Source of the DNA: Xylographa opegraphella
Taxonomy: Eukaryota
DNA length: 64,000 nt
Direction of reading: 5' to 3'
Assembly (NCBI GenBank): GCA_022813865.1
Contig: JALDZX010000011.1
Location: 62,001-126,000, forward strand
In this document: positions 1 to 64,000 of the stretch, one piece after another
How positions within the stretch are numbered: the first letter of the stretch is position 1
Layout: each line of letters opens with the position of its first letter
Notes under the pieces: generated by a model
What the model saw: only the letters and a program-made list of their open reading frames with translations
Told to the model about the DNA's origin: nothing
The model's database searches: none
Position numbers and translations under genes: made by a program

Positions 1-3000
1 TCCGTAATCCGCTGGCCGAGCGTCGCCTCCGAACTTGCCTCACATCGGACGACGAAGACTTCGTTGATTCCGAGCCTGTGGTGTAGACCTTTTCCAACTT
101 TGACAACGATGGCTCAGCAGAATGCTCATCCGGTGCTGAGCTACCAGTTAGGGGCATAGGTTCGATAGCTAGGTTGCGATTCTCCAATTTCCCTGCAGTA
201 TTGGCCTGCCTATCATCTGCATGGCCATCGCTTTCTTCATGATCATCACCGTTCATATTTCCATTAGCAGTACTCATGTGAGGCTTCTTGAAAAGCGTCA
301 AAGGTCTTCTGCTGTGCAGACTTCTTCCAGAACGGCGGCTATGATGGTGTATAGAAGGTTGACTAAACACTTCGCGTAGAACTTGCTCTTTGAGCTCCGT
401 GTTCACAGTTGTGGCGCCCCAGCTAGGATGGTGCTGGTGCTGTAATGATGGCCTTCTTAAGGATTCCAAGGGGTCTACTGAGCTTCCTGATTTATGTGAG
501 GTAATGCTCGAAGAAAGACCTGGTGGCTTATCCTCGGGCTTGTTGGAATTAGCACTTGATCGGTCCTCGGTCCGATTATCACTCTGGATCGTACGAAAGA
601 GATTGTTGGGGATAATGTGGAGATTGTTCGCATACAAAACCTCTGGTATTTCATCGTTTGGTTCTTTTTGCTGTGAATGACTTATTATGCGTTGTCCATT
701 TGGAGAACCAAGGCGGTTTGTGTCTTCGATGGTTGCTGCTATAGTTCGATCCTCATCGCTGCGAACCTTGGAAGATTGTATAGCTGTCTGACTACCCTCT
801 ACTACTGCGTCTTTCTTCTTCTTCTTGATACGTGGTTCTTTGCGGTAAGTGACATTGAGCACACCAAGATATCTACACAATGATTGTAACGATTTTGTCA
901 GCATATTACAACCTCTGAACGATGCATAGGACGTGGCGGATAGAGTTTTACACTTCTCGACTCCAACATCAAAATTCAAGGATCAGGAAAGCGGCGTACC
1001 TAGGTAAGTACTTGAGAAGCTCTGGATGCCGGTGTTCAATAACTTCATAGAATTCGTTCTCCCTGTTGTTAAGCTGCTTGCATATGGCTTGCTTCGAAAA
1101 GCTATATACATTCGTGTGCCCGCCAACTTGATGCTTGTACGGTTTCAATTGAACCGCTTTGAGCGGTGCTTGGCGTGAACCCGAACGCAAAAAGTGGGTA
1201 TGTATATTAGGAGTCGCCGTTGGCGTCTGATCACCGCCATCCGTCGCACCGGAGTCTTTGTCTGAAATACCAGATTCGTCCCATGAATCATATTCTGCTT
1301 CAGATGATGACGAGGTTGTGCTGCTTGGGCCCGGAGCTAAACGTGCCCCAGATAAAGACCTACCTTTCATGGGTTTATCATGAAGCTGATTATTATCAGC
1401 TTTATGCTGTAAAGCTTCCGGATAATCTTTGACAACGGGCTTGTCTTCATCATCAGCAAGTTCCAAGGAGCTGGCCTCGGACGACTTGGTCGCATCGTCT
1501 GATGACTCAAATGGACTGCTATGCTCAGCATCTGTATCTTCTAGGATATCAAGAGATGGTGCATGATGGGGATAATATGTTGCTGAGGAAATTTGTTCTT
1601 TATCTGATTCATATTCGTCCTCGTCGCCAATGTTGTCATTCTTAGATTGAGATATTTGTCCTTGAAGAACGAGGACGTTAGAGTCCAAGAGTTCTTGATC
1701 AGTGGCCTGTAGGACCTGTGCGTTTGCGTGGGCATCTTCTCGAGCCGTAGCTTCACTAAAGGGGATGTTGCCAGCTTTCGAACCATGAGGAAGATGCTTT
1801 TGGCTTCTGATCTCTTCAAGCAAACGAAGTGGAAGCACTCCTTGTGACGGAGCACCAGAAACCCATTCAATACTATCAGCTGGTCCAGTAGACTTAGCCA
1901 CGGACTCTGGATCTTCTCGCTGGCTTTGATTTGATATGTTTGATAGCGGTCTGGGGGAGGTTCTGTGATCTGATGGCTCCCGTGCTTGCCTCAATCTGGT
2001 GTCGCTTTCGTTGGGTGCTCCATTAGCTGCGTACTGTTCGGATGCTGATACAGGTTCCGTAGCTTCCGGCAGGATCTTAGGCAGAGTGCTCGAAGTATCC
2101 TTCCCTACCAAATCGCTGGAACTCATGCCCTCGTTCTTGGGACTTTCAAGCACAGGCACAGTCTGTCTGCCCTTTGTTGGATCTTTCGATCGATTTTTCC
2201 TTTGCTCTTGTGAAGTAGCATTCTCTCTGAATAAACCCAAGTAGTGACTAGCCTTCCTGCTCCTCGCATTTTGTAGTGGCTCCTCGTTCGCCAGTGTAGC
2301 TTCAATTTGCTCGTCAACACGAGCTTTGCTTGTGGCCCGTTTACTTTTATCTTTACCCTTGACGTCTTCACGAGCGTCAGGACGCTCATCCGATGCAGAA
2401 GTACCATTGTATGATGTCGTCTCTGGTTGGTGCCATGTTGCAGACATTCGCACAACCTTCGGATGATGTGGGGGTCTGGCGGGTGTTTTATGAGACGACA
2501 AAGATATGTCCTTAGTCAGGGCAGGTAGCTCTGAGCTGGTGGTAGGTAACGTCGTAGAGAGATTCACAGCAGTCTCATCGAACCTCCCGTGATCGGAAAA
2601 TATGATCTGATGCGAATCCTGACACGCGGTGTGATGAGAGTCTTCTTGTGAATCATGTGTTGTTCGATGTGACGCGGAACATGTCATCGTGGAAGGCTGG
2701 CGTTTCGGGCGTGACAGCAGCGCAGGTGCTGTGGCTTGCGTACAGAGCGGCGCGGAGAGGTCCAGAGCGGAAGCAACATCTTGAGGAAAGTGCTGCAGGT
2801 TGCTCTTGCTTGGTAACGTTGGCGGGAGACGTGGGGTAGTTGCAGCACTATCGGAATCGAACACCGAATAGTGCGTAGCAAAGATGCTGTCCCTCTCAGA
2901 AAGTTGAGGACGCTCCGCACGCCAGACGCGCGAGGACGATGGATGGGGAGGAGCTTTTGTTCTGAAAGGTGGAGCGGACGACGATGGCGTTATCGCCGGG

Positions 3001-3107
3001 GACAGCGCCGCGGGTGACGACGGGACATGGTTGTTATCTTGGGCCGCTTCCGAGTCGGACCTCACCAATGGTGAGGCATTTTTGGCAGCGGAAGGGGGGG
3101 CTGACAT
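1..3107 (-). CDS. KCS1: Inositol polyphosphate kinase, KCS1-like; 3' part runs off the window
   Basis: A long low-complexity N-terminus is followed by LKPYKHQVGGH...ICKQLNNRENEFYEVIEHRHPELLKYLPR. A GT-AG intron (873-999) joins this to YLGVLNVTY, the conserved fungal Kcs1 segment. Confidence 0.85.
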
Positions 3108-3413
3108 GAGAAGGACATTGGAGGAACGCTATCAGCCAGCGAGGAGCAGCGTGGGCGGTTTATTCGCTGAGCTATGAGCGGATTGATCGGGGTGGCGTAT
3201 GGAGTAAATGCACGACCGATAAGCGCGACACAGTGCTCTCTGCAGACGGCCTGTGACGGTGAGGTGTCGCGAGAGAAGGCCTTTCAATTGTAAGATGCTC
3301 TCTGCAGAGAAAGTGTGGGGTTTGTTGCTATTGCATCTCATGAGCAGATTTCGAGTGTTTTAGCTTCAAGTCGGCCAAAAGGGCCAGGCCGCATGTTTCA
3401 TCGTAGGGCTTAG

Positions 3414-3421
3414 TGACGTCA
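3414..3421. promoter_or_regulatory. ATF/CREB-type palindrome TGACGTCA upstream of KCS1
   Basis: Exact 8-bp CRE consensus about 310 bp upstream of the KCS1 ATG; could occur by chance. Confidence 0.3.
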
Positions 3422-4113
3422 AAAAGCAAAGCGGACCTCCGCCATCATTTCATCACAACGGCAATCACCCGTCCTACTCCGTCCTACGATTGTTTTACAC
3501 CTTTGCAACAAGACTTCCCACCGCGCATCCTCTACCCAAGAAAGAACACCCGTCCATCAAGAACACGTCCACCGCTCCCATCGACCCACGCTTGTCTCGT
3601 TCCTGCTACCCTTGCAGATGGCACCACCGACGCCATCGAGCCATTGAGACCAATGAATGCGAAACGTGCCCGCCTTGCAGTCCGGGATTTGTATCCTCAA
3701 CCCGACGCCTGCTACTGCCGGTACCAGTGGGAAGGATGCAGCTCCCGCAACACGGACTGCACCGTACCTCGCGAGTCCTGGGGCCTCACAAGGAATTGTC
3801 ACACGTTGAGGAATACGGGTAGGCAGTCACATCATCAGTGCTGGAATTTCGCTATATACACGCATGCTCTCGTCTCTGTATATACTATTTTTAGAGGTAA
3901 ACGGCTGCGACCGGCCACGTCAAATGCTTGTCTTGCGCCCCTTCTCCTCAATCCACAACACAGCCAAAGATGCTGGGCAGGAATATGCTGCTTGCAGGTA
4001 AAACAAATATAGACAGTGAAAATTAGAATAAATAAAAAATAGATAGCGCGATAATTGTTCGCAATGAGTGTTCAAGTCCGCTACTCCACTTTCACAGCCT
4101 GGCCGGGTCGCTT

Positions 4114-7100
4114 TCACGGCGATACCGTACTCGTTACCGGAGGAGGAGCAGGGGCGACGGTGGAGCTTCCAGCGACTGGTGTTGAGACCGTGGAAACTGT
4201 GGAACCGGCAGAGCTGGTAGGCCTGGATGAAGCCGGGGGGCTTGAAGCAGGTGGATTCGTATTAGCGGCAATGGTCGCTGCATTGGGTGCATTGTTTGAG
4301 TCCACTTGTCCATTGCCGGTGACACTGTTTGGGACGTTGCGGTACACGTTCAGCAGACTGGCGGCTCCACAGAATTCCTTTTTGTTCCCGGTGCACAACA
4401 TGTTGCAGCTGCTATCCGCCACCATTGTTGGCGAGCTTGGCAGGCTCGAACCGCAGTAGCACTCCTGGGCGTACTCGACCCCGGCATAGGCTTGCGACGG
4501 CGACGAGCCTTGACAGAAAGCGACGCACGCTTCGACGGTCATACCGGTGGTGTTGGTAAACCTCGGACCTCCAAGCAACCGTCCACTCGTGGCTTCCTTG
4601 TAGCAGCCCTGATAAGCATAACTTCCAACGGCCCTGACGGTAGTTGGCGGGACGTAGCTGGTGAGGTTGTATACCGATAATCTTGAGCTTCCCCCGCATA
4701 TTTCACTTTGGTTGCCAGAGCAGGCCATGTTGCAGCCAGTAAAGCCGAGGGCCGAGTATTGCTGGAGAGCATTACCGCAGTAGCACTCGCCAGAGTACTC
4801 TAGACCAGCCAAGCCATAGTTGTTTTTATTGCTGCTGCAGAATGCTTGACACGACTCGACTGTCATCCCTGTCCCATTCGTATAGCTTGCTGCGGATAGA
4901 GCACGAGGCGTGGTCTCATTGGCACAGCCGAGGTATACCCAAGCACCGTTTACTACTTGCCCTGGGGTAGGAATGAACGTTGCTGCCGAAGACGTTGTAG
5001 TGGTGCTAGAAGTTGCGGTGGTGGTGCTGGTGAGACTGGTGGTCGTTACGACGGAGCCAGTAGAGGTTGATGAAGATGAAGGAATCGAGGTGGACGAAGT
5101 AGTTGACGTAATAGAAGTAGTAGAAGTTGAGATCGCCGTAGTTGAGACAACTGACGTAGACGAAGAAATAGATGTGGATGCAGTAGTAGAACTGGATGCA
5201 GAAGAGGAAGTGGATGTCGACATGGAGGAAGTTACTGAAGTGGAAACAGACGCGGTGGACGAGACCGTGCTAGTAGTAGATACGGACGTGGTGGTTGCGG
5301 CTGTTGTTCCACTTACCGTAGAAGTGGTTCCAGGTGTTGTTCCACTTCCTGTAGAGGTGGTTCCAGTTGTTGTTCCACTTCCGGTAGAAGTACTTCCAGT
5401 AGTTGTTCCACTTCCCGTAGAAGTGGTTCCTGATGTTGTTCCACTTTCTGTAGAAGTAGTCCCAGTTGTAGTGCCTCCAGTGGTCGCTGCCGTCGTTGTA
5501 AGACTGCCCGTCACGATAGTCGTGCTCGCAGAGCCTCCAGCCGTTGTCGAGCCCGTGGCTGATGTAGCCGTACTCGACAACGACGCCGTGATAGATCCCA
5601 TCGACAATCCTGACGTCATAGATCCGGCCGAACTGGAGTAAGTACTGGACGAGGAGCTGGCGGCGGTACTCGACGCGGCCGGCACCACTTGATACATGTT
5701 CAGGCGATTCGGCCCACCGCAGTACTCGGTCGCGTTGGCAGCGCAAACCATGTTGCACTTGGTCGCTGCAACGGTGGTGCCATTTTGAGCGGCAGATCCG
5801 GGAGCAATCGTGTTTCCGCAGAAGCATTGCGTAGCGTACTCGACTCCGAAGAACGTGTAACCGGCGCAACCGACTGCGCAGTTTTCCACGGAAACGTTTG
5901 CGCCTGGGATGGCGTACTGGAACCCAGTCAAGGCACGGGCGTTCGATGGCTCGTTGTAGCAACCAAGGTATGTATAGCCTGCAAGTTGTGTTACAGTAAT
6001 TGGTCCAGAAGGCGTCGGAGTGGGAGCAGTTGAGGCCGTAGAGCTCGCTGTTGGAGCAGTGAGGACTTGCGAGTACATATTGAGCCGATTGGGTCCTCCA
6101 CAATATTCTGTGTTATTCCCACTACAAGTCATGGAGCACTTCGTAGCGGCTACTGTGGCCCCAGTAACTAGCACGGATCCATTGTTTATTGTGTTTCCAC
6201 AGTAGCACTCCCCTGAATATTCGACACCAAAGTAAGTGTAGGCTGAACAGGCATTACCACAAGCCTCGACGGTGACTGCAGTGCCTTTGATAGGATTCTG
6301 AAGGTCAGAAAGTGCCCGATTGCCAGTTGCTTCCGTGTAACAGCCCATGTACGACCAAACATCAAAGTTACCCACAGTGACGGGGCCGGCAGGAGTTGAC
6401 GAAGGAGTGGGCATAGAAGTGGGCGTAGAAGTTGGCGCAGAGATTAGCGTAGAATTGGGCGTAGAAGTGGGCGTAGAAGTGGGCGCTGACGTTGAAACGG
6501 TAGCGTTGCCTCCAAGCGTGTAGAGGTTTAATCGATTTGGTCCACCACAGTATTCGCCGGGATTACCAGCACATGTCTAGAAAACATCAGTTGATGAGGC
6601 ATTACGAGGTGGAGCGAAAAGAAGCTTACCATCGAGCAGCCATTGGCCATGACGTTGCTACCTCCAGGCGCAACACCGTTGCCACCACCAATGATATTGG
6701 CGCAGTAACACTCATCGCCGTACTCGACTCCCATATATTTGTAGCCTGAACAGGCAGCAGCGCATGCTTCGACGGTGCTGTTCACACCAGACTCTGGGTT
6801 TAGAAGCGCCGAGAGTGCACGTCCATTAGTATTATCAACATAACATCCAGCATAAACATAAGGTCCGGCAGTCTGAACCACTATGGGTCCTGTAGGTGAA
6901 GCCGTAGGTACAGTAGAAGCTGCAGTACTTGTCGGAGAGCTACCAGTGGCATTTGAATTCAGAATATACACATTCAAGCGGTTTGGACCGCCACAATACT
7001 CGGAAGAATTCCCTTTGCAGGTCATGGAGCAACCGTTGGCATTGGGGTCAGCACCTCCAGGAGCGATGGTATTGTTCCCGCCGATCACATTGTCGCAGTA

Positions 7101-10100
7101 GCACTCTCCACTATACTCAACGCCCATGTATTGGTATCCGGTACATGCGGTGGCGCAGACATCGGGCGTATTCAAGGCTGCAGATACTGGATTCTTTAGC
7201 GCTGATAGAGCTCGGACACCACCAACGTTGTCCTGATAGCAGCCTAAATAGACGTAGTTACCGGCAACTTGCTCAACAACGGGTCCACCGGTCACTGTTG
7301 GGGCACTTGGAGCGCCCGTTTGTGTAGGAATAGGAGCTGAACCGTTGATCTGATACAATTCCAGTCTGCCTGGTCCTCCACAATATTCGGTTTGATTGCC
7401 GGCACAAAGCATTGAGCATCCATTCGTGTTGGGATCAGTACTGGGTTGATTGACGGAACCGGCGTTGAGTGTATTTCCACAGTAGCATTCGTTAGCGTAT
7501 TCCATTCCAAAATATTGATAGCCCTGACAAGCGGCTTGGCAAAGCTCGATAGTGAAGCCAGTTGCAGGTGCGCGTGGAGTGAGACCTGATAATGCTCGCC
7601 CGGTTGTTGCTTCCGAATAGCAACCAGAATAAATATAGTTGCCGGTAGAATTGACAGTTACAGGGCCGGCGGGGCCACCACTTCCAGCCGTGTATCTTGT
7701 GGCGTCATAATAGATGGAGATGTAGCCACCGTTCCCACCGCATGCATCGAGCGGATTACCCGTGCAAGAAAAGGTGCAAAATCCTTGATCGGCCACTTGC
7801 CACTGGGTGCTAGGAGGTGCGTTGCCGCAGAAACATTGTTCCGAATATTCTGTTCCTTCGAAAATATAACCGCCAGGGGTGCCAGCCAAACACATTGCTT
7901 GACAGTTTGCATTGGAGTTATTATTGCCGTCATAGAGCAGATGGGGTAGCAGTCTCGGGCCTTGTCCACCGGCACTGTCCATGAAGCATCCTAGGTACGT
8001 GTATACAGGGTTCCCAGAAGAGTTTGTAGGCCCCACCTTAGTCGATACCACGGTGCCTGTGATCTCAACAACATGGACCCTGAAGTTGAGATCGTCAGTA
8101 TTCAAAGTCCAAGTATTGTTGAAGGTCTGATCAACTTCGTTATAGGCCTCGGCATTAGGAGCGAAAGTGACAGTGCCGTAGGCGCAGGACCCAATAGTGA
8201 TCTGTTGTTCTTCATGCAAGTCCGCAGAGTTTTGAAGGTAGAAGACGCCGTTCGGGGGCTTACTTTTGGAGATATCTAGGACGGAGCCGCCATTGTTACA
8301 GATACGAACCTGTAGCTGGGAAGTAGAGGTAGGTGCAACGTCTCCAAAGTCCATGATGAGATTCGAATCTGGCAGCCAGCCCCCTTCAACGGTGCTGATC
8401 GAAAAGTTGGCGATTGGTGCAGTGGATGCAGTGCCTGCTAGAGTTACTTCCGACATACCACCAGACGTCCACAATAAGAGGTAGGTGTAGTATGTCTGGA
8501 CGCCATTGTAAGGATAGAAGATGGTGTCCACATCCACCACACTACCCGGTCCGATCACGGTGCCTACCGGGGGGAGGTCGTTGGAACTAAAGCCTTCTCC
8601 GAAGTCTGCGGTTCCGTTGCTGAAATAGGTAACATTGTAGTAGGTGGGATCCTCGAGGATAGCGTCAGTAGTGAACGCATAGCCTTCGATTGTCATGGGA
8701 GCAAGTCCAGCATTGGCGATGGTGAAAGGCAGAGTTACAGTCGGAATGGATTGATTCGGAAGAAGAACGACTCCTGCGAAGTCCAGTGTTTTGGGGCTGG
8801 TAACCACGAAAGCATTCTGTGAGACCTCCGTTCCGGTAAGGGTAACAGGGAACTGAGTAGAGTAACCACCAACACCATTGGTCGTAAATATAGTCAATGC
8901 TGTGCTTTGAATACCTGGTGTGACAGTTGTCACCGTCGAATTCGGATCCGCTGCCTGGATACCACCGGTGAGATCCCACGTCACAGGGAAAGTGAACGTG
9001 TTACCTGCCGCAAGCCGGCCCGTTGGCAAGCTTGCATTACTGACAATGAAATTGGGGTTGCCCACAGTCATACCATTAATGGAGGTGATTGCAATGTTTG
9101 CTGTGCATGAGACCGTGGTATTGGCCGTCGATCCGAGGGCAACACTCCCAAACTGGACAGGCGAGGTACAATTCAATGGAAGATTGACGGGTGATCCCAA
9201 GCAATAGAGTACACCATTAGAGCTCGTCACGTAGAGGCGGGAGTCGCCGAAAGCCGGGCGTTGAAATTTATTGGCACCCCCGATAGCAGGTAGGTTGATA
9301 GTCTTGAGAACATTGTTTTGAGGTACTGCATACCACGCTCTGAGACCAACGTTTGGATCCGTGTTCCATATGATGCCGGTTCCTGGATTGCCTTTGTAAG
9401 ACGTGATTGTGGGAATGCCGACGCCGACCCGGCCAGCAGAAATTTCATTGCTCTGGCCTGCCTGTGAGAAGACCGGAGTGCCTCCAGCGCTAAAGCCAAG
9501 CTTGTAAGCATAAGTAGCGTCGCCGTCAGGGGTCGAGTAAATGTAACCGCCCTCCAAAGGATAGGAGCCATATCCCCCAAATAGAGGCTGGTTGGTTGCC
9601 AGCGTCTGAACAATGTTGTCGCCCTGACCCGGTCCAAGCTTGTATCCACCCAGGTTGTCGGCATTCAAGATATATACCTTTCCGTTCTTTCCTCCAGTGA
9701 CAGCCATCCTGTTCACGCCTGTGCCATGGAAGACTGTTGGATCCAACAGTATTATCCCTCCAGAACCAAAATCTTGATCACCTCCATCCATGTTGGAATA
9801 ATCGTATGGCTGGAAGTAGTCAGCAAGGCGAAGGACACCTCCTTCGTCAATATTTAAGTTGACCTAATTGAATTCAGTTAGCGTTTATTTCGGTTGGGTT
9901 GAATCGACAACTTACGGCTGCTTCTCCGAGGGTTTTGCACCCACTCGTGCCTGTCGCTGGGGTTCCGGCATTCTCGTGGGCGTCACCGTTCCCTGTGACA
10001 AAGAACAATCGGTTCCCATCGCTTGCCAAGCCCATTCCGCTCATCCATATTCCACCTTGGCCTCCACCGCCATTCTGACTCCATACGTTCGTCTGCGCTA

Positions 10101-11042
10101 CCAAAGGACCGGACTCTGTTGAAAATTGGGTGACGACTTGTTGCTTGTTCACATCCACTCCAACTACGAGTCCGGTATAATTGAAAAGATCGCAGTGTGC
10201 ACCAAAGGCACCATACACCACAGAGCCGACTTGAAGTAATGACTAATCATGGTCAGCATGATACATCTCATAGCTGCACCGATCAAAGGATGGATTCGTA
10301 CGGCTCTTTGCAATTCAACGCCACCAACAAAGTACTTTTGAGGGGCATTATCCGCTGGAAGGCCGTCAATCAGGATCGGGGTGAAGACATCAGCAAGGGT
10401 GTTCACGTTGACGCCGTGGAAATAGTAAACCCCATTGAAGACGCCCTGGTTGCCGGCGGTACGATAGTTGGGAATGTAGGTTTTGGAGAAGAAGTAGGCA
10501 ATATCAGAAGCGGGGTCAATGACGGGGGTGCCAATGATACCGATGGTATTTGGTATATCGGTGCAGCCGATATCACTCTGGAGGAACGGAGGATGCACTT
10601 GGCGAGAATTGAGAAGTGCACCGGTCTTTGCATTGAGGGTGCGTATCCAATTTTGCGAGGAAGCGAGGAAGACGAGTTGAACGGTGCTTCCGAGGGGTGT
10701 GTATACCAGTGGCTTCGCATAAAACTGTTACATTCCGCCGATGATCAGCCAATATTCCACAACAGCAGCATACAGATATTCCCTCCTCAGCGTCTACACC
10801 CCTGACGCCAGCCCACTGTAGGTATGAGGTGGAAGTCTCACCTGCTCCTTGCTGTTGAAAGGGACCTGCCACAGCAGACCGAACTGGGCACTGTCGACGA
10901 CGGCAGGATCCATATTGTGGTTGGGCAGATAGCCCGATTGCGCGACATCGGCATCGGTGTAGCTGTCTGTCGGTGCTACGGCGGAGGCGGGAGAAACGAG
11001 AGCGGCGGCCAGGAGGGCCAGGCGGAGGAGGAAAGAAAGCAT
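4114..11042 (-). CDS. Large secreted protein (~2215 aa): signal peptide, PQQ-type beta-propeller-like region, Ig/ASH-like domains, eight WSC domains and Ser/Thr linkers
   Basis: Exons 11042-10842, 10724-10302, 10242-9916, 9863-6630 and 6576-4114, all with GT-AG introns, total 6648 nt in frame. Signal peptide MLSFLLRLALLAAALVSPASA. Propeller-like motifs IGIIGTPVID, GGIWMSG, FVTGNG, DQDFGSGG. Eight Y.GC..E/D...RxL...C...C..GxEY..ECYCG WSC repeats. Confidence 0.9.
5303..5467. repeat. Five tandem 33-bp coding repeats (11-aa unit like TGTTSTGSGTT) in the WSC protein linker
   Basis: The unit gttgttccacttNNNgtagaRgt...cc recurs every 33 bp. Confidence 0.9.
6404..6486. repeat. Degenerate 12-bp coding repeats (STPT-like)
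   Basis: gcgtagaagtgg units repeated with variants. Confidence 0.75.
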
Positions 11043-14000
11043 AGTGAGCGTGGTAAGGAGGGCCCCAGACCTTCCTGTCTTACCCTATCCTGAACAACAA
11101 CAACAACGAAAGACGAACACCTCTACCGAAGGCAAGACATTGAAGATTCACGAACAAAAGCACGCGGCCGACCGGACGGCTATATCGGCGAGGGGGACGT
11201 GGACCGGCTGAAAGCAAACAGAGGTCGGCCTTCCTCAGCGGAGCCGATGTGGCCCCAGACATGATCTCTGCGGCTGCGGATCCTGGACCACGAAGTACCT
11301 TAGACGATGGACAAGGACCTGGGCCTGTAGCTAGGGCAGAATGTGAATCATGTTCACGGCAGCTGGTAAGCTGACGGTGCTTCGGCCTGGATAGACCTGG
11401 CTGAGGCCTGGGGGCGTTCCTGGCCTTCGTCTGGCCAATATCTCGGTACTACTGTACCTGGAGGAAATTGGGGGGGAGTGGAGCGAGGCAGCGCTTGACC
11501 GGATCGAGGAGTAGCCGTTACGGTAAGGCCCAATGCGGGCAACGGAGTAGATTTAGCCTGTCGCCCGTGCCAAGCGGCCGATTTGGTTCCAATAGTCTGT
11601 AATTTAACACGCCACTACCGGGCTTAGCGGGCTTTGCCCCATGTCACCGACTCCGACAGCATGGATTCACGCTCTCGGATACAGCGGATACAACGGATAC
11701 CAGCATTCCTCTCCACAAAGCCACCTGCACCATGCCGTTGAGGGTGAGCTCGATGCTGTAGACACACCGTCCGATTCGGGCAGCCCGTGAGCCGCATTTG
11801 AACCTCCTTCAGCGAGTATGCGGTGATTGACGACGGTGTACCCCGACACACGACGGCGCATAGTGGGAGACTGGTCCGAAAAGGACGAGATGGATTGGGG
11901 TAGAACGCAACAGCAGAAGAGCTGGAACATACTCCGTACTTCGATCAGGCAAATACCAACACGTGGGGTGGCGGCTTCCATGTCGTGGAACAACGGGTGG
12001 GAGTCAAAATAGCATTTTCACACCGTAAAAGACTCTTCTGCATGTCGTCCTTCCTCCGCATTGCCACCCGTGTTCCTGCGTATCGTATAGAAAAACACCT
12101 TGCTCTTGCGGAGGATATCCGTGCCCGCGGTGCGCACTGCAGCCGGCTTCGATTTGCACGCGTCCGTCTTTCTTTCCGCATTCGTTCCAGACGGCAAAAC
12201 AACTATATTTGCCTGCATGCATGCGACAGATCCTCGCCACGCTCGATCCAATGAATCCACCATACTGCTAGATGCGCATACACGAAGCACGCCGAATGGA
12301 TGGTAGAACGCAACCTCCAGCGCTTCCAGCCCGTATATTGGGAATAGAGGCGCAACTGTCAATGTGCACCAAGCTCGCATCTCCGTAGCCACAGCCAAAG
12401 GGGTCACCGAAGTTACATAGCAATAATGCCAGAATCCAGCCACAAACAGCAGTGTTCGCCCGCTGGTACCTTTGCAGTCTGCATTGGCGTGGAGAATTAT
12501 GTAGACTACACATACCAAAAGCCTTTCCTGGGCAGGCGGGCTTTCTCACGGTCCTTACTTTCCTCCTGTCGACAGTGGAAATGATGTGTGGAGTGGACGA
12601 TCACCGCCAAGAGCTGAGTCTTGCCCCCTAATTCTACATCGCCAAGCGGACGAGTCGGCTCTTGGACCGCCCAACGGCTTGGCCTTGGTTAGCTGGAGCC
12701 CGCCGCAACAATATCGTCACTATTGGTGGAAGCTCAATCACCATTCTTCATTTTCCATCTGTTCAGATTATCCACATCATCAATCGCAATTCCAAAGAAT
12801 CGTAAAACAGAAGTCATGTTCCAATGCAACAACGTGTATTGTATCCCATTACCGATCGTGCGGATGAGCTAACAGCTGCAACGCACGGAAATACAAACTC
12901 CGACCTCTTTTTAGGCGCGGACACAGCGCTCAGAACGCCACATCAGCGCTAAGCAGACACGGTCGTCCAAGACGTGCGCTTTATCCTCCATCGTGCTACT
13001 AAGCAGGCAGCCTCGAAGCCATACTGCAAACTTTATCCGCTTTTGCTTTTCTCTCTTTCCAATTCTCTGGTGGGCAAATTACAAGTGGACAATTTTGACT
13101 TCGCCCTCTCCCTTTGTAAGAATGTTCCTGCATTTCGTTGACTCCCCGAAAACCCTCTCAAAGCACGCCCCGGCGCCACCGTTCGAGATCGGTGTTGTCG
13201 ACGTGCTCCTCGGTAGCTTCTTTCTTTCAAATGCATGGAGCCTCATGTGAAGGTTAGGAGCTGACGTGTCCGATGCACGTGTGCATCGGACTATTGCAGG
13301 CGCCATAGGAATGAACCCTTTGTGCTGTGTTGAAAAGCCAAGGCACGTGGCGTGTGCCTTTATACATCCATACAGTAGGTACGTTGCTTCGATCCAATGG
13401 CAATCTGGACCTTGCCGATAGCAGTTTTCATCCTCGGCTGTCGAACTTTATTTCCATATGTGTGCTTGGTCGTAGTGATTTGGGGGGATGTGCATTGAAT
13501 AGGGGAGACCGGCGAAGAATGGATCTTTACCAAAGTGAAGGGATCGGTTTGCGATGAGATACTGTGGTTATCGCGGTTGCTCACATTCTTCAATCTCTCT
13601 GCCCATCTGCGGTACCTACAAATTCGCAATTGGACTTATGAGGTTTACCTCGCTTCTTAGGCTAATAGTTGTTCGTTCTCAAAGATGATCAGTTGTGGAC
13701 ACCCCAAGGATTATCTTAATAGTCTCGACTTGACAGCCAGCCGCCCACGGCAACCCCCCTCCCCCATATTGTTTCTGCTGACACAAACTTTGAGTCTGGA
13801 GCAGCATTGGTTTTGTTCCTCTCTTGGACTTAACATACCGACAACGGGAGCGTACCGCTGATCCCCAACGCCAAGGTATGCTCCTATGGTTGGAGCCCAT
13901 GTTGGGAACCCAACCCCGGAGCAAATCTCGTGTGCCCAAGGCAGCATGTTACGCAATATTAATGCCAAGCATCCCAGCAAAGGAATACTCATATTTGCCG

Positions 14001-14551
14001 TCTACCTTGATCAACACCAGCCCGATCAACCTCCACTCCCTTTTTGCCATCGGCCTTACGGTGACACTCCAAAGTGGCTACGATCAGTCATTTTACGTAG
14101 CTAGCCGTGTCATTTATTACTGTGCAATCGGTGGAGGGAGGCTCGGAGGGTGTGAAGGACTATCGACATGGAATTCTATAAACATATCATAGACAAACTT
14201 GAATCGAACTCTTGCCGTTCTTGGCTGCATGACTGGGAGGGTTGTTGAGGTATGGTCGTCTTGATGTTTTCTTGAGAAGATGGTCCTGGTTTGCGGTTCT
14301 TGGTTACGTCGGATATAGCTTTGATGATAAAGAGACAATGGCTGAACCTATCGTCGGGAGATACGTAAAATACTCGACGTGCTGTGTGGGTACCTACCTG
14401 TGGTAAAAGTGCTTCACTGCTGTACGGAGTTAAGCCCCGGCCCTGCGATAATCCGGCCCGACCTCGGATGAACTGCTCCGTAACAGAGCAGAGAGCTCCG
14501 TGAGAGACCAGCTGATTTCCAGCCCTATTCACGAACTGACACACTTTCTAG

Positions 14552-17500
14552 ATGGCTTTGACGTCGGTGAGAGTGTATCCTCAATTGGTAGGAGAGCAGC
14601 CTAGCTAATAATCATAGTGGAAGATATTTAACTTCTTCGATGTCAGCCAAGTGAAGCCCCCGGACGACACTGAGCAATTATCCATCTTCGATGTAAGCTA
14701 CACGTCCTGCATCCGAGACCACTGCTAATACTGCAAGAGTACTGAGATCAGTTGTGTGTGCTCGGGTTCGGAAAGTGTTTTTGTTGGCAGCAATGATGGC
14801 TACGTCCGCATACTGTCATCGACATTCAAGGTCGTCAAAAAGTTCCACGCTTATCAAACCGGCTCCATCACCCACATGAAGCAGGTCAATGGAACGGCAC
14901 TTTTGGTCACGATAGCTGAAGATTTGTTGAATGATCCGGTATTGAAGGTCTGGGCTTTGGACAAGCTCGACAAAAAGGGGGTGGGCCTTTTATCTACTCT
15001 GGGCATTCAAAATGGACGGAAGCAATTTCCTGTATGTGCAAGCTGTGATATGAAGTACTGATAGAGGCTGAGAGACATAGATTTCTGCCTTCGCAGCGCT
15101 GGAAGATCTTTCCCAGCTGGCCATTGGTTTCGCCAATGGTGCCGTGACGGTGGTCAGAGGGGATCTCATCCATGACCGAGGCGCAAAACAGCGGACGGTC
15201 TTCGAATCCGAGGAGCCTATCACTGGGGTCGCATTTCGTGAGGGCCCCATCACAACCTTATACTTGTCGACCACGGGAAGGATACTCACTCTCACAATAA
15301 GTGGAAAGGGTCAAGGACAGCCAGCGAAGCCTATAGCAGACGTCGGTTGTGGAGTTGATTGTATGACCGTCGAGGAAAGTAGTGGGGAGATCATTGTGGT
15401 TCGGGATGATTCTATATACTACTACGGAGCCAACGGTCGAGGGCCGTCCTTCGCGTACGAAGGACCGAAACAGCTTGTGAAGACATTCAACCAATATGTG
15501 GCTGTAGCATCGCCTCCGCAGGCATCTTTGCCCAGTAGTAACAGCGCACTTCGCGCATTTGGTGGCGGTCGTGCAGATGAGATATTCAACCCGTCTAGCT
15601 TCGCTTTGATAGACACTGACTTGAAGTACGTCGCCCACACTGAAACACTAACATCGCAAGTTCGAGCTGTCTTTGTAGAATGGAGGGATTTATTTCTTTT
15701 GACATCGGATGGCAAGGTCTGTCATGATTCTTCTCAGTCAACGTACACGAGCTGACGACTTAGCTCTTTCGCTACCATGAGAAACCCATACAGCAAAAGC
15801 TTGATATACTCTATCAGCGCAATCTATTTGTACTGGCAATAAATCTTGCACAGAAAGCCAATCTCGATGTCACGCAACGAAATATTATCCTTCGAAGATA
15901 TGGTGACTACCTTTACCAGAAGGGAGACTACGACACCGCTATGCAGCAATATCTGAAAGCTATTGACAACACAGAGCCTTCTCAGGTCATTCGAAAGGTA
16001 CACGAGGCCTTTACTTGTACAAAGCTCCTGAATGCTGAGGAGTAATCTTTAGTTTCTTGACACACAACGAATACACAACCTCATCGAATATTTAGAAGAG
16101 CTACATGAACATGACAAGGCAACGGTTGACCATACGACTTTATTGTTAAACTGTTACGCGAAACTCAAAGACACCGAAAAGTTGGAAACTTTCATCAAGT
16201 CGGGCAACAATTTTGATTTCGAGACCGCAATTACTATGTGTCGGCAGGGTGGATACCACGATCAAGCGGTTTTCCTCGCGAAAAAGCATGGCGAGCATGA
16301 TCTCGTGGTCGATATTTTGATGGAAGATTCCAAGAGATATGACGACGCACTGGAGTACATCTGGAGACAAGAGCCTGCTCTTGCGTATTCCAATCTGATG
16401 AAATATGCCAGAGTGCTTCTGGAGCATTGTTCAGGCAATGCTACCCACCTTTTTATAGACTATTATACAGGAGAGTATCGACCGAAGAAAGACTTCGTGA
16501 ATCAAGCTGCTCCTTCAATTCCCAGTGGAACGACGAGTGCACTTCCAAGTCTCTCCTCCTTCATCCCTTTAGCATACAGACCCAATATAGCATCTCCAGC
16601 AACATTAGGAAATCAGCCGGCTGATCTTAGCAATGCGGAATCTGCAGAAGCCGACGCTGCAGAACCTCCTCCTCAGTACGATATACCTAAGCCAAGGACG
16701 GCTTTTTCTGCTTTCGTGGATCATCGAGAGCAATTTATCACGTTCCTTGAGTCCTGTGTCAAGCAAGACCATGTCGAGCAAAATGACAGAGTCGATTTGT
16801 ATACGGCCCTGTTTGAGATGTATTTAGAAACTGCGAGCCACGAAAAGGATGATAATAAACACGAGTGGGAAGCGAAAGCTAGAAGGTTGATTGACGACCC
16901 AAATGTAAGCTATCGGGAGCCCAACACTACGATTTACACTTACCACAGCACAGGTCCCGATTGACGCTTCGAACGTTCTCCTCCTTTCGCATCTCTCCGA
17001 CTTCCGTGATGGCACGATCCTCGTGCGCGAGCAACAAGGCCTTCGATTCGATATATTCCGATCATACACCTCCGCCAGTGATACCGCCGGTGCAATCAAG
17101 GCACTGAGAAAATACGGACCGGAAGACCCACAGCTCTACCCGGCTGCGCTGGCATATTTCACATCGAGTCCCAAAATCCTGCAGGAAGCCGGAGACGAAC
17201 TCGATGCGGTCCTTAAGAAAATCAACGACGACGGTCTGATGGCTCCCTTACAAGTCATCCAGACCCTCAGCACCAACGCCGTCGCCACGATGGGCATGGT
17301 CAAGAAATACCTCAGCGACACCATCGAGCGTGAACGGCGCGAGATCTCCAACGTACCATTCCTCCCCCCCCCTCCTCTCCTCCGCTTTCCCTCACCTCCC
17401 CTCACCCACTAACCCCCACCCTCGCAGAACCGACGCCTCATCTCCAGCTACCGCACCGAAACCGCGACGAAGCGCCAAGAGTTCGACGACCTCGGCACCA

Positions 17501-17808
17501 AGCCCGTCGTGTTCCAAACCCGCCGCTGCGCCTCCTGCGGCGGCAGCCTCGACCTGCCCACGGTGCACTTCCTCTGCAAACACTCCTTCCACCAGCGCTG
17601 CCTCAATCAGACGCCCGGTGGCGACGGCTACGGCGAGTGCCCCGTGTGCGAGAAGCAGAACGCCACCATCCGCGCCATCCGCCGGGCGCAGGAGGACGCG
17701 GCCGAGAGGCATGATCTGTTCCAGGACGCGCTGCGCAGGAGTCGGGATCGCTTCGGCACGGTGGCGGAGTTTTTTGGGCGGGGCGTTATGGGTGTTGGGG
17801 GGGAGTAG
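14552..17808 (+). CDS. VPS11: Vacuolar protein sorting protein Vps11/Pep5 (HOPS/CORVET subunit)
   Basis: Spliced start MALTS|WKIFNFFDV. Contains YGDYLYQKGDYDTAMQQYLKAIDNTEPSQVIRK|FLDTQRIHNL and a C-terminal RING (CASCGGSLDLPTVHFLCKHSFHQRC...CPVC). Multiple GT-AG introns. Confidence 0.95.
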
Positions 17809-19083
17809 GTGTGGGGAATGGGGCGAGTGTGCAGTGGGTTGTTTGCTATATTCCATCGGTCGTGCTTGTCTCTAGGTACCTAGCCTGTGCTCAGAGCTGA
17901 ATACACGCCGTCTCTATCAGCTAGGATCTCTACGCGTGCCTCCTTCGCTAGGAGCAGCAAGCATATCCGCGCCCGTCTCCCTAACCTAGCTAGGCCACCC
18001 TCCCCGTTCTTCGCCCCCCACCCTCCCCCTGTGACGGTTGATGCTTTTTTGGTCGGAGTTGGTGCGGCGGAAAGATACTGCCTCGCTGCTCTGCTCTGCT
18101 CTGCTATCCTCCCATCACAGGCCATCCCCGTCTCGCGGTCAAGCACATTTCCATTTTCCGGCCCGTATGTATGGAAATGCATGAAGGAAAAGAGGGTGGC
18201 TTTTTCCGTCGCGCGGAAAAACCTCGAGGCCCCCCTGTTGAGTGGAAAGGGTCAGATACTCCATCCCACGCTGAGGAATGGAACGTGGCGCCACGCGCCG
18301 TGGATGGGATAGTCGTGTTCAGTAGAAGGGGCCTCGAAGGGGCGATGCTAGCTGGTGGAGAAGGTCCCTGCGTCTCGTATCTCCGTCGTGTTGGTCCAGC
18401 GCAGTCCCAAACGTAGTTGGATGGGGCGCTGAGGATGGGGTGATTCCGTGTCGTGATTCCCGTATCGTGTCGCCTGCCAGAGTCAGCGCCTGGTAGGTCC
18501 AGGGCCCGCGGCCGAGCGGGAAGTCATGAACTATCCGGACGGAGGAGATCTAGGAGTAGGTAGAATTACGTGCATGGGGGGTAACCTTTTCCTCGTTATA
18601 TATGCCACGAGGGTGGAGATATCAGCCAGTTGTGAAGTTATCATCTCGAGCGCCTTGATGTCAGAGCCTCTCTTGCTCCCTCGCTACATTTCTGAGCGGG
18701 TTGCGGAGTTTGCTCCCGTGCGTCTCTCAAAAGCAGTTTCGGAATGAAATGGTAGTATATATGTAGATGAGTTTTATTCGGAAGAAGACGTGACTATTGA
18801 TCGACTAGGTAATTCACATTGATACTTTCTCTTCCTCGCCACCTGAAGCTACACTTCTGGCACCGCCGTAGGAAGCGTGACAGTGTTTCTTCTCAGCACA
18901 GTGGATAGCTCCCTTGATAAATCATGTCAAGAACGAACTTGCACAAGTAACATGAGTCTCGTCGTCTCCGTTTCCTTAGCGGGATATGTCCTGCCCGAGC
19001 CCAATCATGTACCCGGGCTACGTGGTCCTGATATCGCGCGCCACATTCTCTGTCCTGATGTCCGCCACCGCTCCAATCTGCTC

Positions 19084-22000
19084 TTACGTCAGATTTGTGA
19101 TATCGATAAACGCATTCTGCGCCGCCTCCTTCAGCTGCGTCAGCGCCTCCAGTATACCTAAAATCGTTTCCTCCCGCTGTCCCGTGGCACCCTCCCTCGC
19201 GGTGTCCCACGCCGCAATGAGGATGTTGATGCGCCGCTCGACCCACGCGGCGACGTTGTTCTGTATTTGGGGAATAAACACGCTGCGGAGATACTCGTCC
19301 CACATCTCCGGCAGGTTGGCAAGCGGCTGTGCGCCATTTGGGACGTTTGCATTATAGCGGTCTTGAAAGTGAGCCAGGGCATCACGGATGCCGTTCGCGG
19401 AGGATTTCCACGCCGTGTGTAGGTCCGGACGGTTCATGTAATCGAAGATGTCGATGACGTCCCGGATTACACTCGCGGCTCGAATACCTGTTGCGGTATC
19501 GGTGGTATCGTCGAGATTCTGCGCCTGCCACCTGTCGTCGCCAATGGGGTCATTGCCGCGGATGATTTGCATTTTGAGATTGTTCCAGTGAGGTTGCGTG
19601 TTGACCATGTGGCCGGCGTTGTTTGTGTCGCCATAAGCTCGCCAGACATCGTCGACAGGGGTCTCGTCAGCGGTGTCCGTCTGACCAGCTGGATCCCAAG
19701 CAGACCACCTTGTAACATACCGACCACCAGTAGCAAAGACACCGGGATCGATTACCGGGTGAGTGGTGTGGTAGGTGTGACCGTTCTGCAATGGGACATT
19801 TGCGCCCATGACGAATTCCAGGAATCGTGGATGAGTCTGCAACTCAAGGATATGCTCAGCAGCGGGAGTAAGCCCGGGCGGTATAACTGCATTTGGATTC
19901 CAGGTACGATCCACGCAATCGGCATTGTTCAAGTCGTAATAGCCTGCGTTGGGATTGTGCTGTAGGAGCTCACGGCCTCCCGTCCAATATGTGTGGCTGA
20001 AAATAGTAACAATGATTTGCAGATTAAAGTAAACATTAAATTCTCTCTCACCCCCGGTACGCTTCTCAAGTATCACCAGGCCTTCCAAACTTCGTCTTGG
20101 CGGAGCAAGTGGTTCGCTTCCGTCGTCCGGGTCGTTAAATTTGGGGTCGATATTCCCTAAATCAGACATAGGAGGGCAAGTAATATTGGCAGGTTGTGAC
20201 TTGGAACACTGAATGTATTCGCGGCTTCCGAAGATTGCAAATCCGCTCTCTTTCGGTGGATCCCGTCCAGGTGGGGTTGAGGATTCTGTATGAATCGTCT
20301 GGGGGTTAAAGGGAGGACCGGTAGCAAATGTATCGGTGCTGGCCCAGTCTGCTATACTGCCATTCATAGTCACATCTGCTGATGCTTGTTGGTCGCCATC
20401 ATAGACCGTCAATTGTGAACTGCCAGTGTTCGCAATACGAATCGTGTGAGGTATCCTTGCATTGAGTGATGCGCCGCCATTCAGAACTGACGTGTCATAC
20501 TGAAATACTTCCATTGATAGCGAATTCTCGAGAAGTAGCTCCAAGGCAAAAACAGTACCATCTTTAGTTGCAGCAGCTTGTGTTGTGTCGACCACGACGT
20601 CGCCAGTAAATGGATTGTTTGGGATATTGCCTGCAGCACCTCCGTGGAAATCTCCAACCGACAGCGGCTGGTTTACCTGAAAAGTGGCCTGGTTGCCTTG
20701 TTGGAAATCAACAGTGAAGTCCCTACTTTTGTCAGTTTACATACGTCCGTACGTATGGTGTGCCGGTACTTGCCCGTCTATCTGTCCAGATCCAAGTAGC
20801 CTTGCCTCAATATTCATTGTCGGTGAGAAGGATATGATGCCCGGATGACTGAACTCATATGCTGTTATAGGACTCGAGAATATTGGTAACCGTGGGTTAC
20901 CACCATCAATGTTAAGTACCCCTTTTCCATTGAAAGACAGAGTACCGGCGAGCTTGGGATTGCTGTCAAAATAGCTATATGCTTCTTCAAGTTTCAGTGC
21001 CGGCGCGATCGTGCCGACCATAGTAACTCCCCATTTGATAGTGCTTCTTACTTGCCCAGATAATTTTAGCTGCAGGAATCCATCTTGACTGCTTGAGCAA
21101 TTATTGCGTGATCCATCGTTATCATATAAAACAATGTCAAAATTCTGATTTTCAATGACCGCAGTAAAATGCTGATCAGCCATGACTCGCAGATTCCGGA
21201 TCACTGCCATGTCATCTGTCAGTTTTGTGGAAAAACTGCTCAGTGTAATACTTACGGTTCTGCCAAATACTCAAAGTGCCACTCCAGAACCTCGATATTA
21301 GTGTTCGTTTTTGATGATCTGCGGCCACGACTTGATTGTAGTAATCATGCGAGTCTGAGTAGTCTACTCGTAGGTATATGTCACCTGAATCGCGCTTGGC
21401 CAATGCAAAGTCGTAGCCGTAGTCTAAGTCATATACGATAGCATCCGAAGGGGCACGCTTCTTCAGATGATCTGGTAAGAACTGGTCCAATGAAGGAATG
21501 ACTGAATGTGCAACGGCATATGTAGCGAATCCGCAGTCCTCCGGCATCCGCATAATTGTCCCCGTCAGACCTCCAATGTGCATGTAATTACAGTTTGAAC
21601 TTTCAGAGCTATCCATACACAAAAATTTGGCGGTACCGCCGTCGTTGCCGCGTTCCTGGTCGCATGACAAAAATTCGATACGAGAGCCATCTCGCTTGTT
21701 AAGATTCGTGACTGCGTCTTGGGGTCCATCAATGACCACGAGGCCAAACACCTGAGGATTGGAATCTCCAACAAGGGAAGAGCCTGATGCGATCGTCTGC
21801 ATATCAAAGACCGGAATGTCCAAAACGGGTGGGAGGGTTGGAAAGAGCTTGTCGAGTGATACTGGCAGGAAGGGATTTAAATTCTTAGGCGTATTGCAGC
21901 AATATGGCTTCTGCCGGCCCCACCAGCAAGCCTGCCCCGTTGCGCCTTGCGGATCGAGCGTGAGCTCGATATCGGTGCTATGCATATTAGGAGACAGCTT

Positions 22001-24405
22001 GATAGAGACGAGGCCGAGTAAACTCACTTAGAACATTCGTTATCGTCACAGGTTCCCTGGCCAACCCAATGACACGCTTGAAAGTTATATCCACAACAGA
22101 ATTGTGATTTTTTCCAGCTGAGTCCGCAACCAACTTTTTGGAGTCAGTAAAATATAAAGATGAATAGGAGTTCAAGCTTTCTACTCACCATCACCAGGGC
22201 AATCAGAGACATAGACGTCCTTATACGTAAGATCGTATGGTTTATCCGCCGGACATGAAACATCAGGCGGTTGCCATTCACAAGTCTTGATCAAGTCCGC
22301 CCAGGTATTTGTTTCACAGCAAAATGCTTGCATGCCAGGTTTCAGACATTTAGTCGAACCATCTGGTGAGTGGAATAGCGTGACCTCGCCGGGATGACAC
22401 TGCCCATGGCATGATCCACTACCTCTCCAAGTACAAGATGTTGGCATTGCGTCAATGGGACAATAAATCTGGACAGTTATGAGCAACGGCTGTACAAATA
22501 GCAGACTCGAGTGCTTACGTATCTATTTTGAGAGCCACCGCAGGTATCTTTGAAATAGGCGCCGCCAGGAGCCATTGCATAACCTGGGGGTCCCTGCGCA
22601 TTATCTAGACAGTCAGTCATTATACATTTCTGCCAATTCTGTGACGCCCAATTTCCCGCGTCTGTCACTTGAGTCTTTTAGAGTTCCTCGTTGAATGAAG
22701 GGAGGCTTTTGCCAACGAGTCCAGTGAGGGCAGAGAAATCGTTGTCATCTAAATCGACGGCCCAAATCATGACGCCTCCGAGTCCAATATTGTTAGCCCA
22801 GTCCACCTTTTGCTTGAATGTCTTTGAGTCGTCGTAACTGACCCACTGATCATTGTCAGAACCGTATTGGAAATAATTGACGGCAGCATCTTGATCATGC
22901 TGAATGTCCGGTTTCTGAGCACTGATGATGTCCATGATCTCAAAATAGCCTAAAGTTCCTGCAGAAGCTGTACAAGGTCCGGCTTCGGCGGCTCCTTTGA
23001 ACAAGCAGCCCGGCTTACTACAACCAGAATCGGCAAGTTGAAATGATCGCCCATAGAAGCCTAAACCAAGCACGACCTTGGCGGGAGCAATTCCAACTCT
23101 CCAGAGCAAATCGATAGATAACTGGATCTCTGTCAAATTTGTATGTCCCTGGACGATGCTACCAATCGGGTTGTTCCGGTCCCATACACCATGCAGATCA
23201 TAACTCATCAAGTTGATCCAGTCGGCGTACTTCGCCATTGATGGTAGATCATACCACCGTAGATACCAGTAAGAGCTAGGAATAGTAAAGGAAATACCGT
23301 ATGAACCTCGCTCTGATCGTGAGAACGTATCTCTCAAGGTTTGAAGAAGCTTCACGTAGTTTTCGGTATCGTCGGTGGTGCCGCCACGATCAGGAGCACC
23401 AGGATATCTACCGCTGGTTAACGACCGCTCCCTATCAACTTCGTAAGGTGACAGGCATACTCCCAATCAATATCAATGCCATCAAACCCATATTGTTTCA
23501 TGAATGAAACAAGGTTGTCAGCAAAGGTCTGACGTTTGCCGGCATCTGCTGCGATAGAGGGGAATACGCCTTGGGTAGATGACCCGTTATCCGAAAAGGA
23601 CCATCCACCTACCGAAATGAAGACTTCCAACGCTGCATTGCCGGATTTCATGTTGCGAACATCAGTAGTCTGCGTAAACAAGTCTTCAGGAGTACTTGAA
23701 TCCATGGGGGTAATCTTCAAGCTGTTAGGGTCAATAGAGGCAAATGCAAAGTTAACATGCGTGAGACCATCGACTGGAAGTGCACTCGGGGGAAAGGCAT
23801 GGCAAGATCTTTGAGTAGACCAGCTCTCATAGTACCCGATTACTTTGTTAAGAACCGAAGACGAGCTCGCGCCCGCTGGGACTGGCGGATTGACAACGCA
23901 GTTGCTCTGACAGCTGCCCGTACAGAAATCGGAAGTGGACCCACAAAATCCATACTGGCTACAGCAGGTGTTCAATGGACATGTTTTTCCTGGGGGGTCG
24001 GCCCACGAGCCACCTGCAAGGCTATTTAGATGGTACTCTCAACGGTGGCATAGACTCACACTCGGCTCGTGCATCACATTGACTATCACAGTCTGCTCCA
24101 CACCAGGTCGGCCCCAGACCGCACTCCCCAGTATCTCCACCATCAAATCCTCCACAGCAAGCGTACTGCTTGCAAGGAGTACCTTTCTTACAAGAATACT
24201 CATCACGCCGAAAAATTGTCAAATTGGCGTCATCGATGATACGTGTAAGGGAAGATGACTTCTCTAATGCGGTTGCTGGATGAAGTTGCGTATCCTTCTT
24301 CCCAATCAAGCCAATAGAGCCAGAAGGAGAAAATGAGAAAATGGACCAAAGTAAGGCGAGGGCTAGCGGTATAAGGAAGGTCCTTGACCACCCACAAGAC
24401 CACAT
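19084..24405 (-). CDS. Subgroup C (killer-toxin-like) GH18 chitinase with two N-terminal chitin-binding (CBM18/hevein-like) modules and a long C-terminal extension; one in-frame stop at 22678-22680
   Basis: Exons 24405-24060, 24013-23461, 23407-22519, 22468-22189, 22133-22028, 21977-21256, 21203-20774 and 20722-19084 total 4965 nt in frame. Hydrophobic N-terminus, CPLNTCCSQYGFCG hevein motif, SVGGW, intact catalytic FDGIDIDWE|YPG, MSYDLHG, GLGGVMIWAVDLDD. An alternative ATG lies at 24435. Confidence 0.92.
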
Positions 24406-25448
24406 GGTACTAAGATTCGACAGGGGTACCGCCATTACTGTGGTGGTCACAACAACGCTTGGAATTTACCTATGAGCAACTGTAGACCTTAGGGCAAGAG
24501 GAGCAAAACAGAATGAAAAAAAGTAGATAGAGCACTGTAAAGGATGGGAACATAAGCAGAAAGGGATTTTCAGAGATAGCAATTGAGCTCCGAGCATGCT
24601 GAGCTGATATAGCAAGTTAAGATTACTTGATAGAGAACAGAGCCCCAGTATGTAGGACCAAGCATAGTAGATCCTCTAGTAGTCTACACAACTATGTCGA
24701 GGTCAGCCGCGGCGAGAAGAACGGACGAGCATCCTGCCATGCCTCCTGCCGAAGGATGAAGGCATAGTGCTTGGGACAAGCGGAATGCTGTATCATCATC
24801 AGCTTCACCGCATACGCCATAAGATGCGGTCTTTCTCGTCCAGCTCAGTGGCGGTGAAAAGTCCATAGGAAGCGATGGTAGAACGCTCTGATCTAGCGGC
24901 CAGGAAAGTGGAGATTGCATCATCTCGCTCCGCCGACAGTTGTAAGCGCTAACAGGATCTATCTTCAGGCGCATCAATACCTGAGCAGAAACATTTCAGA
25001 CCAATGCTTCTACATGGCTGGCCAGAAAGTCAGCCGTTGAATGTGCTGATGCCACTGGCCTGGAGTTTACCGCCGATGCGGTCAGGTCCAGACCGTGAAA
25101 CGATCAGCCTCGCAGGATTTGGATGGATTGTCTTTGCCTCAACCGACTGTATCAATCGTGCTGACCACCATCTGACAAGAGAGAGCTGAAGCAGTGCAGA
25201 TTTTATATTCATTCTCCACAATGCTCATGACCCTTCTGGCCACTTTCCCATCTTGTGGTCGTTTCGCTGTTGTCCCTGTTTGCTGGGTGTATAATGTTCA
25301 GTGCTTCTTCTCGTCTGTATTGCCATTGCATATCTCTCACATGCTATGCTGCTGATATCTGGGCTCGAAAGGTATTGTACGGCCCATTTTCACACATTGG
25401 CATTGACAAATATCGTGACCTTGCCCTACAATGTTTCTTGGGAAAGGC

Positions 25449-27806
25449 ATGAGTCTACGAGCAGTGTGGACGGCATTTATCTTCTCCGGCAGAGCATGGT
25501 CCCAGATCTTCGGTGACGGTTCGAACGGAGTGCCTCCGATTGTCTATGCTCCGCCGGCGGGCCTATCAACTGCGTGTAACGCAACATTTGCGACTCCAAT
25601 TCAATGCTCCCCGATTCTACCCATGATTGCCTGGCAAGGCTACTTTCCATCGGTCGACGATCTCCGTATTTTGTGCAATACCACTTGCTTACAGTCTATG
25701 GGGAGTTTTCGCAACAACCAGCTGGCCTCGTGCGGATCTGATGTGGAGATAGTTGCCGGGTCAACTTATCCGGCAACTTACAATGTCGACTACTTTATTT
25801 TTACGTACAACTACACTTGCCGGACTGATAGGTATCTTGGTCTTCCATAATTTCCTACGGTTCGAAGCTGAGTCTTCCAGAATCACAAATGCATGGTGTG
25901 CTCCACAGGTCGATTTGTGGGGCAACGATGCATCACCATCCGCAAACGAAACTTGTTCCGATTGTGTCTTGGGTACACTTCAGACGGAACTCAACTCCCC
26001 TTTCGGCTACGATGCAGATCTGGCCACAAACTTCACTTCTATGACATCTGCGTAAGCTTCTGGCTTTTCTTTTCTAATCTCATGTACTTCTTCCCTGTCT
26101 GGGACAGAGAGGCCCAGGAGTGTTCTATCACAGCCTAACCAATCAACTTTAGATGTCAAGCCTCGAGTTATCCGATTACATCGCCAGCTTCATATACAGC
26201 CTCTGGTACTGTAACCTCCACCACAGCGGCTGTGACACCCAGCTGCTCCATTTCGTATACAGTCCAGGCTGGTGACAACTGCAATACCATCAGTATTGCA
26301 CAAAACGTGTCAACATTTGATCTCTTGTACGAAAATGGCCTCGAAGGGTACTGCTCAAACTTTCCCGGCGCGGGAAAGAAATTATGTCTTCCGGATCAGT
26401 GCCATATTTACACGGTACAAACCAACGATACCTGTTACGGCATTACGCAGACGAACAACAATGCCTTTTCTATCTCACAATTGGTCTCTTGGAATCCAAA
26501 CCTCAATCGAGACTGCTCGAACATCAATCAGCTTGTTGGCTTGCAGATCTGCGTTTCCTTTCCTGGCACATCAGGTGGCGCATCCGTTTCAACTCCGTCC
26601 ACCACGTTCGCGCCGGTGCCACCGAATCTCGCGGTAGGCACGAACACCAACTGTTCGCGATACTATAACGTGTCAACCGGCGATTATTGTTCGTACATTA
26701 CAATACAGGAGGGTATTTCACTGCCCGACTTTTACTTCCTAAACCCCGAAATTAACTCGACGAATTGCAATAACTTACTTCTTGGTGAAAGCTATTGCGT
26801 AGCTCCTATTGGCACCATTTCGACTTATCCAGGATATGGGTATGTCAGCCTGGCAGTGCCAAATTCCCTTGCTAACTCCAACGATAGTGGTTTATCGGCT
26901 ACAGGTGCTCCAGACCCCTGCACAGGCATTTCAGCCGCATCAAGCTGCTTCGCGACGACATATATGACAGGCTCCGCTTGGGCATGGCCTACGAAACTGG
27001 CAACTACAACCGCAACAGCTGGTGCTGGGCTGCTACCGCTTGCTGCAGGGACCTTGAGCAATTGCACCACGTACGATCAATACTATACTTCCACATCGGA
27101 CAACAGCACAACCTACAACATCAATAGTTGTTACGCTGTTGCTCGATTTCGTGGCGCGACAACCGATCAGCTCGTAGCCTGGAACCCGTCCTTGAACTTC
27201 GACAGCAATAACCCAGACGCATGCGTCCTCGTCCCGGGCTTTCGATATTGCGTCTCTACGGCCGGAACGATGGCTATGACAACGACAACAGCCCCCATGG
27301 CCACATCGTCTCTGGCTACAATTATTCCTTCGCCCACAACCACTCCAACAGCTCCGACGGGCACCTGCTCGGGCGGCGTTGCAACCCCAGAGCAAACCCA
27401 AAGCGGCGAGCCATGCTGGTGCCAGAAATGGGTGGGGCAGGTCGATGGCCAATATTGTGCCGACATGGCTGCCGCTGCCGGCATCACCCTCGCTCAGCTG
27501 TACACCTTAAACCCACCGCTCAACAACGACTGTTCAGGCCTTTACAAAGGCTACGCATACTGCGTAGCACCGGTGCCTGTGGATCCGGCCTGTGCGGAGG
27601 GAACCTGGCCCCCGGGACCAGTCCAGGCGGGCATCTCATGCAAATGCGATAGTTGGGTCATGCAGCAGAGCGGTACGTACTGCGCAGACATGGCAGCAAC
27701 GGCAGGGATATCTTTGCAGCAACTATATAGTTTGAATTCGGCGCTGAATGGCGATTGTAGCGGGTTGTTTGTAGGGTATGCCTATTGTGTGGGGCTTGCT
27801 CCGTAG
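25449..27806 (+). CDS. Secreted LysM (CBM50) protein with an N-terminal Cys-rich domain and six LysM modules
   Basis: Likely signal peptide MSLRAVWTAFIFSGRAWS. Introns at 25832-25880, 26052-26152 and probably 26840-26887. Fungal LysM motifs such as YTVQAGDNC, QLVSWNPNLNRDC, FYFLNPEIN..C..L..G.SYCV. Divergent from the chitinase. Confidence 0.92.
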
Positions 27807-28156
27807 CTTTGGCTTAGAAAATCGGGGAAACAGTGTGTAGAAATAATAAAGCTGCCGCCTTCAGTATACTTAGCACACGGGTAGATCACCATTCAAATCG
27901 AAGTGCCCTTGAAAGTAGTCCGATTTTGAAACATTTGATTACGGCAGTCACATAGAAACCGCAACAGAGGACTTGGCATTCCTTTACCAGGCACAACACA
28001 GCCTCATCCTTCTGGCTGTAACCACGCCCAGCGACCTTGTCCCTCATCACGCTGCACGACCCACAATCTTCTCTCCCCACACCTTCACCCCATTGCTTCT
28101 TCTCATACCTTCTTCTCCCCATAATCCATTCCCCACCCTCCAACACCACCATCAGA

Positions 28157-29116
28157 ATGACATCCCCCCCGCCCCCCTTCCCCCTGGTGCCTCTCTGCAA
28201 CCAAACCCTCACCGCCCCCTCCAGCCTCACCCCCACCGAGCGCGCCCTCCTCAAAGGGCGCCCCTCCCCCGCCGACGAAGACATCCTCTACCGAAACGCA
28301 ACAACCCTCCCGCTCTCCGCCCTCGTGGCCAAAGCCCTCGCCACGCCCCCCACCCTCACCCCGCACGAAGCCCACATCCTCGTCCACGGCCCCGCGCCCC
28401 GCACCCCCGCGGAGAAAGCCAGCCGGCTACAACGCTACCTCGCGCTGACGCCCACGCAGCGGCAGCTACTGGACCGCGCCAGCGACGCCGTGGCCGACAA
28501 GGAGGAGAAGCGCGCGCGCAACGTCGCGTATCGGGTGCTGCAGGCACTGCAGGCAGAAGCGTCCACGTCCCCCGCACCGGCCCGCGCCCCGCTCGTCTTC
28601 CCGTGGGAGCGCACCGACTGGGTCTCCCTCGTCCGCGAACAGGACTACGCGGCTTGGGGCTTCCCCGTGCTGCGCACGGCGTACTGCGACCCCGCAGCCT
28701 GGCTCGCCTTCCGCGCCCGCTTCTCCGCCCTCGCGGCGCGGGAGATGCAGCGGCTCGCGCCCGCGGTCGCGGACCGGTTCCGCGTGCCCTACGTCGAGGA
28801 CGAGGAGGCTCTCGCGGGCGCGGAGCGTGAGGGCTTGCTGGCTTACTACACCCGGCTGCGGGCGGAGGGGAAGCTAGCGGGGGGTTTTGACTGGGGGGTG
28901 TTTGGGAGCGTGGATGAGAAGGTGCTGGAGGAGTGTGGGGCTGAGGAGGGGGAGTGGGTCGTGCCGGTGTGGGATGCGGAGTGGAAGGAGGGGGGTGGGT
29001 GGGTGCGTGGGGTGGGTGTTCAGGCTGGGTTGGTGTTTGCGGTGCTGCTGCCGAAGGTGGTGAGGGGGGAGAAGGGGGCGTTGGAGAGTTTGGCGATGTT
29101 GGGGGTGGATCGGTAG
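28157..29116 (+). CDS. Uncharacterised intronless cytoplasmic protein (~319 aa) with a WGFxxxRTxY...W..F motif
   Basis: GC-rich ORF with strong codon bias. WGFPVLRTAYCDPAAWLAFRARF...YVEDEEALAGA resembles a pattern I recall from uncharacterised fungal proteins. No signal peptide or transmembrane segment. Confidence 0.75.
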   Translation: MTSPPPPFPLVPLCNQTLTAPSSLTPTERALLKGRPSPADEDILYRNATTLPLSALVAKALATPPTLTPHEAHILVHGPAPRTPAEKASRLQRYLALTPTQRQLLDRASDAVADKEEKRARNVAYRVLQALQAEASTSPAPARAPLVFPWERTDWVSLVREQDYAAWGFPVLRTAYCDPAAWLAFRARFSALAAREMQRLAPAVADRFRVPYVEDEEALAGAEREGLLAYYTRLRAEGKLAGGFDWGVFGSVDEKVLEECGAEEGEWVVPVWDAEWKEGGGWVRGVGVQAGLVFAVLLPKVVRGEKGALESLAMLGVDR

Positions 29117-29644
29117 AGGTGGGCGGGCTGGATTGGGGGTTGTGCTGGGAAGAGATTCGACACATGGGGGTTTGGTGGTCATCAGCTACTCTCGGACTCG
29201 TCTTTGCGGGAATTGCACGCGAGTGGCTGGGGGGAGGCATGTACTTCGGCCTCGATTCCTGCCTTATGGAAGATGAAACATGAGAATTGGAAACCTGCAT
29301 CTCGAGATTTACTCGTCCGGACAAACCGTCGTTCGGTCCCAGATGGTGGAGCTCAACACTATTGCCTCAAGGCAGACAGCCTCAACAATTCGCCCGTCCA
29401 TGTATAGTCAATAGTTGAGCAGGAGAGGCGTGGCACTCCCCACCACGCAGCAAAACATCACCTTCAACCAATAAATATTGAATCTCCATATCGGCCTTTT
29501 CGTTCCATGATTATACGAACGAAGCGGACGCTGCATCCGGTCAAATAAGTATAAATTGACAGGTCAAAACTCGAGTATATGAAATTGCCTCAGTTGTTCT
29601 TACCGCCCAATACTGAATTGTACCCCCACACAACTACTCGTGTA

Positions 29645-31994
29645 TCATACTAGGATGAAAACAGCATCACCGAACATCTTGCCTCCATCACCATGCCATT
29701 GCGTACAGCGTTTCCAGTCAAAATTCTCCCGACTTACCTTTGCTTCATGTCCACTGTTACCCTCGCTATTCTGAACAAGCTCCCGGCAAGCTTCCTCCGT
29801 ACTCATCAGAAACACGCTTCCAGTTGGAGACATGAAAACGCCCACTCTCCGAAAGATGTTGCCCGCAGCAGTACCCGCCACCCGCTCCACCAGAAGCCCA
29901 TATACTAGTGTGCGTTCATCCAGAGTGGATCGTGGCAGTGACACTGACACAGACACCGGCACACAGAAAATCTGCTTTCTGACCTCATCGTCTGCAGGCA
30001 GCGCTTTCTGAATATCTTCGAATACGGAGACGTGGATCAGCGTCTGGCCGGCCATCAGGAGCTGATAGCTTAACAAAGGCCCGGAGGATTCCATGGTCTC
30101 CTTCTCGACGAGGTGCGCTTCCAGCATGCGGCCGCGGATGATCAAGCTTCCGCTTACGACTTGGCCCATTGCGTCGTTGTGGGCCGCCGGTGTAACATGA
30201 GCAGCCAAAATGTCAATGAGGAAATCGCGCTGCTTGCGTTCCCCACCCCAGTCCCATTGGATGACCGTTTTCAGCGGTCCGTCGGTAGCGGCCCAGGACC
30301 AAGACGGAGCGCGGTAGGGTATGGATTGATGACCTACAGTGCCAGAATTCTTCCGTCCTATTGGACTACGAGCAGTCACCCAGAGCAACTGTCGGGGGAG
30401 CTGAGCCTCCCATAGGCCGGCCAGGTAGCGGCTGTTCATGAGCGGGTGCAGCTCGCGTGCAATACCGGAGATTGCAACGAGTTTGTCAGTGCTACGCGAG
30501 AGAGCGCCGGAGGTATAGGCGGCTACAACGCGGTCCCATACGTGGAAGGCAGTAGTAGTAGTTCCGGACCAACGAAGCATGCTGGCGGAGGGGTCCACCG
30601 GCTGCAGTGCGGGATCGAAGGGATGTAGGGATTTGTATGGATGTCCTGTAAGGACGTTTGGAAAGCCGTTGGGGAAGGTCTCGCAGGCTTCGAGCGCACG
30701 GCATTCCCAGTAAAGTTGTTTGAACCCAAAATGGAGGACCCGAGGGGCAAGAACACGCTGTATGAAAGTTGTTCAGTGGAATTCTACGTGTGGGAGAGCT
30801 GGAACGAACATACTTCTTGAACAACCCAGCCTCGCGAATTCAACGGCGCGTCTTCTACACCATTCTTCCACAGCTCAAGGTCCAGAAAAGTGTGAACATC
30901 GGAATAGGTCGTCTGAGGCTCAGGATACTTTGCTCTTTGGAAGCGATTTCGCGTTGTTCGACGAACTTTCTCTTTTTGAACGGCTTCGGGGAATTGCAGT
31001 ACCAGTGGTTCAATCAACGCCGGGATTCTTTTCGAGAAGAAGCCCCTTCGGCCATCCCATACTCCAGTCGCTGCGATATTACAGTAGCTGTACTTATAGA
31101 CTTTGCCCATCAAGGCTGCCTCTCGATTCCAATCCTCCGGAGAATCCTGAAGGATACAGAGCGAATCTATCCAAACATACCTGATACCTAATCGACGAGT
31201 CACTTCTATGGCGTCCAGAAACGTCTGTGTAAGTTTTTCAGGGGGCACCCGGTTCTTCAGGCTCTCGAAGTTTTTGGTCGTCAGTTTGAAGATCTCCAAC
31301 TTGCCCCAGCAATGGGACAAGGATACATACAAAGAGCCAGAGGGTATATCTGCTGATTCACACAGCCGCAATAGATCACCACAAACGAGATCACCAACAT
31401 CAATGAGCCGAGATGGGCGCCATTCCTGAACAGTCTCTGTAGATGAACTCTCTCCACATTGATGGTTCTGCAGACAGTTACTGAGCCAATGAGATGCAAG
31501 GCGTAGAGTATTCTCCGAGGATGTACTCTCTTGAACTGGCGACCGAGCACTCGAATGTTGTTGTACAAGATCCGAGTTGGTAGTGGGTTCATCTGAGAAC
31601 ATGAGGCTCAAAGCACCCTACCAAAGGGAGAAACGACATAGGGTAGACTACCAAGCAAACCATTGTAAGGCGCAGTATTAAAATGCCACTTCGCATTCCG
31701 CCACGAAAACCTGAAAATATAACACCCCACTGGAGGGAAAGGCTCAATGTATCCAACGATCACGTCACTTCCCCAACACGCATCTAAATCACTGCCTTCT
31801 GCAGATAATGCAGCTTGTTGCTGGGCAGAAAGCCCGGCCCAAACACGAGCGCAGAGATGACAGCCGGACAAGGCTGCGTGGCGAAAGGCCAGCCCGTTCT
31901 CGTGATGGTTGAAATAGGGCATGTAGGCATCCTTGGATTCCCGGATCTGATAGCCACCAGGCTTGAAGATGGCATCACAGGCAGGACAGAGCAT
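29645..31994 (-). CDS. Stand-alone HET (heterokaryon incompatibility) domain protein
   Basis: MLCPAC...CHLC N-terminus, then PSRLIDVG, YVSLSHCWG, YVWIDSLCILQD, MGKVY, LNSRGWVVQE|RVLAPRVLHF, DKLVAISG, YLAGLW, APSWSWA. Three exons; the first intron donor is uncertain. Confidence 0.9.
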
Positions 31995-32265
31995 GCTGTG
32001 ATGGAATATCGAGACACGAGGAATGAGTTACGAAGTCTTTACCGACTAAAGTACTCAAATAAGATCCATCGGATACCTAGGTAGGGTTTAGCGACATGAT
32101 AAATACATATTTTCAATATATCTGTAACTAAAGTAGGGCTATTAAGCCGCGCTAAGGCTTGTAAATACCAACCATTCCTCGAGGAGTAATAAATCACACA
32201 AGTCTCCGCAAATTACCTACTAAAGGCATGTATGGTAACTCTCATGGAGTAATTTTAGCAGCTCA

Positions 32266-32279
32266 GGGTCACGTGACCC
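32266..32279. promoter_or_regulatory. 14-bp perfect palindrome GGGTCACGTGACCC (extended bHLH E-box) between the divergent HET and SGNH genes
   Basis: Seen directly, about 270 bp upstream of the HET ATG. Confidence 0.35.
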
Positions 32280-33266
32280 ACTATCCAGACATCTCTTTCT
32301 CGGATACTTCCATCATAACGAATCCACTTATCCTCTGGATCCCAAGGTATTAAATAACGGCAATTATAATCCCCGATTCTTCACACTCTCATCCCCTATA
32401 GAGAGAGTCAATCGGCGAAAGCTCGTCATCCGAGTCTCCACGCGCGCTAACCAGTGATCGGAAATTACGTTTCCTATTCTGCCGAGCCGTCGCACCGCTT
32501 TTATATCGAAACACGGGCCTCTCATTGGTGGACCGGCAGTACGGCTCGATTCGTCGATGATTCTTCAACTTTCTTCAACTGATCCCCCACACGAGTCCAG
32601 CATGATGCCACTTATCCCAAAGGTAACACGGCTGTCCCTGATGCCGCAGCCCCCAGCCCTTCCGGAGGCCCGTTGGCGGCGCAGCACTCATGCTCGTACC
32701 CCTGACGGTCCAATCGATGGCTGCGCGTCGTCTTCAAGGCTGCCGAATCCGTGCTCGCCTCATGTTATCCGCTGGGTTTTGCGAGCACGGTACGGTAGTG
32801 GCTCGCAGGATCACCGAGTCGAATCGCGGGGTTAATGTTCTGCTTACGGGGTCGTGGTGGGACAGCTCTAGGAGAGAGGGCTACAAGAAGCGGTGGTGCG
32901 CCGGGCATTTGAAAGGTGAGGCTTTGTGATGATTGATTCACACGAGGGTGTGAATTGATTAACGAGGCGGCGTACTTTCGTTGTGCTTCCGTATTACCAT
33001 TGTGGGAGAGACACTCGTTTCGTTCAGTATTGTCAGTGTTGCTATTGTTTGCAGGGTAGCGAAGAAGTGTTGAAGATCAAGCTTGTGTGAAATCTGATCG
33101 CTGGATTGAGAGCAGTGCGTTGAGTTACGCGTTTCTTGGCTGTGGCTAGCAGGATCGCTATTCCTTCAGTCAAATTATTCGGGCTTTGTTATTTCTTGTA
33201 GCCGTATCTGCTCGAGCTGCTTGGCTGAAGAGGCAGATAACTCGCTCGTGATTCTTTTGTCCTGCT

Positions 33267-34555
33267 ATGAGGGCGGGCTGCATCGTGGGACTTCTCGTCC
33301 TCACGATACCGCTTGCTCAGAGTAGTCATGGTAACCGTGAGTTTTCTCTCGCCCCAACTACAAACCCTATATCTGAAACTCAGCAGACTGTCAATTACAC
33401 ATCGAATCAATGCTAACAAATTTCTAGTTAACTTTGGATTGGACACTCGAGAAGTATCCACTGCCCCTATATCTGGCCAAAACCTCACCATCCTTCCATT
33501 AGGAGGTTTGTTGTAGACCGACCCCGGTCCACCCTCCCTTCTGACTGATACTCGTAGATTCCATCACCAACGGCTTCCAAAGCACTGACGGTAACGGGTA
33601 CCGCCTTGATCTCGTGCAAGATCTCGCCAACAACACGGTGAAAATGATTGGTTCCGTCCACGCAGGCACCATGCCCGACAATAGCAACGAAGGCCACGAC
33701 GGTGCTGTCATCACCCAGATCGCCTCCTACGCCACCGCCTCCCTCCCATTGCTCCCTACCGTCGTTCTTCTTATGGCCGGAACAAACGACATGGACAAGA
33801 ACGTTGGTACCGCCACGGCACCGGACCGTCTCGGCGCCCTCATCGATGAGATCTTCGTCGCATGCCCGAACACCACAGTGCTTGTCGCGCAGCTAACTCC
33901 TTCGGGTAAAAACACCACCGAGGCTGTGATTGTTACCTACAACGCCGCCATCCCAGGCGTGGTTGCGCAGAGAGCGGACGCAGGGAAGCACATCGCCGTG
34001 GTAGATATGTACGATGCGCTTTCCTTCCCAGCGGATTTCACCGACTATTTGCACCCGAATGATGGTGGGTATAAGAAGATGGCCGATGCATGGTTTGCGG
34101 GACTGCAGCATGCGGATCGCATGGGTTGGCTGGTTGATGAGGTGCCTGTAGTGGTGACGACCAGTGGTGTCATGTCGACGAGTAGTGTGGTATCGACGAG
34201 TAGTGCGGTCGCGATGTCCACGCCAACTGGTAGGCTTGCGAACGGAGGTAGCAGTAGCAAACCCGCCACAACTGGGAGGGTATCCGGCAACAGTACAATG
34301 GCAAAGACGACAACGACGACGGCTGCGGCTGTTTCGACGGATATGCTGCCATCTACCGTGGCGGTGCTGGTATCAAAGACAACCGCCTCTGCGGCTGTTG
34401 GTAGTACGACGTCGGCTACGAGTGAGGGGTCGAAGGGAGAATTCTGGTTACCCGGCGCGATCTGTGGGTATCCTCGTTTCGAATCGGTGGGGAGTGTTTC
34501 TGATTATGAGGATGCAGTTTTGACAGTACTGCTTTGTGGTCTTGCGGAGATATAG
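33267..34555 (+). CDS. Secreted SGNH/GDSL hydrolase (carbohydrate esterase family 3-like) with a Ser/Thr-rich tail
   Basis: Signal peptide MRAGCIVGLLVLTIPLAQS. Spliced ILPLG|DSITNG, NEGHDG, LLMAGTND and DYLHPNDGGY match the SGNH blocks. The 3' end is uncertain. Confidence 0.88.
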
Positions 34556-37271
34556 TCGGAATTACTCTCGTCCAAAATGCAGGGATGGCCGGCTAAGTCG
34601 TGCATGGATGAAAGCGTGCTAGAAGCGCATATGGACCAGTCTGATGGTAAGACGCGGAAACTCAAGATAGTCCCTATGAGGTTCGAACAGATATCCGAAG
34701 TTAACGGGCGACCGTCGACGACATTTTCGAAGGTAAAGAGCGACCCGACGACGTTTTCCCCTTCAAGACCTTATCGTCGGATCTGTCTCCGATCACTGAG
34801 AATCTCGGCTCTAGCACAGACAGTCAGGAGGCAGCCACCGCTTGATCCACAAATCAGCAACGACGGGCGCTCGCCATGACTAACGATTGCCCGAAACCAA
34901 TAAGTCAACCCTACAGCAGAGAAGATCTGCGAAACATCAAAGCCATCTTATTACCGAATATTCTATCATCCAAGCAATGATGACGCGAGGATAGATTGCA
35001 ATAAGACCTCGCCCGAGCGCGCAAAGATGCCACGTGCTCCTAGAAGCGAGCGGGAGGTACACAACATATGGGTCTGCAAAACGCAAGACGCATGATACTT
35101 GGCTAAGGCGATCTAGAGGCCAAGCCGATCATCACCGAAGGCATGAATTTCTAGGTTTGCAAACGCATGATGGCCGCCACGGCCCAGCAAAGAGATCTCG
35201 ACCGCCCGACCTTAATGCACCTCACTCGGGTGATCTGCTACCATCTTGATTACCTTCCATTGGCGTGTATAGCTCGTCTTGGGTCTCGGTATCGTTGATC
35301 TTTTCTGCGAATTCTCTAAAGGTGGCAAACCTTTTGCCCGCGACCACTTTCTCAATCGTCGTGAGACAGATGAGTTGGCCAACATATAGGATGGTTCCTC
35401 CGCCGTCGTAGAAGAAATTCTACATCGTACCTCTCGGATATGATCACAATGCACGCAATGCTTTCCAATTCATAGACCAAAAAAAATCCGGTCTCAAACG
35501 GCGGGTGCACTCCGTACCTGGCTTTCCAGATGACTCGTGATTCCTGATTACGAAAACCTCCTTGACAGCGTCGCCTGAAAGCTTCGACCTCATTCACCAG
35601 ACAGCGTCGAATTTCATAACTTTCGAAACATAACCCTTCCTTCGCCCATGAGATTTTTCGGCCCCATTCCTTACTAGTGGTCGACACAAACGATTACTGC
35701 ATGAAAACCAACGCTCGTCAATACTAACTGGTGATACCATCCGCAGGCTCAATCTTCAGGGAAATCATCTTAGCTCAAGTGCCAGCAATCGTACCATTTC
35801 GAGGCCGTGGCCCTTTGACGAACCTGCATCTGAACTCAGCGCATCCATCCTCGTGCTCCATTCCCCGTTTCCGCTATCGCATGTTGTAGGCTTCTTGCAT
35901 CCCACTCTGCGATTCCAGATTCTGCGCCCATGCTAACAATCTCTGAGCAAGCACGAGGGTCCCCAGTTGTTTGACTCTCGATACCGAATCCTAAAGGCGA
36001 AAATTGGCGTTAGAACCGCGTCTGCGATCGGCGTTTGCGAAACACAGTTTACAAATAGAGTGTGAAGGCAGCAATCGATCATCTCGGTCGCAGAGTCTCC
36101 TCATTGGCTGCCCGGTTGGACGGCTCGGCGCTTTAAACTGAATGAGCTGAAGTGTTCATAGATTTCGATGAGTTTCAATAATGTATTACTTGATGATCCA
36201 GGTACGGGTGATGACATGGCAAGGATGGTATGGTATGGTCTTCCGTATCACCAAAGTTACCGTTAATTGAACGGGAGCTTCGAGGGACATACCACCAACA
36301 GCGAAGATTGGGCCAGAGACAAAACAATATAGAATGGAGACAATCTGGTTCTGGACTCTTCGATCTTGATGTAAGCGGTCAAATCCCACTGAAACTGGTC
36401 CTTCCAAAGACCATCATCTGCGTGAACGCGAAGCTGTGCCGGCAAACAATTCCATCCAGTCAATCGATGATGAAAAGCGACAAAGAACGCATGGATATCA
36501 CCTCGTTGGCTTAGAATGTAGCGAGAGCTTTTAAGGCGGGAGATTTATATTCAATACCTTTGCTCGTGCAATTGAAGCTCTAAGCCAGAGATCCCCTTAC
36601 ACAATACATTTGCCACGGCTACGCACCATTGGTGAAGCCGGCCTTACACACTGCGAATCGAGCAAACGGTCTGTACGGGCATTCCTAGATAATCAAAATG
36701 CTAGGTCTGTTAAATGGTTTCATGCCTTATTGGTTACTGTGAAACATGATCGTGGTGCATTGATTCAGAGCCTAAAACTGGGTATCATGTGCGGAGTCAT
36801 GGAGGCAACTGTTATCCAACGTATAGGATCTTGTGCTGCTTCGACTTTTATACTTGGTTCGGCATAATCGCCTTAGGAGTATCTTGGGGGTTCCTGGACA
36901 CGAAACGCGAATCCGAATGAATGTCATGGACGCTCACCAAGCGGCAATGTGACCAAGCATTTCGTCTTCTGTCGACCATAGGACAACGATCAGACCAAGG
37001 ATATATACTCGCAATGGGAAATCGCATAAGTAACAAAATCTATCTCATTAGCGCTGTCGCCTAAGCGGCACTCAAGGGAGGCGCAATCAAAACATCTCGA
37101 GATGCACGGACCGGCGACACGCGACACTGGCCACGTCGAAGACATCATAGTTCTCTGTTTCAGCTACTTCGTTTCACAGCTACTCAAAAGCCCATGCATA
37201 TTTAAGTCAAGATCCACTGACCCACATGTGTGTGATGCCGAAAACAAGGGTTCTGCGCTCGTGCTTTAATT

Positions 37272-38121
37272 ATGCTTCCAAAGCAGGCTATGTCGCTGTC
37301 GCTGGCAGCAGTAATGACAATGCTGTCCTCACACCCCTTCCTGGGAGCCAGCATGTTAATACGAGAATCAATTGGTGCCGATGACTCTCCACATGCGGTC
37401 GCACCCCACCTCCAGCGGCCGTCGATGGGAGACGTCGACGACTGGCAAGCCCAACATGTGAAGCGGATGGAGAATCTCAACCCAAATCAACCGCTGCCCG
37501 TGACTCCGAATACTTTGAACCCGCAGCCGGCCCAACAACTGAACCCAGCAGACATAGCAATGGACGAGAACCAAGGGGTGCCCGGGGTCAATCTACCTTG
37601 TGGATGGTTAGATGGCCGCCAGAACCCCGACGGCGAAGCGGGCGTAGACTCCGAACCTTTTCGGCTGGGCCCTGGTCGATACATACTCCATATTCGATGG
37701 ACACGCACGCCCGTCCTTGGTGATTGCTAAACCCTCCCCCTTGCAGCTTACCCACGCTCCTATATTCATACTGACCGCGCAAACAGCCGGCATCGAAGCG
37801 AACATGAACCTGATTGACATCGAACAGTACGACGAGCAGGAAGAATGGGACAGCGCCTTTTTCCCGGGCACTCGCATGCCGCAAACCGTGGTCGTCGAAC
37901 CTTCTCGTCATCGCAGCTTCTTCGTGGACTTGCGGCGAAACTGGGTCGACGAAGGTCTGACGCCAACACCGGGAAACCTGGTCAACGACGCGGCAATTAT
38001 CTGGTGGTTTGAGCGCGAACGCGACGGTGCTACTGCTGGTGGCGGAACTGGTCGTCTTCCTTTGAGTCCGGTGGACTTGGGTGTGGAGACCCCACGCCAA
38101 CGGGCTTGGCTGCATCCCTAG
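37272..38121 (+). CDS. Orphan putative secreted prepro-protein (signal-like N-terminus, KR site)
   Basis: Two adjacent coding-like ORFs (37272-37730 and 37717-38121) with a branch/acceptor gctaaa...ttgcag at 37746. The donor is uncertain. Hydrophobic N-terminus and QHVKR motif. Confidence 0.5.
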
Positions 38122-38759
38122 GTGGTTGTCTTCGTTATAGACGATCTGTGTCAAGCCAAAATGCTATCTGCATCTGCGGTCGCTTCGAGCAATTCTAGGA
38201 CAGGTGATGCTTGTGAATGCTAAGCGAAGAGAGATTGCAGGAAGGAAATTCGACGGGAAACCGCCGAGAGTGGTTCTGAGAAGAGAAAACAGGATGATTG
38301 GTGCTGGCTTAGGGGGTAACAGGGTATTAATTTCGCTGCGCCCTTGTTGCTTTGATGTTCCATCATATACCTTGCGCGGCCCAGACTGCTGCATTTTTAT
38401 CGATGATATTGCTCGATGGTTCGCCCCGGGTTCGCCATCAATTCCTCTGTTTGTTCCTGCCCATCAAATTGCTGTGTCCCTCCGTTCATTCAGTTGACTG
38501 TCTCACACTCCCTCTTATCAGTCAGCCTCAATTTGCTCATGGAACATCAAAAGCAGCACGGAAGGATTACCTGCAGGCCCAAAACTGGGTTTCTCTCGGT
38601 ACGCGGATTGCCTCCAGCCAATTTACTGCAGGACTGGAGACGTACTCGTCATACTTCTGGCGCTAGTAAGCAGAAGCCAACACGGTCACCGCCACATTCT
38701 TCCATGGCTGCTCATTCTTGCTCATGTATCCGCGTTCGTCAGCTTCAACCCCTTATTCC

Positions 38760-41252
38760 TCACCCCAAGGTGATGATCTTGCGCGTCGCCTCCGCTTGAG
38801 CCCAAGCATCAATGTGCATCTTGCCCACACCCAAGCGATAAGCAACGTCATCGATCCACTCCACCAGCATGATGTTGTACATGCACCAGGGCTTTTCCCC
38901 ATCGTACCGCTGCTGGTCGAAATGGCCACCCCCTGTGTCGAGGTGAGGCCTGTCAGGAAAACATTGTTCCTCCATGGTCGTCGCGTCCACATCTACCAGG
39001 AGATCCGGATTGCTCTCTCCGCGAGACTCCTGCTCGGGGAGCTTGCATCTCGATATCATGACGAGCGCGTACGGCGATTCTTTGGAATCTTTCTTCAATT
39101 TCAAGGAGAGCTCCGCGGGAACCATCACGTAGCCTCCTACTTTACCAGGCGAGGTGGCTAGACCCAAGGGGCACACGATGTGTTTTTCTTTGGTACATCG
39201 GTGATTCTGTATGCACATCGGCCAGTAGTGGTCATCGTCGATGGTGCTTGGGTTGAATTCCGTGGTCTCCGCCTCGAATACTAGATGATTGGTCGTACCT
39301 CTCAAACTCGGTCCTAGTACACGCTGTTCTTCCTGTGCGGTGGGGTGGAAGAACCAGAGACGTGGATTGTCCCGTTCCCAGTAATAGGGTACGCTACTTT
39401 CTAATGCGCCTTTCCACAGAGCACGATATTGCTCCCGCCTTGTAGCATCTTGATTGGCGCCTTTTGGATAGCGGAAGTCTTTGCCGGAGAATTTCCGGCC
39501 GTCACTCTCGATCCATTCGATCCGCGACAGATTCTCATCGGTGTTGCATGTCACCGGCCCTACCCAGCCTGCCCAAGTCCAGCTTGGGAAAAGCGGTTGT
39601 CCAGATATGGGATCACGTCGTCTTATTGAAGGGCCCGAGGGTTGCCAGAGGAGCTGAGAGTCTAGTTCAGACCGAGGCAGTCCAAAGACGAAGTCGCTCC
39701 GGAAAAGCGGACGAAACCCGGTGGCGATGCCCTCAAAAGCATTCAGCATATCAGACGCAAAGCTCAATTGCCGCGAGGTGTATGCTTCTACCACCCTCCG
39801 GTACGAAGACACGTTGACGGAGCCCGAGGAGGACATCATCATTGGTGTCTGTTCCTTGAAAACCTCCGGTTTGAATTTTCTATCCAGCCCGCTCTCAACC
39901 ACATCATCGCTTTCGATAAAGACGTCTTCACGGTGTTGACATGAGAAAAAGCATCGCTGTTTGCCGACAAAAAGGACTCTTGGGGACAGCAGTCTTTCCT
40001 GGAGCGTCCAAGCTCTTGAGTTCCATACAGACTTGTCGATTGCGTCCGTAAAAATGGCAGGGCGATTGGCGAGAATTATACCCTGTATCTGTTCGATATA
40101 CTGACGAAATTCGCGCGGCTCTGACGGCACACCAGCCAGATGCGCGTCGGCCGTGTCCCCGGATGCAGCCGCAATCGTTAGTACGGCCGAGCTGTAGATC
40201 ATATCCATAAAAGCAATTTGCTGTGCTTGGTCGTCCAAATCATCCTGAATTATACAGAGACTATCCACCCATAAGTATTGTTCTCCGAGCTTTCTTGTCA
40301 GAGACATTGCGTCTTTGATGGTGTTCGGAAGCTCTTTTGCTCTTTCGAGTAGGGAGCCCTTCATTTCTAGGTCCTTCCTTATGTTTTTGGTGTTTCGTAA
40401 TGCTTTGGCTGTGCCCCAGACATAGCTCAGAGCAACATATCGTGGCGTTTGGACAGATTGAACGATACAAGCTGACTCGACATCAATCAGTCGGAAACTT
40501 CGAGGCAGCTCTCTTCCATCGGATTTGCTGGGGCTCAACCCGCAATTGCCATTATTACAATCATTGTACCACTTTTTGACCAAATCACATCTAATGTGAG
40601 GAATCGTAATAGACCGATGACTATTCACCTCATTCACTAAATTATCGTCCATTTGGGTTGAGCTATATATCGTACTTATACCATTTCTGCCTTCGGGAGT
40701 AGGATCCAGGTACAGTAACAATTGCCGAGGACCACGAGTATCTGTTTCGATCGGCAACGTCCTCATGCTACACATGACAGGCTTTTCAGCAATCATGGTG
40801 TCAATCACACGTCCTTCAAACGCGTCTCTCAAGGCGGTTGCCACCAGTCGACAGAATGCGCATTTCTCATTTTCAAGAACAAGTGCCAAGAATTTCAACT
40901 GTATTTCTTCAAGTATTTGCAACAGAGGGCTTCTGATGAGGTATTTGAAATCGATATGCCGGCAGGTTTCGCAAAGATAGCCCGGTTCATTCGGCTGCAA
41001 TACCTGCGGGCTCTCTATCCACCAGCGCTTGGATGGAGCCACAAATCTCTCTAGGATTGGTTTTTTCACGAGCACGTCCTGCTTTGGAGGCGCCGGCTTG
41101 GGATACGTCTTTCCATACCATGTCCAGTAGATATGATCAGCGATCATCGCTCGGTCTGGAGAAGGTGATTCGCTCCATTCAGTTATGGTACGGCCCAGGA
41201 TCTTGACTTCTTCTGTATTGTTAGCTTCCGGAGTGTTCTTCTCATCTGCCAT
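38760..41252 (-). CDS. Stand-alone HET domain protein (830 aa, single exon)
   Basis: CETC...CAFC, FRLIDVE, YVALSYVWG, YLWVDSLCIIQDD, MDMIY, WNSRAWTLQERLLSPR, YTSRQLSFASDMLNAFEGI, FPSWTWAGW. Confidence 0.93.
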   Translation of the reverse strand: MADEKNTPEANNTEEVKILGRTITEWSESPSPDRAMIADHIYWTWYGKTYPKPAPPKQDVLVKKPILERFVAPSKRWWIESPQVLQPNEPGYLCETCRHIDFKYLIRSPLLQILEEIQLKFLALVLENEKCAFCRLVATALRDAFEGRVIDTMIAEKPVMCSMRTLPIETDTRGPRQLLLYLDPTPEGRNGISTIYSSTQMDDNLVNEVNSHRSITIPHIRCDLVKKWYNDCNNGNCGLSPSKSDGRELPRSFRLIDVESACIVQSVQTPRYVALSYVWGTAKALRNTKNIRKDLEMKGSLLERAKELPNTIKDAMSLTRKLGEQYLWVDSLCIIQDDLDDQAQQIAFMDMIYSSAVLTIAAASGDTADAHLAGVPSEPREFRQYIEQIQGIILANRPAIFTDAIDKSVWNSRAWTLQERLLSPRVLFVGKQRCFFSCQHREDVFIESDDVVESGLDRKFKPEVFKEQTPMMMSSSGSVNVSSYRRVVEAYTSRQLSFASDMLNAFEGIATGFRPLFRSDFVFGLPRSELDSQLLWQPSGPSIRRRDPISGQPLFPSWTWAGWVGPVTCNTDENLSRIEWIESDGRKFSGKDFRYPKGANQDATRREQYRALWKGALESSVPYYWERDNPRLWFFHPTAQEEQRVLGPSLRGTTNHLVFEAETTEFNPSTIDDDHYWPMCIQNHRCTKEKHIVCPLGLATSPGKVGGYVMVPAELSLKLKKDSKESPYALVMISRCKLPEQESRGESNPDLLVDVDATTMEEQCFPDRPHLDTGGGHFDQQRYDGEKPWCMYNIMLVEWIDDVAYRLGVGKMHIDAWAQAEATRKIITLG

Positions 41253-42151
41253 TTCAATATTGAATTCCCTTCCGAGTTGCCTGGCTCAATGGTTGGTCTG
41301 AAAGTCGAAATCGACTGTGACGCCTTAACATCATTGTCCCCACGAATGTACCTCGCGTGTTATACCTATGGATGCTTTTCGATTCATCAAGACTTCGATA
41401 GAGACACCTGGAGCGACCATGAGAGCAAGCATAAGACTTCGAGCTGGAGAGGCTTAGGTGGGGATTCAAGTAATAATGTCATGGGATTTCCTCGTCTCGT
41501 CCCGCCTTGGCAAGGCACCCCTCACCAGGCCCAGGCCCCTTGGCACATCCACAATGTTGAATGCCTTCCCTTAGTCTACTCGCAACATCCGACGATATGT
41601 GTTTGTGGTCTTGTATCGTGTTCGTATTCCCACGGGCCCAAAATTCAATTATTTCTCTGGAACATAAGCTCCGCGGAATCCTATGCCATTAAAGCATGAA
41701 CGCGTGACCCCTTTATCCCATGTGTGAAATGAAAAGTACTCACCTCTTGCCGTGTTACTATTGTGATACTGTTCAGGTACCAGTATATCATAGTTTTTGA
41801 CTGGACCGTCCCAGATTCGTTCCATGACGGGGTTTTCGCAGCAAGACAGATGGTATAAGCGGAGCCGATCGAAAGAACCGACGAGCAAAGCTGCTGCTCT
41901 GATATACACGAGCGTTCGTAGCATGATCTCCATTCCCGGAGTCAATTTAGCATGTATGATACACCTGGCGCGCTCATGACAGAATTGACGGTAACATTGA
42001 TGATTTTTATTGGTCTTCCGAACCACCCATGACCACCCGTCTTGGAAAGCCAGATCAAGAATCTTCATGCCGGTCCCAGCCCATCTGACTGACTGTGGAC
42101 TTCGACCGCTCGATCAATAGCCAATGTTCCATTTCGCCGTATTACTTCCCT

Positions 42152-43231
42152 TTAAACGTCCAACATATCCAACACCAACCTCTGCATCCTATCCACCGAA
42201 CTAACCCTCATATCACTGACAATTCCCCCCGCATCCCTAACATCATGAATCAACCCCACCGCGGCACCCGCATAAGTCGCGAGCCTCCCCTCCGGTCCCC
42301 AATCAGCGTCCCCCGCTCTGGCGGCTTCATCGTGCATTGTCTTCAGACTCGCAAACGACCTTCCTTCCTGATGCTCAACAAATGACTTGTTAATGATTGT
42401 CCGTGGACTGTATTCGTCCGGCCATCCGAACGTGCCTCTCAGATGATTGTACAGCAGCGTCCGCGTCGTCGACACCGCACCGTCGGACGCACGCACAATC
42501 TCCTCCTGATAGCCGCGACTGATGCGTGCCTCGGTGGCAGCCAAGAACCTCGTTCCCATCACCAGCCCTGCAGCGCCCAAGCACAGCGCCGCAGCGACCC
42601 CACGCCCGTCGGCGATGCCGCCCGCTGCGAACACAGGGATTCGGCTGCCGGCCATGGCGTCCACGATCTCGGGGAGGAGAGTCATGAGGCCCATGCCGTC
42701 ATTGGCCCGCCCGTGGCCGCCTGACTCGGCACCTTGCACGACGACCACGTCAGGCTTTTCGGAATTCTGGAGAAGCTGCCTGGCCTCTTCCAAGGTGCCG
42801 ATCTGAATCCAGATCGGTGTTTCAGCGGACGCGTGGCGGATTTTGCTCGACCAATCGTCAAAGTCCTTCGGGCCCCCATGTGGGGCATACAGCCAGGTCG
42901 CACAGGGTTTGTATTTTTCAATGGCAGCGACGGTAACGGTGATATCGTCAGCCCATAGTTGGTATCCAACACCGATGGGCATGGCCGTCTGTGTAGCTGG
43001 TATCGCGCTGAATCCAGTCGAAGCCACGCGGGCCTGGTGGATGAGCGACGATGCCGTCTCCAGATCGTCGGTCGTGTCCTGGGTTTTGGCTCCTGGACCA
43101 ATGAATCCCAGTCCGCCAGCGCGAGAGACAGCGATAGCCAGCGCCGGTCCGGACATGATACACATCGGCGCGCTGACTATGAACGGATTACGAACCCATG
43201 GGTACCGTGATTTGAAGAGATTCGCAGCCAT
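42152..43231 (-). CDS. Nitronate monooxygenase / 2-nitropropane dioxygenase family flavoprotein
   Basis: SAPM, VSRAGGLGFIG, VVVQGAESGGHG, AAGGIADGRGVAAALCLGA...MGTRF. Confidence 0.92.
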   Translation of the reverse strand: MAANLFKSRYPWVRNPFIVSAPMCIMSGPALAIAVSRAGGLGFIGPGAKTQDTTDDLETASSLIHQARVASTGFSAIPATQTAMPIGVGYQLWADDITVTVAAIEKYKPCATWLYAPHGGPKDFDDWSSKIRHASAETPIWIQIGTLEEARQLLQNSEKPDVVVVQGAESGGHGRANDGMGLMTLLPEIVDAMAGSRIPVFAAGGIADGRGVAAALCLGAAGLVMGTRFLAATEARISRGYQEEIVRASDGAVSTTRTLLYNHLRGTFGWPDEYSPRTIINKSFVEHQEGRSFASLKTMHDEAARAGDADWGPEGRLATYAGAAVGLIHDVRDAGGIVSDMRVSSVDRMQRLVLDMLDV

Positions 43232-43958
43232 GCTCACCGTATTAGACACGCTGCCCACAGAAATAAAACATGGGTAAGACAGCTCTCACAACATGAAAAA
43301 CGGGGTCAAATTTTAACACATCTGCAAGTAAAGCAAGGGTTGTTCATGACAGACCTGGCATGGGATTGCAGAATTCCTAATGCTTCAAAGTCAAGCCAAA
43401 ACATAGTAGTCCAGATTGAGTTGCTGATCTAGAACAAATGCCCTAAGCAGGCCCTGCATCTAAATTTCGCATGGATTGGTCGTATCCCGCATCTGCAAAG
43501 TTACCTTACCTCGGCCAGCATTGAAGCTTCTGAGGTTGGATTGAGCTCGCATCCACACATCTCTCGATCACGCCACGTGAAGGTTCCGCATGGAGGGTTA
43601 AATTCCCGATGGGGATTAATCACGTGATCATATTCCGTCCACCACTGCCCGTCTCAACTCGCAGCTCTGAGTTCCTGACTGTGGGTGAAGGAGCTCATGC
43701 ACCCCGCATGTCAGAAACAGCCAATTGAAGATCGAAGGGAGGATGAGGGGTGCGGTGTACAGCGTGCGGCATGGCTCGAGAGAATAGAGATAAAGAGAAG
43801 TGGGAGCTGCACCTTGGATGAGTGCTTTCGCTCACGAAGATCAATCGAGTCAAGATTTATACAAATGCGAACCAATTGAGTCTACAGGACCTACCTGAGC
43901 CTTGCTTATTGTCCGTAAACGCAATTACATTCCAAATATTCCGCCCACATTTGACAAC

Positions 43959-44800
43959 ATGTCCAAAGCCTCCATCATCATCGTCCCCAGCTCCTTCGCA
44001 CTTCCTGAACTCTACGACTCGGTCGTCAATGCGGTGGCTGCGAAAGGCTATGAGATCCAGGCCTTGCATCTCCCCACCGTGGGTCTGAAAACTGGACCCA
44101 AGGACGGCGCGCCAGCAACCATGTACGAAGATGCGGAGTTCATCGCGAAAGAGGTCGACAAACTCGCGGACGAGGGGAAGGACGTGATCTTGATAGCGCA
44201 TTCCTATGGAGGCATCCCGGCGACGGAGTGCATCAAAGGACTTGGGAAAGAGGAGAGGCAGAAAAATGGTAAGAAGGGTGGGGTGGTGGCGCTTGCGTAT
44301 ATGACTGCGTTGGTACCAGCCGTCGGGGTCTCGGCGATGGGTGTGCTGGCGAGTGTGCCGCCGGAATCGCAGTTGGAATTGCCGATCGATGTTCGTTTTC
44401 TCCATTTTCTCCCATATGTAGTTATCCCCAAGTAACATTGGAATAGGGAAGGGGTTGGATGTATCACGACAACCAGATTTCCCGATCAGCGGCAATCTCG
44501 TTCTCGGACCTTCCTCCGCAAGAGAGAGAGGCGTGGACCAAGAAATTGGTTCGGCACTCTGCTATCAGCTTCAGTAACGAGTCGACCTATGCCGGGTACA
44601 TTGACGTTCCAGTATCATGGTTGCTCTGTGAAGACGACTTGTGTGTTCCTCCGGACACCCAAGAAGACTCCATCGACTTGATCGAAAAGGAGAGTGGGGA
44701 GAAAGTCGACGTGACGAGTATCAAGTCTGGTCATTTCCCAAATATCAGTAAGCCGCATGAAGTGGTTCAATGGATTTTAAACGTGGCGAGGAAAGCCTAG
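43959..44800 (+). CDS. Alpha/beta hydrolase (methylesterase/Abhydrolase_6-like)
   Basis: Nucleophile elbow AHSYGG, acid CEDD and catalytic SGHFP. One intron at about 44391-44446. Confidence 0.88.
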
Positions 44801-45652
44801 GACAGTCGGCTGGACCGAACATATATGATTTGGTTTCTTTGTATTCAGCGTCGCCGCATTTCGACGCAACCGTGGCGGGATAGAACCTTGCTATGGCTGC
44901 AACCTCTACTCAAGACCGATCAATCATATGCTTTCCTTCAGCCTTTAGCTCTGAAAGTTGTGCTTCGCGTATAGATATCCAATTCTTATTCAGAGGTCAT
45001 AGTCCCACGAACAAAACCCAACCTCATCCAGCTACAAAAAAGGCATCTCCCTCTCCCACGACTCACATTCCCACGACGCAGCACCAGCATAACCGACACC
45101 GTCCACGATTACAGCAAGAAAGCAAATCGACACGAATCATTTAACAATAATGCCAAAAATAGGGCGTGTGGAGATAATTTCAAAAAGCGGTCATCATCGG
45201 CACGCACCGTGTAAACAATGAAGTTCATGGAACAGTAACCTGATCTCCAAGCGAATAGAATATTTAGATTCATTATTTCTGATCATTAAAAATGTAGCTA
45301 AATTGAGTACAAAGGATACAACCCGCAAGCTCGCTACTCGAAGTTCACAAAGCCCTTTCGGCGATCAAACGATTCCGCTCCGAGCTACGAATACTTCCTG
45401 TTTCGGGCTAGGATCGGCTCAAGATTGGCCTTGGCATCGCTGGTCTCAAGAATCATGTTTGCATTTGCGATATTCAACCTCTACCAGCATTCAAGAAGAA
45501 AAAGGAGTCCGCCAATAAATTGAACCTATCGTACTCGAGGACTTTATTGTCTCTGAAGTCGAAACGTCAACGATTCGATTTCACTGTAATTCTAATATAA
45601 TTCTAATATACATAAAAGTACCCCCCGAAGAAATACCCTTCCCACATCGAAT

Positions 45653-47865
45653 CTAGGGCATACTCATAAACAGCGACAACATCTTGGGGTAATTCGGCGT
45701 CCCCAAGCCGGTCAGTGGGTCCCAGCCCTTCGCGGCGAAAAAGCCTGCCGTCCCACAGCCGGAATTGTTGCCGACGGTGATGTCGTGCAAGACTTGGGGG
45801 TTGGCATACAGAGTTGGGTTGACAAAGCCGATGGTCGTCTTGCCTGCAAGCAGACGCTGTTCGTTGATGCGGGTCAGTATGGAAGCGAACGTAGGCGCAG
45901 CCGCGGAGGTCCCGCCAATAAGCGTAGGCGAGCCCTCGTTGAAGATGACGACGTTGTCGCCGATCTACAAACCTGATCAGCATGACGAGCTCTTATACAG
46001 AGAGGATGCACCTACCGCTGAAAAGTCAGGATATCCACGCCCTAGTCGATTGTAGATACCACCGTTGGCGCCGAAGCTGTTGTTGCCCACGCTTGAGTAG
46101 TAGGGATACGGAGGGTTACTAGTCGCGAAATACGTTGCCACGGCACTCTTCTGATAGCTCGGGATAGGGTATATGTTGGAGAATCCACCACCGGAAGGAA
46201 AGCGAGTGACGGCGACTTCGGAATCAGTCTTGACATTCGCTCCGGGTGGTAGAAATGTGGCCCCAAGGGTGGTGAGATAAGGGCAAGTCGCTGGAAAGTC
46301 GGGTGAGAATATGGTTCCATTCGGCCCGAGGCAACCGTCTGGGTTATCATCGCCTGCAGGGCCTGCTACACCAGAATCCCCAGATGCGACAACGATGGAG
46401 ACCCCCTGCATACCAAGTTTCATGTATTCGTTACATTGTCGCTGTTGGTAAGAAGCAGGAAGATCGGCTTCTTGCCCTCCATACGATATGGAGATAACGT
46501 TCGTAGGCTTGTAGACACCACACTGTAGAGCGCCTTTGTATCCACCAGGATTTGGATCAGGGTAAGGGGGATCAAGCGGTGAGTTACCGGTTTCGCCAAA
46601 AGCGGAATAGGTACAGTAGGAGCCGTCAATGGCATCAAGGAAGTTGTTTAGGAAACCCTCAAATGTATAATTTGCTTCGTAGATATCATCGTCCGTCTGA
46701 AATAGGTCGATGGTCTGTGGGTAGATGAGCGGGTAGGCAAGCTGAAGATCCAAATCGGATTCGGGACCAGCACTGGTCACAGGGTTCGGAGCTGTGGCAC
46801 CGTCAACTGCTTCAAGAGTGGGAGCGGTTCCCTGAGGTATGTTACTGGGACGAAATTAGTTTTTCGTACACCAAAGCTCAGGGACATATGCTCACGGAGC
46901 AAGGGAGAGGAAAAACTCGTTCAGATCTGTCTGACTGTAGACATCCCCGAGGTCCTCGAATATTCCCAGGCTGTTTCCAGCAACCTTTGTTGTCGGAACG
47001 GTCACATTGTAGAGAGCTATTTGTCATGGTTAGCGTAAGACTCCTGACCTCAAAACGCTCGATAGACCCTACCTTTGACACAAGGGGGAGTGATAGCTAC
47101 GTCACATATTGATAGTGGGAGACCAGAAATTAATGACCCGGCTATAGTGGCCATTGGCATAGGGAGAGGAGCTTTGAGCGGTGGCTGCTTGTTGCGCTGG
47201 CCTGTAACTCCAAAAGTTCGCTTCTGGATACCTTTGCCTCCACGACCTCGTGTTCCTGTAGCGAGGAGCTTGATGCCTGGAGTGATATAGTCGACATGCT
47301 TCCGAACATGAGCAGGAACATGGTATCTAGAGTTGCAGATATCAGTACGAAGCTGTATAGTAAACGGAAGGGTTCAATTAACGCACTGATCACAAGCAAC
47401 GTTGGTCTTTCCGCTAGCAGCGTGTTCGTATACGTAGTAATCGGTATGCAATAAACTTTCGGCTTCAGCAGTGGTAGCATCAAACTGTAGCCACTGCTTG
47501 TTGACCGATTGACTGATCCGTTGAGCTTCAATTCCCGCCCCCACCAGCCAGTTCCGAACCGTATCCACTGTATTTGGTGAAGGTGCGAAGATATCAATGA
47601 CTTCTTCGGCAGTGAAATGTTGACCGTACTTTGGCGAATCATGCATAGACACTTCCATCAGTAGATCATGTCCCTTGTCGAGGTTACTTTGAGTCAACCC
47701 GATACGCATAGGTAGCTTTGCTTCAGGGGAAAGCTTCGAACGTTTGGTCCAGGCCTTGGCCATATGCTTGCTGCGGCGCTCATGCAGAACATGTCCTACC
47801 GGAGCTGGAGCTGCAAGTACATTGACGAAGGTAGCGCCCAGTAGGGCGAGGGTGAAGAAACGCAT
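45653..47865 (-). CDS. Secreted sedolisin (S53) tripeptidyl-peptidase-like protease
   Basis: Signal peptide, prodomain (RIGLTQSNL), ESDLD, ASGDSG, GRGYPD, GGTSAAAP and GWDPLTGLGTPNY. Multi-exon. Confidence 0.93.
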
Positions 47866-50805
47866 AACTGATGAATTGCTCTGACAAGTAATGAGGGTTT
47901 GCAAGAAGAGCTTGATCATATATGTACAAAATCAGCCGGGCAAATGTCGCCACAGCATATAGGCACGAGGTAAATGGTGGTGGTGCAGAATGCGGTCATT
48001 ATGCATGCAAAGGTACACAATCGGAAGTGAACGGTAGCACTTGATGGGCTGTAGCAAAACGGCATTAAAGAATAAGACTGTGTTTATACTAGTGATGAGG
48101 ATCTCCACCCTGATAGGCAGGTACGCTGACCAGCATCTCCCTCGTCATTGTAGATCTGAGCCTCACTGGGAAACTATTCATGGAAGGGAACCGAAAATGG
48201 TAGTACGGAATTCGAATGCCAAAACGAGAATGCTTAAAAGATAAGAAAAGAGCAATAAACAAAGAATCAAGTCTCGGAGCAATTGAAACATGCCCACGCG
48301 TTAATGGCAGCGCAAGGTATGCCGAGTACTACATGGATTACCTGGAGAAAAGCAAGCGGGAGGCGGCGGTGATGAACAAATCATATGGCATGACTCGATG
48401 ATTCGAGCATTTGCATTATCGAAGATACAAGCTGGGAACGGTGGCTTGGAGATACGAAACGACTTTCTCTTTCGGTCGAACCTCGCAGTTCTGTATGACG
48501 CCGACGGCGTGCTGAGGGAGGGCGGAGAAATGTCGTCGTTGGTGGAGCGAAGTCCGTGCACGTCAGCATCTCGGCACGTGAGCGGATAGGCGGGAGGAAA
48601 GCCTCCGCCTGCATCAGATCTACCGAGATCACGGACACCTCCGGAGCGGAGAAATGTATAAGCAGAGCCTAGATGTGCTGCTTCCTTTTACGTACACTGG
48701 TATCCATGAGCGGCCAGAGTCTAATACAAGATGTCTATGGATGAGTGTGCCTGTGTTACCGGGCCTGTCACACGTTGACTCTACAGACTGCGAAGTCTTC
48801 GGGTGCCCCGAAATGGCAGCTCGAACTGTGGTCCAAAGTGAACCTTGTTGATGTTCTTTTGCCCCAGGCTTTGACTCTGAGCTTTGACCCTGAGCTTTGA
48901 TCAGTAAGTGGTGCTACAGCCTTCTGGTCGTCAGACAAATGTGTAGTAATATCTTGCTTTGGCCATGGAATCCCGGTAACAATCATGTGTCCTTATTCTG
49001 TATCCCAGCTCAAGCTATGCGTCTGGCTGGAACTCGCAGAATCACCGCGATAACGGCTATGGCCAAACCGATGGCACAACCCACAACGACATTGCTCTTC
49101 GTTCATCCCTGACATGGGTTTCACAAGAGGTAAGACAGAGAGAGACATCTCGGATAGGTGCCTCACACGGCAGGCAGATATGGAGCTTCTTGCTGGCCAT
49201 GACGATCAAGAGATCACTCGGAACGAGGTGAGCAAGAAGTGAACAATGCGAGAGGTAAGGGGCCTAAAAGCATTGCAAGAACTGAAATGGATTTTGTAAT
49301 CTCTGGGATGCGAACGCAAAGTTCCAGCCAGCGGAAGAAATCGAAGACAGCGATAGTAACAGCTTCGAATGCTCATGTGGAGTTGTGAGAGGTCTCGGGA
49401 AAAACTGGCTCTATGGTAGGGCAAAAGATTATATACCTATAGATATAACAAAGCTCGATGTGAGTGATCGAGTGGTGATAATATGGTTGTGTAAGAATAC
49501 GTACAACTGAATAATCAAGGAAATTCGGGACCTCCAGCGCACTATATGCCTTCATTCAGAGGCATATATGACGTCGATCTTACAAGGACCCGATGGAGAC
49601 CCTGCAACTGGCGTAGTGGATAGCTGGGACACGACCATACATTCATACATTCATACAGAACAATCTATTGTAATCCTGCCTATGCCGTTGAGGAACTCCT
49701 AGAAACCTTTGGCAGGATATGGGTGTGGTTTCGCGATCGATGCTATATGCCAGCCGCACAGTCGCTATATACATGTGTGAGAGAGGAGTACTGTTTGTCG
49801 ACTTTGATGTGTCCTTATAGCTCATGCCTCATGCAGCATCAGGAGATATCCAGACATGCGGACCTAAATCCTCGTTGGACGGCTTAGAAACTGCGTTGTG
49901 AATGCAAGCTTTCTGCTGCGATCGAGCCGCTCAAATGCCATGCCACTTCACGATACATTGCGATTCTTGAGTTGAATGGGCATAGTGACCGTGGCGGGTA
50001 AAACAAAATCCTAAATGCCGAACTCTGAGCAATCGTTTCAACTCGAGCCTTCGATATTCCTATCCAACCACGCTCGAGGCGAGCTAGGCTGCTATGTCCC
50101 TATAGCGCATTTATTTCTCCACTGGTGTAAGCATATTACTCTGAGAAGGGATTGGGCCTGGCTATAATTTATCTCTTGTGATCTTCCGGATATTTCGACC
50201 ATAAGGGTATTATGCGTGACTATCTGATCTAGCTTCGACAATATAGTATTTTCGAAAATCCGGTCTTCCTTCCTAGGTGCTGGTACTTCTCTCACGGCTA
50301 GACTTTTTCGATCATTACTGTACACCCGACTGGTCAGAGACCGTCTCGGGCCGGTAAGGTTGTAAACACTGTCGACTGCTATTTCATCTGGAGGAGCGAT
50401 CATCGGATTATCTTTCCAAAAAACATTGGAAAACTTAGTACATGACAAATACTTTAAGCGTCCCACGTCTCAATCGTACCATCTGGTAAATCAGTATGTA
50501 ATATTGACACAACTTGGCCTTGCTTTCATTCATCTCTACCAATATAGCACTGTACAACTTTTCGCGCTCAGAGGGTGCACAGCGTTTTATAGTCGTCGTT
50601 CGCATGTAATACAAGCCATGTCAGCCGATCAGAAGGACTAAAAGCGCTACGCCAATACCAGTATCGATGGCTACGTTAATACTGATATTTTTCCAGGAGG
50701 CGGGGCACGCCCGAGCAGTGTTGAGTATGGTAGTTGACCTTTGACGTTGCTGCGTGAGAACGGGGTCAATTTCATAACAGGACATCCCTTCTTCTCCGCA
50801 GCCCA

Positions 50806-51806
50806 TCACTTCTCCAGTCCTCTTGCTTTGACAAATCTTGCGATTTGCTCTTTTACCTTGTTCCTATCGTACTGTTCAAGACATTCGTACAGTGAAATAA
50901 TCTCCTGTGTACATTCCATCATTGACTTGATGTCTACCTCGCCATCTGCTAGCCATTTTACAAGATGCTGCTTTTTAGCTTCCGCGACACTGGAGGGACC
51001 GCTCTCGTTGAGAGCATGGACAGCAGTCGTCGCGCTATTTGCTGAATTTGCCGTGCGCAGCCCACTTTGGACCAGATTAAGGCCGACTACTAGAAAGATT
51101 GCAGTGACTGCCACGACGTGCGGTGGATACAGAAGCGGTACATCAGTCTCGTAATGGTCATTAATAATATTTGAAGCTGCTTCGACCTCTTCTTTAGATA
51201 ATTTGAGAGTGGTTTGTAGTTGCGATAGCGTACGATACGGTTGGTGCACTATTAGCTGGCAATTCATCTCTGAGATCAGGAAGAATTCACATTCTCCAAC
51301 CTTGGAGATATCAGATACAATGAAATCTACCACTCAGGTGAGTTGTCCTATCGCGGCTATGGCAGAGCTCTAACATACCTGGCCAGAGATTCCGAGCTTC
51401 GCTAACAATCACTCGGATATGCTGGGGACATTCTTCCATTTTACATGCCAAGTACAAAGCTGTTGTCATGACAAGTATTGGGTTCGTCCTACGGATCTCT
51501 ACCTTCAAGTAAAAGCGTCGGAGATATATCTGAGCAGTAGCAATCGCTTGCTGGCGTATCCCCAATTTTTTGACAAATTTGGCAAGTTCTGTTTGTTCTT
51601 TGCTCAGAACGGGATATAGTAGGATATCAGAGATACAGCCGCTTACCTTGAGTAAACCAATGATGAAGGTGTCTTCGATCTGGCAGAGCAAATTGCTGGA
51701 CGAAATGTCTATCGTTTTCTTCTAAGGAGTCGCGAATCTCGGAAAGTTCGTCTCGAGTAAACTGCCAGTGCAGGCGTTGCGTAGATGCCCAATAATTTGC
51801 GGCCAT
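50806..51806 (-). CDS. SSN8: Mediator kinase-module cyclin (cyclin C, Ssn8)
   Basis: [11 protein letters not shown] start, [59 protein letters not shown]. Confidence 0.95.
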
Positions 51807-52350
51807 CTTGTGTAGATAAATAAAGGTCTAAAAATACTGAATTTGAAGTACTCGTGGGATCATGTGCAGTTTGACTTGTGACTAAAAAGCAATTTTTTCG
51901 AGGTTTTACCACGTAGTAGATGCTGAGAATCCATGCTGCGAATCATCTCCAGAAATTCTGATATCGGTCAAGCGTAGTGTCAAGAGTCGTCGTCTGTCCA
52001 GAAAGAGGCAATGCGCGATAATACAGGAAGCCTGACTGACAAATAGAGGTAACGTGGGAAAGTGCTGAAAAGCGTTAGCGTCGGTTTCAAGTAGTCCTAT
52101 CATGAGGCCCGAGGCCGATTAGGTCCAAGACCGAAACGTCGGACACAAACGCCAGAGGCTGGGGAACAATCACAGCCTCCCCCACGTCGCGACACAATAC
52201 CGTCAATCGGTTTATTATTTCGCGTTGATGATAACTTCATCACTCTCTTGCAACCCGCACTTGTGAAAGATTACTAGCTCTCAGGAAGCCGGAAATTGGG
52301 AGCTTCTCCACTATGAACCAACCTAGATAACGATAGCTTTCGTCGATGTG

Positions 52351-54604
52351 ATGGACGGGGAATCACAGAAGGAACAAGATGCTCGTGTTGAAAGGCTGTG
52401 GCGTATGTTAGATACCCGGAAAGAAGGGCAGCTGGACCTGAATGGCCTTAAAAAGGGTTTGCGGCAGATAGATCATCGTGGGTAGCCTTCTGCGCAGCGG
52501 CATGTTGGATGTGACTGAATGTGTTCCCAGCACTCAAGGATGCGGACGCCCTACTTCATGATGTTCTTAAGGTTGTTGATACCAATGGAGATGGACAGAT
52601 TCAATATTCTGGTACGCCTTTGGGCATTACAAGCTTCTGGGCTTCTGTCTAACTTAATGCCATAGAATTTCGTACCTTCGTAGAAGCGACCGAGAAAGAG
52701 CTTTGGAAACTGTTCAAGAGCATAGATCGGGACCATAATGGACAACTAGACAAATATGAGCTGCAAGCTGCGTTTTGGCGGGCAGGACTCGTTATTTCCA
52801 AGTCCAAATTCGAAGACTTCTTCGCTGGGATTGATACAAATCATGATGGGGTGATTAGTTTCGATGAATGGCGGTTTGTCCTCTAAATCGCCGACCCAAT
52901 ATGGATGGCTGAAGGCTGGCAGAAACTTTCTACTATTCATTCCTGCTGCCGCACCAGGACTCAAAGCTGTCCTCTCCTACTATTCGTCAGCAGTAATGGT
53001 TAATGCCGAGGGTGATGTGCATATCTCAAATGAGACCGTACAGAGTCTAGGTAGAACCAATTTTCTTGATACTTTCTTTGGTTCCATTACTGCGATTGCA
53101 AATCCACCAGAGTCGCTCAAGCCCAACCCGCATTTTCCAAGTTCTACACCATCACTACGGTCAACACTATCAGTACAAAGTCAGGAACCCGACTATTCAG
53201 AACCTAACACTTTCCCATGGGATCCTGGTGAAGCAATAGAACTTAGCGCACATACTATGAGATTCTCAGAATCTCTTAATGAGGCACATCGAAAACCAAG
53301 GGTACCAATGCTGACGGATTTGTTACCCGACCCAGGCTACTTCGTTGCAGGAGGTATCGCTGGCGTCGTGTCCAGAACGGCTACCGCGCCATTAGATCGT
53401 CTTAAAGTCTACCTCATTGCACAGACTGGAGTCAAACGTGAAGCAGTTCGAGCTGTCCAATCTGGTGATGCTCTCAAGGCGACACAAGTTGCCTCCCGAC
53501 CACTGATAGAAGCTACGAAAGCACTGTGGAGGATGGGTGGCATTCAAAGCATGTTTGCAGGTATAAATAAGTTCTATGCTTATAGTTAGCATATGGTAAC
53601 GAAGGACAGGGAACGGTCTCAACGTTATCAAGGTAATGCCCGAGTCTGCCATCAAATTCGGCTCATACGAGGTTCGTAACGGTCACACATTGGCATGAAA
53701 ATATCAATCTGATTAGCTATCTGTCAACTAGGGTTCCAAACGCGCACTCGCCAAGCTGGAAGGCCACAATGATCCTAAAGCGCTAAAACCATGGGCTCAA
53801 TTCTTCGCTGCTGGTATGGGTGGCATGATATCCCAGTGGGTTTACGTATACGGCTTGTCATTTCAACAACTTACCCATTTGTAGATTCTGTATCTACCCT
53901 CTCGACACCCTGAAATTGTGAGTCTCCTCCCTACGCAGACGAGCGTATATATGATTTACCTACGGTGCGAACACTGCTTTATTCTTTCCCATACCTCTTT
54001 CGACCGGTTATCCTACCACTTTCTATCCATCTCAACTGACAATACCACGTTCCACCTACTTCCCTCCTGGCTGACCATCCTCAGCCGCGTACAGAACGAA
54101 ACTACCAAAGGCGGCCTCCACGGCAACGCTCTAATCATCTCTACTGCTCGCAAAATGCTCGCTACGCACGGCCTCCGCTCTTTCTACCGCGGTCTCCCCA
54201 TGGGCCTTGTCGGCATGTTTCCATACTCCGCCATCGATCTCACCACCTTCGAGTACCTCAAACGTTTCATCACTACCCGCAACGCTACGCGCCGCCATGT
54301 CCACGAAGACGACGCCGCCCCAGGAAATGTCATGACAGCGGGTATCGGCGCCTTCAGTGGCGCGCTGGGCGCAAGCGTTGTTTACCCGATCAACCTGCTA
54401 CGCACGAGACTGCAAAGCCAAGGGACGGCAATTCACCCGCCTACGTACACGGGGGTGTGGGATGTGGCGGTTAGGACGGTCAAGGGAGAGGGCTGGCAGG
54501 GCTTATTCAAGGGCATCACGCCAAACTTGCTGAAGGTGGTGCCGGCTGTGAGCATCACGTACGTTATATACGACAACTCGAAGAAGTTGCTAGGATTGCG
54601 GTGA
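52351..54604 (+). CDS. SAL1: Calcium-binding mitochondrial carrier (EF-hands plus carrier domain), Sal1/SCaMC-like
   Basis: EF-hands DTNGDGQI, DRDHNGQLD, DTNHDGVISFDEW. Carrier signatures PLDRLKV, YPLDTLK, YPINLLRTRLQ. Multi-exon. Confidence 0.93.
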
Positions 54605-55184
54605 CCGTGGGGTGAGGTTGTTGAGGGGTGAGTTGAAGTGCCTTGGTGTGCTATATAGACAGAGGTCCAAATGCAACCTTTGTGAGAGATAGATATGGCT
54701 GCGGAAAGTGTCCCTTATCGTGATCACTCTGCCACAAACTGATCATCATTGTTGAGCCACCGAGCTGTAGTGTAAGTTGCGCAAGGCACAGCATCAAGCT
54801 TCTTGAGATCACTTTGCTCCCCACAACGCAGCGTCTGCGATCAGGGCTACCCAACACCGGACTGTTCAGCTTGCAGTTGATCAGATGTATACACGATCAT
54901 GCTTCAGTATACTTAACAATATATAGAAGTATCCTCAATTTATCGGGAGTCCGTTTGATTAAACTAGAGAGTTGATGGGCAATCAAACAACAATAGCACC
55001 ACGGGTGCAGGATGCTTAGAAGGAGCTGGCTCGGTCGCCTAGATCAATCCTTTCCAGAGATTAGAACAGAAGTACTGACTGCAGGACCCAATCCAGGAAT
55101 ACTTACGGTCTTACTCCCGTCGAAGTCTGGATCATCCCCAATCTAAGTACAAATCCCGCTCCTGTATCTCCAAAATGCATGCCT

Positions 55185-55580
55185 TCAGTCGGTCTCCTGT
55201 ATCCCACTGGTAGTCTCCTGTACCAGCAAGAAAGCTATGCCCGCCAATCCTGCGACCGGCATGCTCAGCCACCAGTAGCCCACGACCAAGTCCCACCAAT
55301 CGACATTGAAGCCACCGGCGAAAGCAATAGCAAGCGCAACTGCGACCCCTATTCCAACGATTTGAGTTTGCGATTGTAGGATGTCCACCCCAAGAAACCA
55401 GGCGCCGAAGAGGCCGCAGCAAAGAAGAAAAAGGAGGACAAAGGTAGACTGAATTTTCCGTGGAACCGAAGCTTCGTCGAGGCTTGGTAGGACCTCAGGG
55501 TCGGTGATCACATTGTAGGCATCTTTTGGGGTGAGACCGGTGTGCTCCGTATGCCGGGGGGCTTTTTCTTTGGAGGACAT
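55185..55580 (-). CDS. Small hypothetical membrane protein (131 aa, about 3 TM)
   Basis: ATG-initiated ORF with three hydrophobic stretches; divergent from the FSH gene. Confidence 0.6.
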   Translation of the reverse strand: MSSKEKAPRHTEHTGLTPKDAYNVITDPEVLPSLDEASVPRKIQSTFVLLFLLCCGLFGAWFLGVDILQSQTQIVGIGVAVALAIAFAGGFNVDWWDLVVGYWWLSMPVAGLAGIAFLLVQETTSGIQETD

Positions 55581-56098
55581 GGTGAGCGCGCTGTTTGCGA
55601 TCGCGAGTAGAATTGGGCAGGACCGAGTAATCGGAGATGTTCACAATCACTGTCGCAAGGCACACAGAACTTGGATAAGAACAGTGCAGAGAAAGAACCG
55701 GCTTGTAAGTCGAGTTTATGTCGCGAGAGCTGGAAAGATTGAGGCGCGTTGCGGAATCGCCGGTGTACTAATGTAGGTACCTGACCTAGGACTATCCTAG
55801 TTAGAGCCTTGGCAGCAGCATTGAGCCTCGCCTTTCATGCAACCTCATGCTTATCCTCCTGCGCTAGACATCTCGCTCACCGACTGTGGACCGACCGATT
55901 GTTTCCGCTTGAATCCTCCCATGCCGAAAATTTCAATGTCGAATCCAACACCCGCGATACCACTTTGGTGTCGGGATTTTTCACCAACTGGAAGCTGAGA
56001 TACTCCTCAGAATATGCCATATCTATATCTGCTTTAGCTATCTAAGCTCACGGAGGTGCTGCTTGTATTACGGCTTATCGAGTGCCTGCTTCACCACT

Positions 56099-56967
56099 AT
56101 GCGCTTCCTCTGCCTTCATGGTTATGGTACCAGTGCCGATATCTTCAAAACCCAGACATGTACTGCTCCCTACTTCTTCCCCATTGGGTCTCTCACTAAA
56201 TTCCTTCTTCGACAGCCGCCTTCCGTGCGAAGCTCACAATCTATCCACCCCCAACCTTCGACTTCATCAATGGCCCCTTTCCTTCACTTCCCGCTGCGGG
56301 CATCGATCTCTTCTATCCCCCACCATACTATTCTTTTTACGCCTCTGCCTCTGTCCCCGCGCTCAATGACGCGCACGACTGGCTATTAGAATACATCGCA
56401 AAACATGGGCCCTACGACGCAGTAATGACCTTTTCCCAAGGCGGCGTCCTTGCTTCCAGTTTGTTATTGAGCCACTTCATTAACAAACCTCACCTACTCT
56501 CGCCCTTTAAGCTTGCCGTGTTCATCTGCAGTGGGTTACACCTTTCAATACTCGACGAGTTAGGGCTACCCGTCGGCCCGAAGGCGTGGGATCTTGACAA
56601 AAGGTCCAAGCAAGCTCTGGCTATTCAAGCAAGCTCAGAGTCGATACTTGCGCAGGGACATGAGCGATGGACTGGTATCGAATCGGCGGAGCCAACGGAA
56701 GGCGAGGTGCTGGAGACGGATGTTTATGGGTTGGACTTCACCCAATATCCGAAGGAATGGCGTATCAGAATACCAACAGTACATGTCTATGGAAAGAAGG
56801 ATCCGCGGTGCCCAGCGAGTATACAGCTGGCATGGTTTTGCGAGGAGGGCAAGAGGAGGGAGTACGATCATGGCGCAGGTCACGAGGTTCCTCGGAAGCG
56901 AGAGGTCAGTGTAGCTATCGCCGAGGCGGTCGAATGGGGGGTAAAGATGGCTGGTAAAGGGATATAA
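56099..56967 (+). CDS. Serine hydrolase FSH1 family (DUF341)
   Basis: MRFLCLHGYGTS, GPYDAVMTFSQGG, IPTVHVYGKKD, DHGAGHEVP. One short intron near 56159-56215. Confidence 0.9.
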
Positions 56968-57455
56968 TTCCTACGCCGGCCCATCTGGTTGCTGGCAGTG
57001 TTTCTATTCGTGCCAGAAGCCTATGGAAATTGGAGCTCCCAAGCCTGATACAATGACTAAAAAGAGGAGATATTGAGATGAATCTGAGATCGATGCATAG
57101 ACTCAATTGGGAGATCGGGGCAATCACTATTTATAGAACTCTACACATAGACAACAGAAACGAGACTAATGCAAGAAGTTCTCTGTGGTCAGGTCGGCCT
57201 CGACTTCTAGAATATTGAGGCTGTTCGCTCTAAGCTCTATTGGAGCAGAGCACTTCGCTGGATAAATACCTGGGCTAGACACATAGGCGAGCTCCATGAG
57301 TCCGCTAACTACATATGTACAAGCTTGTCCGGAATCAGGGTTAAAAGCACGATTTTCATCTCTTTCCCCTCGACTTAATTTCCTTCAAATTATACAGCTT
57401 TCTTTAAGACGAATTTACCTGATATCTACAATTGAGGAGCCTAAAAAGGCAGTGA

Positions 57456-58990
57456 ATGTTGAGCGATCTAATCAAAGCAGAGGACACCTGCCTAACCAAC
57501 CACAATGATGACCCAGATCCAAGCTGCATGCTCTCCCGGGGTGTGGACGAAGAGGCTACGTTTGGGAACACGAGAAACATCTCCGGAGGAAAGGTGGACC
57601 CATTGAGTAAAGATCTCGAGTTAACCACTCTGCATTCTCCTTCCGAGGATTCGGACAGAAATGACAATTTCCCTGAAGGCGGAGCCCGCGCCTGGTCTGT
57701 CGTCTTCGGGTCAACCTGTGCCTTGACTGCACTTTTTGGGGTCATCAATAGTACCGCCGTGTTTCAACAATATCTTAGCAGCCATCAGCTTTCTAATTAT
57801 GGGGCCGGCCCAATTGGCTGGATCTTCAGCTTCGGATTGTTCATGACCTTCTTTGGAGGCGTACAAGTAGGGCCTCTTTTCGATGCCAAGGGACCAAGGG
57901 TCTTGATGCTTACCGGAAGTACGCTATTGTTTCTGTCCATGATACTTTTGGGGGAATGTACCAGTATGTTTTCTGATAAGCAGTCCTTGGTAGTGAAACT
58001 ATGTTATACTGACCGCGATTTTAGAGTATTGGCATTTTTTCACGGTTTATGGCTTGGTCGGTGGCCTTGGCGGTGCTCTCATAAATACGCCTGCCGTAGC
58101 GTGTGTGGGTCACTTCTTCCTCGTCAAGCGCGGAACTGCGATGGGCATAGCATTCACAAGCGGGTCAATTGGTGGTATTGTCTTCCCGTTGATGCTGCAG
58201 CAACTCTTCCCACTTGTCGGCTTTGCGTGGAGCACTCGAATACTGGCATTTGTTTTACTTATAATGCTTGTTCTTGCGAATCTTCTCGTGAAGAGTCGAC
58301 TTCCACCAACACCTGGAGGACGTGTTCTACCGGACTTCTCAGTCTTCAAAGACATGGCTTTGACATTCTGCACGCTCGGCATCTTCTTCATGGAATGGGG
58401 ACTATTCGTTCCATTGGCCTACATTAGTTCTTATGCTGTTGACCATGGCCGCAGCACCGCCTTTGGTTTCCAAATTGTGTCGGTACTTAATGCGGGTTCG
58501 TTCTTTGGTCGCTGGCTTCCGGGCCTTGTGTCCGACAAGATTGGAAGGTACAATACTATTATCATCACCATAATACTATGTATTGTGACACTCTTCGGTT
58601 TCTGGCTACCAGCCCAGAATTCCGAGGTAATTCTTATCTTGTTCGCGACGTTCTTCGGCTTCGCTAGCGGGAGCAATCTTGGATTGGCTCCCGTGGTTGT
58701 GGGGCAGTTGTGCAAGACAGAAAACTACGGCCGCTACTACGCTACGTGCTACACGATTGTCAGCTTTGGGTACGTGAAACCCGCATTCGCACACGAGAAA
58801 GTATTCTTCTTTGGCTAACTGCAACAGGACCTTGACTGGCGTGCCGATCGCCGGCCAGATATTGTCGACAAGCAATGGCTCATATGCAGGCCTCATCATC
58901 TTTGCTGGAGTTTCCTACGTGGCAGCCCTAGCCTGCTTCATCGTTTCGCGTGCTTCTAGAGTAGGTCTCGCAGTGTGCGCTACATGGTAG
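57456..58990 (+). CDS. MFS monocarboxylate-porter (MCH) family transporter
   Basis: FPEGGARAWSVVFG, GPLFDAKGPR, HFFLVKRGTAMGI...GGIVFP, GRWLPGLVSDKIGR. Two introns. Confidence 0.92.
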
Positions 58991-60765
58991 GCACCCATAG
59001 TTTCCGGAGCCACAACTGCAATAGCAGTATTTCAAAAAGATTGGTGGATTGAGGGGAAATGTCCACTTGGGATCTGTAAGAGGAGGAGCATCAGTGGAAC
59101 AGTATACTGTTCCGTTGGAGCTTCAAGCCTGGTTCTCGTTGTAGGGAAATTATGCGGATCTGAAGAGTGCAATATCTGCGGCCACGAATCTCTACCACCA
59201 GCACTATCTTTCGTGAGAAGAATATTTATTATTCGCTGTTAACTAAAAATTAGAAAGTATGCCCGGAAGTGTCAGCACCGAAATCAATTGAGTTCTATCA
59301 TTCGACATATCATGGCTCGTCGGCTGATCTTCATCGACAACGCAGTCATGGAGTTACAAGGAATAGCCCAGGCGTTCATTCGCAATAAAACAGAGTTACT
59401 GGGGGTACGAGCGCCAACGCGCCTTGACAGTTGGCTCTGCTACGGGGAAGATCTCTTCTCAATGTATATTCCAGGTAGACTTTTGTGGGATTTGTAGTGG
59501 ATCTCAATGTTCTTGCAGCGTACTAGTTCGCCTGTTCATCTGCATTGATGCACGGGCCACATTTGATGCCCTTATTCTGCCCTGATGCCTAGCACTAGCG
59601 TTATCGCCAGCCACTAGCGGGACATTCTCTGCAGCATGCAATATGTAAGGTATGCCGAGGTTTTGTTCTTCTGTTTGACCATAATGAGGCTCGGCATTAT
59701 CTTAGGCATTATGCTGATGATGTATTCTTGAACTCAGGGGCCGGAAGTCCGAATGCTGAATTCTATGCCTGTGGAAAAGGGTTGACAAAAGGAATGCTCG
59801 TCATATAACCATGGCGGTCTCCGAGCGGTGCTGGGTTGTTCCATCCACAATGTTGATGTCGACTGCAAGACTGGGAAAGAACCTCGTCTTGGACGGGCGA
59901 GAGAGGCTTACGCATAGCCTATGCTATAGCGGCTGATAGCGTATCCTACAGTGGATCCAGGATGTGAACATACATAGGACGTGCTCGCGCACCATATGTC
60001 AGAGCTGTAAACGCATAAAACGCTCGTACTCCGATGGCGACTTATAAGGATAAAGCCTGTGGCGAGTTCTCCTTCAATTGACTGCTCGGAAGGGTGTCCT
60101 TGACAACCATTTCTCTGGCCTTAGCTTCTCATTTGTGTCTCCTTAGGTCTTATGAGTACTGGAAGTACGAAGTACCCTAAAATGCCATTGAGGGACGAAA
60201 CTTCCCTGAGCATACATGAACCGAATGGATTCCACACCGGGAGACTGGAGTTCCCTTTCCTTTCATATTTCGTTGTCCTCTTCTGGTTCTCCTGACGTCG
60301 AATTTCTCCCTCTGTCCATAAAACACAGCGATTATTGCATTGCCGTTCGTGTTCAGACTGCGTCTGTCTGTCAGGAGCAGCTCCATTGGGCTCTTTCGGC
60401 TGTAATATCCATCGATAGGTCATTTATCCCAGTGTTCGCTATTGTTTCTTAATTCCTGTTCGGCACTGATGCGAGCTATACGATTTGCACGAAACAATTG
60501 ATAACCCGTCTTTATTGAACAGCAGATATATACTGCATAGCTAACGCCTTGCGTCTGGTCGATGTCTGTATAGTGACAGCAATGGAATTAGCTTCTCCCC
60601 AATAGCAGGCCTGGGGATGAGACGAACAGTACTATGATATCCCATGCGGTCAAAGGCAATTTCCAACAATGCGTTCCACATGAACAGGTTGAAAGTGCAT
60701 TTATTTTTCTCGAGAGCTCGAAAACAGGACGTTGTGACACCTGGCACTCAAGTTATTAGCTTTGG

Positions 60766-61170
60766 CGAGCCGCGACTGAGCGTGTACAATTATGGATTGC
60801 CAAAGAGATATTAGGGGTGTAGAGCACAGTGGCACAAAAGAAACTGATTGAAGATGTTAGAGTAGTGCCGGTGCAACACGTGTTGATCCAGTACGGCCGT
60901 GATTCGCTAAACATGCCTCTAATGACAGTCTTTCAAGAAGCCAAAAAAGATCAGACCAAAAAGCAAAAAGTTCAGATGCGCAGTGCATCCTATGAAAACA
61001 ACTGTATAGGCGTCTTTTTCCCACAAGGCCAAGAGGACAGCATTTTTTCAGCTAATCGCTCTCACCAGGAATCGATCACCCGACCTTGTGTGTCATGGTG
61101 CTCTAAGCAGCCACGCTTAACCCGTTAAGCTAAATCAGCTCTCCGGATCGGTGAAGGAAACTGTTCTTAT
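60766..61170. repeat. Diverged direct repeat, copy 1 (contains tRNA-like head)
   Basis: Shares collinear blocks with 61370-61720: gcgactgagcg, ttgatccagtac, gattcgctaaacat, tatgaaaac, catggtgctcta, gcagccacgcttaa, ccggatcggtgaagg. Confidence 0.85.
61057..61139 (-). pseudogene. Degenerate tRNA-like sequence (copy 1)
   Basis: D-arm/A-box tagcttaacgggttaagc is intact; the T-arm and acceptor stem are damaged. Confidence 0.55.
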
Positions 61171-61369
61171 TACGTTTATATCCTTAATGCCCACCTTCGC
61201 ATTCATGTGCTGATACTGCTCTCTATATTGTCTCGTTGATTTTTATGAGCTGCTAGACCAGTGGTTTCTACAAATCCCATTTATCTGCATCACACCTCTC
61301 TTTTTACCCTCCCTTTTCCCCTCCCTTTACCCTTTCGCTCCCTCCACAAGATCCAAAAAGCCAAACAGC

Positions 61370-61720
61370 CGAGCAGCGACTGAGCGCATTGATTTATGGA
61401 ATTCTAGACAGATGTCAAATTAGAGAGGTCTGTAGCATAAAAGAAGATGATTGAAAAGCGTTGATCCAGTACAACCGCGATTCGCTAAACATAGCCCTGA
61501 AGGCAGTCGTTCAAAAAGCAAAAAAGTTCGGATACCCGAAGGTATCTTATGAAAACTACTGTACTATGAGTGGTTTTGCTACAATGTCAAAGAGCGCAAC
61601 GGGCCTTTCACCGCCCTCTCCAGGTTTCGAACCTGGGACCTTATCTCATGGTGCTCTATAGCAGCCACGCTTAATCCATTAAGCTAAGCTTTCCGGATCG
61701 GTGAAGGTAATTGCTCTTTC
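61370..61720. repeat. Diverged direct repeat, copy 2 (contains tRNA-like head)
   Basis: Collinear similarity to 60766-61170, with indels. Confidence 0.85.
61612..61693 (-). pseudogene. Degenerate tRNA-like sequence (copy 2)
   Basis: Perfect D stem (gctt-aatggatt-aagc) and T arm/B-box (ccagg-ttcgaaa-cctgg). The 5' acceptor strand is broken (4 nt shorter than copy 1) and there is no clean anticodon arm. Confidence 0.7.
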
Positions 61721-63133
61721 CTAAAATATATACCAATTATCATACACCCAAATAGACTTTCTGTCTTTCCTTGCACTCTCGGTGCAAGCCACACAGATGC
61801 TCTCACACCATCATATGGTGCTGCTAAGCCTGAACATGTCTGCCGCATGCAACACAACTTGTTATCCCTTATTCCCACTTCACATGCTTCTCTAGCTCTG
61901 TATCCTACTCAGCATACCGGTTACGCAAATCGTACCTCCTCCATATCATCTCTCCTCGACTCGAGTTACTGATCTCTTATGCAACTCGCTCAACTACATT
62001 TTGCTTGCTGAAGGCATCATTCCCTCATACGATGGTCTAGAGACTGAATGTTTGGATAGAACTGAAATCGGAGAATGAAACCGTGGGTGAACACAGGTAG
62101 CGAGATCTAGGAAAAACGATAGCCTCGATCAAGCTGCTGCAGCCTACAATAATCATTGTTGTGTCTCTCCTTGATTCGAGAATCATGTCAATCGTGGCCT
62201 ATGCTATGAAAAAGAGGTTTTGTGCTAGAATGAACTTCGGTAGGCCTTGTTTCCCTTCTTTCTGTTCGATTGTGTCGAGGTCTACAGATTTAGCTACGCA
62301 TGTGTAACGTTGCACAAGTTACACAAGGTAGTTTATCCTAGTCATTCTAGGTCCTCTGCCGCTCCACCGCTGCTCCGCTTGCGTCTCAACCTCATTATTC
62401 ACTCAAACTCGCGACTGGGCGTCCGTTCCATAGAGGTGATTGCAGTCGAAGATACATAGTGCAGAGGACGAGCTCCTTCACAACCACCGCCATCCGGTGC
62501 GCTAGACTTGGTACCCACTTCTGCGTTCTCCTTGAGAACTCAGCCTCCAGTGTCCCTCACCAGGCTCCTGTATCTCTCAAACTCGATGCACTTCCCACTT
62601 TCTCTACGTACAATATTTCAGCGAGTCACCGCCTCAAACGGAGGATTGTGCTTTCGTGCGCTTGGCAGTGTCACACCATTCGTGGCGGTAATACTGTTAC
62701 TGCTCTCGCTCCAAGCGAGGAACAGAAGCACAGCAAGCGGAGACAGCCTCCATCAGGGGCTATGAAGAACAACGACGACGGTCTCAAAATTTGATCTACA
62801 ATGGCGGCACAAGTGACTATGCAGTAGATATGAGACACAGATGTCATACCAAATGCTTTGTAGGACGAAGCGATTGTGTTTCCACGACTTCGCCTGACTG
62901 CCCTAAAATGGAGTAGTATTCGCCAAGCTCTGATTGGGGCTCTTAACCTAATCTCCGTTAGCACATCCCCACCCGGCTACAAGCGCTTCGCGTCGGCCAT
63001 CCAAATCCGCATTCTTCACATCTCTCCTCTCATCCCTTGCCGGCTCTCCTCCCCCAGCTACACACTATCTTCCTCTGCTCCTCCCTCTGTCTGTATTAGC
63101 TATAGAGCACTGCTCTAACCATCCCGCTCCACA

Positions 63134-64000
63134 ATGACCGCCACTCCAGAAACGACCGCCCCCCCTGCCCACCTACCTCTCTCCACCTCCTCTACGCTTC
63201 AACTCGTCCACCCCACAGCCGCCGAGAAGGATGCCACATGGCGCATCAACGGCGCCACCTGGCGCGGCGCTCTCTCCATCGAATCCTACCTGCGCCGCGA
63301 ACACTACCTTGCCGCTCAACCCTTGACCCAAAACGGAGGCATCACATACTGGATCCTGGTCGACTCTGCGGAATCACCAGCTTCCGCTGACCCAGAAAGT
63401 AAGCTCCCCCTCCCTTTTCATCAGCACATTTCCACCCGCCGGTGCGCGCGCCCCCTGCAACGACGGATCGCCCAGCTCACAACCCTCTTTCCCGTAGGTC
63501 CCCCAACCCGCACGATCCTCTCCTCCTGCGAATCGCTCCGCAAGCGCGCTCTCGTCGCCCACCGCGCCTCCGCCCCCACCGTCAGTGCCATCACCGCGCA
63601 CGGCATCGGCTCCGTGTTCTGCGCGCCGGTGCTCCGCAAGCGCGGCTACGCCGGACGCATGATGGCGGAGCTGAACCGGGCGCTGGCGACGCACCAGCAG
63701 GCGGACGGGCAGAAGAGCCTGTTCAACGTGCTGTACAGCGATATCGGGAAGCAGTTCTACGCGCGCAGGGGCTGGCATGCGCGGGAGAGCAGACACGTGG
63801 CGCTGCCGGCTGTGCCGGAAGCAGGGGAGGAGAAGGGAACGACAGCGAGGGCGTTGTATGCGGCTGATCTGCGGGCATTGTGCGAAGCGGATGAGAGGCT
63901 TTTGAGGAGAAAGATGGGGAGGTGGGGGGAGGGAGGGCCGGATACGAGGGTGGCGTTTGTGCCGGATGTGGAGACTGTGGGGTGGCATCATGCGAGGGAA
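63134..64000 (+). CDS. GNAT acetyltransferase, LYC1 (lysine N6-acetyltransferase)-like; runs off the window
   Basis: WRGALSIESYLRRE, GITYWILV, ILSSCESLRK, GIGSVFC...RKRGYAGRMM, VLYSDIGKQFYARRGW. One intron from about 63399. Confidence 0.85.
   Translation, partial: MTATPETTAPPAHLPLSTSSTLQLVHPTAAEKDATWRINGATWRGALSIESYLRREHYLAAQPLTQNGGITYWILVDSAESPASADPESKLPLPFHQHISTRRCARPLQRRIAQLTTLFPVGPPTRTILSSCESLRKRALVAHRASAPTVSAITAHGIGSVFCAPVLRKRGYAGRMMAELNRALATHQQADGQKSLFNVLYSDIGKQFYARRGWHARESRHVALPAVPEAGEEKGTTARALYAADLRALCEADERLLRRKMGRWGEGGPDTRVAFVPDVETVGWHHARE

Follow-up and report, generated by a model that had tools for sequence, protein, structure and literature searches.

For about twenty years, the subgroup-C chitinases of fungi have gone under the name "killer-toxin-like". 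One half of the subgroup, C-II, was reportedly tied in 2024 to zymocin-type ribonuclease toxins; to our knowledge, the other half, C-I, whose members are without LysM domains, has yet to be assigned a partner or a mechanism. In the polymorphic toxins of bacteria (Rhs, CDI), a targeting part is followed by a cleavage site and a C-terminal effector, with a binding protein encoded nearby, and the defining trait of these systems is the exchange of unrelated tips on one scaffold together with matched immunity genes.

In the portions available to us, PMC4392113 and the preprint of Heneghan, Salzberg and Wolfe (bioRxiv 10.1101/2024.10.25.620242) describe subgroup-C chitinases as related to the zymocin alpha/beta precursor and often located beside LysM-only genes, which bears out the background given in an earlier note on this DNA. 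The same portion of the preprint describes a non-secreted immunity protein in zymocin-type systems, a chitinase precursor that is proteolytically processed to alpha and beta, and a conserved terminal Cys linking beta to gamma in zymocin-like clusters. The published clusters it covers all have C-II chitinases, and some of them miss one gene.

The window analysed here, a stretch of 64,000 nucleotides, contains a chitinase gene of C-I-type architecture (gene 1), a divergent LysM-only gene (gene 2) and a third gene (gene 3). We read the locus, at a rough probability of 40% for the statement as a whole, as a conserved block of three genes from a lichen-type ascomycete, in which the chitinase would carry a constant, kexin-released effector domain at its C-terminus (CTD) and gene 3 would encode the cytoplasmic antidote.

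The chitinase and LysM genes

The chitinase gene is located on the minus strand at 24435-19084. Splice sites in the sequence gave eight exons (24435-24060, 24013-23461, 23407-22519, 22468-22189, 22133-22028, 21977-21256, 21203-20774, and 20722-19084) and a CDS of 1664 codons, and the exon lengths were the same as those of the intact orthologue at metagenome locus L001. The intron at 20723-20773 has a GC donor (GCAAGT) where the L001 orthologue has GTAAGT. A hydrophobic stretch at the N-terminus was taken by eye as a putative signal peptide. It is followed by two CBM18-like Cys-rich chitin-binding modules at 23898-24198 (minus strand, about 24198-24061 and about 23993-23898), with the intron 24059-24014 between them. 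The second was matched by Pfam Chitin_bind_1 (E 4.9e-12) and the first was recognised by eye only, not by Pfam, so that one of the two modules claimed earlier is backed by a family match. The GH18 catalytic domain (22747-23846, minus strand), also claimed earlier, was recovered as two Glyco_hydro_18 pieces in Pfam (E 4.1e-28 and 8.1e-40); it is split by the intron 23460-23408, and the DxxDxDxE catalytic motif is intact as DGIDIDWE. Alignment to relatives placed a Cys-rich, middle and beta-rich scaffold of about 800 aa at 20071-22674 on the same strand, the middle part of which showed 38-51% identity to them.

No Pfam family was matched in the approximately 1100 codons beyond the recognised domains. 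Pfam detected no Hce2 domain in the chitinase and no LysM in any of its seven ORF pieces or in the 30 relatives scanned (0/30). Large GH18 proteins related to this chitinase occur in Trichoderma (P0007 of Trichoderma viride), Hypocrella, Colletotrichum, and Fusarium. Judged by its architecture (CBM18, GH18 and a very large region after GH18), the chitinase is a member of subgroup C ("killer-toxin-like"), and since it is without a LysM domain, it is C-I-like rather than C-II under the criterion given in the consulted part of the Heneghan et al. preprint.

The frame of this chitinase is interrupted by an in-frame TAA at 22678-22680 (minus strand), 14 codons past the GH18 end, which is codon 553 of the 1664 and corresponds to AAG in the L001 orthologue, whose CDS of 1663 codons is open throughout. 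Thus the earlier claim of a secreted protein of about 1650 codons stood as to the large minus-strand gene and its hydrophobic N-terminus, the latter recognised by eye, but not as to an open frame. A 42-nt intron at 22716-22675 that would remove the TAA was considered and rejected, since the stretch is coding in L001 and in all six homologues covering the site (6/6). The separately assembled contigs of the probable source run X1 (depth ~161) were identical to the window in every letter from 19084 to 28170, the TAA included. Because the stop lies after GH18, the effector part of the chitinase is probably not made in this genome. The LysM gene and gene 3, unlike the chitinase, are intact.

By the gene models, the divergent intergenic region from the chitinase ATG to the LysM ATG is 1013 bp (24436-25448), in line with the approximately 1 kb stated earlier. 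The LysM-only gene, which is Tal6-like and predicted to be secreted, occupies 25449-27806 on the plus strand with three exons (25449-25831, 25881-26051, and 26153-27806) encoding 735 aa; it was matched by Pfam LysM (E 1.7e-15) and is collinear in L001. The earlier note had described six LysM copies. The secreted multi-LysM gene itself was confirmed, whereas only two LysM stretches were found by Pfam and two others by the published fungal LysM pattern, and six could be counted by eye only. The chitinase and LysM genes stand head-to-head, and this pair, a tac6/tal6-type arrangement, is conserved in L001.

The C-terminal domain and its constancy across relatives

The kexin-type dibasic site LEKR (20059-20070, minus strand) lies directly ahead of the CTD (324 aa; 19087-20058, minus strand), which was modelled by AF2 with a pLDDT of 95.6 and a pTM of 0.91. 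The earlier description of a KR site followed by a distinct, separately folding C-terminal domain was therefore well founded. The site is kept in L001 (LEKR) and in P0002 (LAKR). The scaffold/CTD junction ends in Arg in 12 of the 16 aligned proteins (KR in six, PR in two and other xR in four; the remaining four are without Arg), and among the KR cases are the distant relatives P0032, P0037, and P0050, in which the middle region is no longer alignable. The CTD is probably released by a protease.

In the model, the N-terminal half of the CTD is alpha/beta and carries an [ED]-H...[ED]...N...N...K set, while its C-terminal half is made up of four helices. Searching the representative set with the entire last exon (550 aa) returned 116 matches, most of which spanned the CTD. 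Among the chitinase-linked CTDs the set was nearly invariant, with [ED]68 in 26/26, H69 in 25/26, [ED]72 in 26/26, N153 in 22/25, N159 in 25/25, and K162 in 25/25. The domain is 87% identical to its L001 orthologue with a dN/dS of 0.049, which represents strong purifying selection.

The CTD had no match in Pfam, NCBIfam, or the PDB sequences, and Foldseek gave a best E of 0.16 and no known toxin fold. The VIA-wide fold search gave a best Z of 7.6 and no chain at Z≥8, its rows lying mainly over the generic helical half. A nuclease lead from the atlas (AHH 0.77, GmrSD_C 0.78) was under the trust level of the tool and unsupported by any HMM. In comparison with the His-Me finger (HNH-type) nucleases, which are defined by a metal finger of beta-beta-alpha fold that has a catalytic His and Asn/His ligands, the model places H69 at the end of a strand, N153 within a strand and N159 in the helix after it; no family match was obtained. 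On these searches, the CTD appears to be a family without previous description.

The earlier note had regarded the tip as polymorphic and exchangeable, as in a fungal counterpart of the bacterial polymorphic toxins. The homologue collection it had asked for was carried out on 28 scaffold-bearing relatives, in which the domain after the scaffold was examined, and no unrelated C-terminal domain was found in any of them (0/28). The CTD was found by phmmer in 24 of the 28 and by the CTD profile in three more (E 2e-45, 2e-38, and 9e-35). In P0024, the profile matched the first ~40 positions only (E 7e-4) before the record ends, and in P0031, whose record ends there too, it had no significant match (E 0.14). 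All 26 relatives with records long enough carry the same CTD family. The CTD was strongly diverged yet homologous in the clade P0026/P0030/P0072, with a tip identity of 18-21% vs 49-52% for the scaffold and a stem branch of 1.40 in the tip tree vs 0.16 in the scaffold tree. Both trees contained the same three supported groups and no supported conflict. Uniform conservation of the tip, which the note itself had named as the outcome contrary to its proposal, is what the dN/dS and the single CTD family reveal. Within this chitinase clade, the CTD stays constant under strong constraint and is not a swappable tip.

Gene 3 and its link to the C-terminal domain

Gene 3 is a single ORF on the plus strand (28157-29116) for a protein of 319 aa that has no signal peptide and is predicted to bind the CTD. 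It had been called an orphan cytoplasmic gene, which is wrong as to "orphan": the search listed 21 proteins at E≤0.001, the window's own included, which leaves at least 20 homologues, the best of them showing 61% identity by BLASTP and 65% in the MAFFT alignment. Measured against L001, gene 3 has diverged far more quickly than the CTD, with a dN/dS of 0.30 vs 0.05 and an identity of 64% vs 87%.

The complex model of the CTD and the gene-3 protein scored 0.85 (median of three runs), while the best of three controls scored 0.00; the partner pLDDT was at least 77 and the contact agreement between runs was at least 80%. The mark of the tool is passed by 51 of 78 solved complexes as against 2 of 108 mismatched pairs; within eukaryotes, the figures are 39 of 65 for solved pairs and 2 of 126 for unrelated ones. 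Of blindly drawn neighbour pairs, 7 of 44 passed as well. The model predicts that the gene-3 protein attaches to the helical half of the CTD, a hint of a toxin-antidote pair. The predicted interface residues were conserved no better than the remainder.

A second link was provided by a family of fungal fusion proteins, mostly cytoplasmic, which consist of a CTD-like half and a gene-3-like half. Residues 144-319 of the gene-3 protein are homologous to the C-terminal half of these proteins; the gene-3 family HMM matched 10 of the 116 hits of the last-exon search (E≤0.01), always downstream of the CTD-like part, and when the gene-3 family was compared by hhalign, profile to profile, with 16 proteins of the fusion family (no sequence being common to both sets), the probability was 97% at E 1.1e-10 over 181 columns. 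In the fusion family, H69 was present in 0/9, N153 in 0/11, N159 in 0/15, and K162 in 15/16. An N-terminal hydrophobic stretch was absent in four of the six fusion proteins inspected and present in two (P0081 and P0065). In Peltigera leucophlebia, the deposited gene model of P0002 merges CTD and gene-3 sequence, so the two are adjacent there on the same strand. The pass of the complex model may echo this fusion family instead of the pair in the window. Moreover, a toxin fused to its own antidote within one cytoplasmic chain would be unusual, which weighs against the effector/antidote reading.

The three genes are collinear in L001 even though dS is close to saturation (0.9-1.35) and the right flank is different, and they are also found together, in a different orientation, in Peltigera leucophlebia. 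Conservation of the neighbouring genes is thus partial: the block is collinear in L001, but the chitinase and LysM genes lie within the available flanks at only 1 of the 14 other metagenome gene-3 loci (L001), and 13 of the 14 are without the chitinase. In seven loci with 95-97% identity to L001, the similarity is lost at one common breakpoint between the LysM gene and gene 3. The earlier proposal of an immunity partner therefore gains from the complex model and the fusion proteins, but is weakened by the absence of the chitinase from most gene-3 loci.

Interpretation and comparison with known systems

By analogy with zymocin, the chitinase would bind and open the chitin wall of a neighbouring fungus; kexin would cleave past LEKR in the secretory pathway, leaving the CTD freed or held non-covalently; the CTD would act as the effector, possibly as an enzyme that uses its invariant residue set; and the gene-3 protein would neutralise any CTD reaching the cytoplasm in the producer and its kin. 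Against this reading stand the location of gene 3, usually away from the chitinase, its faster evolution, the common breakpoint, and the lack of a toxin-fold match, while the TAA counts against it for this particular genome.

An alternative is an ordinary subgroup-C chitinase/LysM pair serving wall remodelling, nutrition or mycoparasitism, in which the CTD is a non-toxic accessory (e.g., a piece for wall or membrane attachment or oligomerisation, or a pro-domain) and gene 3 is an unrelated gene of housekeeping type, its product working in reality with the cytoplasmic CTD-like paralogues and its position beside the LysM gene being a historical accident. We consider this possible though somewhat unlikely. 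The 13 gene-3 loci without a chitinase, the breakpoint that splits the LysM gene from gene 3 in the close relatives of L001, and the passing of 7/44 blind neighbour pairs are in its favour; a dN/dS of 0.049 fits a structural or enzymatic accessory better than an arms-race toxin, no toxin fold was matched, and Tal6/tac6-type pairs are known from the available part of PMC4392113 without a toxin claim. It leaves unexplained, however, why the invariant polar set is kept in secreted CTDs and lost in the cytoplasmic paralogues, why the three genes are linked in the window, L001, and Peltigera leucophlebia despite saturated dS and altered flanks, and why a conserved kexin-type site stands right at the domain boundary.

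A strictly zymocin-like system, with the CTD as a beta-like helper, the toxin gene elsewhere in the genome and gene 3 as immunity to that toxin, is improbable. The homology of group C chitinases to the zymocin alpha/beta precursor, its cleavage to alpha and beta, and the absence of one gene from some published clusters (all from the part of Heneghan et al. consulted) would agree with it, and the LEKR junction is compatible with alpha/beta-type processing. However, a scan of the flanks and intergenic regions for ORFs of 80 aa or more that begin with a hydrophobic stretch found none in 17.8-19.1, 24.4-25.4, or 29.1-29.6 kb, although a short intron-rich gene could escape it. The chitinase is C-I-like, in contrast to the C-II enzymes of the clusters in that part of the preprint; its last Cys is 277 residues from the C-terminus, so the terminal Cys linking beta to gamma is absent; and the complex model places gene 3 on the CTD itself. 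The idea of a fungal polymorphic toxin, in which unrelated tips would be exchanged after KR on a constant scaffold, each with its own immunity gene, is close to refuted: the basic site followed by a separately folding tip, the predicted binding of a partner and the strong divergence of the tip in P0026/P0030/P0072 speak for it, but the 28 scaffold-bearing relatives, the low dN/dS, the agreement of the two trees, and the lack of linkage between gene 3 and the tip at most loci speak against it.

The reading of a constant effector with its antidote could be extended to the subgroup, and this extension we regard as doubtful: C-I chitinases may be single-chain killer toxins with a kexin-released [ED]-H...N...N...K enzyme, possibly a nuclease, as payload and a cytoplasmic antidote, both derived by the split of an ancestral two-domain cytoplasmic protein whose fused relatives are without the active-site residues. 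If so, loss of the toxin with retention of the antidote, as suggested by the stop in the window and by the chitinase-less loci among the close relatives of L001, would represent the usual decay of a killer system.

The locus offers a testable handle on C-I chitinases in the form of an unnamed, well-folding CTD behind a conserved kexin-type site with a predicted partner two genes away, and further handles are given by the natural fusions of both families and by the residue set that separates the secreted from the cytoplasmic versions. If the CTD is toxic and its partner protective, fungal chitinases would have given rise to a second kind of killer architecture, different from the first, with a bearing on mycoparasitism, on competition between fungi, and on the biology of lichens. 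If not, the CTD and gene 3 would still be two new protein families that probably work together.

In its overall layout, the locus resembles Rhs and CDI, unlike which no tip exchange was found among the 28 scaffold-bearing relatives. It shares with the Hce2-domain chitinases (Aspergillus nidulans ChiC2-2, as cited in the consulted part of the Heneghan preprint) a subgroup C enzyme whose polypeptide also includes an additional, putative effector domain, but Hce2 is another, named domain, not detected here by Pfam, and those enzymes are C-II. With tac6/tal6 of Trichoderma atroviride it shares the chitinase/LysM-only pair with several Cys-framed fungal-type LysMs; the account in the available portion of PMC4392113 is silent on a third gene, a C-terminal domain of the chitinase, and its processing. 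As described in the available portion of the preprint, Kluyveromyces lactis zymocin and the Pezizomycotina clusters likewise secrete a GH18 precursor that binds chitin and is divided, here by prediction, into chitinase and C-terminal parts, and the zymocin-like clusters also have a LysM-only gene and a nearby gene for a non-secreted product thought to protect the producer. Unlike zymocin as described there, the present locus combines a C-I-like chitinase free of LysM and of the terminal Cys, and no gamma-toxin gene in view, with a partner whose predicted target is the C-terminal domain of the chitinase itself.

Gene models and the premature stop in the chitinase

The window is part of a chromosome of a filamentous ascomycete and contains intron-bearing genes, among them VPS11, MFS transporters, two genes with WSC domains and two with HET domains, and the nearest named relatives of the genes studied were from the lichen-forming Peltigera leucophlebia and Physcia stellaris. 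The subgroup-C chitinase gene (24435-19084, - strand) contained eight exons and 1664 codons, including an internal TAA. Pfam placed one Chitin_bind_1 module (E 4.9e-12) and a GH18 domain across two exon pieces (E 4.1e-28 and 8.1e-40), with the catalytic motif DGIDIDWE intact, and found no family in the remaining ~1100 codons; a second, upstream Cys-rich chitin-binding-like module and an N-terminal hydrophobic stretch were recognised by eye only. The head-to-head LysM gene (25449-27806, + strand), whose ATG lies 1013 bp away on the opposite strand, was modelled with three exons and 735 aa. Six LysM stretches were seen in it by eye, two of which were matched by Pfam and two others by the pattern for fungal LysM given in PMC4392113. 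The third gene (gene 3; 28157-29116, + strand) was a single ORF of 319 aa with no hydrophobic stretch at the N-terminus. The genes and the chitinase domain order described in the earlier note are real, and a collinear orthologue was present in the metagenome locus L001; the note's counts of two chitin-binding and six LysM modules hold in full only by eye.

The chitinase was present as that note described it, except that its supposedly open frame of about 1650 codons is interrupted. The in-frame TAA is codon 553 (22680-22678, - strand), located 14 codons past the GH18 domain, where L001 reads AAG. A nine-exon model encoding 1650 aa, with 22716-22675 as a 42-nt intron, was rejected since this stretch is coding in L001 and in all six homologues covering the place; it is as conserved in L001 as the flanking exons, and its residues are present in these six more distant proteins. 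The L001 chitinase CDS, of 1663 codons, is open throughout, and its exon lengths equal those of the window except for 3 nt. Independently assembled contigs of the DNA run X1 (depth ~161) matched the window base for base over 19084-28170, so the TAA is not an assembly slip, with the reservation that X1 is probably the source run and both assemblies rest on the same underlying reads. No other defect was found in the 3.3 kb downstream of the TAA, and the stop is therefore either recent or bypassed somehow. With the LysM and partner genes intact, it could mean that only the chitinase gene decayed recently.

The last chitinase intron (20723-20773, - strand) was of the GC-AG type in the window, where its donor is GCAAGT; L001 has the standard GT. 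A 75-nt candidate intron, AT-rich and bounded by GT...AG (20051-19977), was not accepted, because it is coding in L001 and the homologues and forms a beta hairpin in the model of the C-terminal domain; the matching stretch is spliced out in P0002, a deposited gene model from Peltigera leucophlebia. The X1 contigs broke at both ends of gene 3 (28141-28170 and 29001-29030), leaving an 890-nt contig with a depth of 154 against 161, in a region of 61% G+C; repeats or a variant may be the cause of these breaks. Of two genes with a HET domain (heterokaryon incompatibility), at 29645-31617 and 38763-41285 (- strand), the first directly adjoins gene 3. Two very long ORFs (pieces of 719-1111 aa) lie a few kb from the chitinase cluster, at 972-9863 (- strand). 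Each has four WSC domains (E 9e-68 and 9e-59) and encodes a large WSC protein that is secreted or associated with the wall.

The C-terminal domain of the chitinase

The last 324 residues of the chitinase (20058-19087, - strand) follow the residues LEKR and a Cys/beta-rich scaffold, and were analysed as a separate C-terminal domain (CTD). With the 550-aa last exon as query, 116 of 1.84 billion representative proteins matched at E<=0.001; 50 of them reached E<=1e-10 and 18 reached E<=1e-30. Classified by domain content, 114 of these comprised 11 proteins with GH18 and CTD (counting P0026, whose phmmer CTD match was weak), 13 with scaffold and CTD in records lacking the GH18 end, four with the scaffold and no phmmer CTD match, 54 short CTD-only records, 15 scaffold fragments, and 17 with a CTD-like region near the N-terminus followed by a long tail. 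The named family members were from Trichoderma viride, Hypocrella siamensis, Colletotrichum chrysophilum, Fusarium sp. and F. culmorum. A word-indexed search of longer records gave no match to the last exon and one to the CTD profile, a Fusarium culmorum GH18 protein, as weak evidence. Over 30 relatives, Pfam found GH18 in nine and a LysM domain in none; over 46 CTD-family members, it found no family common to more than one at E<=5. NCBIfam had no match to the CTD, and the CTD and gene-3 profiles found nothing below E 0.15 among PDB sequences.

The earlier note had proposed that the tip of the chitinase is exchangeable, as in polymorphic toxins. A CTD profile built without the four scaffold-only records and P0026 was run on those five proteins, and matched P0026 (E 2e-45), P0030 (E 2e-38) and P0072 (E 9e-35); the records of P0024 and P0031 stop within the first ~40 CTD positions, where the profile gave E 7e-4 and a non-significant 0.14, respectively. 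Therefore, by phmmer and the CTD profile together, none of the 28 scaffold-bearing relatives carried an unrelated tip. The L001 orthologue was 92-93% identical to the window in GH18 and 87% in the CTD, and dN/dS was 0.049 in the CTD, 0.074 in the beta/linker part and 0.044 in a GH18 exon (dS 1.0-1.35). Two further dN/dS rows, one for the large LysM exon and one for the window against the L001 relative L002, were left out because their input was out of frame. Scaffold and CTD identities were uncorrelated (Spearman -0.03 over 55 pairs, a value reached by 2686 of 5000 permutations), owing to a single clade, P0026/P0030, whose scaffold is the closest to that of the window (49-52%) and whose CTD is the least similar (18-21%); the Colletotrichum-type relatives P0026, P0030 and P0072 share this pattern, with a scaffold near the window's and only ~20% identity in the CTD. 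Maximum-likelihood trees of scaffold and CTD contained the same three supported groups with no supported conflict, and the stem of the P0026/P0030 clade was 1.40 in the CTD tree versus 0.16 in the scaffold tree (substitutions per site). This pattern indicates that the CTD of the clade either evolved faster or was replaced by a distantly related member of its own family; it is not a swap for an unrelated domain. By the earlier note's own criterion of a uniformly conserved C-terminal domain, the absence of unrelated tips and the low CTD dN/dS refute the exchangeable tip, and the polymorphic-toxin reading of the locus is left with small odds.

AlphaFold2 with a 60-sequence alignment modelled the CTD with high confidence (pLDDT 95.6, pTM 0.91), as an alpha/beta N-terminal half followed by four long helices. 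Foldseek found no PDB structure at E<=0.001 (best 0.16) and VIA-wide no chain at Z>=8 (best Z 7.6). The VIA-wide rows spanned mainly residues 68-324, with the top rows on the helical half, the generic kind of match of which the tool warns; the negative fold search therefore barely bears on the alpha/beta half. The protein atlas returned the HNH-type nuclease families AHH (0.77) and GmrSD_C (0.78), below its own trust level, and Pfam HMMs gave no support for either, so that a nuclease function is a lead only.

A set of polar residues was compared between chitinase-linked CTDs and a family of fusion proteins joining a CTD-like half to a gene-3-like half (positions numbered within the CTD). The acidic residue (Glu or Asp) at 68 was kept in 26/26 and 9/9, respectively, and that at 72 in 26/26 against Glu in 8/11, and K162 was kept in 25/25 and 15/16. 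H69, in contrast, was present in 25 of 26 chitinase-linked domains and in none of nine fusion proteins (Arg in seven), N153 in 22/25 and 0/11, and N159 in all 25 and none of 15 (His in nine, Gln in four). In the AlphaFold2 model, H69 is located at a strand end, N153 within a strand, and N159 and K162 in the next helix. The [ED]-H...N...N...K set was kept even in the strongly diverged P0026/P0030 clade, and this conservation suggests an active site or a ligand-binding one, retained only in the secreted versions of the domain.

The junction before the CTD was read in an alignment of 16 proteins. L-[ED]-K-R directly preceded the domain in six (the window, P0010, P0031, P0032, P0037 and P0050), L-D-P-R in two, and another residue plus Arg in four, while the remaining four had no Arg at this position. 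The junction was LEKR in L001 and LAKR in P0002. P0032, P0037 and P0050 had the site and the CTD in common with the window, with middle regions that could barely be aligned (8-25% identity). LEKR and LDKR are classic sites of the kexin Kex2 in yeast alpha-factor, and Kex2 also cuts after Pro-Arg in K1 toxin. From these motifs we infer a kexin cut at the CTD junction.

Gene 3 and its relation to the C-terminal domain

Gene 3, regarded as an orphan in the earlier note, belongs to a conserved family, with 20 homologues at E<=0.001 besides its own entry, most of them ~345 aa long. Their identity was 48-61% by BLASTP over full coverage and reached 65% when aligned with MAFFT, and the two named ones, from Physcia stellaris and Achaetomium macrosporum, are annotated as hypothetical proteins. 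Gene 3 had no relative in Pfam, NCBIfam or PDB; an atlas assignment to DUF6924 (0.86) was discarded, as Pfam did not confirm it.

A gene-3-family HMM run over the 116 last-exon matches found 10 at E<=0.01, always downstream of the CTD-like part. One of these was P0002, a partial model which joins 309 CTD residues, 78% identical to the window, to 88 gene-3-family residues; it is probably a chimeric gene call, and its joining of both sequences means that CTD and gene 3 adjoin on one strand in Peltigera leucophlebia. Inversion of the chitinase-LysM pair would yield this arrangement. The other nine formed the fusion family, proteins of 416-703 aa from, e.g., Trichoderma atroviride and Apiospora arundinis; the genus Trichoderma carries the chitinase (P0007) as well as a fusion gene (P0093). 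Four of six inspected had no hydrophobic N-terminus, P0081 had a signal-like start, and P0065 had transmembrane-like segments. A profile-profile comparison of the gene-3 family (20 sequences) with 16 fusion proteins, having no sequences in common, aligned gene-3 residues 144-319 with the C-terminal part of the fusion proteins (probability 97%, E 1.1e-10), so CTD-like and gene-3-like halves occur naturally as a single chain. One further profile comparison was set aside as circular since its two alignments shared sequences.

The predicted complex of the CTD with the gene-3 protein scored 0.82, 0.86 and 0.85 in three runs and 0.00 in each of three controls, with a partner pLDDT of at least 77 and at least 80% contact agreement between runs. 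The mark of this tool is passed by 51 of 78 solved complexes and 2 of 108 mismatched pairs (in eukaryotes, 39/65 solved and 2/126 unrelated), and also by 7 of 44 blindly drawn neighbour pairs. In the model, CTD helices 187-206 and 288-312 packed against residues 32-35, 76-77, 90-125 and 132-150 of the partner. This prediction supports binding of the CTD by the gene-3 protein; the language-model fold may echo the fusion family rather than the pair, and the residues at the predicted interface were no better conserved than the rest.

Alternative readings and comparison with known systems

In the window and L001, the chitinase, the LysM gene and gene 3 had the same order and orientation at a dS near saturation, and the right flanks differed, with a HET gene in the window and an unknown ORF and MCM in L001. 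Conservation of the neighbours, one of the checks proposed in the earlier note, gave a divided answer: the trio is collinear in L001 and CTD and gene 3 adjoin in Peltigera, but 13 of the 14 metagenome loci with a gene-3 homologue were without the chitinase, L001 being the only one with a chitinase, CTD or LysM match in flanks of up to 10 kb on each side. Seven loci (L002, L006-L010 and L013) were 95-97% identical to L001 only rightwards from L001:9597-9604, a breakpoint ~240 bp past the LysM stop and ~400 bp before the gene-3 ATG, and left of it they hold other genes, e.g. CoaE. The breakpoint shared by the seven contigs is a rearrangement or indel removing the chitinase-LysM pair from this place, and gene 3 therefore persists without an adjacent chitinase. 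Immunity retained after loss of the toxin would explain such loci; a position of gene 3 unrelated to the chitinase explains them equally well. The LysM gene of L001 was represented by two overlapping ORFs in different frames (L001:7686-8429 and 8356-9357), either through a frameshift or through an extra intron absent from the window gene.

The toxin-immunity idea of the earlier note thus lost its exchangeable tip and survived, with indirect support, as a processed C-terminal effector with a cytoplasmic binding partner. The support derives from the predicted complex, from the proteins in which both halves are fused and from the residue comparison. The payload would be the chitinase's own C-terminal end, freed by processing, with which the neighbouring cytoplasmic gene-3 protein would pair as an antidote. 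We give this tentative reading a probability of about 0.4. An ordinary chitinase-LysM pair with gene 3 as an incidental neighbour, which would account for the chitinase-less loci just as well, is somewhat less probable.

No description of the CTD or gene-3 family was found in the literature searched, with key subscription papers on subgroup C outside its reach. The earlier note is right that chitinases of group C are similar to the alpha/beta precursor of zymocin (Heneghan et al., bioRxiv 10.1101/2024.10.25.620242) and that, in Trichoderma, LysM-only genes adjoin subgroup-C chitinase genes (tac6/tal6; PMC4392113). In the clusters described in that preprint, a C-II chitinase is encoded together with a small, secreted gamma-toxin; a LysM-only gene is frequent in them, and an immunity gene is present in some. 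Unlike the C-II chitinase of these zymocin-like clusters of Heneghan, Salzberg and Wolfe, the window chitinase has no LysM domain, which makes it C-I-like by the preprint's criterion; it also lacks their terminal cysteine, and no ORF for a gamma-toxin was found near the locus. With these three features missing, the locus is not a member of that cluster type, and a strict zymocin reading has small odds. By analogy, the locus may work in a related way, with the processed end of the chitinase itself as the payload.

What the first reader, a model, noticed from the sequence alone, without database searches (positions are those of the whole stretch)
19084..20058. Post-KR C-terminal domain with an HNH/His-Me-finger-like signature (EHILELQ...HMVN...WNNLK)
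Seen: after a Pro/Asp-rich linker and LEKR, a 324-aa, nearly Cys-free domain begins. It contains EHILELQ (19857-19837), then about 90 aa later GHMVNTQPHWNNLK, then a helical tail. It looks more GC-rich by eye than the upstream exons. Inference: the xHxxELQ...N..K pattern recalls HNH/EndoVII-fold nuclease toxin tips, so this may be a released nuclease effector acquired by domain swapping.
Basis: inference. Interest (0 to 1): 0.8.

Follow-up and report, generated by a model that had tools for sequence, protein, structure and literature searches.

The report
Cleavable tail domain of killer-type chitinase
The last 324 amino acids of a large secreted fungal chitinase form a conserved, enzyme-like module that is probably cut off after secretion and may be a nucleic-acid-cutting toxin, but its shape could not be compared with known structures here.

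Summary
On the minus strand, 19084-20058 encodes a 324-aa domain with one Cys, directly after LEKR. It contains EHILELQ and GHMVNTQPHWNNLK, ends in a helical tail, and has higher GC3 than the upstream exons. The window is from the lichen fungus Xylographa opegraphella. The domain is the C-terminal module of one long secreted chitinase gene (signal-like N-terminus, CBM18, GH18, no LysM). That gene is colinear with 1432-1537-aa chitinases of Trichoderma and Hypocrella.

The module is a family: 99 representatives, all named ones Pezizomycotina, no Pfam model. A Kex2-type site (L-x-[K/R/P]-R) precedes it in 28 of 44 rows, against 1.3% background. E68, H69, E72, N153, N159 and K162 are conserved, K162 in 72 of 72.

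AlphaFold2 gives a confident model (pLDDT 96.6): strand ending in E-H, about 80-aa insert, strand, helix carrying N159/K162, then a four-helix bundle. This matches the [D/E]H...N...N constellation of Vvn/GmrD-type His-Me nucleases. Language-model neighbours are all His-Me families. Pfam, PDB and HMM-HMM comparisons are not significant, and the fold search never ran.

Verdict: a released enzymatic effector module, nuclease plausible (about 0.4). Recent domain swapping is not supported.

The parts
19084..20058 (-). C-terminal domain, 324 aa plus stop codon (19084-19086); protein P0002
   Evidence: Translation. 21 close homologues and 99 representatives. AlphaFold2 with a 72-row alignment gives pLDDT 96.6 and pTM 0.92.
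20059..20070 (-). LEKR, a putative Kex2-type processing site directly before the domain
   Evidence: L-x-[K/R/P]-R lies in the last 8 residues before conserved G2 in 28 of 44 rows (17 of 31 distant rows), against 1.3% of 8-residue windows elsewhere in the same proteins.
20092..20097 (-). Second dibasic site (RR; KR in relatives), 11 residues upstream of LEKR
   Evidence: PPRRSLEGLVILEKR; relatives have PPKRSLEGLVTLEKR.
20098..20175 (-). Pro/Asp-rich linker (PPMSDLGNIDPKFNDPDDGSEPLAPP)
19837..19857 (-). EHILELQ (residues 68-74). E68-H69 sit at the end of predicted strand 66-69, and E72 follows.
   Evidence: Conservation: E68 55/59 (plus 4 D), H69 56/59, E72 57/59. Strand from the model.
19573..19614 (-). 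GHMVNTQPHWNNLK (residues 149-162): predicted strand 151-154 with N153, then helix 156-166 with N159 and K162
   Evidence: N153 59/70, N159 67/71, K162 72/72, H150 only 21/67. Secondary structure.
19615..19836 (-). Residues 75-148 between the two motif blocks (conserved W121, P134, G143, N147). If the fold is a His-Me finger, this would be its omega-loop.
19117..19497 (-). Four long helices (residues 188-314) with conserved R199, Y207, N209, E255, W272, W284
20176..22030 (-). Middle region of the same gene. It has no known domain and includes two short introns. The in-frame TAA at 20737-20739 lies in a 48-nt intron of the NCBI model.
   Evidence: No Pfam hit. Colinear with P0031, P0027, P0026 and P0033. 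Splice signals GTAAGT/GTATGT ... CTGAC ... AG. NCBI model P0024.
22747..23846 (-). GH18 catalytic domain, in two exons (about 23454-23846 and 22747-23379), with DGIDIDWEY
   Evidence: Pfam PF00704, E 4.1e-28 and 8.1e-40. Motif seen.
23898..23993 (-). CBM18 chitin-binding module
   Evidence: Pfam PF00187, E 4.9e-12.
24403..24435 (-). Candidate start codons (M at 24435-24433 or 24405-24403), followed by a hydrophobic, signal-peptide-like stretch MWSCGWSRTFLIPLALALLWSIFSFS
   Evidence: Judged by eye; no signal-peptide predictor was run.
26139..27806 (+). Neighbouring, divergently oriented LysM-domain protein gene (context only, not part of the domain)
   Evidence: Pfam PF01476, E 1.7e-15.

Best explanation
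The 324 residues are the C-terminal module of one long secreted 'killer-toxin-like' chitinase: signal-like N-terminus, CBM18, N-terminal GH18, no LysM, and a middle region of roughly 700 aa with no known domain.

The proposed mechanism has four steps.
1. The precursor enters the secretory pathway.
2. A Kex2-type protease cuts after the conserved L-x-(K/R/P)-R site. This frees a compact module of about 36 kDa (estimated from its length).
3. The chitinase part binds and opens the chitin wall of a competing fungus.
4. The freed module acts as the effector.

The most likely chemistry is metal-dependent phosphodiester cleavage by a divergent His-Me-finger (beta-beta-alpha-metal) site. H69 would be the general base, E68 and N159 the metal ligands, and N153 and N147 would hold the strands. 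An omega-loop of about 80 residues and a four-helix bundle would pack behind the site.

Shown here: the domain boundaries, gene colinearity, family-wide conservation of the site residues and of the cleavage motif, and a confident compact model.

Inferred: cleavage, toxicity, the nuclease chemistry and the fold class.
For: Gene anatomy:
- GH18 and CBM18 were found by Pfam.
- The whole stretch 23921-19105 is colinear with single proteins P0031 (1537 aa, Hypocrella siamensis chitinase) and P0027 (1432 aa, Trichoderma viride).
- Of 22 longer hits scanned, 7 carry GH18 upstream of the domain and 0 carry LysM.

Release:
- [K/R/P]R lies within 8 residues of the domain start in 32 of 44 rows (20 of 31 distant rows), against a 7.4% background.
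- L-x-[K/R/P]-R is present in 28 of 44 rows, against 1.3%.

Enzyme-like constraint: E68 55/59 (plus 4 D), H69 56/59, E72 57/59, G143 66/67, N153 59/70, N159 67/71, K162 72/72.

Fold clues:
- The AlphaFold2 model has pLDDT 96.6 and pTM 0.92. Strand 66-69 ends in E-H, strand 151-154 carries N153, and helix 156-166 carries N159 and K162.
- In passages read from PMC4619093, Vvn uses E79 and N127 as Mg ligands and H80 as the base. GmrD has D113-H114 ... N169 ... N178, which puts 55 residues between the His and the first Asn.
- The ESM-Atlas nearest named clusters for residues 55-215 are DUF1524, GmrSD_C, AHH, HNH_4 and GH-E. All ten best named hits share a family or clan.
- hhalign of residues 60-185 against a DUF1524 alignment gave score 17.0, above all 150 column-shuffled nulls. 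It also exceeded two unrelated control families (11.5 and 8.7).

Against a zymocin-type three-subunit design: there is no conserved C-terminal Cys for a disulfide to a separate gamma toxin. No gamma-toxin-like gene was recognised beside the gene.
Against: - No nuclease family model matches any of the 72 members in Pfam, NCBIfam, PADLOC or PHROGs at E<=1.
- PDB sequence and profile searches give only noise: best E 0.13, 0.29 and 0.12.
- hhalign against DUF1524 is not significant: probability 0.5-1.9%, P 0.026-0.12.
- Only after I masked the insert post hoc did both motif blocks align, and even then probability was only 3-11%, with 2-3 of 150 shuffles reaching the score.
- With the full domain as query, a thioredoxin control scored 16.4, so the noise level is near the signal.
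- True His-Me families also failed this test against each other (AHH vs HNH P 0.024; DUF1524 vs AHH P 0.056). The test has little power either way.
- ESM scores of 0.75-0.79 are in the range where shuffled proteins often score.
- The N153-N159 spacing is 6 residues. It is 9 in both GmrD and the Geobacter HNH enzyme (PMC4619093 passages).
- I never saw the model's coordinates, so pairing of strands 66-69 and 151-154 is not shown.
- Cleavage, secretion and toxicity are untested.
- No RNA data were found.
Confidence: 0.4

Rival explanations
1. The module is a released enzyme, but not a nuclease. One option is a hydrolase or lyase acting on a wall polymer, with E68/E72 as catalytic carboxylates and the conserved Trp/Tyr residues as sugar-stacking platforms. 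Another is a metallopeptidase-like H-x-x-E site.
For: - It is fused to a chitinase.
- It has many conserved aromatic residues: Y24, W121, W177, Y207, W272, W284.
- It has conserved carboxylates: E68, E72, E255.
- No nuclease family model matches.
- The third whole-domain ESM hit was a bacterial cluster auto-named 'Chitin-binding protein' (score 0.89, 164 shared features).
Against: - No glycoside-hydrolase, CBM or peptidase model matches the domain either. Only GH18 and GH85 hits appeared, and these were not mapped to a region of the long members.
- The invariant Lys and the two Asn on one helix, together with a [D/E]-His at a strand end, are more typical of phosphodiester chemistry. This rests on passages in PMC4619093.
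- All ten best named ESM neighbours of the core are nuclease families.
Confidence: 0.25
2. The module is non-catalytic. It would be the counterpart of the zymocin beta subunit (uptake or docking helper), or a pro-domain or chaperone removed by Kex2. The conserved polar residues would then serve binding or folding.
For: - Its position and size resemble the beta part of the zymocin alpha/beta precursor, which is made by proteolytic processing of a chitinase (10.1101/2024.10.25.620242, sections read).
- Half of the domain is a helical bundle.
- No enzymatic family matches.
Against: - The terminal Cys that links beta to the gamma toxin is said to be well conserved in cluster chitinases: 29 of 31 beside a toxin gene (same preprint, passage read). 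It is absent here, and no C-terminal Cys is conserved in the family.
- No toxin or immunity gene was recognised nearby.
- Near-invariant E-H, E, N, N and K across proteins only 21-35% identical are unusual for a pro-domain.
- A paralogous family that has lost exactly H69, N153 and N159 suggests these residues are a functional unit.
Confidence: 0.2
3. One reading: a canonical HNH tip that uses the His of 'HMVN' and was recently acquired by domain swapping, as shown by its higher GC content.
For: GC3 is 0.623 in the domain against 0.395-0.535 upstream.
Against: - H150 is His in only 21 of 67 rows.
- The architecture is colinear in Sordariomycetes homologues at 31-56% identity. The domain is found in Lecanoromycetes, Sordariomycetes, Eurotiomycetes, Leotiomycetes and Dothideomycetes, so the fusion is old.
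- GC3 varies as much within the neighbouring VPS11 gene: 0.457-0.871.
Confidence: 0.05

Closest known systems
Zymocin alpha/beta precursor and subgroup C-II 'killer toxin-like' chitinases with neighbouring gamma-toxin genes (Heneghan, Salzberg & Wolfe, bioRxiv 10.1101/2024.10.25.620242; mBio mGem PMC13556262)
   Same: A secreted multidomain GH18 chitinase with a chitin-binding module, and a C-terminal part separated by a basic processing site. There is a LysM-only gene next door. The presumed role is antagonism between fungi.
   Different: - This chitinase has no LysM domain, and GH18 sits near the N-terminus.
- It has no conserved terminal Cys for a disulfide to a gamma subunit.
- No toxin or immunity gene was recognised nearby.
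- The C-terminal module itself carries an enzyme-like conserved site.
- That preprint reports no clusters in Lecanoromycetes: the word does not occur in its text.
- Homology of this module to the yeast beta region was not tested, because no yeast sequence was reachable.
Second architecture type of subgroup C chitinases (N-terminal GH18, CBM18, no CBM50), e.g. Metarhizium ChiMaC4. Described in PMC4169460 (passages read), which credits Gruber et al. C-I clade, e.g. Histoplasma Cts6 (PMC8042737, passages read)
   Same: Domain order, size class (over 120 kDa) and absence of LysM.
   Different: The passages I read in those papers describe only the GH18 and CBM parts. None of them mention the C-terminal module, its cleavage site or its conserved residues. 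Placement of this GH18 domain in clade C-I by phylogeny was not done here.
His-Me finger nucleases with a [D/E]-His ... Asn ... Asn site and a large omega-loop: Vvn/endonuclease I and DUF1524 (GmrD) (PMC4619093, PMC5714182; passages read)
   Same: An acidic residue followed by His at the end of a strand, an Asn on the next strand, an Asn on the following helix, a long insert between the strands, and a helical domain packed behind.
   Different: - There is no significant sequence or profile similarity.
- The insert is about 80 residues.
- The Asn-Asn spacing is 6, not 9.
- There is an extra invariant Lys (K162) and a second Glu (E72).
- The proteins are eukaryotic, secreted and chitinase-fused.
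- The word 'chitinase' does not occur in the 2017 superfamily classification.
Bacterial polymorphic toxins with C-terminal HNH/AHH/GH-E nuclease tips
   Same: A large secreted carrier protein with a small C-terminal effector that may be released. ESM neighbours include AHH and GH-E clusters.
   Different: There is no evidence of tip polymorphism: every homologue found carries the same module. No adjacent immunity gene was seen. Release would be by a Golgi Kex2-type protease. That AHH, GH-E and HNH are tips of polymorphic toxins is partly recalled and partly taken from the table in PMC5714182.

Membership tests
His-Me finger (HNH / beta-beta-alpha-metal) nuclease superfamily | beta-beta-alpha-metal fold: two antiparallel strands followed by a helix | tested here: inconclusive
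   The model's secondary structure has strand 66-69, strand 151-154 and helix 156-166 in the right order. Coordinates were not visible. One fold search was accepted and then failed.
His-Me finger (HNH / beta-beta-alpha-metal) nuclease superfamily | Catalytic His at the C-terminal end of strand 1, often preceded by Asp or Glu | tested here: met
   H69 is His in 56/59 rows. Residue 68 is E in 55 and D in 4 of 59. Both lie at the end of predicted strand 66-69.
His-Me finger (HNH / beta-beta-alpha-metal) nuclease superfamily | Asn or His metal ligand on the core helix, and a structural Asn before it | tested here: met
   N159 is N in 67/71 rows and H in the other 4, and lies on helix 156-166. N153 (59/70) lies on strand 151-154. 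Their role as ligands is inferred, not shown.
His-Me finger (HNH / beta-beta-alpha-metal) nuclease superfamily | Significant match to a family model or a solved member | tested here: not met
   - Pfam, NCBIfam, PADLOC and PHROGs: no nuclease family in any of 72 members at E<=1.
- PDB: nothing.
- hhalign against DUF1524 gave P 0.026 and probability 1.9%; AHH gave P 0.35; HNH gave P 0.26.
   H150 is His in 21/67 rows.
DUF1524 / GmrSD_C (PF07510) | Match to the Pfam model | tested here: not met
   There was no hit in any of 72 members. hhalign against 35 DUF1524 segments was not significant. With the insert masked, the EH and N blocks align in register at probability 3-11%. This is a lead only.
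Subgroup C (type 2 / C-I) killer-toxin-like GH18 chitinase | GH18 domain with the DxxDxDxE motif | tested here: met
   PF00704 at E 8.1e-40 and 4.1e-28. DGIDIDWEY is present.
Subgroup C (type 2 / C-I) killer-toxin-like GH18 chitinase | CBM18 present, no CBM50/LysM, GH18 near the N-terminus, high molecular mass | tested here: met
   PF00187 at E 4.9e-12. No LysM in any of the seven coding pieces. The region from 23921 to 19105 is colinear with 1432-1537-aa proteins.
Subgroup C (type 2 / C-I) killer-toxin-like GH18 chitinase | Placement of the GH18 domain inside clade C-I in a phylogeny | not tested
   No reference C-I or C-II sequences were fetched.
Zymocin-type alpha/beta precursor | Basic (Kex-type) processing site between the chitinase and the C-terminal part | tested here: met
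   LEKR at 20059-20070. The motif is conserved in 28/44 rows against a 1.3% background. Actual cleavage was not tested.
Zymocin-type alpha/beta precursor | Cys near the C-terminus for the disulfide to the gamma toxin | tested here: not met
   The only Cys of the domain is C48. No conserved Cys lies in the last 60 residues across the family.
Zymocin-type alpha/beta precursor | Neighbouring gamma-toxin and immunity genes | tested here: inconclusive
   The neighbours recognised are VPS11, a LysM protein and a HET-domain protein. Small, fast-evolving toxin genes could be missed, and no toxin or immunity queries were available.
Zymocin-type alpha/beta precursor | Sequence homology of the C-terminal part to the yeast beta subunit | not testable with these tools
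   No yeast killer-plasmid protein could be fetched. The last homologue search was lost to a length-window error.

The most novel reading that the evidence does not exclude
Type-2 (C-I-like) killer chitinases of filamentous ascomycetes are single-chain killer toxins. The chitinase would deliver its own Kex2-released C-terminal nuclease, a previously unclassified His-Me-finger family with an omega-loop of about 80 residues, into chitin-walled rivals. This would make the separate gamma subunit of zymocin unnecessary. The non-chitinase paralogues, which have precisely lost the catalytic His and the Asn residues (VDRILEPQT ... LHAMK) and carry an extra C-terminal domain, would be the matching intracellular antidotes or decoys.
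Probability: 0.15. Interest if true: 0.8.

Novelty: new variant of a known kind. Interest (0 to 1): 0.55.

Why it matters
Subgroup C chitinases are expanded in mycoparasites and have been studied for their antifungal effect. In the papers I could read, their long C-terminal regions are left undescribed. Recent work showed that C-II chitinases work with separately encoded zymocin-like ribonucleases.

If the C-terminal module of the LysM-less type is itself a cleavable nuclease, two things follow:
- Part of the antifungal effect credited to these chitinases would come from a built-in toxin.
- A new eukaryotic branch of His-Me nucleases would be defined.

The question 'what do C-I killer-like chitinases kill with?' would then be testable with a simple yeast induction assay. 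Finding the module in a lichen-forming fungus also bears on how lichen mycobionts defend the thallus.

If the module proves not to be a nuclease, it is still a well-defined family without a Pfam model, with a confident structural model and a clear candidate active site.

Tried and rejected
**Fold comparison.** One job was accepted and then failed on the server. The fold class is therefore untested.

**Single-sequence AlphaFold2.** The model was useless (pLDDT 38.7).

**Third homologue search.** searched only proteins of 2691-5000 aa, because the alignment's longest row set the length window. It found nothing and says nothing.

**Other searches that gave nothing**
- No whole genome is held for the window.
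- The A2 profile found 0 matches at E<=0.1 in 401 Pseudomonadota genomes. The tool notes that an empty answer shows nothing.
- The search of earlier findings returned nothing.
- PDB sequence and profile searches gave noise only.

**Complex prediction.** I tested the T. viride chitinase C-terminal domain (P0027, residues 1102-1432) against the T. viride His-less paralogue P0093. The result was 'no answer', score 0.00. It is no evidence either way.

**Sequencing runs.** No RNA holder was listed. The only holder is a DNA run that may be the source of the window.

**hhalign against AHH and HNH.** The alignments were small: 4 of 7 and 9 of 30 fetched segments could be extracted by my script. The rest were dropped because the frame was ambiguous or the locus was truncated. 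Results were P 0.25-0.6. For the controls, 20 of 30 GNAT and 15 of 30 thioredoxin segments were used.

**Readings rejected**
- A prokaryotic reading of the ORFs was rejected: the region is spliced fungal DNA.
- A pseudogene reading of the in-frame TAA at 20737-20739 was rejected, because the stop lies in a canonical 48-nt intron.
- Recent horizontal acquisition inferred from GC content was rejected.

**Literature.** Searches found no paper describing this C-terminal module. Supplements of the bioRxiv preprint (its Table S1 and Figure S3) are closed and might list related chitinases.
Full report
**What is at the coordinates**

On the minus strand, a stop-to-stop frame runs from 20736 to 19084 (550 codons). 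Its last 324 codons (20058-19087, stop at 19084-19086) start TGGEREF. They follow directly after ...DPDDGSEPLAPPRRSLEGLVILEKR.
- EHILELQ is residues 68-74 (19857-19837).
- GHMVNTQPHWNNLK is residues 149-162 (19614-19573).
- There is one Cys (C48).
- GC is 0.546 and GC3 is 0.623. The six upstream coding pieces have GC 0.447-0.497 and GC3 0.395-0.535.

**The gene around it**

The window is fungal. A 933-aa NCBI protein of Xylographa opegraphella (hypothetical protein MMC26_002232, P0024) is 100% identical over the domain.

Upstream on the same strand, Pfam finds a CBM18 module (E 4.9e-12) and a GH18 domain split over two exons (E 4.1e-28 and 8.1e-40). The catalytic motif DGIDIDWEY is present. 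No LysM is found in any of the seven coding pieces. The first exon begins with a hydrophobic, signal-peptide-like stretch (by eye).

tblastn shows that single proteins from other fungi cover the whole stretch colinearly:
- P0031, 1537 aa, 'chitinase' of Hypocrella siamensis, covers 23921 to 19105.
- P0027, 1432 aa, Trichoderma viride, covers 23705 to 19120.

So this is most likely one gene of roughly 1500 codons, and the NCBI model, which starts at 21985, probably holds only its C-terminal 933 residues. I did not resolve the splice junctions between 22241 and 21985. The in-frame TAA at 20737-20739 sits in a 48-nt intron with GTATGT ... CTGAC ... AG signals. A second intron near 21210-21262 has GTAAGT ... 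CTGAC ... CAG.

The neighbours are VPS11 downstream, a divergently placed LysM-only protein upstream, and a HET-domain gene further on. The architecture (CBM18, N-terminal GH18, no CBM50, high mass) is the second type of subgroup C chitinase described in PMC4169460 (passages read). It fits what PMC8042737 (passages read) says of clade C-I. I did not build the GH18 tree.

**The module is a family**

A word-indexed search found 21 close relatives (47-87% identical), including one named protein, from the lichen fungus Peltigera leucophlebia. The exhaustive HMMER search of 1.84 billion representatives found 99 proteins at E<=0.001, 39 at <=1e-10 and 10 at <=1e-30.

Of 22 longer hits scanned with Pfam, 7 have GH18 upstream of the module, 1 has CBM18 and none has LysM. 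Named members come from Trichoderma, Hypocrella, Fusarium, Gaeumannomyces, Polytolypa, Arthroderma, Coleophoma, Apiospora, Neoarthrinium, Lasiodiplodia and Phaeoacremonium. All are annotated 'hypothetical protein' or 'chitinase'.

No Pfam, NCBIfam, PADLOC or PHROGs model covers the module in any of the 72 aligned members. No PDB sequence is related.

**A conserved cleavage site**

In alignment A2, 44 rows have at least 16 residues upstream of the module.
- In 32 of them (20 of the 31 distant ones), [K/R/P]R lies in the last 8 residues before the conserved Gly2. The background is 7.4% of 8-residue windows in the same proteins.
- The fuller motif L-x-[K/R/P]-R (LEKR, LDPR, LEPR, LDRR, LQKR ...) is present in 28 of 44 rows (17 of 31 distant), against 1.3%.

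Lys-Arg, Arg-Arg and Pro-Arg are the known specificities of the Golgi protease Kex2 (recalled). It is not shown biochemically.

**A conserved polar constellation**

Across rows only 21-35% identical to the query, the following counts were obtained, over rows that cover each column.

| Residue | Count |
|---|---|
| E68 | 55/59 (the other 4 are Asp) |
| H69 | 56/59 |
| E72 | 57/59 |
| G143 | 66/67 |
| N147 | 50/67 |
| N153 | 59/70 |
| N159 | 67/71 (the other 4 are His) |
| K162 | 72/72 |
| W177 | 63/71 |
| Y207 | 60/66 |
| N209 | 57/64 |
| W284 | 54/58 |
| H150 (in 'GHMVN') | 21/67 |

The family signature is [T/A]-E-H-I-x-E-L-Q ... G-[S/D]-x-x-N ... [L/M]-V-N-x-E-x-x-[L/F]-N-x-x-K.

**Structure**

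Without an alignment, AlphaFold2 failed (pLDDT 38.7). With the 72-row alignment it gave a very confident single globule: pLDDT 96.6, pTM 0.92, 312 of 324 residues at 90 or above. Its elements, in order:
- an N-terminal hairpin (6-11, 14-20);
- a strand at 66-69 that ends in E68-H69;
- a helix at 75-83;
- a mostly irregular stretch with short helices;
- a helix at 134-142;
- a strand at 151-154 (M-V-N-T);
- a helix at 156-166 carrying N159 and K162;
- four long helices (188-209, 211-237, 249-290, 293-314).

**Does this make it a His-Me finger?**

The order is what that superfamily shows: a strand ending in [D/E]-His, then a strand, then a helix carrying an Asn.
- In passages read from PMC4619093, Vvn uses E79 and N127 as Mg ligands and H80 as the base.
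- In the same passages, GmrD (DUF1524) has D113-H114 ... N169 ... N178, which is 55 residues between the His and the first Asn.

The ESM Atlas gave DUF1524, GmrSD_C, AHH, HNH_4 and GH-E as the nearest named clusters, at 0.75-0.79. All ten best named hits share a family or clan. The tool warns that such scores are leads only.

I then fetched DUF1524 segments from bacterial genomes (35 segments), plus AHH, HNH and two unrelated controls, and ran hhalign.
- The module core (residues 60-185) against DUF1524 scored 17.0, with P 0.026 and probability 1.9%. That aligns only the strand-2/helix block. The score is above all 150 column-shuffled nulls and above the GNAT (11.5) and thioredoxin (8.7) controls.
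- With the full domain as query, thioredoxin scored 16.4.
- True superfamily pairs did no better: AHH against HNH scored 15.9 and DUF1524 against AHH scored 15.8. Only DUF1524 against HNH reached 45% probability.
- When I masked the insert post hoc, hhalign put vtEHIlEl on tIEHIlPq and lVN.e..lN on ltLL....N in one alignment. Probability was 3-11%, and 2-3 of 150 shuffles reached the score.

Sequence methods therefore cannot decide the question. I have not seen the coordinates, so I cannot say that the two strands pair or that the residues meet.

**Relation to zymocin**

According to the preprint 10.1101/2024.10.25.620242 (introduction, one results section and passages read), zymocin's alpha and beta subunits arise by proteolytic processing of a chitinase precursor. 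The gamma ribonuclease is disulfide-bonded to beta through a Cys near the chitinase C-terminus. C-II chitinases of filamentous fungi sit beside gamma-toxin genes, and 29 of 31 of those keep the terminal Cys.

The module here occupies the beta position behind a processing site, but differs:
- It has no C-terminal Cys, and none is conserved in the family.
- The chitinases that carry it lack LysM.
- No toxin or immunity gene was recognised next to it.

My preferred reading is therefore a single-chain variant in which the cleaved C-terminal module is itself the effector. I could not test whether it is homologous to the yeast beta region.

**On domain swapping**

The GC3 rise is real, but pieces of the neighbouring VPS11 gene span 0.457-0.871. 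The full architecture is shared with Sordariomycetes proteins at 52-56% identity in GH18, 42-44% in the middle and about 31% in the region that includes the module. The module diverges faster than the chitinase, but it was not recently acquired.

**A side observation**

Some weaker hits form a separate paralogous family of 600-700-aa non-chitinase proteins: P0093 (Trichoderma viride/atroviride), P0088, P0113, P0071, P0072, P0076 and P0065. The module core sits near their N-terminus and reads VDRILEPQT ... LHAMKSRLWEG. That is, E68 becomes D, H69 becomes R, N153 is lost, N159 becomes H and K162 is kept. It is followed by another conserved region with no Pfam match. These proteins account for the two H69-to-Arg rows and at least two of the four N159-to-His rows in A2. 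The joint loss of exactly these residues suggests they work together. Whether the paralogues are antidotes is speculation. A complex prediction gave no answer, and no copy lies in this window.

**Verdict**

The module is a conserved, probably Kex2-released, enzyme-like C-terminal domain of LysM-less killer-toxin-like chitinases. I found no description of it in the literature I could search.

| Reading | Probability |
|---|---|
| Divergent His-Me-finger nuclease | about 0.4 |
| Another enzymatic activity | about 0.25 |
| Non-catalytic beta-like or pro-domain | about 0.2 |

Noticed in passing
Proteins P0093, P0088, P0113, P0071, P0072, P0076, P0065 (hits); no copy elsewhere in the window: A paralogous non-chitinase family (600-700 aa, several classes of Pezizomycotina) carries the module core near its N-terminus. 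The putative catalytic residues are replaced (VDRILEPQT, LHAMK). A second conserved C-terminal region follows, with no Pfam match. It could be an inactive decoy or antidote, or a differently functioning relative.
   Followed up: partly
window 21985-24465 (-) versus NCBI model P0024: The public annotation starts a 933-aa 'hypothetical protein' at 21985. Homologues from Trichoderma and Hypocrella are colinear from the GH18 domain through to the stop at 19084. The annotated protein is therefore probably only the C-terminal part of a chitinase of about 1500 aa.
   Followed up: partly
window 25419-27806 (+): A LysM-domain protein gene is divergently placed next to the chitinase. This is the chitinase/LysM gene pairing described for subgroup C chitinases, here beside a chitinase that itself lacks LysM.
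   Followed up: partly
window 27900-29400: GC content rises to 0.63-0.73, and GC skew swings from -0.46 to +0.42. Long overlapping open frames lie on both strands (28037-29116 plus strand, 28356-29324 minus strand) and have no Pfam match. The nature of this region was not examined.
   Followed up: no
window 30784-31611 (-): An open frame with a HET (heterokaryon incompatibility) domain, E 8.5e-30. This is another non-self-conflict gene within 12 kb of the chitinase.
   Followed up: no
window 14729-17808 (+): A VPS11/PEP5 gene whose 3' RING/VPS11_C exon has GC3 0.871, against 0.457-0.511 in earlier exons. This shows strong GC3 variation within a gene in this genome.
   Followed up: partly
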